Source: a virus (taxonomy: Duplodnaviria; Caudoviricetes). Taken from it: a stretch of 41,478 nucleotides of DNA. The notes beneath the pieces were generated by a model. It did not search any database. It was not told the origin of the DNA and saw only the letters and a list, made by a program, of their open reading frames with translations. The stretch spans positions 1 through 41,478 of the IMG/VR virus record IMGVR_UViG_3300030376_002734; one strand, 5' to 3'. Positions 1-41,478 of this stretch are shown piece by piece. The first letter of the stretch is position 1; each line of letters begins with the position of its first letter. A program made the translations under genes and the position numbers.

Positions 1-233
1 TTGCTTAGTAATTCTAAGTCTTTTACGTCTGTAGAAGGATCTGCGGATGCAACTTGACCAGCGATAGCATACATGTTTTGAGCTTCGTTGACCATACGTC
101 CACGGAAGTGCTCAACTAGATACTCATCACTTGGACTAGAAGCGAAGAAACGACGAACGTTTGAGCGTGATGCATCAAACAATACTTTGTTTCCTTCCTT
201 GATCTTCTTTACGAAATCGGTTCCAGAAAGCAT
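1..233 (-). CDS. Partial CDS (runs off left edge); helical protein, possibly ferritin-like superfamily
   Basis: Not in ORF track. Manual translation from ATG at 233: MLSGTDFVKKIKEGNKVLFDASRSNVRRFFASSPSDEYLVEHFRGRMVNEAQNMYAIAGQVASADPSTDVKDLELLS..., open to the window edge and preceded by a late promoter. The ferritin-like call is recollection of similar cyanophage proteins; the ExxH motif would lie outside the window. Confidence 0.6.
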   Translation of the reverse strand, partial: MLSGTDFVKKIKEGNKVLFDASRSNVRRFFASSPSDEYLVEHFRGRMVNEAQNMYAIAGQVASADPSTDVKDLELLS

Positions 234-256
234 TTTTAATTTACCTATCTACGTTG

Positions 257-778
257 TTATTTAGTATAAATGAAAAAGTATCTTAGATGACCCTGTGAAA
301 CAGACTCTTCTTCAAACTTCTTCACGTTATATTTATACTGGTCTGCAATGGCATATATTTTCTCTTTAGTCCAAGGATACCACTGTATTCCTTGTATGTC
401 TGCTACGTCTGCCCAGTCATGTGGTATGCCAGGATTGACTCTAAAGATTGCTTCTTTTCTGAATAAAACATGTATCAATGACATTTGATTATCAATATTT
501 GCTTCGTCACCAAAGTTAATAGAACCTAAAGCAAGTACAATATCATATGATGGAGATGGATAAAAATCTTCTAATGAAGTCTTTATACATGCATTATCAT
601 TATATGGATCTATACCAGTAAGTCTTTTTATTTTACCTTTGAATCTATTATATCCACATCCAATATCTAAGACACTAGAAGGTGTCTGATCATTAACATA
701 ATTGACCAACTGATAGCCAGAATACTCAAGACGTTCAAAATTTTTGTCTTGCCATTTCCCATTAAAATAGGACTCCAC
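257..778 (-). CDS. Class I SAM-dependent methyltransferase
   Basis: Motif I VLDIGCG, acidic end of strand 2 (GIDP), YDIVLALGSINF motif. Confidence 0.85.
   Translation of the reverse strand: MESYFNGKWQDKNFERLEYSGYQLVNYVNDQTPSSVLDIGCGYNRFKGKIKRLTGIDPYNDNACIKTSLEDFYPSPSYDIVLALGSINFGDEANIDNQMSLIHVLFRKEAIFRVNPGIPHDWADVADIQGIQWYPWTKEKIYAIADQYKYNVKKFEEESVSQGHLRYFFIYTK
258..264 (-). promoter_or_regulatory. T4-type late promoter (CTAAATA)
   Basis: CTAAATA overlapping the methyltransferase stop, about 25 nt upstream of ATG 233. Confidence 0.6.
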
Positions 779-990
779 TATTTTTTCCGTGAAGTCCTAG
801 GTTTTGTTATCGGTGTTGGTTCAGGTACAGAAGCAGACTCAAATTCCTGAGGTTCTTGTGGTTGCTGTAGTGCCTGTATTTTATTGTTCAGAACTTGTAC
901 TGTTGCTTCTAGAGCAATGTTCTGAGCAGTCATTGCATTCAATCTATTTTGATAGATCTGTAATAATGCATTCACCTGTTCTTCATTCAT
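778..990 (-). CDS. Small coiled-coil hypothetical protein
   Basis: 70 aa, heptad-like N-terminal half (LLQIYQNRLNAMTAQNIALEATVQVLNNKIQAL); its stop overlaps the next start; late promoter upstream. Confidence 0.75.
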   Translation of the reverse strand: MNEEQVNALLQIYQNRLNAMTAQNIALEATVQVLNNKIQALQQPQEPQEFESASVPEPTPITKPRTSRKK

Positions 991-1019
991 AAGGGAGAAA
1001 TCAATTCTCCCTTATTTAG
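989..1019 (-). promoter_or_regulatory. Late promoter CTAAATA (1013-1019) overlapping an 11-bp hairpin that covers the SD and start codon
   Basis: ATAAGGGAGAA (989-999) and TTCTCCCTTAT (1005-1015) are exact reverse complements with a 5-nt loop. Confidence 0.7.
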
Positions 1020-1022
1020 TCA

Positions 1023-4000
1023 TCAGAATGTACCACCATCTATGCTTATATTCTCTAGTGAACGTGTAGTTCCAGAACAGGAAATTACCTGTGTAGTACC
1101 TGCACAATCATTCAAGAATAAAGATCCAACTTCCAATCCACCAGAAGTAGAGTTAGTTAGAACACCTGCACTTTCAGTGGCAACAGCAGAGAAGACAAAT
1201 CTTCCAGTGCTATCATCCCAGTACATTGCTGCTTTCTTAGCAGAACCACTGTAGTAGTTCATTATAACACCAACGTCCTTGTTGGTATCAGAACTAGGAG
1301 CAGATCCGTCTACAACTTGTAATTCAAGTAGTACGTCCTCAATGGTTGAGTTAACCGTATTGATTTGAGAAGTTGTACCGTTGACGGTGAGGTTTCCACT
1401 AACTGTTAGGTTACCACTTGTAGTTTGGTTACCAGTAACAGCAAGAGTAGAACCATCAAATGTTAGATTGTTACTATCCTCAAGAGCACCAGCAGAACCT
1501 GCAAGAACAACTCTGTTGTCTGTTAGATCACTAACTGTAGCAGAAGACATTGTTGTCTCAGCACCAGTAAATGTAGCACCATTATTGGATGTGATGTTAC
1601 CAGTTACAGCAAGAGTAGAACCGTTGAATGTAAGGTTACCACTGTCTTCTACTTCACCAGATGTACCAGCGAGTACAACACGACCAGATGTAAGATCTGA
1701 AATCTTAGCACTATCAGCAACTAAAGCATCAATGTTAGCAGTTCCATCTAAGTAGAGATCTTTGAACTCTAGTGAAGATGTACCTAAATCTCTTGCACCA
1801 TCAGTAGATGGAACAATATCACTATCAAATCTACCTGTAGCAGTAATAGTGTCAGAAGTAGCATTACCTAGATCTACATTACCATTTGCGGTAAGAGTTC
1901 CAGATGCAGTAACAGCACCAGTAACAGTAAGAGTTGAACCATCAAATGTTAGGTTACCACTGTCTTCTAGTTCTCCAGAAGTACCAGCAATAACAACTCT
2001 ATTGTCAGTTAGGTCTGATATTGCTGCTGAGTTAGCAACAAATCCACCAGCTACGTTAGCACCACCATTAGCGTCAATAGCACCAGTAAATGTTGATATA
2101 CCAGATACCTTGACAGTAGTAGCATCTAACTGTCCAGCAGTTGTAATACCAGAAACGTTGATTGCAGTAAAGTTAGCACCAGCACCACCTCCTAAGAAGT
2201 AGTTCTTCATGTTGGTGGCAGTTATCTTACGGTTTGTACCGTTTGCACCATCGTCAAAGACGAAAAGGTCAGCATCAACAACTGTTGTACTTGCTGTAGC
2301 ACCATCAATATCAACTGCAGCAAGTGGAAGAGTTCCAGCAGTAGCACCAGCAACTGAACCGTTGAAGGAGCCTGTTGCGAGAGTTAGTCCAGCAGCAGCG
2401 AATGTTGAATGAGTAGATCCATCAATTGTAACTACTGCAGTTCCAGTACCACTGTCACTAACTGCGATGTTAGTGTTGGCTTGTGCAATAGTTGTTTGGT
2501 CAATTGCTGTAGTAGAAGTATTTGTAATTCTACCTTTAGCATCAATAGTTAATATTGGAATTGCAGTAGATGATCCAACTGTTCCAGCAGATACACCTGA
2601 CGCTGCAAGAGTAATTGCTCCACTATCACTAGCAGTAGCATCACCAGATGCAGAAGACCAGATATACTTCTTGACTCTACTAGCAGCAGTCTTTCTATTA
2701 GTACCACCTGCACCGTCATCAACGATCATCAAGTCAGCATCAACAATGTCAGCACCTATATCGGTACCACCATCTAAATCAAGAGCACTTAGTTGAACCT
2801 TATTAGCATTGTCAATAGTACCAACATAGGTATCATTGATTGCTGTACCTTGCCAAACACCAGTAGCAATAGTTCCTAATGTTGTCAATGAACTGTTTAC
2901 AACACTTGATCCAAGAGTAGTAGAACTCAAGATAGAAGTATTGTTATGCTTCAATACCTTACCTGATGCAAGGTTGATGTTTTCAGAAGATCCCCAGTTG
3001 TCTCCAGTTGCTTCAAAGTTCCAAGTCTTATCTCCGTCTCCAGAGTCAACTGTTAAACCTGCTCCGTTTGCAGCAGCATCGTCAGCAGCACCAGTTGCTA
3101 CTTGGAAGTTTTTATCATCTATAGCAACTGTTGTGGAATTAATGGTAGTTGTCGTACCATTTACAGTCAAGTTTCCACTAACAACTACATGGTCATCTAT
3201 AGTTGTAGTACCACCTGCTGAGTCAATTGTTAGGTTGCCAGAAGCAGTATCAATCTCATTATCACCAGTTACACCTATTTGAATATTGTCAATAGATGCA
3301 CCACCGTTAGCATCCAGTAGTCCAGTAACCGTAGCAATACCAGCTACAGTAAGGTTACCTGCTGTTTTCAGAGATGCTATATTAACAACATTACCTAGTG
3401 ACTTCCATGCAATAGTTTCAATAGTATCACCTACAGTAGCACCAGGTGCTGCCAAGGTAACTGTGTTTCCATCAGTCTCAGTAAAGTCATTACCAGAGAT
3501 TAGTTTTACACCATTATGAAATACTTCAATGAATCCGTTGGTATAACCAGCAGAAACTGTAACAGCAGTTTGACCTTGAGTTGCAGTTGTTGTCTGTGAT
3601 GTAGCAAATGTAGTAGCAGCAATACCAGTAAGTGCAATGTCTGCAACTCCACCTGATACTGTGTAAGTATCTACACCAGATCCAGTAAATTTGAATGCAG
3701 TAACAAGACCAGCATGACCTGTATTCTTGATAGCACCAACTTGTGCTATAACACCACCATCAGAATTTCTTGGTGGGTTTGCTAATGTTAATTGCCCTGC
3801 AATATCATGTGCAGAACCGTTTATATCTAAGTTTCCACCTACAGTTGCGTTACCTGAGACTGTAGCAGCACCTGTAACACCAAGAGTAGAACCATCAAAT
3901 GTTAAGTTACCACTGTCTTCAAGAGCACCTGAAGTACCAGCTATAACAACTCTGTTGTCTGTTAGATCAGATACAATAGCAGATGCTAGAGTTGTTTCTC

Positions 4001-5063
4001 CAGTAACACCTAATGTACCAGCAACAGTAGCGTTTATATCAACATCTAGTGTGTCGATATGAGCAGTACCATCAATATATAAGTCTTTATATTCTAGATC
4101 TGATGTACCTAAGTCAACAGCACCGTCAGTTGCAGGTACAAGAGCAGCATCAAATCTACCTGTTGGAGTGATTGTATCAGATGTTGCATTACCTAGATCT
4201 ACGTTACCGTTAGCAACAAATGCACCGTTAGCAGTAACAGTTCCAGAGGCAGTAAGAGCACCTGTTAGTCCTAGTGTAGAACCATCAAATGTTAGGTTAC
4301 CACTGTCTTCAAGAGCACCTGAAGTACCAGCTATAACAACACGGTTATCAGTCAGATCACTAACTGTAGCAGATGAAAGAACTGTTTCACCACCAGCTAT
4401 GTTTGCACCACCGTCTGCGTCTATAGCACCATTGATGTCAACTATTCCAGTAAATGTAGATATACCAGAAACTTTTAATGTAGTAGCATCAGTTTGACCA
4501 GAAGTCGTAATACCTGATACATTGATACTATTGAAGTTAGCACCTGCACCACCACCAAGGAAGTAATCCTTTAGAACTGTAGCAGTTACTTTTCTATTTG
4601 TACCATTAGCACCGTCATCAATAACCAATAGGTCAGCATCAGCAACTGTAGTAGTTGCGGTTGCACCATCAATATCTACTGATGATAAAGGTACTACACC
4701 AGCCTGTATTCCAGCACCAGAGTCCCATGATAGGTTACCACTAGCATCAGATTTCAAGAATCCGTGGTTTACAGCAGCACCTGGTAAAGTATATGTTACA
4801 TCTGAGGTAACACTTCCTGGTGCTTTTAGAGTTAGTTTATTTGATCCGTTATTACTACCTTCAACTAGGTTAACTCCAGAACCAGCTGTAGTAGTTTCTC
4901 TTGTCCAATATCTATGGGAACCGATAAGTTTATTAGCACCTGTTGTGGAGTCTATACCCACATACAAGTCAAACTTATCCACCGTCAGTGCAGGTTCACC
5001 TGCTTGCAGTCCAGGGAGGTTTGAAAAATTACCTCTCTTAAACTGTAGAATGGGGGATGCCAT
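1023..5063 (-). CDS. Long tail fibre / tail-associated protein with internal repeats
   Basis: 1346 aa, G/T/S/A/D rich; N-terminal LQFKRG...LQAGEPAL...DLYVG typical of cyanophage fibres; GNLTVNGTT motifs; five SDLTDNRVVIAGTSGALEDSGNLTFDGSTL-type repeats; ends IDGGTF. Confidence 0.85.
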   Translation of the reverse strand: MASPILQFKRGNFSNLPGLQAGEPALTVDKFDLYVGIDSTTGANKLIGSHRYWTRETTTAGSGVNLVEGSNNGSNKLTLKAPGSVTSDVTYTLPGAAVNHGFLKSDASGNLSWDSGAGIQAGVVPLSSVDIDGATATTTVADADLLVIDDGANGTNRKVTATVLKDYFLGGGAGANFNSINVSGITTSGQTDATTLKVSGISTFTGIVDINGAIDADGGANIAGGETVLSSATVSDLTDNRVVIAGTSGALEDSGNLTFDGSTLGLTGALTASGTVTANGAFVANGNVDLGNATSDTITPTGRFDAALVPATDGAVDLGTSDLEYKDLYIDGTAHIDTLDVDINATVAGTLGVTGETTLASAIVSDLTDNRVVIAGTSGALEDSGNLTFDGSTLGVTGAATVSGNATVGGNLDINGSAHDIAGQLTLANPPRNSDGGVIAQVGAIKNTGHAGLVTAFKFTGSGVDTYTVSGGVADIALTGIAATTFATSQTTTATQGQTAVTVSAGYTNGFIEVFHNGVKLISGNDFTETDGNTVTLAAPGATVGDTIETIAWKSLGNVVNIASLKTAGNLTVAGIATVTGLLDANGGASIDNIQIGVTGDNEIDTASGNLTIDSAGGTTTIDDHVVVSGNLTVNGTTTTINSTTVAIDDKNFQVATGAADDAAANGAGLTVDSGDGDKTWNFEATGDNWGSSENINLASGKVLKHNNTSILSSTTLGSSVVNSSLTTLGTIATGVWQGTAINDTYVGTIDNANKVQLSALDLDGGTDIGADIVDADLMIVDDGAGGTNRKTAASRVKKYIWSSASGDATASDSGAITLAASGVSAGTVGSSTAIPILTIDAKGRITNTSTTAIDQTTIAQANTNIAVSDSGTGTAVVTIDGSTHSTFAAAGLTLATGSFNGSVAGATAGTLPLAAVDIDGATASTTVVDADLFVFDDGANGTNRKITATNMKNYFLGGGAGANFTAINVSGITTAGQLDATTVKVSGISTFTGAIDANGGANVAGGFVANSAAISDLTDNRVVIAGTSGELEDSGNLTFDGSTLTVTGAVTASGTLTANGNVDLGNATSDTITATGRFDSDIVPSTDGARDLGTSSLEFKDLYLDGTANIDALVADSAKISDLTSGRVVLAGTSGEVEDSGNLTFNGSTLAVTGNITSNNGATFTGAETTMSSATVSDLTDNRVVLAGSAGALEDSNNLTFDGSTLAVTGNQTTSGNLTVSGNLTVNGTTSQINTVNSTIEDVLLELQVVDGSAPSSDTNKDVGVIMNYYSGSAKKAAMYWDDSTGRFVFSAVATESAGVLTNSTSGGLEVGSLFLNDCAGTTQVISCSGTTRSLENISIDGGTF
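3886..4340. repeat. Near-identical 65-bp direct repeat in the fibre gene (3886-3950 and 4276-4340)
   Basis: GTAGAACCATCAAATGTTA(A/G)GTTACCACTGTCTTCAAGAGCACCTGAAGTACCAGCTATAACAAC; one mismatch, 390 bp apart. Confidence 0.9.
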
Positions 5064-5102
5064 CTATAAGTTTTTTGTATTGTTTACGCACCTTCGCATC
5101 TT

Positions 5103-5135
5103 CGGTATATACCGTAAGTAACTGTATATACAGTT
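5103..5135. promoter_or_regulatory. Twin palindromes with GTATATAC core in the fibre gene leader
   Basis: CGGTATATACCG (5103-5114) and AACTGTATATACAGTT (5120-5135), both perfect palindromes. Confidence 0.6.
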
Positions 5136-5140
5136 GAAAA

Positions 5141-5148
5141 TATTTATA
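5141..5148 (-). promoter_or_regulatory. T4 late promoter TATAAATA
   Basis: Exact gp55 consensus in the intergenic region upstream of the fibre gene. Confidence 0.85.
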
Positions 5149-5150
5149 TC

Positions 5151-5528
5151 TTAAAAAGTTCCACCATCTAAATCTATCTTGTCATCTAATGCTTGATCTA
5201 GGTAATCTATTGTGTCTGATGATAATCCAGTAGTTGCAGGTGCACCACCAGGTACGGTGTTTGCTCCAACTGCAGCATCTACTACTTCATCTGGATTTAC
5301 AAATTTGAATGTTGCACTGGGTTCATCGTACACTAATACCCATCTATTCTGGGCACCATCAGTACTAATATCACCGAGTTCGGATAAGTTTCGTGCCACG
5401 CCTCCTCCAGCTCCTCCACCAGCTAATTTGATTGAAAAACTACCTCCACCAGAAGTACCAAGAATGCCTGTTGATGACAATCTAACGGTTTTGTTAGAAC
5501 CACTCTGTAGAGATACCTTGTATGCCAT
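5151..5528 (-). CDS. Small virion-associated hypothetical protein
   Basis: 125 aa; Gly-rich linker, LSELGDI...VLVYD...FKF motif seen in phage tail proteins, C-terminal LDGGTF. Confidence 0.7.
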   Translation of the reverse strand: MAYKVSLQSGSNKTVRLSSTGILGTSGGGSFSIKLAGGGAGGGVARNLSELGDISTDGAQNRWVLVYDEPSATFKFVNPDEVVDAAVGANTVPGGAPATTGLSSDTIDYLDQALDDKIDLDGGTF

Positions 5529-5866
5529 TATGATATTGTAGGATTGATTAGTGCTTGACCACTAATGACTTTCTCTTTCTTACCATTAATATCATTAGTG
5601 ATAAGAATATCATAATTATATCTGCCAACTGTAGCTATACCTGTCTGAACATCAGTTAATGAGATAGTAATCTCACCGTCAGCAGGTGTGCCACCAAACG
5701 TCGCTCCAAAAGCAACATGACCATACGCAGTATAATGCTTACGCATCTTTGCAGTTATGCTATGGTTAGTTAAATTAAGTGCTGTTCCGTCGGATTGAGT
5801 AACATTATATGTTGCCTCAAAATCAGTCCCTGCCTCAATTTCGATATTGACTCTTGGAACTGCCAT
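5528..5866 (-). CDS. Conserved cyanophage structural-module protein (beta-sandwich-like)
   Basis: NIEIEAGTDF...LNLTNHS...AKMRKH...GEITISLT...GRYNYDI pattern; TAATG-coupled to next gene. Confidence 0.7.
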   Translation of the reverse strand: MAVPRVNIEIEAGTDFEATYNVTQSDGTALNLTNHSITAKMRKHYTAYGHVAFGATFGGTPADGEITISLTDVQTGIATVGRYNYDILITNDINGKKEKVISGQALINPTIS

Positions 5867-5887
5867 AATTATTCTACTATACTATAT

Positions 5888-6079
5888 CTATTTATTGAGA
5901 AGTAATGCTTTTAGTTCATCTATCTCAGATCTTAATCTATCTAATTCATTTTTTGTATCTAATCTAGAATCCCTATCCCTAACATATCTCTCATAAGCAA
6001 TAGTATCTGTATTTACTATTGCTGTTGTTGAGAGATCTCTTACAAGATTTTTATGATCTTCTACTTTTGCTTTTCTCAT
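5888..6079 (-). CDS. Conserved small protein downstream of the VrlC-like gene
   Basis: KVEDHKNLVRD...AIVNTD plus C-terminal coiled coil; TAATG-coupled to upstream gene. Confidence 0.75.
   Translation of the reverse strand: MRKAKVEDHKNLVRDLSTTAIVNTDTIAYERYVRDRDSRLDTKNELDRLRSEIDELKALLLNK
5889..5895 (-). promoter_or_regulatory. Late promoter ATAAATA
   Basis: Overlaps stop of the 63-aa ORF, about 23 nt upstream of ATG 5866. Confidence 0.6.
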
Positions 6080-9000
6080 TATGCCACCGCTATTGCTCTG
6101 AAGTCTAATAGTTCAGGATCTTCTGCTTGGTTAGTAGAAGAAATAACAACCTTGACTTGGAATCCAGTGAACTGTGGTAGATCATCTATTGAATACTCAT
6201 ATTCAATGAATTGATCTTCGAGACTTGCACTGATCTTTCTATCTGCTTGACCATTATTATTAGCAGCAGCAATAACATTGCCACTCGAATCAAGGTTTTC
6301 GTAGCCAGGGAATAATTCAAATACCTTATCAAGTTCGTCAGTATCAGATCTTTGGAGTCTATAAAGAACTCTTATGTCTGCAGCTGCAGGTCTATATGCA
6401 CCAAATAGAACTTTCAATGATGTTGCAGGGTTCTCTAGATTAATAACCTTAGTTAGATAAAGGTTATTATGTGGGTCATCTAAAGTGTTAACTCTACTGT
6501 CAGTTGAGTAGTTTGATATAGGTGAGTTGATTCTAGATGATGAAGTTAGAACAGAACTCTTGAATACATCAACAACAGGTGATACATTCTCATCGTCTGT
6601 ACTGAATACCATATCAAATGTAAATGATTTAGATCCAGGTAATGCAGTCATCTGTGCATCTTCATTGACTTTAGATGCAACCAATCTAGGTTCTGGGAAT
6701 GTAGTCTCCCCAATCAATGAAACAGGGTTGTAACCTTTATCTGCGAAGGAAGTTTCACTACCATTTACACTTGTAGCAGCAGTGGTTCTTACTGTTGCTT
6801 CTATAGCAGTTCCTTCTGGTAAACTATGTGCGATGTTAGGTTCTAAAGTCTCAAACTGTATATTTGTAGATGCTCTACCTCTATCACCACCACCATTCTT
6901 ATCCTTAGTAAACACTGTAGAACCAGTAAGTTTCACAACATAAGAATCAAGTGTTATGTTGTCTTGTATGCTAGATGTAGCATTGGTCAATTGATGTTCT
7001 GCATTGATCTTACGAAGAGATACACCTGATAGTTCATATTTCTGAACTGGAGCATCTATTTCATGTGTCTTAGCAAATGAATCATCAACACCTCTAGTGA
7101 TTGTACCAGTTAGTTGGTTATTTCCAATAGTAGTGTATTTGATTATTTCATCTCCAATAAGAGCATAACCAGGATTACTTGCTGATACTTGAGCACCTTC
7201 AAACCAGTTGAATCCAGTACTACTTCCTACACTTACTGCAGTTGTAACACTCTGAGCATATCCAACAGTTAGTTTAGTTGGTACACTATCACCAGTAATG
7301 TTATCAATATCAACTCTGTTACTGATGGAATGGTTTCCATGATTAGGATGAGTTACTCTGAAATGTAATCCATCATATTGATCCGTGTTTGTTACAACTG
7401 TGCTAGGTTTGATACTAGGAAGTGTAGTCCCATCAGATATAATTGTATTTGTAGTATCAAAAGTACCCTTACAGTTAGTAAGAATAAGTGAATTAGCTGC
7501 TGTAGTAACACCAACAGTTACAACTAAATTCTGTCCAAGACCCTTCGATCCAAGTGCAGCAGTAAGTGTGTCACCAATCTGATAACCAGTACCAGTATTA
7601 TAACCTTTGACTGTAGCACCAGTAATAGCACCTGCAGCAACAGTAACAACACCCACAGCACCAGAACCACTACCTGTAGAGGTTACAAAGTTTACTGTAC
7701 TATAAGTACCATTTTCATATCCACTACCAGCATTTGTGACTGATAATGTATTTGCAGCCTGTCCAAGATGTGATAACTTATCAGCAACAACACCACGAGC
7801 AGAAGCGTTAGAAGTCTGTGTAATTACAGAACCAACATCAGCACCTGTAACTGCGATAGAAGAAGTTAAACCTACAGTTACTCTCTTAGCATATGTCTCA
7901 ATTGGGTTCTCAGGTAAGTCATTTCTAGAATCAAAGTTATTCAACTGAGGATTATACATCCTAAGTGTGCCAGGATCAAGTACAAATTTTGCCTTATGTG
8001 AAACATACTTCATATCCTCCAACTGTGATGGAGTCCATGTTCCAGCAGTCTGACCTTTGAATAGAGATCCAATAGTAGGTTGTTTAGTAACAATAACCTT
8101 ACCTAACTCAGATTCAGTTGATGTAGTAATATCTGCTTCACCAATTTGACAGATCCATTGGTTATATTCAGATGTTGCAGTGGCAGTAACAAATGCATAT
8201 TCACCTGTTGGTAAGTATATTGGTGATTTGAATGTGAATTTAGTTGGTACAGATGCATCTTCTGATACATTGACCTGATCAGGGTCTAATATTACTAGTC
8301 CATTCTTTACTACGTTCCTTGATGGATATCCATTGACAACATCCACAACAGTTAATTGTAGTGGTATTGTTTCTGACCTACTCTGGAAGAACATATCAAC
8401 TGATGTCATAAAGATACCAGGTGATTCTTCTACTTGGAATGTCTGTGCTAATGGGTCATCATCATTTTCAAACTGACTAAGAACTGGTTGGATGATAGTA
8501 ACTGTTCTATCAATGATATTGGTTATTTCAATAATAACTGGAGGTGGTATAACTGGTGGAGCAGGTTCTACTCTCTCAAGACTTGTCTCGGTAATAAGTG
8601 TTCCTTCCGAAAAATGATCAGTAGCAGCACGAGAGAAGTTTAGAGCAGGTACTTGATCAGATGGTAATAAACTTGTCAATAGAGCAGTGTTAGTACCGTT
8701 CTTAACAAAATTAGGTGGAAGATAATACGAACCAATAACAGCACCGAAGTCATCAGTAATCAATCTTATTTGACTTATCTCTGCTTCTGCACCACTAGTC
8801 TCACCAACCAATTTCATACCAACAGTAACAAATCCAAAGAAGTTAGCATCTGATTTTTGAGAAAGTGAAGCAGTATCAATGTTTAGAACTGTTGTAGTTT
8901 CTGAATATGAGGATGATAATCCAACATTAGGAGTATATGGGTTGTTTGGATATACAATCGTTGGACTAGCAAAAGGACCATCTTTGTGGTTTGGTGCTGC

Positions 9001-12000
9001 TAATCTAAATCTTATATCAATTCCTTGACTTTCATTCTGAGCAGAAACTGCATATCCATTTACAGTCTCACCTGTTTGGAATGCACCTTGTACAGGTGTT
9101 ACTTCTAGTAATTTTGGTATAGTACGGTTCTCAATATCCAACATATCATTACCTGCAAACATGTTGAAATGATTAGTACCTGGCTTGAGTCTTGTACCAA
9201 TAAACTGAATGTTCTGTTCCCTCATATCAGGAATAGACTCTTCAGTTGTAATGATATCGTTAGAGAAACCTATACCATCATCTTGTATAATAAATTGATT
9301 TTCTATAAAGATATCTGATTCAGGATTTAGTGTAAGATTACCTCTCCAACTTCTCATCATATATGGGTTGACGTTCTCAACTCTAGTTGCAAATGGTTGA
9401 GATCTTTCAATCACCTCTTCATAATTCAGAGTTACAAGATCACCTGTTTTTCTGATATTAGGTGAGTTTAGGTCTTCGGCATATCTTGGATCAACAGTAA
9501 GATCTGGAGTTCCATTAGTTCCAACAATAGCACCCGATCCAATAAGAAGATCAATACTATCCTTTTTCTTTCTTGAAACTAACTTACCATCATCGATATC
9601 ATACTTCAAGAATGGAACAGTCTTATCTGCCACATTGAAGTCATTGAAAGGATCAACAACAAAACCATTCTTAAATCTATCAAGACCTGTTGTAGGATCA
9701 GTGATAACAAGACTTTCAGTTGCAGCTTCTAGTAATGATAAGGAAGTAGTTTCCTCAAGACTCTCAATACGAGTCTCAAGTTTACCAATATCCTTCATCG
9801 TATAACGCTTATTACCACGGAAAGTAATTTTTACTTCCTTTGTAGCATCATAAACATATGGTTTATAATCAATTCTTGCTAACTCAAATGAATCACCAAC
9901 AGTCTCTGGTTCAACTGGTTTTACAGCAGGTGTACCTTTTTGTACAGTAAATGATCCATTTCTATTGATAAACAATCTATCAATTCTACCTAGGTAATGA
10001 GTGTAATCAAAGTTTATATTCTCATCAGATTCTAGAATAGAAGGTGATTGACCACCACCAGTAAATACTCTTGACTCAAATTCAAATGGAGATTTAGTTC
10101 CAGAATAAGCAGCAACTCTAGGTCTCAAATCTACAACATCAGTGTTAGGTATGTTCTGGAATGCTGGAACAGTATCAAACTGATCTTTAGTGTAACTACT
10201 TGCAGTTACTAGATCACCAGAATCTTCTGAATTGATTACGTAATGGTCAAAGTAAACCTTCAACTGTCCTTGTGGCTCTGGGAAATCTTGCTTTCTAACC
10301 AATCTACCAAAGTCATAATATTCGTTTCTTTGTCCAGTGTCTAGTATAAAGTTCTTTCTTATGTTCTTATCACCTGGCGTAGAAGATGCTAGAATAGTTC
10401 TTACACCACTTTCTTGGAAAGTAACTTCTTCATTTACTTTGAAGGTATTATTATTCTTGTATAATACTTCAACTGCGTTTGTACCACTTCTAGCAAGAAC
10501 CATTGCAGCAGCACCAGAACTCTTACCTATACCAATCTCACCTAAAATTAGATCAGTATTATTAGCATTAGGACCATTATAAGATCCAAGAGTCATTGCT
10601 GGAACAGTAGGAACCCCAGTCCCTGATGATTCAAATACAGCAGCAATTGATACTACATCAGGTACACCTAAAGATATTTCTCTATCTTGAACTCTCAAAC
10701 CATATACTCCACTAGGAGTTAGACCATCTGTAATAGATGTACTAACACCAGAATAGTTACGGTTAGAACCTGTAATAAGAACAGTTGCTTCTCTAGTAAG
10801 TTGTTTCTGTTTAGACTTGACTTTAGATTTCTGTTGTGTACTATGTACAATCACTCCAGACTGACCAGTAGTAAGACCAGATATAGTTGCACCCTTACCA
10901 CCACTAGTCAAAGCAAACTGATCTGATGTCAGTGTTTCTACAGTACCATTTGAATATACGACAGTATACCTTTCCTCATCAAATGGAGCATATACCAAAT
11001 CAGTTCCTGTCAATGGTGGTAAATCCATCTGACCAGAACCATTAGTTGCTTGACCTGTATTTTCTACTCTAATTGATATGGTAGATTCAGTAAGATCTAC
11101 AGACTCTGTATTAGTATTAGGTAAAGGTGCATATAAGAATCCACTCTTAGATGCTTTCATTTTACCTGCAAGAATCTTCAGATCACTAACAGTAATAGTA
11201 GAACCTGGCAGTGCCTTATGGCAAACACCAGCAACTGTATGTGGAGCAGCAACTAAAGTAATGTTATTATTTGTGGCACTAATAGCACTTACTTTGTTAT
11301 AAGTAACATCTGTATTACCACCTTGCTTATATGCAACAATATCACCTATTGTGAAATTCTTTACCCAACCAGTAGTACCACTGGTAACCACAGACGCACT
11401 ACCAGATGCTGCTGCGATACTGAATGAACGTCCTGTAAGATCTTTCTTAGTTTCTAGAATTACATCTGCAGCAAATGTTCTACTAGCAGCAGTAGATCTT
11501 ACTGACTTCACATCATTGATACTATACTCAGTAACAGCAGTAATAACTCTACCATTCAATGATCCATTGATTTTGATCTGTTCATCTTTCATGAACTGAC
11601 CAGAAACCTGATGCAATACTACTGAAGTGGAGTTAGAAACTGCACTACGTAAATATCCTTTAGCACCACTACGTGAACCTTCAACTATAGCAGGTACTGC
11701 AATAGTGTGTGCTTGGTTGATAGTTAATTTTGTATCAGTTTGGATGTCAAATAAGTATAATTCAAATACACTAGTATCATCTACATATCCAGCATTCTGT
11801 AATTTATAATCATATACTCTAGCACGACCTATAGAATCCCCTGCAGCAGTTGCTTGGTTAGAAGCGAGTCTTTCACTACGAAGATCAACAAAGTCTGATG
11901 TAGCGGCATTCAGCTTGATCTGAGCAGCATTTAGAGTATGATTTACCCTAATCTTATTACCTGCTTCAAATGGAATAGCAGATGACTCAACTAAATTAGT

Positions 12001-13140
12001 AGTTCTTGGTTTTTCAATGTCAACAAAATGAGAACCGTATGAGTTGGCCTCATATCCCTTGACATATGCTTTACCTGGACCTACACGAACACACATCAAG
12101 TCCTTAGAAGGAGTATTACCTTCGTTAGTTTTTGATCCAGTGTAGAATGCACCAAAGACAGAATACCTGTCATTTAGAGATTCTTTTGCTTCTAGATCAA
12201 ACTTAGTAACATAATAGTTACCACTTTCATCATATGTTCTTCTTGCAAATTCTTTTGCTAACTCTCCATAAAGAGTCTTATCAATTATCTTTTTGACACC
12301 ACCCTTCTCTAATCTCTGTAATTCAATAAAAGTTTCATCCTGAAAATCATCTATATCTTTCTTACTAAGAACTAGACTGACCTTTAATCTATCTGCACCA
12401 GGTGCAGTAAAGTTAGAGAATCCAGAAGCATTATCATATAAACTAGAATCATCAACAGCAGTTATAATCTCTTCTTTTACATTGAATCCTACTCTGTATG
12501 ATGGTTTGTTATCATACTGATCTAATATTATCGTCTCTGGTGATACTTCAATAAATGCTCCACGAGCAAACCAAACACCTCTTGTAGTTGTAAATGCAGA
12601 TCCTACAGATGAAGCATTAGAACTTATAGCAGTAGCAAAATCAGATCCATTTGATATGGTTGTTGATCCATAAGTAAAATCTGTCAGTGTTATTAAATTT
12701 TCTCCATCAAGAAATTGATCATTCAAATAATCATCAGATGTTTTTTCATACTTGATGAATATAGTTGTATTATTTGTTACAGACTCAGTAGCAGGTATTA
12801 CCTTTACAACTTTAGCAGTGATACCAGATGTCTTACCCTTTATACTTAGACCAACAAGTTTATCATAGTAGAGTTCTACAGGAACACCAAAAAATGTAGA
12901 CTCAACTTTTACTGAAGTGTATTGGTTATCATATTTGAATACGCCAGGGATCACCATTGATCCCTCTCGGAAAATATGTTTACCGAATTGTTCAACCTGT
13001 CCCTGTAGGATAGATTGTAACGTTGTTAGTTCCCGTGCTTGTACGGGTGTGCCAGGTTTGAAGAGGACTCGGTTGTAATTTTTTGACGAGTCGAAATCAT
13101 CAAAGTATGGACTGACATTTAAATTGGTGTTCTGTGGCAT
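6079..13140 (-). CDS. Large virion structural protein, VrlC-like (DUF4815-type)
   Basis: 2353 aa; N-terminus TNLNVSPYFDDF...VLFKPG.PVQARELTTLQSILQ, APGADRLK, ARRTYDESGNY, DRFKNGFVVDPF, DPLAQTF, C-terminal FRAIAVA; follows gp8. Confidence 0.85.
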   Translation of the reverse strand: MPQNTNLNVSPYFDDFDSSKNYNRVLFKPGTPVQARELTTLQSILQGQVEQFGKHIFREGSMVIPGVFKYDNQYTSVKVESTFFGVPVELYYDKLVGLSIKGKTSGITAKVVKVIPATESVTNNTTIFIKYEKTSDDYLNDQFLDGENLITLTDFTYGSTTISNGSDFATAISSNASSVGSAFTTTRGVWFARGAFIEVSPETIILDQYDNKPSYRVGFNVKEEIITAVDDSSLYDNASGFSNFTAPGADRLKVSLVLSKKDIDDFQDETFIELQRLEKGGVKKIIDKTLYGELAKEFARRTYDESGNYYVTKFDLEAKESLNDRYSVFGAFYTGSKTNEGNTPSKDLMCVRVGPGKAYVKGYEANSYGSHFVDIEKPRTTNLVESSAIPFEAGNKIRVNHTLNAAQIKLNAATSDFVDLRSERLASNQATAAGDSIGRARVYDYKLQNAGYVDDTSVFELYLFDIQTDTKLTINQAHTIAVPAIVEGSRSGAKGYLRSAVSNSTSVVLHQVSGQFMKDEQIKINGSLNGRVITAVTEYSINDVKSVRSTAASRTFAADVILETKKDLTGRSFSIAAASGSASVVTSGTTGWVKNFTIGDIVAYKQGGNTDVTYNKVSAISATNNNITLVAAPHTVAGVCHKALPGSTITVSDLKILAGKMKASKSGFLYAPLPNTNTESVDLTESTISIRVENTGQATNGSGQMDLPPLTGTDLVYAPFDEERYTVVYSNGTVETLTSDQFALTSGGKGATISGLTTGQSGVIVHSTQQKSKVKSKQKQLTREATVLITGSNRNYSGVSTSITDGLTPSGVYGLRVQDREISLGVPDVVSIAAVFESSGTGVPTVPAMTLGSYNGPNANNTDLILGEIGIGKSSGAAAMVLARSGTNAVEVLYKNNNTFKVNEEVTFQESGVRTILASSTPGDKNIRKNFILDTGQRNEYYDFGRLVRKQDFPEPQGQLKVYFDHYVINSEDSGDLVTASSYTKDQFDTVPAFQNIPNTDVVDLRPRVAAYSGTKSPFEFESRVFTGGGQSPSILESDENINFDYTHYLGRIDRLFINRNGSFTVQKGTPAVKPVEPETVGDSFELARIDYKPYVYDATKEVKITFRGNKRYTMKDIGKLETRIESLEETTSLSLLEAATESLVITDPTTGLDRFKNGFVVDPFNDFNVADKTVPFLKYDIDDGKLVSRKKKDSIDLLIGSGAIVGTNGTPDLTVDPRYAEDLNSPNIRKTGDLVTLNYEEVIERSQPFATRVENVNPYMMRSWRGNLTLNPESDIFIENQFIIQDDGIGFSNDIITTEESIPDMREQNIQFIGTRLKPGTNHFNMFAGNDMLDIENRTIPKLLEVTPVQGAFQTGETVNGYAVSAQNESQGIDIRFRLAAPNHKDGPFASPTIVYPNNPYTPNVGLSSSYSETTTVLNIDTASLSQKSDANFFGFVTVGMKLVGETSGAEAEISQIRLITDDFGAVIGSYYLPPNFVKNGTNTALLTSLLPSDQVPALNFSRAATDHFSEGTLITETSLERVEPAPPVIPPPVIIEITNIIDRTVTIIQPVLSQFENDDDPLAQTFQVEESPGIFMTSVDMFFQSRSETIPLQLTVVDVVNGYPSRNVVKNGLVILDPDQVNVSEDASVPTKFTFKSPIYLPTGEYAFVTATATSEYNQWICQIGEADITTSTESELGKVIVTKQPTIGSLFKGQTAGTWTPSQLEDMKYVSHKAKFVLDPGTLRMYNPQLNNFDSRNDLPENPIETYAKRVTVGLTSSIAVTGADVGSVITQTSNASARGVVADKLSHLGQAANTLSVTNAGSGYENGTYSTVNFVTSTGSGSGAVGVVTVAAGAITGATVKGYNTGTGYQIGDTLTAALGSKGLGQNLVVTVGVTTAANSLILTNCKGTFDTTNTIISDGTTLPSIKPSTVVTNTDQYDGLHFRVTHPNHGNHSISNRVDIDNITGDSVPTKLTVGYAQSVTTAVSVGSSTGFNWFEGAQVSASNPGYALIGDEIIKYTTIGNNQLTGTITRGVDDSFAKTHEIDAPVQKYELSGVSLRKINAEHQLTNATSSIQDNITLDSYVVKLTGSTVFTKDKNGGGDRGRASTNIQFETLEPNIAHSLPEGTAIEATVRTTAATSVNGSETSFADKGYNPVSLIGETTFPEPRLVASKVNEDAQMTALPGSKSFTFDMVFSTDDENVSPVVDVFKSSVLTSSSRINSPISNYSTDSRVNTLDDPHNNLYLTKVINLENPATSLKVLFGAYRPAAADIRVLYRLQRSDTDELDKVFELFPGYENLDSSGNVIAAANNNGQADRKISASLEDQFIEYEYSIDDLPQFTGFQVKVVISSTNQAEDPELLDFRAIAVA

Positions 13141-13144
13141 CAGA

Positions 13145-14683
13145 TTAGAATTCTAAGATGATTTTGATATCTTCTCTTTGGTTTGTTGCTCTAGTCACTT
13201 CAGGTCTGTTATCAACATATATGATATTACCAGAATACTTTTTGATTTCTGGATTGGCTAATCCACTAGAGTAGGATTGTCCAAAGTAATATGTCCTTGA
13301 GTTGACAGTCGTAGAAACACCAGTAAATCCAGTGTCTATAGGTAATGTCGATGTACCTGTTGTAGTGGTAACAATTACGTTAGTATTGCCACCCGAACCT
13401 GGTGTGGATGTGAATTTATTTAGACGGTAACCATAGGTAGGTTTACTGCCTGTACTCGTATCCAACGCAAGGGATCTGTCCTGCCAATACTGTAATGTTT
13501 TAGTTACTGCATCATATCCTATGATCTTACCGATAGCGGTTGATCCAACTCCAACTGTCTGAGTAATATTACCATCAACAGCAACACTCATACTTGTTGC
13601 AGCAACACCTGCAAGACGTAAACCATAAACTCCAGATGCACTAGCAGCAGTTAATTGACTAGATGTACCATGTATCTGAGGATTTTCAATAATACCAATA
13701 CGAGCAAACTGGTTTCCTGTTGGGAAATCTGGGTTTGTTGTATCAGCATTCTCAATTCTTGAGTAAATGAGAACCTTATTAGCACCTAATTCTCTATAGA
13801 TGTCAGAACCATGTCCACCTGGAGGTGGAACGATGACAGAGAATGAAGCACCAGCACCAGTTACAACAGAATCTAAATCAAGAGTACCAAATGAATATCC
13901 AGTTCCACCGTTAGTAACCTGAACTGAATCTGGTTTACCATTAATGAATGTGACAGATGCTAATCCATCTTGACCATCACCCTTGATCGGAACATTATTT
14001 TTTACACCAGTGAATTGATATGCAGCAGAAGTTGTATCTTCTACAACAACACATTCAATCTTACCATCAACAGCAGCATTCCTTACATCTGACACATCAG
14101 TGTTGGTTGCCCAACTATCAGGTACGGGAATGTAATCTGCACTATCAAATTTGATAATGTCACTTGGTTTTATAGTATAAAGATACTTCCAAATATAACC
14201 GTCACTTTCTAATCGAGGTTGAAGATCAGTATGAACTGGTTCCTGTAGTGATATAATGCCTTTACCACTATTGGCTGGAGCAGCCCCATTGAAAATGCAC
14301 TCATAGACTCGATAGTCTTTATTCATTACATAGAAATTAGCACCATATAAACTTGTCGAGCTTGTCTGCTTGCTCAAGTTATTAATACTATAATCTTGAC
14401 GATACATTTCATATATCGTTCCACTTGTCCAAGATATCTTTTTGATAACTCGTAGTACGTCAGTACTGTTAATCTTTTTGGCAGATATTAGGGTATCGTA
14501 GATACTATCGTGATTATCGAAATTATCAATTGGAGAAGGAGTTTCCGTATTCCAATCTGATGCAACAGACGTTGCATTTGGCAGTCCGATAAAAACATAA
14601 TAACTGTTATCGCTCGTCGAAATTCCCGAAACGAAATTCGACGCATTCAAAACCCTAATTTGATCCGTGATGACGGCTGGCAT
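13145..14683 (-). CDS. gp8: Baseplate wedge subunit gp8
   Basis: ITDQIRVLNASNFV start, W.SG..YEMYR, FYVMN..YRVYECI.NG, DGYIWKYLYTI, C-terminal SGNIIYVDNR...QREDIKIILEF; synteny gp25-gp6-gp7-gp8. Confidence 0.9.
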   Translation of the reverse strand: MPAVITDQIRVLNASNFVSGISTSDNSYYVFIGLPNATSVASDWNTETPSPIDNFDNHDSIYDTLISAKKINSTDVLRVIKKISWTSGTIYEMYRQDYSINNLSKQTSSTSLYGANFYVMNKDYRVYECIFNGAAPANSGKGIISLQEPVHTDLQPRLESDGYIWKYLYTIKPSDIIKFDSADYIPVPDSWATNTDVSDVRNAAVDGKIECVVVEDTTSAAYQFTGVKNNVPIKGDGQDGLASVTFINGKPDSVQVTNGGTGYSFGTLDLDSVVTGAGASFSVIVPPPGGHGSDIYRELGANKVLIYSRIENADTTNPDFPTGNQFARIGIIENPQIHGTSSQLTAASASGVYGLRLAGVAATSMSVAVDGNITQTVGVGSTAIGKIIGYDAVTKTLQYWQDRSLALDTSTGSKPTYGYRLNKFTSTPGSGGNTNVIVTTTTGTSTLPIDTGFTGVSTTVNSRTYYFGQSYSSGLANPEIKKYSGNIIYVDNRPEVTRATNQREDIKIILEF

Positions 14684-14702
14684 TATTTTGAAACTTTTTG
14701 TT

Positions 14703-14709
14703 TATTTAT
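14703..14709 (-). promoter_or_regulatory. Late promoter ATAAATA
   Basis: Overlaps upstream stop, 20 nt before gp8 ATG. Confidence 0.65.
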
Positions 14710-17700
14710 GTGTAATCTTGAAGTAATTTAGTAGATCTTACAATATTAGCCGCAGTTGATAGTCCAATTAGACCATTCTGCGTATTTGTAGTGAATGCAA
14801 ACCCAACAGTACCTGTTGTAAATTTAGTCCAACTATAAGAACCATAATAGGCACCTACACCTGAAGTCAATCCTGTAAAGTTCAATCCATGATCTTTCTC
14901 AATTTCAACGTGGACTCTCATCGTTTGACCAGAACCCACCTGTGTGAGGTGACTCACCTGATAGACACCATCTAAGAACTGTGTTGTAATTCCAACTGTC
15001 TCAAAGTTTGTGCCAATACCAGATTTTGCAGTTACCCCTGCACCTACGTTTGATCTATTGACAATAAAGTAATCACCAGTAGATATTCCAGTTTTAGTAA
15101 GTCCACCATACTGGTTTTCTCTCAACGGAGAATCCAATGGTATATAGAACTCAAACTGAATTCCTTTTACCGTTGAACCTATTCCGACAATAGAACCAGT
15201 ATCACCACTAACGGTGACACTTTCTTTTGTTACTATCGGATTAGTAAATCCAGTAGTACCAAAACCAGTATTATTCTTATCTCCATCTATAATCTTTATT
15301 GCAAATTCATTTACATCAGGTGCTTCGGCCTTAGAGAATATTAGTGATCCAGAATCAGCATATACAACAGTATCATTGACACTTACATCTTTGATTATTT
15401 TAGCAGAAGGGAATACTCTACCACCATAAACATCTCTTGCTTTACTTACCTTTACACCATCTACAAATAGATCATCTCTCTGCTTACACCATGTAACAGG
15501 TCTTAGAGGACTCTTAGTGTTAGTAATTCCTTGTCCTTTGTATAGTGTAGTTTGTAGAGTATCTCTTGATATAATTTCTCTTACAATTCTCTTATCTTGT
15601 GCTACTATATTCTTCATCTGTGGTGAAGAATTTATCTTCAAACTATCACCCTTCTTGATTTCCTGTATGGCAGTATCAGATGATATGTCAGCATCTGTTC
15701 CCCTATAGAATAGGACTTGTAATTTTGATCCAGCCTTAGGTGCTTCGGTGAATTTTATTTGTGTACCACCATCGAAAGTGTATGATGTAACTGGTTTTTG
15801 TAAAATATCATCTAAGAAAATCAATAGTACATCATCCAAACTAATTGGAGAACCTGAATCCTTTTCTATACTGACTGCTTTATTATTTTCCTTCAGTGTA
15901 AATTGAGTTTTTCTACCATCAAACTCATCAGAAAAATCATCTAAAATTTGCAACTTACCAAATATCCATGCAGCAAACTCATCATCTTGTGTTTCATTTA
16001 CAGTAAATTCAGTTGCAACGAAATTAGTACCAGCACTAGAATCTGTAAGTATACCTGCAACAGATAATTTCTCTCCTACAGTATATCCATAACCAGTATT
16101 GGTTATAACCATATCTTCTATACTACTGCCCACACCAATCTTTACAGTAACAGAAGCACCAATACCAGTACTACCACTAATCAACTTCATATCATCATAA
16201 GCAACTGGAGCATCTACACTGACATTGAATGGTTTGTGAACTAATCCACCCCTGTTATACCAATGATGTGCAGTTGTTGTTCCAGCATTTACTTGGAACT
16301 TTGTGTTATCAACAACAGTGACTTGGAATGATTGTGCATTCTTATCATATGGTCTAGGTGCAAGAAGAGTACCCTGAGATCTACCACCAGTCTTATAGTA
16401 AGTTGGTACAGTAGAAGGACCAACTTGAATAGTAAATGTCTGAGCAGTTTTAGATATAATTACAGAACCAGCATAATATGGATCTGTTGTACGAGGATAT
16501 GTCTTAGTAGAAGCACCATTGTCTAACTGACATGTCATACCAAGACCACTTATTACAACTCCACTACCTACTCCTAACCCGTGATTAGTAGCAGTGGTAA
16601 CTGTCATAATACCTGAGTTGTTATCATACTTCGCATTAGTAATTGTCTTAGATCCAGAGTAGGTACATGTATATCCTATACCTTGTAACTGAACTCTATC
16701 TCCAGTAGACAATCCATGATTAGCAGAAGTTGTAACTGTAGTCAATCCAGTTAGATGATTATATGCTGCATCAGTAACAGTGGCGATATAATAACCCGAT
16801 CCTCCATCATCTAAGAATAATTGTTTTATAGATCCATCTACAACTGAGAAAGTACCACCTGCAGCAGTAACTGATTCTCCACCAACAATTCTAAATTTTG
16901 GTACAGTAAGACCATGCCCTCTATATCCAGTACCAGTATATCCAAGAGAAACACTAGAAACAGTTCCAGCAGCAGATACCTTAGCAGTTATTATTCCTAC
17001 AGTTTGAAATTGATAACCAAAACCATTTGTATTTGCTATATCTGCAATGATACCCTTTCTAGGTAATCTATTAGCATTCACATTAGATGTACTATATCTC
17101 TCACTGAAACCAGCAATAGCATTACCAGTAAATGTTACAGATGTAATACCAGGTGAAGGAGAATCTACAAACTCATAATCTGTATCTGGTTGTTGGAATA
17201 CATTGTTTATCAATACAGCACCATAATCAGTACTTACTCCAACAGTATTGGCACCATCTTTCTTCAATGTAAATGTCTTACCAATACCTGTAAATTGATT
17301 AGCAATATCATCAAATACCTGATTACCAGTATAATCACTTCTTATAAATGTTCTTCCTTGGAATGAACTACCTCTAAGTACATCAGCAAATAAAAGATTA
17401 TGAGTCCCTATACCAGCACTTGTTAGATTGATTTTAGTTCCTATAAGAGCATTTGCTCTATCTGCTGCAAAAGAGAAATTGTTTGGACCATTCTTTATCA
17501 AGAAATAATCAGCATTACCACTCAAAGGAGCTGGTGGGTTGAGTGATCTAAGTTTTACTTTATCACCTGTACTGATCAATTCTGTTAGAACAGTAAAGTT
17601 ATCATTTGCTAAATCAAAATTTATAGAACTTACACCAACTTTTTGTCTATTACCACCATAAGGAACATCTGCAAAATGTATCATATCACCAAGAATATTA

Positions 17701-18401
17701 TAATCACCATATACTTTCTGAACACTATCTCCTACAGCATGAGTTTCTTGATTAGTTCCTAACCATGCTCTATCAACCAATACATTATTAGCAATTCCAC
17801 CAAATCCAACTGTTTGGATTCTCATCACTTCATTACCAATTTTTATTAGATCATTCTGACTATATCCCTGTGCATCCCAGAATAAAACTTCTCTGTTTGG
17901 TATAGTAGCTGCTAGTGTTGTTCCTCCACCAACTCTATTATACAGAGGAGATTGAATTACATTATCGAGTGATATAATTGCTTTAGAATTTTCTTTTATA
18001 GCACTAAAAGTATGAGTGCTTCCAGAACCTACAGTTGTCAATCCTATAGGCGAATTTGATAGTGCTAATGCTTTTGTTGCAGCAACTTTGAAGTGATCTT
18101 CATCCACCTTGATCACATATACGTCACTAGGTAATGTTGTTGCAGCACCTACACCGTTGACACCATGTTGTATACCAATTTGACCATTACCAGCCACATC
18201 TCTGTATTCTATCTTTTCACCAGTTACATAAAAATGATTTTTTATAGTAATCTGATTAGAACCAAGTAATAATACATTAGAATCAGAACCTGTGAATTTA
18301 TGAGCAAAGATAGGATCTCCCTTATGAGTCAATTTGAATTTCTTCAAGAAAGACTCACCCTCAGAATTGAATATCTTATTGAGTGAAGATAGTTGGAACA
18401 T
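14706..18401 (-). CDS. Baseplate wedge initiator gp7-like, C-terminal part
   Basis: 1231 aa between the gp7 N-part and gp8; LTHKGDPIF, SLDNVIQSP, FDDIANQFTG, WCKQRDD, C-terminal YYGSYSW motifs recalled from the C-terminal portion of cyanophage gp7. Confidence 0.7.
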   Translation of the reverse strand: MFQLSSLNKIFNSEGESFLKKFKLTHKGDPIFAHKFTGSDSNVLLLGSNQITIKNHFYVTGEKIEYRDVAGNGQIGIQHGVNGVGAATTLPSDVYVIKVDEDHFKVAATKALALSNSPIGLTTVGSGSTHTFSAIKENSKAIISLDNVIQSPLYNRVGGGTTLAATIPNREVLFWDAQGYSQNDLIKIGNEVMRIQTVGFGGIANNVLVDRAWLGTNQETHAVGDSVQKVYGDYNILGDMIHFADVPYGGNRQKVGVSSINFDLANDNFTVLTELISTGDKVKLRSLNPPAPLSGNADYFLIKNGPNNFSFAADRANALIGTKINLTSAGIGTHNLLFADVLRGSSFQGRTFIRSDYTGNQVFDDIANQFTGIGKTFTLKKDGANTVGVSTDYGAVLINNVFQQPDTDYEFVDSPSPGITSVTFTGNAIAGFSERYSTSNVNANRLPRKGIIADIANTNGFGYQFQTVGIITAKVSAAGTVSSVSLGYTGTGYRGHGLTVPKFRIVGGESVTAAGGTFSVVDGSIKQLFLDDGGSGYYIATVTDAAYNHLTGLTTVTTSANHGLSTGDRVQLQGIGYTCTYSGSKTITNAKYDNNSGIMTVTTATNHGLGVGSGVVISGLGMTCQLDNGASTKTYPRTTDPYYAGSVIISKTAQTFTIQVGPSTVPTYYKTGGRSQGTLLAPRPYDKNAQSFQVTVVDNTKFQVNAGTTTAHHWYNRGGLVHKPFNVSVDAPVAYDDMKLISGSTGIGASVTVKIGVGSSIEDMVITNTGYGYTVGEKLSVAGILTDSSAGTNFVATEFTVNETQDDEFAAWIFGKLQILDDFSDEFDGRKTQFTLKENNKAVSIEKDSGSPISLDDVLLIFLDDILQKPVTSYTFDGGTQIKFTEAPKAGSKLQVLFYRGTDADISSDTAIQEIKKGDSLKINSSPQMKNIVAQDKRIVREIISRDTLQTTLYKGQGITNTKSPLRPVTWCKQRDDLFVDGVKVSKARDVYGGRVFPSAKIIKDVSVNDTVVYADSGSLIFSKAEAPDVNEFAIKIIDGDKNNTGFGTTGFTNPIVTKESVTVSGDTGSIVGIGSTVKGIQFEFYIPLDSPLRENQYGGLTKTGISTGDYFIVNRSNVGAGVTAKSGIGTNFETVGITTQFLDGVYQVSHLTQVGSGQTMRVHVEIEKDHGLNFTGLTSGVGAYYGSYSWTKFTTGTVGFAFTTNTQNGLIGLSTAANIVRSTKLLQDYT

Positions 18402-21400
18402 TAGATCGTATACGTTACGTTTGAAGCAATAGAATCAGGCTTATCAATAATAATCTCAGATACCCTTACTGTATAAGCTTTATTTGCTAGAGGAGTAAAT
18501 CTAAGTTGAGAACTTGAACCAGCAATATTCATATCTGTGGAACGAATATCACGAGTAGCATCTGCTGCAGTAGATAAGTTATTATATTTGGTGTAGTTAC
18601 TATTACCACCCCAAGCATTTGCAGCAACTATAAAGACAGAATATTTACTGTCCGTTGTATTATGTATTTCAACATGGTATCTAGCAGACGTGTAATTGGA
18701 ATAACTCTTAGATGAAATAATGGTTGAAACTGGTGACCCATTAGCAACTATGTCAGTCCTAGTTCCATCTAACTTAGAATCTCCAACTTCAAGACCTGCA
18801 AGAGGTATTCCTGTTCCAGCAACAGTTGTAGCAACACCAACTACTGATGTTAGAGTTGAAACTGTAATTGCAGTATTAGCAGGGGCTGTGAAATTCAATT
18901 TCAATACATTACTAGCAACTGTAGGTAGGAATGTACCACAATCTGTTCCAGCGTCCATAGTACCGAAGTTGGTATATTGTAGGTTGTTAGCACCATCTAC
19001 CAACCATGTATACTCATCAATCTCTTTTTCACCTGTTGATTTAGCAGCAACAGTTATAGATCCAGACTTGAATTTAGTTGTATCAATATCAAGAAGACTC
19101 TTAGTAGGAGGTGAACCTGCTGCAGCGATAGAAGAAGTAACACCGATCTTCTTCAAGTTTCCATGAGATGTTTGACCAGTACCAACTGCCTGACCCATAA
19201 CTTCCTTATAGAAGGTTATGTCATAAGTGTAGACATTGTTATATGGTGTGAAGGTAACAGAACAAAGATTACCACTTGTTGAAGTAGAAAACTCACCCAA
19301 ATCAAAGGAATCAGAAACCTCTGAATAAGTGTTCATAAATCCAGTTGTACTGTCATGAGAAACAACAAACTCTGAATACTGAGCAACGTTGAAACTTATT
19401 CCTAATGAAGTATCAAGAACCACCTGAGCATAGTATTTGATAGCACTAACAGTACCCATATCAAACACATCAATCTCTACAGAATTGATTAGATCTGGAT
19501 CATTATAGAAATCAGGACTAATATCATCTATCTCTAGAACTCTATTAGTCTTACATAAGATAGAATCACCTGCTCTAAATGAGTTGAATACTATCTCATT
19601 ACTCAATGACTGTAATGAATCAGTATTCTCACTAACAAGATCGTGCTGATGTTTGCAGTCAATATCTGCATATGAGTTGATCAATACAACATTATCAATA
19701 CCAGCAGAACTACCAACCTGAACACTAGCACCAGTACCAACAGGTTGTGAATTGATTAGTAAATCAGAATGCTTCTTGAATCCAGCAATATGTGCCAATG
19801 AATCAACTGGTTCACTCCATGAGGAAATGCCAACAAAACTCTTCAATGAATATGCAAAGTTCTGATAGTAATCATTATCTTGTACTCTCTGATAGAATTC
19901 ACTTAGTTTACCAGTATCTTTCTCCCATCCAATTCCCTTCTCAATACTACTATCAACTTCAAAGTAACCTTCATAGTCATCCATTGATTCGATAGTACCA
20001 CCAGCAAGAGAATATCTACCCCTTACTTTGTCTCCTGTATGCAAACCAACTAAACTACTTACACGTAGTACACTTAGTTTCTTACCATTTCCTGTGATAA
20101 CATCTACATCATCATTCAATGGTTCACCATCTAGGAACTTACCTTCAGTTAGACCTAAACTAAACTTAGCAATATCCTTATCATTAGATACAGATCCAAA
20201 TTTCTGGAAATCATGGAAACCAGGATCTTGGTCTACTTTGTAAGTAATAGTAGCAGAATCAATCTGACCAAAGGCAGTATTGATACCAGTTAGAGTAAAA
20301 CTCGTATATTCATGCTCTGCAGAATTGAAACCAAGACCAGAACTTACACCAACGTTCTCAACAAATACCTTATCACCTACAGCAAATGGTAATGGATTTG
20401 TTGTAGTAAATCCTGTATTAGGTGTCTGTAACTTCAGTGTTACATTAGGTGATGCGTAAGTTGCACTTACAATACCAACACCATTACTATTATCAACAGA
20501 AATCAATTCACTATCGCCAGGTGCCAAATTACCACCTGCAGTAATAATTCTAACAGAACCAACTGCACCACCACTCAGTTCTACTGAGAACTTTGCATCA
20601 TTGTTAGTTGTATTTGTCTTTCTATTATAAACAACCAAATTAGGTGCTGTGATATACTTCTTACCAGTAGAAGTAATAGCAACACTATCTACAGCATAGT
20701 TGTCTTTCAAGAATACTACTTGTGAAACTTCTGCTTCTGGTCTTAGTGTTTTATCCGATGGATACTCATATCCAAAATCAACAACTTGTACATTACTCAA
20801 ACCACCAATATCTAAACCAAATGGTGAGAATGCAGCAGATGATCCTGTAGTAGATGCAACTGAGATATTAGGAAGGTCTTTATATAAAAATCCTCCAGAT
20901 GTTAGTTGTACTTTACCAACTGCACCTGTAGTATTCTTAGATGTAGTTGTACAAGTTAGTTGAGATATACTGGTATATCCTACTCTTTCTGGTTTATCAA
21001 ATATATTGAATTGGTAGGTATTAGCAGTAGTACTAGTAATACTATGTCTTCCTGTATACTTACTTGTATTGACTATAATCTTAGAATAATCAACAATATC
21101 TTTATTAATCTCTATAACATCAAATCCCTGTATAGTTTTCAACCTATAATAGAGAACTGATGGTACTTGTTCTGTGAAATGAACTCTTGTCTTACCACCA
21201 GTAATACCTGGTTGTATTGGAGTAGTAACTTCAATAGCAGATACACCAGAACCAACAAACTGTTTCTTATAATCTTGATCTAAGAAGAATTCTAACTCAG
21301 TATTGATAAGAGTATTACTTGAGGTATCAAATTCTAAAGTATCACCTATAGTGACCTCTAAAGGTGGGTTTACAGAAGAACCTATACTTACAAACCTTGT

Positions 21401-24400
21401 CACAGAGTTATATGTCATAGCAACTGCACTAGTAGCAGAAGATACGACTGTAAGATCTATAACATCATCAGGTCTTAGAGTATGATTTTGTTGAGTAGTT
21501 ACTGCAACACCAACCATCTCTATTGTTCCTGTTACAGCACCTCTTTGTGTCTCAAATCGATGAGTATTACCAATACCAGTATTAGTATCGAACATGACTC
21601 TTTGGAGATCAGATCCAATACCACTTTGAGTAGTTACAATACCAATAGTATCATTAGAAATTACCTGAACATATACTTCTGGTGGTAATGGTCTCTTGAA
21701 TCCAGTATTGACACGTTTCATCGCATCAGTCTGATATGTCAGTGACGTACCAGCACCAGGACTATAAAGAAGTTTCTCACCATGCCTAAACTCATGAGGT
21801 GTGTATATTGATCTTGTAGGAATATTCCTAGATTGACCTCTAACTGTAATTGTATGTGCAATACCTGGTCCAAATGTCAGTCCTATACCAACATCTTTAG
21901 ATCCATCAAAGTATTTGATAACATCCTTTACATTATCTGCATTAAAGTTATTCTTTAGATCATATGTAAATTCTTTTTCTAATCTTACAATATTAGATCC
22001 GAATGTATGTGCAGCAGCAACTGAACCGTTTTGTGCTCTTATAAGATCTAGTTTATTATTGTAAACATCAAAATTATAGATCTTTAATTGTTCTGCATCA
22101 ATAAGAACAATATCATCGATCTCAAATTTCTTGGCTTTAGTTACATCTGGAAGATATTCACTTAGTAATATACTGGTAGTTACACCTAAAGCATCCATAG
22201 TAACACCAAGACCAGTCTTTACAACTCTTGATCTTAGTCTTGTTATCGCTTCAAGTCCAGTATGGGTATTAGTTGATATACCAGAAATTTTTACCCATGA
22301 ATTATTTGATATTCCATGAGGAGTAGTAGTAAATCCAGTTACTGTAGCATCTCCACTAGTAGTGAGAACTACATCTTCAAAAGTTGTAATTTGTGTAGAT
22401 AATGAATCTATTGCTGGAGCTACTATTTCACTAACGTGACCAACAGCACCAAAACCATCAGTATCAGTGTTATCAAAGGTAAGAGTATCGCCAACATTAT
22501 ATGCTTCACCACCAGAAATGATATTGACCTCATCCAATGCTCCATCACTTATACCCAAAACTTGTGCATTGAATACTGTGTTCTTACCTGCATTGGTAGT
22601 AAACTCATATTCAGGAAGATTGTATGAATTAGTATTTCTTACTAAACCTAACTTGATTGGATCTAACTTTTGATTAGTATCCTCATCAATGTTATATTCA
22701 TCTAACTTTGAATTATAACTATCACCAACAACATAAGGGAATTCTGGTTTCCTAACTCCATTGAAAGGATCTGATGGGTTGGTAGTTAGATTCTGATCAA
22801 GAGTTGTATAGTAAGCATATATCCCATTTGGATATTCTGGTGTGGCAGCAAATCTACCATTATGCTCATCTAAGTCACCAAATCCTTCAGTATAAGTGAA
22901 ATCCTCTACAAAGAATCCAGCAGGGAACTTAGTAATACTAGGACCATCTGGTCTTTGTCCAGATAATTTCTTATAACTCGATTCGATGTATTTGAGTGAA
23001 CCATCTACATTTGCATAAGGTCCATATATCGGATTACCATCATAAGCATATCCTAGGATCGGAGAATGTACTATTCCATTATCATTCTTGAATTCTCTTA
23101 GTTTTCTTGGAACATAATAGTTGACATATGGATTACCTAATGTTTCATCAGTTAGAACTTCATAGAAACCATCATCTTCTTTGACATCCCCAAACTTAGC
23201 ATATCTCTCAACTTGGTTTACATTCCAAGTCTTGATATTACTTGAGAATATAGAATCCTTACCTGGTGTTCTGGCAATACATGTTGTACCTGCCTGAGTA
23301 TATCCCATACCCTTCTCAATCATAGCAATACTGATTATCTTTCCACCAGATATTATTGCCTTTGCTTTAGCACCAGTACCATCACCATTGATTATTATAT
23401 CTGGTGTACTAAAGAAATTCTTACCACCATCTTTCAATACTATCTGATCAATTTGTCCATTGACGATAAGTGGTTGGAGATATGCATCCTTACCAAGCAC
23501 AATATCTACAACAGGTACCAACTTATCGTTAATAACAGTAGATCCATAACCAGTACCAGCAGTTTCTACATGTACACTACTAATCTTACCTCTTATAATC
23601 GGACTTGCTGATGCAGCAGCAGTTGTTATACCCTGTCTACCATCAATAGTTATAGAAATATCTGGATCTTTGAATGTATGACTACCACTACCAGAATTAC
23701 CTATATTCACATAGTTTGATAGATCTTTCTTAGTAGATACCCTAAATGAGTCATCATCTACCTTGATAACATAGTATTCTTTATTATTTGTTAAGTTTCC
23801 AGCAACACTAGCAGCAGAATACTTAACAATTTCTCCAGAAAGGAACCCATGATTAGGTATATTGATCAAATCAATGTGATGATTTATCTTTGAAGAAGGA
23901 ATAACTAACCTTCTATTCTTGACCGTACCACCACTTACAACAAGAACCTTATCAACTATTTGTCTCCTATCAGTAGTTGTAAATTTCTGAATGCCTCCAC
24001 CATTGGTGGTGAATGGCATTGAACCAACACCTGCAAGTGCATCTGCTTCAGTTTCGGCTATATGAATATTGAAATCATCTAACTTGATAACAAAATAAGG
24101 TGCAGAATCTACTAAGTTACCTGGCGTTATACCAATACCTATCGTTGTAGTGCCACCACTTGAATATATGACTTTCTCAGCATTCTTTAGACCATGTGGG
24201 CTTGTGAATACAAATCTATTAGTATGTGTATTGAGAACCCCACCAGATGAAGTACTATCAAACTCAACCACTTGAGGTTGAATCTTCATCTTTGCTTTTA
24301 CTATAACGTCTTTATTATTACCACCAATGAAATTGACATTAGGGATCTCTTCGTAGTCAAGTCCTTTACTATCAACTAAAACTTCTGTTAATGTACCTTC

Positions 24401-26596
24401 AACTTGTGCTATACATGTTGCAGAACTTACTCCAGTAGTATGTCCATCCTGAGTAATAGACAAAGTAGGTGGATTAACTACATCATATTCCGAACCCTGA
24501 TTGAGTACTTCTATAGTTTCTAAAGGTCCATGATAAACCTTATCGGTTGCTTTATATGAGTATATTTCTACGCCATTAGCAAACAATCCTACTGGTCCTT
24601 GAACTGTTTTTGTCTTTATAGATCCAAATTCAGGTTGCTTGAATCTCCTAAGAATCTTTTGTGCACCCAGATCGGTACCGTAAACGGTCTGTGGGGTCAG
24701 TGTATGAGTAGATATACCAGATAGGTCATCACCCTCAAAAACATTGATAAACTGCCCTCTACGGACGTTATCAGCAGAATACGATAATGAAAGTGTATTC
24801 TGATCATGTGACTTGACATAATATGGAACTCTATCATCTAAATTTGATAATGTTCCTATACCAGACACATAAGAATATACAACTAGATCACCATCATTGA
24901 AATTATGATTAGGTGAATATAGTCTAGTAGTAGTTGCTGCAACAGCAACATTATCAAAGGTTCTTATACGTTTTTGTGGGTCAATATTCCAAGAAGGTAG
25001 ACTATTTGATGCAACATATACTTCATTCTCATTATTAGAATAAGAATTCTGAACATCAGCAGTATATCCAAGTTGAGTCTTTACAACCCTTCTAAAATAA
25101 TATACCTTAGTCAAATCTAAGGTAGTAGTACTAATTTCTAGAATTTTATCAGATACAATACCAGTTATAGTACCAGGTACTACTACATTATCTTCATCAA
25201 CTACCTCAATAACATCATCTACAAATAAACTATGATTTTGGTTTAGTTCAAACCTATAGTTACCAGGTGCAACAAGTGTAATTCCAAAAATACTGTACTT
25301 AGAAGCAGTATTATGAATAAAGGTTGACCATCTATTATCCTTCTGCTCTTTACCTAAACTCTTTACATTGATACTACTTTCTTCTTGTTGATTTGAAGCA
25401 GATCCTACAAACTTATTAAGAACACCCAATACGTTTAGATCTACCCTCTTACTAAGATCACCATTCTCGTATGAGTAGGCAGTCAAACCAGCAGTTACAG
25501 TTGATCCAATACCACAAGGTGCAGTTATACTCGATACACCTAAGAACTGAGTATAATTCTTATCGGTATATTTGAATACCCTATCTTCAAAACTTACAGT
25601 TCCAGTAGTACCAAAACCTACAGTAGAATCAACGTTTAGGATAGTTCCACCTGAAGGTGTGCTTTGAGTCAAGAAGGTTTTACCTGCTTGCTCAAATTTA
25701 CCTAGAGTTGTACCTTTAGATAAAGCAACTTTATAATAAGTCTTATTAGCAACAACACAACGTTCTACATTATAGATAGATCCACTAGTTTGTACAGGTG
25801 TAGTGTCCTGTATTAGACTCTGACCCTCAATACTTAATGGGTCACCATTCACTACATCACATACTAAAATATCATTTACAATATAATCCGCATCTGATGG
25901 TCTTACTAAGTACTTGGATGGTTGAACCATCTCAACTGGTTCACCATACAACGCACCAAACAATATCTTGAATGCTTCTTCTGTACCCTTAGACTTATAG
26001 AAATCCTTTGCCTGTCTAATAAAATTAGATTGGTTTAGTTCTTCATTTAGAGGTCTTTCGGAGAATCCTGGTAAGAATTGTACCTTTAGTTTCTTGAGAA
26101 ACTCCTTTAGAAATATATTACTGAGGTTTGTTACCCTTGATTCTGCACGATGTGTTCCAATACCTGTTGCAGTAAAGGTTAGGTATTCTGGAGCATTAGT
26201 CTTATTATTCTTCTCTATACCACTAAAACCCCTAACACATCCAGTGAAAGAAGTACTACTGATACCAGTATAAGTTATTATCTCATCATTTATCTTCAGC
26301 AATCCCCATTGTCTAGGCCAACCCTTAGTAGAATCAACATAGATCGTAGAATCTAAACCATTTGCATACGAGGTTACAGACGTAAACCCAGTCATCACCT
26401 CATTATTGAGATAATCTAGTTGCTTATACTCTACAAGATTATCAGCGATATCAATTGTACCGCCTTGGAATTCCTGAGAGATATAATATTGTTTTAGAAA
26501 TTCGCCAAAGTAAGGATTTTCATCACCAACATACTGGGGTATCTGGCTCTGAATTACTTCGTTTATCTTTACTTTTGTGAATGATGTTGTGATCAT
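18401..26596 (-). CDS. gp7: Baseplate wedge initiator gp7-like, N-terminal part
   Basis: 2731 aa right after gp6; FLKQYYISQE, FYKSKGTEEAFKILF.ALYG, HSPILGYAYDGNPIYGPY, DLDEHNGRF..TPEYPNG.YAYY (YHYH-like), QDNDYYQNFAYSLKS...HIAGFK. Confidence 0.8.
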   Translation of the reverse strand: MITTSFTKVKINEVIQSQIPQYVGDENPYFGEFLKQYYISQEFQGGTIDIADNLVEYKQLDYLNNEVMTGFTSVTSYANGLDSTIYVDSTKGWPRQWGLLKINDEIITYTGISSTSFTGCVRGFSGIEKNNKTNAPEYLTFTATGIGTHRAESRVTNLSNIFLKEFLKKLKVQFLPGFSERPLNEELNQSNFIRQAKDFYKSKGTEEAFKILFGALYGEPVEMVQPSKYLVRPSDADYIVNDILVCDVVNGDPLSIEGQSLIQDTTPVQTSGSIYNVERCVVANKTYYKVALSKGTTLGKFEQAGKTFLTQSTPSGGTILNVDSTVGFGTTGTVSFEDRVFKYTDKNYTQFLGVSSITAPCGIGSTVTAGLTAYSYENGDLSKRVDLNVLGVLNKFVGSASNQQEESSINVKSLGKEQKDNRWSTFIHNTASKYSIFGITLVAPGNYRFELNQNHSLFVDDVIEVVDEDNVVVPGTITGIVSDKILEISTTTLDLTKVYYFRRVVKTQLGYTADVQNSYSNNENEVYVASNSLPSWNIDPQKRIRTFDNVAVAATTTRLYSPNHNFNDGDLVVYSYVSGIGTLSNLDDRVPYYVKSHDQNTLSLSYSADNVRRGQFINVFEGDDLSGISTHTLTPQTVYGTDLGAQKILRRFKQPEFGSIKTKTVQGPVGLFANGVEIYSYKATDKVYHGPLETIEVLNQGSEYDVVNPPTLSITQDGHTTGVSSATCIAQVEGTLTEVLVDSKGLDYEEIPNVNFIGGNNKDVIVKAKMKIQPQVVEFDSTSSGGVLNTHTNRFVFTSPHGLKNAEKVIYSSGGTTTIGIGITPGNLVDSAPYFVIKLDDFNIHIAETEADALAGVGSMPFTTNGGGIQKFTTTDRRQIVDKVLVVSGGTVKNRRLVIPSSKINHHIDLINIPNHGFLSGEIVKYSAASVAGNLTNNKEYYVIKVDDDSFRVSTKKDLSNYVNIGNSGSGSHTFKDPDISITIDGRQGITTAAASASPIIRGKISSVHVETAGTGYGSTVINDKLVPVVDIVLGKDAYLQPLIVNGQIDQIVLKDGGKNFFSTPDIIINGDGTGAKAKAIISGGKIISIAMIEKGMGYTQAGTTCIARTPGKDSIFSSNIKTWNVNQVERYAKFGDVKEDDGFYEVLTDETLGNPYVNYYVPRKLREFKNDNGIVHSPILGYAYDGNPIYGPYANVDGSLKYIESSYKKLSGQRPDGPSITKFPAGFFVEDFTYTEGFGDLDEHNGRFAATPEYPNGIYAYYTTLDQNLTTNPSDPFNGVRKPEFPYVVGDSYNSKLDEYNIDEDTNQKLDPIKLGLVRNTNSYNLPEYEFTTNAGKNTVFNAQVLGISDGALDEVNIISGGEAYNVGDTLTFDNTDTDGFGAVGHVSEIVAPAIDSLSTQITTFEDVVLTTSGDATVTGFTTTPHGISNNSWVKISGISTNTHTGLEAITRLRSRVVKTGLGVTMDALGVTTSILLSEYLPDVTKAKKFEIDDIVLIDAEQLKIYNFDVYNNKLDLIRAQNGSVAAAHTFGSNIVRLEKEFTYDLKNNFNADNVKDVIKYFDGSKDVGIGLTFGPGIAHTITVRGQSRNIPTRSIYTPHEFRHGEKLLYSPGAGTSLTYQTDAMKRVNTGFKRPLPPEVYVQVISNDTIGIVTTQSGIGSDLQRVMFDTNTGIGNTHRFETQRGAVTGTIEMVGVAVTTQQNHTLRPDDVIDLTVVSSATSAVAMTYNSVTRFVSIGSSVNPPLEVTIGDTLEFDTSSNTLINTELEFFLDQDYKKQFVGSGVSAIEVTTPIQPGITGGKTRVHFTEQVPSVLYYRLKTIQGFDVIEINKDIVDYSKIIVNTSKYTGRHSITSTTANTYQFNIFDKPERVGYTSISQLTCTTTSKNTTGAVGKVQLTSGGFLYKDLPNISVASTTGSSAAFSPFGLDIGGLSNVQVVDFGYEYPSDKTLRPEAEVSQVVFLKDNYAVDSVAITSTGKKYITAPNLVVYNRKTNTTNNDAKFSVELSGGAVGSVRIITAGGNLAPGDSELISVDNSNGVGIVSATYASPNVTLKLQTPNTGFTTTNPLPFAVGDKVFVENVGVSSGLGFNSAEHEYTSFTLTGINTAFGQIDSATITYKVDQDPGFHDFQKFGSVSNDKDIAKFSLGLTEGKFLDGEPLNDDVDVITGNGKKLSVLRVSSLVGLHTGDKVRGRYSLAGGTIESMDDYEGYFEVDSSIEKGIGWEKDTGKLSEFYQRVQDNDYYQNFAYSLKSFVGISSWSEPVDSLAHIAGFKKHSDLLINSQPVGTGASVQVGSSAGIDNVVLINSYADIDCKHQHDLVSENTDSLQSLSNEIVFNSFRAGDSILCKTNRVLEIDDISPDFYNDPDLINSVEIDVFDMGTVSAIKYYAQVVLDTSLGISFNVAQYSEFVVSHDSTTGFMNTYSEVSDSFDLGEFSTSTSGNLCSVTFTPYNNVYTYDITFYKEVMGQAVGTGQTSHGNLKKIGVTSSIAAAGSPPTKSLLDIDTTKFKSGSITVAAKSTGEKEIDEYTWLVDGANNLQYTNFGTMDAGTDCGTFLPTVASNVLKLNFTAPANTAITVSTLTSVVGVATTVAGTGIPLAGLEVGDSKLDGTRTDIVANGSPVSTIISSKSYSNYTSARYHVEIHNTTDSKYSVFIVAANAWGGNSNYTKYNNLSTAADATRDIRSTDMNIAGSSSQLRFTPLANKAYTVRVSEIIIDKPDSIASNVTYTI

Positions 26597-26615
26597 TAGG
26601 TAGTTGCCGTAGTAG

Positions 26616-26622
26616 TATTTAC
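26616..26622 (-). promoter_or_regulatory. Late promoter variant GTAAATA
   Basis: Overlaps gp6 stop, 20 nt upstream of gp7 ATG, same geometry as the other sites. Confidence 0.45.
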
Positions 26623-28502
26623 CCTCTTATTTTTTCGCCATTTGTGTAACTAGATTGAATATTGAATCTAGTACCAGATGTATTAGCACCTGAAGCGATG
26701 GAGTCTTCTCTCATGTAGAAATTGCTATTAGCAACAGAGAATTGTAAATACAACTCTTTTCTTGCAAGAACATCGTTAGATTCAGGTATTGCCTGTACTT
26801 CAACAATGTTATTTGGTTTAACAGTACTGGTTATGTTTGCAGTATTGATAACTACCTCACCTTTCTTATAATCAACAGTTCCAAATGAACTGGATAGAAC
26901 AGTTGCTGTATTATCAGCAGCAAGAGAGAACAAGAATAAATTGCCCTTAGTTGTTCCAGCAATACGTATATCCGAGAAATAAACAGTCTCAGATATGCCA
27001 CTTACAGTAAATCCAGTAGATTTGATGTTATAAGCATCTGCTCCTATATGAAACTCATTATCAAAACATAATTCATATTGTGTCCATTGGTTGATCTGTG
27101 CTGGTAAATCTCTTCTAATTCTTACCGTAGTAATATTTGAAGTAATTGTAGTACTTACATTGTCAATAAGTGATAGAACCTTACTGTATTTGAATCTGCC
27201 ACCAAACTTATTCAATTCGGGACCAGATGCAAATGCTGCTAATGAACTAACAACATCTGTCTTCATATTCTCTGGATCTCCTACAAAGTTTGCATTGTAG
27301 TAAACCCAACTATCAACTTCAACATATAAGAACTTCAAGTCAACCATAGTAGGTAAAATACCTGCTACAGAATAGTTCTTTAGAGAACTAAGTATCTGCT
27401 TCTTAGTGAATTCAGATAAGAATGATCCGTTCTTTGGTTTAGCAGCAATGTAAACCTGACCATACTTAGGAGGAGTAAGTTCCTCACCACCAAAAGCACT
27501 TATAGATTCTATATTTGGATATACAGAAGGTACAATTGCTTCATAATCACTTGCAGTAACTGCCCTATGTTGTGTTGAGTATAACCTAGGAGCATAGTAC
27601 CTAACACTCTGCAAATTCTCTATATCATCCCCATTTTCAGATGGATAACTAGGAATTATAGTAGCACTGAAATCAGTTACTAATGCATCATCCTGATCTA
27701 ACAAAGTACCAGTAAATGTTAGACGAGATACCCCGTTACCATCCTTACCATTGGTCTTGATGTATGAAACATCAATTACATTACCGTTAGATAATTTATT
27801 TCCAAATATACCATCGCCAAATAATACCTCATACTTCTCATCACTTGTTTCTTGAATCAAGTAAATCTTAGAGGTTGAGGTAATTCCGAGAATATTATCA
27901 ACTAATGAATATTCTTCAATTGTGGTACTTGATGAATTTTCCCTTACGTTTACACGTATAGTTGAGGTATCAATACCATCGTTAGGTAAAATGAACCTCT
28001 GATTCGGTTGCGAGTCATCGATAACAAATGCATTGGACAGATATTGTCCTTGATATACCTTGATGATACCTTCAGCTTCACCATTCAGTGCAGTTCCAGT
28101 AACTTGTTCGGGTATAGAAAAGACATAATTTACACTATCAACATTACCATTGCCGATAATGCCAGGTTCAAACTTGAGAGTAGTAGCTGCTGATGGTAGA
28201 TCTGATATGTTATAACTTACGTCCGTTACTGCTGCTCTTCTTGATCTAGGGACATATCCTATATTTCTTGCTAATGATACTACATTCTCTCTCAAAGTCG
28301 CACTATCAATAAATGTCTCATTGACAACCATATTGGTGTTATAGGCTGTACTGTATGAGTTATATGCTAATAGATTGATTAGTATAGAAAGGTTTGATCC
28401 CTCAAAGTCCATATCAGTGAACTTAGAGTTCTCTCTGACATAATCCTTGATGGAACTTTTTATATCCTCAAAATTTAGGTTTGTAAACTGTTGAAGTGCC
28501 AT
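26619..28502 (-). CDS. gp6: Baseplate wedge subunit gp6
   Basis: LNFEDIKSSIKDY, DFEGSNLSIL..LLAYN, FIDSATLRENVVSLARNIGYVPRS, FGDGIFG, RAVTASDYE, GGEELTPPKYGQVYI. Confidence 0.95.
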   Translation of the reverse strand: MALQQFTNLNFEDIKSSIKDYVRENSKFTDMDFEGSNLSILINLLAYNSYSTAYNTNMVVNETFIDSATLRENVVSLARNIGYVPRSRRAAVTDVSYNISDLPSAATTLKFEPGIIGNGNVDSVNYVFSIPEQVTGTALNGEAEGIIKVYQGQYLSNAFVIDDSQPNQRFILPNDGIDTSTIRVNVRENSSSTTIEEYSLVDNILGITSTSKIYLIQETSDEKYEVLFGDGIFGNKLSNGNVIDVSYIKTNGKDGNGVSRLTFTGTLLDQDDALVTDFSATIIPSYPSENGDDIENLQSVRYYAPRLYSTQHRAVTASDYEAIVPSVYPNIESISAFGGEELTPPKYGQVYIAAKPKNGSFLSEFTKKQILSSLKNYSVAGILPTMVDLKFLYVEVDSWVYYNANFVGDPENMKTDVVSSLAAFASGPELNKFGGRFKYSKVLSLIDNVSTTITSNITTVRIRRDLPAQINQWTQYELCFDNEFHIGADAYNIKSTGFTVSGISETVYFSDIRIAGTTKGNLFLFSLAADNTATVLSSSFGTVDYKKGEVVINTANITSTVKPNNIVEVQAIPESNDVLARKELYLQFSVANSNFYMREDSIASGANTSGTRFNIQSSYTNGEKIRG

Positions 28503-28906
28503 TATAATCTTGTTGGTTCGAGTATAAAGTTGACGGTTTGTGTTGGTGACGATAAACCAACAATATCGTATTCTATGCTTATATCTAAAGCATTATCATC
28601 AGGAGTTGCCTGAACACCTATTCCTGTCAATCTGACTCTGGGTTCATGGTTAGTGATAGTTAGTTCTATCTCTGTCCTTATAGGATCAATAAAATCCGAG
28701 GTTGAAAGTTCAAATAAAGAACCCTCAATCCTAGTACCGATCAACCTATTAAAGAATATTTCACCTACTTGTATGCGTACTAAATTTTGCACAGCACGTT
28801 TGATAGCGTCCTCATTTTTCAAGACAAGTATATCATTAGTAACGGGATGTCTCTTGAAGGATAATGAAATATCCTTAAATCCCCTTGAGAATGTTTGTGC
28901 TGGCAC
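28502..28906 (-). CDS. gp25: Baseplate wedge subunit gp25
   Basis: FKDISLSF.RHPVTND, NEDAIKRAVQNL, GEIFF, LFE, NHEPRV; directly upstream of gp6. Confidence 0.95.
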   Translation of the reverse strand: MPAQTFSRGFKDISLSFKRHPVTNDILVLKNEDAIKRAVQNLVRIQVGEIFFNRLIGTRIEGSLFELSTSDFIDPIRTEIELTITNHEPRVRLTGIGVQATPDDNALDISIEYDIVGLSSPTQTVNFILEPTRL

Positions 28907-28926
28907 CAGTTTCCAGAATCTTGGTA

Positions 28927-28940
28927 TATTTATTATTTAT
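28927..28940 (-). promoter_or_regulatory. Tandem late promoters ATAAATA-ATAAATA
   Basis: Two abutting copies (28927-28933, 28934-28940) upstream of gp25. Confidence 0.7.
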
Positions 28941-28948
28941 TGCGGAAT

Positions 28949-29134
28949 TTAATAGTCATCTTCATGACCAAGGTACTTAACCTCTACTATGTCTGGATGG
29001 GGGTAACCACATGAATAAAATTCGTCTGCTAGATCTTGGGTAACGTCCAACATCTCGTCTTCATCTATTCCTTCTCGTATGATTACTCCCTCAACGTAGA
29101 TATTATACAACTCATGCATCGTTGAGATAGTCAT
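28949..29134 (-). CDS. Small acidic hypothetical protein
   Basis: 61 aa (start may be the second Met); YNIY...QDLADEFY..GYP.P motif recalled from small genes upstream of gp25 in cyanophages. Confidence 0.7.
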   Translation of the reverse strand: MTISTMHELYNIYVEGVIIREGIDEDEMLDVTQDLADEFYSCGYPHPDIVEVKYLGHEDDY

Positions 29135-29148
29135 TTTTGACTATGTAT

Positions 29149-29175
29149 AAAAAAAGGATCCCTTTAGAGGATCCT
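29149..29175 (-). terminator. Intrinsic terminator closing the enzyme island
   Basis: Minus-strand RNA AGGAUCCU-CUAAA-GGGAUCCU followed by a U run; the upstream stop codon lies in the loop. Confidence 0.8.
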
Positions 29176-29916
29176 CATCTTTTCATGTCCTACCCTTGCT
29201 TTAGGGTCACACCATATTTCATAACCTGCTTTTATTGCATCTAAACAGAAAGAAACATCCTCACCACACATATCTTGAACTTCACCTGAATCAAATACCT
29301 GCATTTGAGGAGCGAACCAAGGATAAGTCATCTCTTTATTTTCAAAGACTCCTTTCTTGATAAGCAACCAACCAAATCCAGCATAATCAACTGTGAATGG
29401 TTTGCGACGTTTTGTAATGCCATCTAACATCTCATGGTTCATCACACCACCATTCTCTTTGAAATCACCTTCTTCTAACCAATGTGCTACTGATGATGTA
29501 TTACCATCTTCAGTTACATACCATCCAGAAGCAATATCCTTATCCATCAAAACTAGACGGTAGAACTGTTCAATACCGAAAACGATATCACTATCGATCC
29601 ATAACTGATAATCATACTCTAACTTACCGTCCCAAGGTAATTGATCTGGTCCACGTAAAACATTTGCACCAAGACACTTACATCGGGCAAAGTTCACCAT
29701 TGAACTGTAATCTTGAGATATTTGTATACTTGCTCCCTGCTGCACCAACTCAAAACAGAGTGATACGAAATTCTTTAGGTATGTGTATGAAACTCCTCTA
29801 CCTGGTAGACAAAAGACAACGCTTTTGCCTTTGATCATCTCTCTTCCTTTTTCTAATGAGAAATCATCTTTTTCTGCAGTTGGTGATGTTGATACCACCT
29901 TAAATCCTTTTGCCAT
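29164..29916 (-). CDS. GT-A fold glycosyltransferase-like protein
   Basis: LWIDSDIVF (DxD), GFGWLLIKKGVFE, GEDVSFC, VGHEK; ATG at 29916 preferred over TTG 29922. Confidence 0.7.
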   Translation of the reverse strand: MAKGFKVVSTSPTAEKDDFSLEKGREMIKGKSVVFCLPGRGVSYTYLKNFVSLCFELVQQGASIQISQDYSSMVNFARCKCLGANVLRGPDQLPWDGKLEYDYQLWIDSDIVFGIEQFYRLVLMDKDIASGWYVTEDGNTSSVAHWLEEGDFKENGGVMNHEMLDGITKRRKPFTVDYAGFGWLLIKKGVFENKEMTYPWFAPQMQVFDSGEVQDMCGEDVSFCLDAIKAGYEIWCDPKARVGHEKMRIL

Positions 29917-29937
29917 AACCAAATGTCATTCATATAC

Positions 29938-29967
29938 ATTATAACAGATTATATAGGTAGTCTGCAA
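29938..29967 (-). promoter_or_regulatory. Sigma70-like promoter
   Basis: TTGCAG-N18-TATAAT with extended -10 TG, about 22 nt upstream of ATG 29916. Confidence 0.5.
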
Positions 29968-30538
29968 CCCTCTTATGCCCAATTTGAGATAAGTGTCCTC
30001 TAGGTCTCCAATTTTCATTTTTACCCCAAAAACCACGTTTTCCTTTTCCTATTATTTTCTTGATACGATGTAATTTAAAATCAGTCATATCATAGTAAAA
30101 TGAATCACCTTCTTTCCATCCTCTTGGTTCTACACTCCAATGTATTACTTTTATATCTTTCATCCTACAATATGAATCAACAAGTAATATATTCTTCCAC
30201 ATGTTCTCATCATCTAATCTAGCATTTTGAAACTTTGTATAAAATGTTACTGCTAGTGGTTTAGTTACTGCCATACCATCCTTGTATACTTGAGGTATGA
30301 TACCTTCTACTTTACCTGATTTGTAAATATACTCTCTTCTATTCTTAAATGTCCATTGCACTATCAATTGGTCAACATCATGATCCTGTAGATGCATCAA
30401 TGTTCTTCTGGCAATATTATCATTACTAGCAGCAGATTTAGCAATATTTTCTGCTCCTAGTATTTCAGCATAAGTTTGTTCTCCTTCCTCTAGTTCATCA
30501 CCCCAAGTGAAGGAACACCCATTACATAACAGTGACAT
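29939..30538 (-). CDS. SGNH/GDSL-like protein, paralog 1
   Basis: NGCSFTWG block I, NIAKSAASND, IVQWT, C-terminal GHLSQIGH; start placed at MSLLCNG (30538). Confidence 0.65.
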   Translation of the reverse strand: MSLLCNGCSFTWGDELEEGEQTYAEILGAENIAKSAASNDNIARRTLMHLQDHDVDQLIVQWTFKNRREYIYKSGKVEGIIPQVYKDGMAVTKPLAVTFYTKFQNARLDDENMWKNILLVDSYCRMKDIKVIHWSVEPRGWKEGDSFYYDMTDFKLHRIKKIIGKGKRGFWGKNENWRPRGHLSQIGHKRVADYLYNLL

Positions 30539-31907
30539 TGTACTTGTTTTCAAATAATCTAGCATCTTCGATGTTATTTACCATCGGTTTTCCACGAACA
30601 TTCAAAGATGTGTTTAGTAGGACAGGACAACCTGTACGTTCATACCATGCCTCTAGTATGGGTCTCAGGATGCTTTCAGACGTTTCTGGGACTGTTTGTA
30701 CCCTAGCAGAGTTATCAACGTGTAGACAAGCAGGTATATCGTCCTGACGCTTGCATTGATAAGTATAAGACATATACCTAGAGTGGTCAGGCATATCAAA
30801 GTAATCGTGGCAATGCTCCTCAAGAATAGCAGGAGCAAATGGTCGGAATTTCTGTCTTTGCTTGATATCGTTAACGAGGTCTTTGGTTTGAATTTCTCTT
30901 GGATCCGCAAGTAGACTTCTGTTACCAAGAGCCCTAGGACCAAACTCTGCACGACCATTTGCGATACCAACGATCTTATTTTTGAGTAGGCACGTAACCA
31001 CCTCCTTCGGATCGACCTTACGCTTGATGTTGTACCCCAAGTAGGGTGTGAATTGAACTTTTCCACCATAAGATAATAATGCTGCCCCTAAAGCACCTCC
31101 AGCGTCGCCTGGGTTAGGCATAATCCAAAGATTGCACCTTTCCCTAAGTTTTGTATTTACAACGCAGTTGAGAGCAACTCCACCCCCATAACAGATATTA
31201 TCGCTATATTTCTTTGCTTTGTCAAATATTATCTCTAATTCCTGTTGTAGTATCCTTTCTGCACTCTTAGCAACGTCATATACATTATATGGGATTTCTT
31301 CTTTACGAATACCCTTATGATTGTTTCTATACAATAAACGCTCAACCCGATTCATATAAACAGGATTTCCGAACGCTGCCATCCCCATAAAGATATATTC
31401 TTCATCTAGAGGTTTTAGACCTGCCCATTTGGTCAATGCACTGTACCATAGACCAATAGAGTTAGGATACTTCCTAGACCAGACTTTTTTGTACTCTGCC
31501 TTCCCTTCAACCATTTTTGCAGTCCATATTGAACTACAATCCCATTCTCCGATAGAATCAACAACTACACACGCTGCTTCTTCAAATGAAGACGTTTGAA
31601 ACGCTGCAGCAGCATGAGACTTGTGATGTTCGTGATATTCGGTTGCTTCTAACGAATAGTATCTCTCATTCTTTACAGTTTCAAATTGACCAGCATATAA
31701 CTGCCTACTCTTCTTCCAGAAGGGCATTTCGTAAAATGCCACTTTATCGTCTTTTTGATAAGTCTTTGCGGCAATGATTGCCGCTAAATCCAAAGTCTTA
31801 TCGTGTTTCTTCTTTGAGTATCTTTCAGAATGCGTTGCAAATGAAATTTTGCCATTATTGACTACGGCAATTGCAGCATCGTGAAATCCTTCAGAAAATC
31901 CAATCAT
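30522..31907 (-). CDS. Carbamoyltransferase, NodU/CmcH/TobZ family
   Basis: GFHDAAIA, ERYS, HHKSHAAAAF, DSIGE, GGGVALNC, PNPGDAG, GRAEFGPRALGNRSLLADP, RPFAP, ARVQTV, LNTSLN. Confidence 0.95.
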   Translation of the reverse strand: MIGFSEGFHDAAIAVVNNGKISFATHSERYSKKKHDKTLDLAAIIAAKTYQKDDKVAFYEMPFWKKSRQLYAGQFETVKNERYYSLEATEYHEHHKSHAAAAFQTSSFEEAACVVVDSIGEWDCSSIWTAKMVEGKAEYKKVWSRKYPNSIGLWYSALTKWAGLKPLDEEYIFMGMAAFGNPVYMNRVERLLYRNNHKGIRKEEIPYNVYDVAKSAERILQQELEIIFDKAKKYSDNICYGGGVALNCVVNTKLRERCNLWIMPNPGDAGGALGAALLSYGGKVQFTPYLGYNIKRKVDPKEVVTCLLKNKIVGIANGRAEFGPRALGNRSLLADPREIQTKDLVNDIKQRQKFRPFAPAILEEHCHDYFDMPDHSRYMSYTYQCKRQDDIPACLHVDNSARVQTVPETSESILRPILEAWYERTGCPVLLNTSLNVRGKPMVNNIEDARLFENKYNVTVM

Positions 31908-31993
31908 TCTTCGTCTTCGTAGATATACGGATCTTCACGTTTTAATTTCCAGAGTTTATACTCTCCGTAGATCCAATTCCAGAGTTTTTTCAT
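31904..31993 (-). CDS. 29-aa peptide coupled to the carbamoyltransferase
   Basis: Not in track. MKKLWNWIYGEYKLWKLKREDPYIYEDEE; ATGA overlap with the carbamoyltransferase start; late promoter 20 nt upstream. Confidence 0.75.
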   Translation of the reverse strand: MKKLWNWIYGEYKLWKLKREDPYIYEDEE

Positions 31994-32012
31994 ATTTTTG
32001 ATTAATGCAATG

Positions 32013-32020
32013 TATTTATG
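32013..32020 (-). promoter_or_regulatory. Late promoter CATAAATA
   Basis: Intergenic, upstream of the peptide-carbamoyltransferase unit. Confidence 0.65.
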
Positions 32021-32021
32021 A

Positions 32022-32735
32022 CTAATTTTTGAACATTTTAGCAGTCTTTATGATAAACATCAAGTCTAACGCAATTCTCATGTGCCCCAATTCATTTGGA
32101 TGCTTATATTTTGCTTTTGCGTATCTTTTGTCATTATTGAGTTGTAAAGTGTATTCTAATGGCGTAGAATCGTCGCAAGTGAGTAAAGCAAGTGGAACAT
32201 TGTTTATTTTGCAATGATTCTTGATTGTAGTGTATGCAATTTGTTCATATGCCCTTCCGTACTCTTCTTGGTAGATACTTTTGTAATATTGAGTCCAAAA
32301 CTGCTTATTGATTGGTCGTACACCTTTTCTAAGTTCTTCTCCTATCTTCACATCTCCAAAGTCACCATTTTCCCAATCAAAACTCTCATCAGTCGCACTA
32401 TGGATTGTTATATTAGTCCAACCCTTTTTCTTTCCAACCATTATCAAACCTGGTTTATATTCAAACTCATTATTTTTCAATTTTCGTATTCTATGCGGAT
32501 CATAATACTCCAATCTCTCAGGAAAGGTCAATTGAATGATAGCAAGATCATATTTGGTTATATCATTCTCTACAAGTAGATTACGAACGATTCTGGCATT
32601 ACTAGCACCACCTTGAGCAACATTGCAAACTTCTGCCCCTATTTTATTTCCAAGAAGCGTACTATATCTAGTTTTTTCAGGATCTTTCAATTCTCCACCA
32701 TAAGTGTAAGAACACCCATCAACGTAAATTTTCAT
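32022..32735 (-). CDS. SGNH/GDSL-like protein, paralog 2
   Basis: MKIYVDGCSYTYG, NVAQGGASN, IIQLT, HPNELGH; ATG 32735 overlaps the upstream stop (ATGA). Confidence 0.65.
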   Translation of the reverse strand: MKIYVDGCSYTYGGELKDPEKTRYSTLLGNKIGAEVCNVAQGGASNARIVRNLLVENDITKYDLAIIQLTFPERLEYYDPHRIRKLKNNEFEYKPGLIMVGKKKGWTNITIHSATDESFDWENGDFGDVKIGEELRKGVRPINKQFWTQYYKSIYQEEYGRAYEQIAYTTIKNHCKINNVPLALLTCDDSTPLEYTLQLNNDKRYAKAKYKHPNELGHMRIALDLMFIIKTAKMFKN

Positions 32736-33697
32736 CCCCACGGTTTTGTATTGAATTCATTATACCACTCATCGTAAATCCATGCTAGATTTTGTCTACC
32801 ATAAGATATATCTTCCTCGGAAAGGTCTTGCATATCACTGATCCATTGATCTTTGAGTAATTCATGCCTAGGTGCCTTAGTTCCCTGTTCTGGATAGTAA
32901 CAATTGTGATATAAGTCATTTATTGGATAATCTAGAAATTCTGACAATTCTTTTGTCTTACCACTCCACAATTCTTCCATTACGATAGGTAAAGTCGGAA
33001 ATACACTAGACCATTTCTTATAGATGTCTACGTAAGAGTATGCGGAGTCTAAAACTGATTTCCAGTAAGAAATACTGTCAGGATACTTCCTATTGATCAT
33101 TCTCCACTTGAATCTATCTTTTATGTCTCTATTTTCCCAATCAAAACCCATTTCTGATTTATTTTGCGATCTGAGTCTATAATGAGAAGACATTTCAGAA
33201 TAATGCCTTCTTACTGGATCTCTATAAATTATTAGCACCTTTACATTGAAATGTTGCTTCAATACAGGTGAAATGCCAACTAAGAAGTGATATGGTAAAG
33301 TAGCAAGTTCATTTGAGAAATCCATGACTGCTTTATAGTCATGTTTGACATTTTCCCAAAGAATCTTGTAATAATTGACATAAGTGTCAATATTTGGATC
33401 AGATCTAAAGTAATCTCTTATTTGTTCTTTAGTTTCTTGTAGATACTTACTATATTTGCCCCAACTCCTATTTCTTCTTGGTTCTTTCCTATGAGAGAGC
33501 AATTCATCAATTTTTTGCCCCCTGTACTTCTTCCAATACGCATATCCATCCATTTCAGACAATTGCTTTAGCAATCTGTCTTCTTTTACGAGTCCACAGT
33601 GTCCGAACTGATTTGTTACCTGTAAACTGTACCATAACGGAGTAGTTGCAGACCAACCAGTCCCTGACCCAAGAATTAGGGTAGGTTTATCATTCAT
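32732..33697 (-). CDS. Sulfotransferase-fold protein
   Basis: N-terminal loop GSGTGWSATTPL, KE, DFS, 3'-phosphate motif YRDPVRRHYS. Confidence 0.7.
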   Translation of the reverse strand: MNDKPTLILGSGTGWSATTPLWYSLQVTNQFGHCGLVKEDRLLKQLSEMDGYAYWKKYRGQKIDELLSHRKEPRRNRSWGKYSKYLQETKEQIRDYFRSDPNIDTYVNYYKILWENVKHDYKAVMDFSNELATLPYHFLVGISPVLKQHFNVKVLIIYRDPVRRHYSEMSSHYRLRSQNKSEMGFDWENRDIKDRFKWRMINRKYPDSISYWKSVLDSAYSYVDIYKKWSSVFPTLPIVMEELWSGKTKELSEFLDYPINDLYHNCYYPEQGTKAPRHELLKDQWISDMQDLSEEDISYGRQNLAWIYDEWYNEFNTKPWG

Positions 33698-33712
33698 GGT
33701 CTATATATCAGT

Positions 33713-34639
33713 ATGAAACCAACATTATTATTGAATCCTGGTACGGGATGGGCTGCTACAACACCATTCTACTATACTTTAGCGTTAGACAACAAATATA
33801 CTCACGCAGGGCATCTAAAAGAGAACAGTTATCTGTATACACTAAAAAATTCAGAATACGAACCTTATTTTTTCAAAAAATGGGAAAAAAATCAGGATCA
33901 GCATCTAGTAAATGAAAATACCCTAGATCACTTCTCTGATGAGTACATGAATGACTTTATTAATGGTGAAAGGAGTATAGACAAATATATTGACTACTAT
34001 AAAAGGCATTTTGAAGAAATTGGTAGACCTAGTGTTGCAGACTTCAGTAATTACAACATATCAATGAAAGAAGATGATCTAAAATCAATCGCAGACAAAT
34101 TAAAAGAACATTTCAACATAAAAGTGACTATGCAGTTCCGAGAACCTGTAAGAAGGTTCTTTTCAGAGACTGGATCTGTTATATCATTCAATAAGAACCG
34201 AGGATCATTGTATAACTTCAAACATGGACTAGATTTGCGGATGACAATGCTCATAAATGCAAAAGATCACACTGAATTGTTTTTATATCGCATTAAAAAG
34301 CAAGATTTCTCAAATCTTTGCTTTTATATGAAAAATTACAAGAAATTTGCAAATGTTTTTGGTAAGGAAAACGTATTACCCATCATAATGGAGAAATTTT
34401 GGGATCCAGATCAATTTAAAGAGCAAACTGAGCGATTATCTGATTTCTTGAACTTCAAAATTACCAAAATTCATGAAAATGTGTATTTTCCTGATAGAGG
34501 TAACGAAGCACCCCAACTTGCAGGTCTACCAGACCAATGGAAGTCCGATATTGACTCATTAACCGACGAAGTATATGATAAATCCGCTAAAATGATGAAA
34601 AACTTTATAAAATCTTGGGAAAATCTATCACTTTTGTAA
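33713..34639 (+). CDS. Sulfotransferase-fold protein, divergent paralog
   Basis: NPGTGWAATTPF, HAGHLKE, ADFSN, FREPVRRFFS, IIMEKFW, HENVYFP..G..AP...L.DQW.SD, all shared with 32732-33697. Confidence 0.75.
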   Translation: MKPTLLLNPGTGWAATTPFYYTLALDNKYTHAGHLKENSYLYTLKNSEYEPYFFKKWEKNQDQHLVNENTLDHFSDEYMNDFINGERSIDKYIDYYKRHFEEIGRPSVADFSNYNISMKEDDLKSIADKLKEHFNIKVTMQFREPVRRFFSETGSVISFNKNRGSLYNFKHGLDLRMTMLINAKDHTELFLYRIKKQDFSNLCFYMKNYKKFANVFGKENVLPIIMEKFWDPDQFKEQTERLSDFLNFKITKIHENVYFPDRGNEAPQLAGLPDQWKSDIDSLTDEVYDKSAKMMKNFIKSWENLSLL

Positions 34640-35207
34640 GATGATCCGCAATAAGTTGATGTCCGAGAGGGGATGGGTGACCATCTAACCAATATTTGCC
34701 TCCATTCTTAGGATGACCAAGTAAATCTTGGTGTTGGAGCATGTCAGACCATGATGTTAGGTCTTCATATACGCATTTCTCCAACTCATCACCTCTTTTA
34801 TTAGCAAATCTCCAGAAGTAATGTGGAATACCACGCTTTTTTAGGTATGATTCCATCACAAAAACGTTTTTCCAGAAGTTTGTATAGTGTAATTGGTTAG
34901 AACTGATAAATTTGTAGTAATAACGTGGCACAATATTCGTAGGACTCACACTTCCTGGTTGATATGACCTCCATTTTCCTTTTTCCCAATGAGAAAAGCG
35001 TGTTACAAGCGTAAATTGTACGATTACAAAGTTACAAGTGTTATTTTCTAACCATTCTATCGTTTCTTTGACAATCAAATCGTTACATTTACCTGATTGT
35101 GCGAGATTTACATGCTCATGTCCAAGCAAATATGAGTATCTTTGCGTTTCTGGGTGTTCTAATTCCATACCATAGGTATGACTACACCCATTGAAGAATA
35201 TTTTCAC
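34605..35207 (-). CDS. SGNH/GDSL-like protein, paralog 3
   Basis: KIFFNGCSHTYG, NLAQSGKCN, IVQFT, DGHPSPLGH; GTGA-coupled to the upstream amidinotransferase. Confidence 0.65.
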   Translation of the reverse strand: MKIFFNGCSHTYGMELEHPETQRYSYLLGHEHVNLAQSGKCNDLIVKETIEWLENNTCNFVIVQFTLVTRFSHWEKGKWRSYQPGSVSPTNIVPRYYYKFISSNQLHYTNFWKNVFVMESYLKKRGIPHYFWRFANKRGDELEKCVYEDLTSWSDMLQHQDLLGHPKNGGKYWLDGHPSPLGHQLIADHLTKVIDFPKIL

Positions 35208-36547
35208 AAATATAAAGTGTAATTAGGGTCATCTGCACCCCTATCAACAACCATTTCACCTTGACGTTCAGGAAAATAGTCTTTCTGTTCTCCTTCTCTA
35301 ACTATATCTGACGTAATACAGTGTAATCCACCGTCCCAAAAATACCTATGACGGAAGTTTATAACATGTGGTGTGATATTATGACGCTCAAATGCTTCAA
35401 ATACCTTCTCATTATATCCATTTACGATCACATTGTTCTCATCAAGTACTAACATGTTGGTATCAAAGACACTTTCCTCTACATAAGTGACCCAATGATC
35501 CATCCAACTATCAATATAGTCAATCAAATCATCATTATCCTCCTCACCTGCTACCCACCAACGTCCACGATTCTTATTTTTCATCTTAATAAACCCATCT
35601 ATCTTATCCCATGACTCACCAGGTAGAGTTACAACATCCCAATCAGGGAAAGTCTTCTCGTAATTCTGAATATCTCTCAACGTAACAATCAAACCAGGTT
35701 TGACTGCACTAAAACAACCATCAGTATGACCTCCTACATGCAAGAAATGCTTACGATGGTCAGGAAATAACCTATCCATCTTTGCTCTAAAGGATACTTC
35801 GTTGATCTTATTACAGATATTACCAAAACCAAAGTACAAATCCTTACCAACACGAGTCATAATACCACAGTTGATGTATTCATCATACACAACGTCTATA
35901 TTATTATCTTCACACCACTTCTGGATACTTTGAAAACAGTAAAAGTCATTGTTTATCGGGAACTTATTATTCGATCCGATAGTCAACATCTCTGCTTGTA
36001 GTATTTTCTCCTTGATCTTCTTCGTATCTACTGCACTCAGTACATATCTCACTCTCTTCATATCTTTATTTGCCCTGACTCTCATCAAAGATCCACCTGT
36101 TGATAAGCGACTTGGGTCTAATGCTTCTTCTACCATTTGTGCAATCGCACGATAACGAGGAGTATTCACCTTATGCCAAGGTTCAGACATCATTCCACTA
36201 AAGATCTTCTCTACATCAATGTTCTGACCAAACTTATCAGAAGGCATAAAGTATTGACTACCTACAGCAGCAGTATGATCTCTTGGACACATTGGTGGAT
36301 TACGAGGTTTATCTCCAGCTCTCCAATGGTCTTCTATGTTATCTGATATATCTGTTCTCACTACAGTCGCACCAAACTCTTCTATCTTACTAATCAGTTT
36401 CTGGAAGTCCTCTTCTGTCTCAATGGCAATCTTCTCCATTGCATTTCGGACTTTACTATTCTTAATTCTGCTATAGAATTCTGGTGGATATGATCTACCT
36501 ACGGCACATACCTTTAGTGGATCCCAATGTTGTTGTACAGTTTTCAT
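35204..36547 (-). CDS. Amidinotransferase (glycine/inosamine-phosphate amidinotransferase family), paralog A
   Basis: WDPLKVCAVG, ETEED, MCPRD, GHTDG, EESVFDTNML, RHRYFWDGGLHCITSD. Confidence 0.85.
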   Translation of the reverse strand: MKTVQQHWDPLKVCAVGRSYPPEFYSRIKNSKVRNAMEKIAIETEEDFQKLISKIEEFGATVVRTDISDNIEDHWRAGDKPRNPPMCPRDHTAAVGSQYFMPSDKFGQNIDVEKIFSGMMSEPWHKVNTPRYRAIAQMVEEALDPSRLSTGGSLMRVRANKDMKRVRYVLSAVDTKKIKEKILQAEMLTIGSNNKFPINNDFYCFQSIQKWCEDNNIDVVYDEYINCGIMTRVGKDLYFGFGNICNKINEVSFRAKMDRLFPDHRKHFLHVGGHTDGCFSAVKPGLIVTLRDIQNYEKTFPDWDVVTLPGESWDKIDGFIKMKNKNRGRWWVAGEEDNDDLIDYIDSWMDHWVTYVEESVFDTNMLVLDENNVIVNGYNEKVFEAFERHNITPHVINFRHRYFWDGGLHCITSDIVREGEQKDYFPERQGEMVVDRGADDPNYTLYL

Positions 36548-37908
36548 AAGTGATAATCTTGTCGTTCACCTTCACGGGAGATATCGGAAGTTATACAGTG
36601 TAAACCACCATCCCAGAAGTATCTATGTCGAAAGTTTACGATATGTGGAGTGATACCATATCGTTCAAAGGCATCAAACACTTCCTTATTATAACCATTG
36701 ACTATGACATTCTTTTTATCTATGACTAGCATGTTGACATCAAATACAGTTTCTTCCACATAAGTCACCCAATGGTTCAACCAACTATCAACAAAATCAA
36801 CAAGTTCCTGATTATCTTCTTCTCCTTTTATCCACCAACGTCCACGATTCTTTTGCTTTGCTTCTCGAAACCCTGGCAGTTTCTTCCATGATTCATCTTT
36901 GAGATATACAACTTCCCAGTCAGGGTAATACTTCTCATAGAAACTCATATCCTTGAGAGCAATGATAAGACCTGGCAGTACAGGATGCATACCACCGTCA
37001 CCATGACCAGGTGTATCTACTGCATGGACACGATAGTCAGGAAATAATTTTGCCCACTTATCCTTATATACGTTTTCATTCAATTTATTGACAAGGTTTA
37101 CATAGTTGAAAAATATATCTTTTCCAATTCTCCAAGACATTGCACCATTAATATATGAGTCATATACAATGGGTACATCATTCTCTTTACACCACTTCTC
37201 AATAGAAGCAAACTGATAGAACTTCTTATTACTTGGGAACTTATTGATACTTCCAATTGTATTGGTTTCTGCTGCAAAGATTAGTTTCTTTACCTCTTCT
37301 GCATCGATACCTGCTAAGTAACGAGTAAAACATTTTGGTTTTTGTTTTTTCGCTTCTTGTTGATTATCCCAAAATTCACGACTATCCCACCATTCTTTCC
37401 ATAGTCCTTTCTTACTTCTCAACTTCATCAGTGCAACAGTAGATGAGATAGGTCTACCTGGCAACATCAAGTCAGTCAAATACTTTGCTAATATCCTTTC
37501 TCTACTATTATCTCTTTGAAATAAGTTCTTATCTAATAACCCATTGAAAATCTTCTCTACATCGATATTGTCACCATACTTAGGAGAAGGCATAAAGAAT
37601 CTATTGCCAATCATAGTTGTGAAATCTCTTGGACAGAGAGGGGGAGCAGACCATGCTCCTTCATTCTCATCAATAAGTCCTATATTATGATCTTCTGGAT
37701 TCTTTGATACATCAGTACGAAGCACCTTGACATCAAACTCTTCTAACTTCGATATAAGCGTTTGAAAGTCTTCTTCTGTTTCAATTGCAATTCTTTCTAA
37801 TGCTCCTCTGACCTTAGGATTCTCAACACATGAATAAAACTCAGGTGGAAAACTCCGACCTACTGCACATACTTTGAGTTTATCCCAATGCTGGTGTACT
37901 GTATGCAT
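36544..37908 (-). CDS. Amidinotransferase, paralog B
   Basis: WDKLKVCAVG, ETEED, LCPRD, GHGDG, EETVFDVNML, RHRYFWDGGLHCITSD. Confidence 0.85.
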   Translation of the reverse strand: MHTVHQHWDKLKVCAVGRSFPPEFYSCVENPKVRGALERIAIETEEDFQTLISKLEEFDVKVLRTDVSKNPEDHNIGLIDENEGAWSAPPLCPRDFTTMIGNRFFMPSPKYGDNIDVEKIFNGLLDKNLFQRDNSRERILAKYLTDLMLPGRPISSTVALMKLRSKKGLWKEWWDSREFWDNQQEAKKQKPKCFTRYLAGIDAEEVKKLIFAAETNTIGSINKFPSNKKFYQFASIEKWCKENDVPIVYDSYINGAMSWRIGKDIFFNYVNLVNKLNENVYKDKWAKLFPDYRVHAVDTPGHGDGGMHPVLPGLIIALKDMSFYEKYYPDWEVVYLKDESWKKLPGFREAKQKNRGRWWIKGEEDNQELVDFVDSWLNHWVTYVEETVFDVNMLVIDKKNVIVNGYNKEVFDAFERYGITPHIVNFRHRYFWDGGLHCITSDISREGERQDYHL

Positions 37909-38171
37909 TATGAAAAATGATAAGATTTATACCACTCATACCATTTATGGACTTGCTTCTTTGCTTCCACATGTAGAGGGTCTTTCGCCCATTGTATCAC
38001 ATCTTCCTTCTCTTTCCATTTACTTATTGTTATCTCCACACTATCAACAACTTCTGACTCTAATGCTATAAAACCTGAAAGACCTTTTGCAGTATCATAA
38101 AGAGTATCACTATATTCCTCATACTCTTCATTCAGGTCTTTGACCTTACCAATAAACATCACTTGATACAT
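37908..38171 (-). CDS. Antibiotic biosynthesis monooxygenase (ABM)-like protein
   Basis: MYQVMF...GFIALES...ITISKW...WAKDPLHVEAK...WYEWY; ATG 38171 preferred over GTG 38213. Confidence 0.75.
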   Translation of the reverse strand: MYQVMFIGKVKDLNEEYEEYSDTLYDTAKGLSGFIALESEVVDSVEITISKWKEKEDVIQWAKDPLHVEAKKQVHKWYEWYKSYHFS

Positions 38172-38216
38172 GCCTTTAATATAATATAGAAGCTGCCTCT
38201 TGGACAGTAACACTGT

Positions 38217-38223
38217 TATTTAG
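38217..38223 (-). promoter_or_regulatory. Late promoter CTAAATA heading the ABM-amidinotransferase unit
   Basis: Same variant as at 258 and 1013; intergenic. Confidence 0.55.
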
Positions 38224-38325
38224 AAGTCCTCATATTTCACTTGAAGATTCTTATATTTTTCTTACGATATGGTAATAAGAAAAATTATCTCACATGGGTT
38301 TACCTTATACTACCATAACTCACAG

Positions 38326-38354
38326 TTGACAAATTGGTGAGGGTCTGTTATGAT
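38326..38354 (+). promoter_or_regulatory. Sigma70 promoter for the tRNA cluster
   Basis: TTGACA-N17-TATGAT with extended -10 TG, 13 nt upstream of tRNA-Asp. Confidence 0.85.
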
Positions 38355-38367
38355 ATGTACATCACTT

Positions 38368-38441
38368 GGGATAGTAGTTCAGTGGTTTAGAACGCTGCCC
38401 TGTCACGGCAGAGGTCGTGGGTTCAAATCCCATCTGTCCCG
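38368..38441 (+). tRNA. tRNA-Asp(GTC)
   Basis: Acceptor GGGATAG/CTGTCCC, D stem GTTC/GAAC, anticodon arm CTGCC-CTGTCAC-GGCAG, T arm GTGGG-TTCAAAT-CCCAT; no encoded CCA. Confidence 0.95.
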
Positions 38442-38447
38442 TTTATT

Positions 38448-38519
38448 GCCATCATAGCACAGTGGTAGTGCAGGGCTTTTGTAAAGCCAAGGTCGTCCGT
38501 TCAAATCGGTCTGATGGCA
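38448..38519 (+). tRNA. tRNA-Thr(TGT)
   Basis: Acceptor GCCATCA/TGATGGC, D stem GCAC/GTGC, anticodon arm GGGCT-TTTGTAA-AGCCA, T arm GTCCG-TTCAAAT-CGGTC; two stem mismatches. Confidence 0.9.
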
Positions 38520-38520
38520 T

Positions 38521-38594
38521 CGGGATTTAGTTCAGTTTGGTAGAATGCTCGCTTTGGGAGCGAGATGTCATAGGTTCAAATCCTATAATCCCGA
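38521..38594 (+). tRNA. tRNA-Pro(TGG)
   Basis: Acceptor CGGGATT/AATCCCG, anticodon arm CTCGC-TTTGGGA-GCGAG, T arm ATAGG-TTCAAAT-CCTAT. Confidence 0.95.
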
Positions 38595-39158
38595 CTAAGG
38601 AATATCAGGTCTTTCCCACATGGGTCTCTTCCTCCTCCATGTCTGGATTCGTTTTTGGATATCCATCTTTTGATAAGAGGTAAGATCAATTTGATATACA
38701 CTTCCACCATACTCTTTACGACTATCATGTTCTCCTTGATACACTCGAATAAAGTTAGTGGGAGAGTAATCAACGAAACTATACTCACTATCACGTAATA
38801 CCACATCATCATAGATATAATCCATTCTCTTTAGATTACAACCCTTACCTTTGATATACTGACAAGTGTACTGTAGTACATTATCTTTATACTCAAAAGT
38901 AAACTCAGGTACTTTGACCTTTACAAACTTTTCCTCTTGCAGTCTCTCTAAGTTTTCCACATCCCTGTGGAAAATCTCTTTATTATCATACTCTATAGTC
39001 TTCGTAAGGTAAAAAGATGTAGACGTTTTCCACAGGGGAGTCTGCTTTTCTAACTCTTCATCTCTCCTAGGGTGCCATAGCACATATTTACCACAACCGT
39101 CTTTACGACTATAATATGAACCTGTCCAAGTCAATGGTTTTATCGGAAATGTATACAT
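38595..39158 (-). CDS. Protein-kinase-like fold protein (small-molecule or sugar kinase candidate)
   Basis: YLTK strand lysine, VKVPE, CQYIKG hinge, catalytic-loop-like DYSPTNFI (DxxxxN), IDLTSY at the DFG-equivalent position. Confidence 0.55.
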   Translation of the reverse strand: MYTFPIKPLTWTGSYYSRKDGCGKYVLWHPRRDEELEKQTPLWKTSTSFYLTKTIEYDNKEIFHRDVENLERLQEEKFVKVKVPEFTFEYKDNVLQYTCQYIKGKGCNLKRMDYIYDDVVLRDSEYSFVDYSPTNFIRVYQGEHDSRKEYGGSVYQIDLTSYQKMDIQKRIQTWRRKRPMWERPDIP

Positions 39159-40042
39159 TATAAAAACCTCAATAATTTCACTTCTTTATCTAGCTCCTCA
39201 GTTCTTACCAATTTATAATACCATCCCTTACGTACAATGAATGTATAAGGATGTACAAGTTTTCCACAGGTTTCAAATGTACTCCATTTATAATCAATGT
39301 CATCCTTTTCTAGGTATCCTTTATCAATACATCTATTATATCTTTCTACTATCCGAGAGTCAAGAGAGGGTTGAGGGATTACGGGGATATAATCAAACTG
39401 TAATATATTAGGTAGAGAGGCACTCGAAAGATATTGACTCTTCAGTGCATGATAGGATTTCTTATCGTCCCACTTGACGTAGTGAATGTAATCTCGACCT
39501 CTGCAATGGTAGTCAATAACATTGTTGAAGTAGTATGCATCGTTTTCGATGTACTCATCTAACTGTTCGTATGTCCAATTCCATTCATTGATTGTCTTGT
39601 AGATATGTGCATTGAGTCTCTCATGAGGATCTCGAATGAATGCAACTACTGTCTGGTCGGTATATAATCTCTCCCAATCTACGTTGTGAACAGAGTAACA
39701 TGAAGGTATATCCTCTATTGGACACTTGTTCACCAAACTCTGATTACTCATACGCCCTGAGTGTAGTGCTACTTGACTTCCCTTGGGATCTATGATATAA
39801 TGTTTAAGTACATCGATGGGTTTCTCAAATGTTACACCTGCACACTCAGGTATATGAATATGTAATAACTTGAATATCTCGTCAGTCTGAAAGGATGGTA
39901 TGAAGTCGTGGGCGGCAATTGCCTGTGGAAAACTAACGTATTCTCCCTCTAGGAGGTTATACTTATATACTGGAGGGCACTCTGTGGAAAACTCTGACTT
40001 CCCTTGCAGGGACTTTAGGTCTCGGTCAAATCTTTTATACAT
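39158..40042 (-). CDS. Sulfotransferase family 2-like protein
   Basis: LHIHIPECAGVTF (cf. HIPKxAGTS) and AFIRDPHERL; likely start MYKRFD at 40042. Confidence 0.6.
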   Translation of the reverse strand: MYKRFDRDLKSLQGKSEFSTECPPVYKYNLLEGEYVSFPQAIAAHDFIPSFQTDEIFKLLHIHIPECAGVTFEKPIDVLKHYIIDPKGSQVALHSGRMSNQSLVNKCPIEDIPSCYSVHNVDWERLYTDQTVVAFIRDPHERLNAHIYKTINEWNWTYEQLDEYIENDAYYFNNVIDYHCRGRDYIHYVKWDDKKSYHALKSQYLSSASLPNILQFDYIPVIPQPSLDSRIVERYNRCIDKGYLEKDDIDYKWSTFETCGKLVHPYTFIVRKGWYYKLVRTEELDKEVKLLRFL

Positions 40043-40204
40043 GATAAGTTTTCCACAGGGGTTGTGGAGAAAGTAGGTTAGAAAAATTCTAAGGGGGTTT
40101 TTTATATAGGGAAAAAAATTTTGATTTGTCGTTAGGTCGCTCGTTGGTAAACGTTTGTAGGTTAGAAAGACGGTACTTTTTAATATACGGGCACCGCCCC
40201 CATA

Positions 40205-40213
40205 ATTATAACA
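40205..40213 (-). promoter_or_regulatory. Extended -10 element TGTTATAAT
   Basis: Exact TGn-TATAAT with poor -35; lies between GCCCC/GGGGC arms; points toward ORF 40042. Confidence 0.45.
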
Positions 40214-40281
40214 TAAGGGGCACAATATCACTGCCTAATTCACCCTTACTGCCAGTACACAGTTGTTAACACATAACACAC

Positions 40282-40315
40282 AAAAATGCCCCCAGTGAGT
40301 AACACTGAAGGCATT
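40282..40315 (-). terminator. Intrinsic terminator for the early small-gene block
   Basis: Minus-strand RNA AAUGCCUUCAGUG-UUACU-CACUGGGGGCAUU then UUU; 13-bp stem whose two G-U pairs work only on the minus strand. Confidence 0.8.
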
Positions 40316-40342
40316 GCAATCTCTGTGAGTTTGTGTTATAAT
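40314..40342 (+). promoter_or_regulatory. Sigma70-like promoter with no downstream plus-strand gene
   Basis: TTGCAA-N17-TATAAT with extended -10 TG. Confidence 0.6.
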
Positions 40343-40369
40343 AGGACTGTAAGATTGTCCTATAATTGT

Positions 40370-40465
40370 TTACCAATTAGAACCGTAATACTTGTACAAA
40401 ATGTGTCTAACTGTCCTTGAAGTTTGTGCTGCTTCGAGTTCACTTAGTGCTGCAAGATAAGGCAT
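40370..40465 (-). CDS. 31-aa hypothetical protein
   Basis: MPYLAALSELEAAQTSRTVRHILYKYYGSNW; A/C-rich leader; followed by the terminator. Confidence 0.45.
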   Translation of the reverse strand: MPYLAALSELEAAQTSRTVRHILYKYYGSNW

Positions 40466-40605
40466 GAGTTGTTGTTAATAAAGGACGAGGGATTTGACTG
40501 TCTTTGTTGTTAATAACGATAGGCGAAGTCATTCCGAGTTGTTTACACTAACTGTTGGAGGATTGTGGACGAGTTGTTGTTAGTTTTCTGATGATATTAT
40601 GCTCG
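40466..40605. repeat. Four degenerate units at 35-bp period, core gagTTGTTgtta
   Basis: 40466 GAGTTGTTGTTAATAA, 40501 tctTTGTTGTTAATAA, 40536 GAGTTGTTtac, 40571 GAGTTGTTGTTA. Confidence 0.6.
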
Positions 40606-40698
40606 CTTAGGCAACAATTACCACAACGATTTCTACGAGGTTTATAACAATTAGTAGAACGATTTCCACAGGGTTGTTGAAAACTAATAAACATTTTA

Positions 40699-40854
40699 TT
40701 AGACATTTATAACATTTTGCGTATGAACGATTACACCTAGTAAAATAGCATCTTCTCTATGTAATTTGAACAGTTCATTGTAAACAATAGATGGCATACT
40801 TTTATCAGTGTTTGTAATACTTTTGGCAACACGATTAGGGTTACTATGTATCAT
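40699..40854 (-). CDS. 51-aa hypothetical protein
   Basis: MIHSNPNRVAKSITNTDKSMPSIVYNELFKLHREDAILLGVIVHTQNVINV; ATGA overlap with the upstream ORF. Confidence 0.45.
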   Translation of the reverse strand: MIHSNPNRVAKSITNTDKSMPSIVYNELFKLHREDAILLGVIVHTQNVINV

Positions 40855-41039
40855 TTGCGTCTCCTACTGAAAGTATCAATAATTGCTGCGGATTCACTAG
40901 ATAAAGTATCAACAATAGGATGACTATCTATCTGAGAGAAAATATCATTTTCATCTGTGTAATTGTCTGAGTTGTAGTCAAAATCTGCTTGGTAATCCTC
41001 ATCTGATTGTTGATAAGAATTGAATGTAGAATAGGTCAT
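40851..41039 (-). CDS. Small acidic hypothetical (early-type) protein
   Basis: 62 aa, D/S/Y rich with basic C-terminus; part of a tightly packed run. Confidence 0.6.
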   Translation of the reverse strand: MTYSTFNSYQQSDEDYQADFDYNSDNYTDENDIFSQIDSHPIVDTLSSESAAIIDTFSRRRK

Positions 41040-41044
41040 GGAAA

Positions 41045-41299
41045 CTAATAACGAGAGGGGATAGATTGGTAAGGGTTGTTTACATCTTTATTGATGCAAT
41101 CAGTTGCTAATTGTTTGAACAAATTCATATCATATTTCTTTGCAATTGTTTCCTCTAACTCTTCAGGTGATAAGTATAACAAACTGTGCAGCATATTAGA
41201 TGTTATAAACTTCACTAAATCTTCTCTTCTCATGTTGTTAGTAAGTGCCTCACAATATGCTGTAATTGTATCACTTAGTTGTTGTGCAGTTAGTTTCAT
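41045..41299 (-). CDS. Hypothetical (early-type) protein
   Basis: 84 aa, helical; ATGA-coupled to the upstream ORF. Confidence 0.65.
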   Translation of the reverse strand: MKLTAQQLSDTITAYCEALTNNMRREDLVKFITSNMLHSLLYLSPEELEETIAKKYDMNLFKQLATDCINKDVNNPYQSIPSRY

Positions 41300-41439
41300 T
41301 TAGTGGCGTATTTTGAATGATAAATGTTTACTAATTGTGGTAATCCTTTTGTATTATCAACAACAATGTAAGTACCATTACACACCCTATCTTCTAACTC
41401 TTCTGCAAATTGTTCGAGGTTTATAACACTTTTCTTCAT
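41296..41439 (-). CDS. Small hypothetical protein
   Basis: MKKSVINLEQFAEELEDRVCNGTYIVVDNTKGLPQLVNIYHSKYATK; frame stays open to the window edge, so the start may be further upstream. Confidence 0.5.
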   Translation of the reverse strand: MKKSVINLEQFAEELEDRVCNGTYIVVDNTKGLPQLVNIYHSKYATK

Positions 41440-41478
41440 AGTTTGCCCCATGAATGATAATACTTTGAACATGTAATC

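Follow-up and report, generated by a model that had tools for sequence, protein, structure and literature searches.

Why a T4-like cyanophage carries a dense cluster of host-type DnaA boxes, most of them inside genes, was the question raised by this locus. The window, which is the whole stretch of DNA that was analysed, was 41,478 bases long and contained seven exact copies of TTTTCCACA. The copies lay on both strands, and all were located within 38953-40057 (1.1 kb). According to excerpts of PMC4674748, this 9-mer is the DnaA box of cyanobacteria, to which domain IV of DnaA binds in vitro; the initial annotation of this DNA had made the same identification.

The box cluster and its setting

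The initial annotation had reported seven exact copies in ~1.1 kb and none elsewhere, and the same count was obtained here. The remaining ~40 kb of the window was without any exact TTTTCCACA on either strand. The expected number was 0.70 per window, and seven copies were attained in 0/100 shuffles. The probability of seven uniformly placed copies falling inside 1,105 bp was 2.4e-9, and TTTTCCACA was the top-density 9-mer among all 9-mers in any 1.2-kb stretch of the window. One-mismatch copies showed no enrichment across the window (20 vs 16.9 expected).

The exact boxes started at 38953 (+), 38966 (-), 39026 (+), 39260 (+), 39924 (-), 39983 (-) and 40049 (+). Six of the seven were coding boxes, three in ORF187 (38595..39158, - strand) and three in ORF294 (39158..40042, - strand). 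In ORF187, the first two formed an inverted pair with a 4-bp spacer (38953..38974) within the peptide IFHRDVEN, and the third (39026..39034, +) fell in LWKT. In ORF294, the boxes corresponded to CGKL (39260..39268, +), SFPQ (39924..39932, -) and FSTE (39983..39991, -). The seventh box was located 7 bp upstream of the ORF294 ATG. With a one-mismatch copy at 40063 (-) it formed an inverted pair with a 5-bp spacer (40049..40071), between the ORF294 start codon and a non-coding element that we call the hub. A decayed array on the early side (40613..40717) consisted of three imperfect repeats with 32-33-bp spacing and contained a one-mismatch pair, 40662 (+) and 40675 (-). Three inverted pairs had been claimed initially. 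The pair 38953/38966 was exact in both arms, whereas 40063, 40662 and 40675 each carried one mismatch.

The window was a fragment of a T4-like phage of marine cyanobacteria, in which gp6 and gp25 were assigned via PHROGs. Together with a conserved cyanomyovirus glycosyltransferase-like gene they occupied 26619..29922 (- strand) and served as landmarks for the start of the late structural module. Synechococcus phages made up 84 of the 104 records matching the gene that precedes gp25. No close isolate was found, with gp25 at 68.7% to a single-cell virus and <50% to the other matches listed. Small early-type ORFs lay on one side of the box cluster and the late structural module on the other. Genes for tRNA-Asp, tRNA-Thr and tRNA-Pro (38367..38595, +), antisense to genes, formed the late-side border of the cassette, and an Rfam search of 37900-41478 gave tRNAs only. 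No dnaN or dnaA family was found in the neighbouring ORFs scanned. A sigma70 consensus match (11/12; 39773..39801, +) lay inside ORF294 facing the hub, and a second (11/12; 39363-39335, -) faced ORF187; both were pattern matches only.

ORF187 and ORF294 look like real cargo genes that are dispensable. Neither gave a PHROG or Pfam family above the cut-off, and single-sequence searches of viral contigs gave no match to either. ORF187 was predicted to adopt a minimal protein-kinase-like fold (pLDDT 88.5), for which the best match was Bud32 (Z 8.4, rmsd 3.2 over 126 residues). All of the best 50 listed matches in this structure comparison were kinase-like, and Foldseek gave no match to the model at E <= 0.001. 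ORF187 read as a real gene because its family had 123 representatives, its model was confident and its fold was kinase-like. The start of ORF294 was taken from homologs of 294-307 aa. Language-model features gave this protein a sulfotransferase-like score of 0.93 (PF03567 clusters), and a sulfotransferase-like function is suggested as a lead only.

The coding boxes were compared with a codon-resampled null, in which the two proteins were fixed and the codons were redrawn according to codon usage in 14 neighbouring genes. The cluster exceeded this null: 0/20,000 draws gave >4 boxes, and the joint probability of the six codon choices was 1e-7. The two proteins allowed a mean of 0.72 boxes in 1.4 kb, compared with 0.85 in 10 kb of the 14 neighbouring genes, and their peptides were thus enriched about six-fold for box-compatible sequence. 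The six exact boxes in the two ORFs encoded the differing peptides stated in the initial annotation. All three reading frames were used (LWKT 1, IFHR 1, DVEN 2, FSTE 0, SFPQ 2, CGKL 0). The notion that the boxes are chance or a by-product of protein sequences has a negligible probability, since the two proteins alone permit only those 0.72 boxes on average, the resampled draws and joint codon choices speak against it, and relatives with other genes showed boxes at the same place.

Selection on DNA and not on protein had also been proposed. The first part held in that the proteins did not explain the cluster. Purifying selection on single coding boxes, however, was weaker than implied because close relatives had lost the ORF187 pair: 38953/38966 was broken in the closest relatives. 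The third positions in the ORF294 boxes were unchanged in 9/9 cases in the relatives L200 and L202, compared with 11-13% change elsewhere, which would arise by chance in about one case in three. There was no significant extra conservation of single coding boxes in this comparison.

The hub and the boxes of other cyanophages

The hub (40100..40237, - strand) was ~140 bp of non-coding DNA at the early/late junction, composed of A/T tracts, a core, a GC-rich stretch and a sigma70-like pair. The initial annotation overlooked this element, as well as the turnover of the boxes. The core read TTTGTAGGTTAG at 40154-40165 on the + strand. Across phages the conserved core read TGTAGGTTAG, and the A/T tracts were conserved too. 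The sigma70-like pair, TAGGCA-16-TATGTT, faced the late genes; it was read by eye and was below the scan threshold (not among the 13 hits). The stretch 40100-40237 matched unannotated DNA in other cyanophages, and a hub profile was built from these matches. Seventeen cyanophage isolates were chosen regardless of boxes (16 from homology match lists and one by accession), together with three T4-like phages of other hosts. The profile was found upstream of gp25 in 16/17 of these cyanomyovirus isolates and in 0/3 of the T4-like controls, and a profile search of the whole genomes of Syn9 and S-PM2 showed the hub to be single-copy in both, with that of Syn9 at about 53.5 kb of DQ149023.2. The hub had no Rfam family. 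A structured RNA at this place was rejected because RNAalifold found no common fold in 58 hub copies on either strand and Rfam had given only tRNAs.

Boxes were then counted near the hub in other phages. IMG/VR was scanned for inverted pairs, which yielded 124 loci (~310 estimated), a set biased towards boxes in which 44/124 were without full flanks, and many of these loci were just before the same landmark genes as in the window. Among the 17 isolates, small box clusters were located 2-8 kb before gp25 in Syn9, ACG-2014d, S-PM2, S-SM1, S-RIM2, S-CAM1 and S-ShM2. P-RSM4 had a single box before gp25, and nine of the 17 had no box upstream of gp25, where the three T4-like controls likewise showed no cluster. 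The 16 hub-bearing isolates had 20 boxes within 2 kb of the hub, compared with 0.97 expected, and 8/16 had none within 6 kb. S-SZBM1 also had a box cluster. The S-SZBM1 record breaks at the hub, but a genome end there was rejected as S-SZBM1 is described as circularly permuted (PMC9146016).

Loci were also selected by the hub core only. This gave 120 loci, of which 80 had full flanks and 75 remained after 5/80 were dropped as duplicates. These 75 loci contained 100 exact boxes, compared with 13 for the reversed 9-mer control; as the loci are related, these counts do not represent independent events. Of the 100 boxes, 98 lay no more than 2 kb from the hub, with a peak at 0.5-1 kb on the early side, and 20 boxes were inside ORFs of >=80 aa. 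The ~297 kb located >2 kb away on the late side had no box, compared with 6 for the control. A general genome-wide avoidance of the box away from the hub was rejected, as the out-of-cluster exact counts of the isolates were similar to or above the reversed control. Positional conservation was also checked where the surrounding genes differ, and the place was kept in relatives with other genes.

The boxes were optional, being present in about half of the phages, and were variable in number, side and distance. Among loci with 1.3 kb on both hub sides, 32/56 were without an exact box there. The distance between box and hub ranged from <0.1 to 6 kb, and spacings within the phage arrays were mostly 11-13 and 21-23 bp, corresponding to one or two helical turns.

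The lineage of the window differed in where its array was located. Of the 56 loci that extend 1.3 kb to either side of the hub, more boxes on the late than on the early side were found only in the window (0 early, 7 late) and in L202 (1 early, 5 late). At the usual early-side place of the window only the decayed repeat with its one-mismatch pair remained, at about -450 to -550 from the hub, where relatives keep perfect arrays. Ten loci containing a homolog of ORF187 were recovered, and the hub profile matched 8/10 of them adjoining the ORF187 homolog or ORF294; L200 and L203 end at or before the hub. These ten loci had 0-3 boxes within the gene, some of them at other codons (L199, L204-L208). 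Four different cargo genes bore boxes in this lineage, among them an aldolase-like gene, named from a sequence reading, and an o200-like gene. A variant in which tRNA-Pro was joined to the hub, without ORF187 and ORF294, kept an exact inverted pair between them in 4/8 runs, which were compared as assembled contigs. The short side of this match was 23 bases, and the variant thus belongs to a relative. The box peptides were not conserved in a 60-member ORF187 alignment, L199 had its boxes at other codons, four cargo genes bore boxes and the variant kept its pair without both ORFs. These results meant that the proteins could do without the boxes.

The pair in ORF187 was most simply accounted for as part of a recombined patch, which is likely from the pattern of identity (38928..38990, - strand, ORF187 codons ~57-77). 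In codons 61-70 the DNA was 100% identical to L204-L208 and 76-80% identical to the closest relatives, L200-L202. Elsewhere in ORF187, identity to L204-L208 was 33-80% per 10 codons, with ~52% protein identity. Contigs from two runs matched 38925-38990 only and then diverged. The window is a natural experiment in which the array changed sides relative to the hub and came to lie within genes. The move showed that the position of the array is separable from gene content and that a cis signal shapes protein sequence.

Possible roles of DnaA at the hub

Judged from the sequence match, the boxes very probably bind host DnaA. Their confinement to one conserved element, with side, number and frame left free, pointed to an action in cis that needs nearness only. 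We tentatively prefer the reading that host DnaA is an optional helper working on the hub in cis, most likely at the start of the first round of phage replication. Host DnaA would dock at boxes that flank a promoter-like hub at the early/late gene junction. The hub itself might be a transcription-primed origin of the T4 kind, a point that we infer more weakly. DnaA bound within ~1 kb could bend or loosen the DNA or help to load proteins, and it would fall to transcription and the phage replisome to open the DNA and load the helicase. As nothing but proximity to the hub would count, the boxes could be written into any cargo genes that adjoin it.

Several observations counted for this reading, namely the coupling of boxes to the hub, the spacing, and the DnaA DNA-binding domain, which was found in 3/3 genomes of picocyanobacterial type (a class inferred from dnaN, genome size and GC) and was absent from Syn9 and S-PM2. 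The predicted origin of Syn9 was counted as well: a single theta origin predicted for this phage is the only replication start of T4-like cyanophages given in the excerpted text of a review (PMC2984593). Other observations counted against it. In Syn9 and S-PM2 the array did not coincide with a GC skew switch; the skew of both was monotonic and the coding strand dominated. Many loci were without boxes, the promoter was read by eye and the conservation of boxes was weak. The distances of 5.9 kb in S-PM2 and 3.7 kb in S-CAM1 were far for a cis helper. In the window the skew turned at ~40 kb, with only 1.5 kb beyond.

A bolder form of the helper reading is doubtful. About half of the T4-like cyanophages would use DnaA to license the first replication round at the hub, which would couple infection to the DnaA-ATP state of the host (cell cycle or day and night), and selection for DnaA density would rewrite the amino acids of adjoining cargo genes.

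It is unlikely, though worth weighing, that DnaA bound on either side of the hub regulates transcription or forms a roadblock to it, which would link the hub promoter or late read-through to the DnaA state of the host. The boxes surround a promoter-like element amid further sigma70 matches, one pair lies just before the ORF294 start codon, and confinement to the hub fits equally well. DnaA is also described to regulate transcription from boxes outside oriC (PMC7198777, in extract). However, the side, distance and orientation of the boxes were free (43 vs 43 on the early side of the 75 hub-selected loci), and most boxes were located 0.5-1 kb upstream of the promoter and not on it.

The sink that had been proposed initially, similar to datA, is likewise unlikely. 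Perfect boxes, multiplied with phage replication, would compete DnaA away from the host origin, and replication of the host would stall. This is possible and would explain why the boxes are perfect. Genomes with a picocyanobacterial-type dnaN had only imperfect boxes upstream of this gene in 4/5 regions within the stretch examined, and the five genomes of this type had 17, 16, 11, 36 and 8 exact copies of TTTTCCACA, so that a phage array of seven would be a large share. Phage arrays have no unwinding module, and titration can set initiation in E. coli (partial text of PMC13674477). The confinement to 2 kb around the hub was left unexplained, as a sink would not have to be kept at a single position and boxes were absent beyond that distance. 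Near-matches to the box were scarce in the structural genes of the window (0 vs 5.5 expected; 1/200 shuffles), and the coding boxes were 60-660 bp apart, which is too loose for a cooperative array.

There is a small chance that the ligand is a phage protein, with iteron- or operator-like sites whose likeness to the DnaA box is coincidental. The exact head-to-head pair (3-6 bp spacer) was found in only 2/251 genomes of a host phylum sample, which includes many non-photosynthetic lineages as judged from dnaN sequences, and the pair is thus not a host origin layout; as a signature of host origins it was rejected. A scan of genome contigs matched mostly unrelated bacteria. Against a phage ligand, all 9 bases match the phylum-specific box, and the tandem spacing of 11-12 bp is that of host arrays. 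The 28 box-less loci had no substitute motif near the hub, and the three T4-like phages of other hosts had no tight TTWTNCACA cluster.

An injection stop like that of T5, in which membrane-associated DnaA catches the incoming genome where its early region ends, is very improbable. T5-like phages have paired DnaA boxes at the end of the pre-early region, away from origins (excerpts of bioRxiv 10.1101/866236), and the boxes here were also at the end of the early region. However, such a stop needs fixed genome ends, and the relative S-SZBM1 is described as circularly permuted (part of PMC9146016); the boxes in cyanophages were also optional.

It is hardly credible that the phage carries a copied host-type oriC which DnaA itself unwinds, a form of the host-DnaA origin considered in the initial annotation. 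A cluster of perfect boxes near A/T tracts would fit it. However, a DnaA-trio run 3' of a box, described as the basal unwinding system in sections of 10.1101/2022.08.09.503306, followed a box-like site in 0/24 cases in the window and in 0/809 in 40 phage loci. By the same rule it was present in 5/5 host dnaN-upstream regions. The missing unwinding module and the free geometry made a host-type origin unlikely, as the spacing between boxes and hub was not fixed and half of the phages had no boxes.

Comparison with known systems

The hub and its boxes offer one exact single-copy target in the cultured phages Syn9, S-SM1, S-RIM2, S-ShM2 and ACG-2014d, with S-SSM7, P-SSM2 and S-CAM7 as natural box-less controls. 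If DnaA acts at the hub, independence from the host initiator would not hold for all T4-like phages, and the cell-cycle state of the host could be sensed during infection. No paper on DnaA boxes in cyanophages was found in a literature that was mostly openly accessible, with few subscription papers.

In E. coli, datA and DARS are clusters of DnaA boxes that do not open DNA, contain head-to-head pairs and need IHF or Fis sites and a fixed geometry on the chromosome. The phage boxes also cluster without an unwinding module and form head-to-head pairs, whereas datA and DARS are chromosomal. The plasmid origins P1, F and RK2 have accessory host DnaA boxes beside the origin of the element itself, where the boxes are helpers and not the initiator. 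The likeness lies in candidate helper boxes; the window, a genome fragment, was without an identified Rep gene or Rep iterons, and a check of 40613-40717 gave a degenerate 33-bp tandem only. In T4, oriF and oriG are transcription-primed origins that use middle promoters and no DnaA, whereas the hub is a candidate origin likened to them by layout. The likeness consists of a promoter-like pair with A/T-rich DNA beyond it, in a phage of the T4 type that has the T4 replisome genes (PMC2984593, in part).

With cyanobacterial oriC the phage locus shares a cluster of the identical 9-mer and, in phage relatives, the tandem spacing of 11-12 bp. The phage boxes were more perfect than those of the picocyanobacterial-type origins examined. 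Cyanobacterial oriC is located mostly beside dnaN, according to passages of PMC4674748, whereas the phage array adjoins neither dnaN nor dnaA. The phage boxes also lack the DnaA-trio run, and in the window 6/7 were coding and not intergenic. The array does not belong to the oriC family.

The nearest published case is the injection-stop region of T5, where pairs of DnaA boxes in IRD'/IRC' have a proposed role (Davison, bioRxiv 10.1101/866236, in excerpt). In both cases a lytic phage with its own replisome has closely paired DnaA boxes of the host type where its early region ends. T5 differs in having fixed terminal repeats, a two-step injection and non-coding boxes at fixed 3-bp and 52-bp spacings in all members compared, as far as these excerpts extend. 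The cyanophage boxes, by comparison, were optional, loosely placed and partly in genes, with >=2 boxes in 14/28 loci that had 2 kb on both hub sides. Host DnaA boxes in phages are thus already known as a kind, and the feature described here is real, conserved and unexplained.

Boxes and promoter-like matches around the hub

The TTTTCCACA box was absent from the structural region of the window. At up to one mismatch, no copy was found in the 28 kb of structural-region genes at 257-28502, where 5.5 copies were expected from synonymous shuffles. A count equally low was obtained in one of 200 shuffles. This suggests possible avoidance of the box away from the hub in the structural genes of the window, which was not general among the isolates. 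A second copy of GTAGGTTAG, the core of the hub (the conserved non-coding element of the early/late junction), was located at 40073-40081, where it adjoined the 40063 box. In X1, a sequencing run with assembled contigs matching the window, a 12-base deletion at 40068 overlapped this second copy.

Strong matches to the sigma70 consensus (10-11 of 12 positions) were observed at 39335-39363, 39773-39801 and 39087-39115, within ORF294 and ORF187, and two of the three were antisense. The overall count of sigma70 matches was no higher than in shuffles. The record of S-SZBM1 was broken within the hub (end of L167, start of L162), and many IMG/VR contigs terminated near the hub or the box pairs. These ends could be either assembly breaks or real ends.

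ORF187 and the cargo island

ORF187 (38595-39158) was predicted to adopt a minimal kinase-like fold, for which Bud32/Rio was nearest. It belonged to a family of 123 representatives without a name. Between gp25 and the tRNAs, a cargo island (29939-37908) encoded a NodU-like carbamoyltransferase, a pair of paralogs of 447 and 454 aa with 52% identity, and several related ORFs of 200-320 aa without a family.

Boxes in cyanobacterial genomes and other phages

Clusters of seven boxes were found in two cyanobacterial genomes, at 1501-1635 of L350/L451 and 1501-1710 of L453, and the long ORFs up to 1.5 kb away from them did not include dnaN. Among phage-derived sequences, the 284-kb contig G003 (L070) had gp25 in two copies and likewise two box arrays (29317-29434 and 239066-239129), and is probably a join of two phage genomes. 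The three boxes of S-PM2 (L197, 19177-19333) were overlapped by annotated tRNA-Asn and tRNA-Leu. This annotation, which also overlapped CDS, may be offset. Single exact boxes were present on the late side, 0.9-1.9 kb from the hub, in Syn9 (54597, within the large gene gp94), S-SM1 (50310 and 51196), S-RIM2 (49379) and P-RSM4 (55557). The single-cell virus AG-345-P14 (L489, MH319765.1) carried six exact boxes at 7305-8281, on the early side and 2.3-3.3 kb from the hub.
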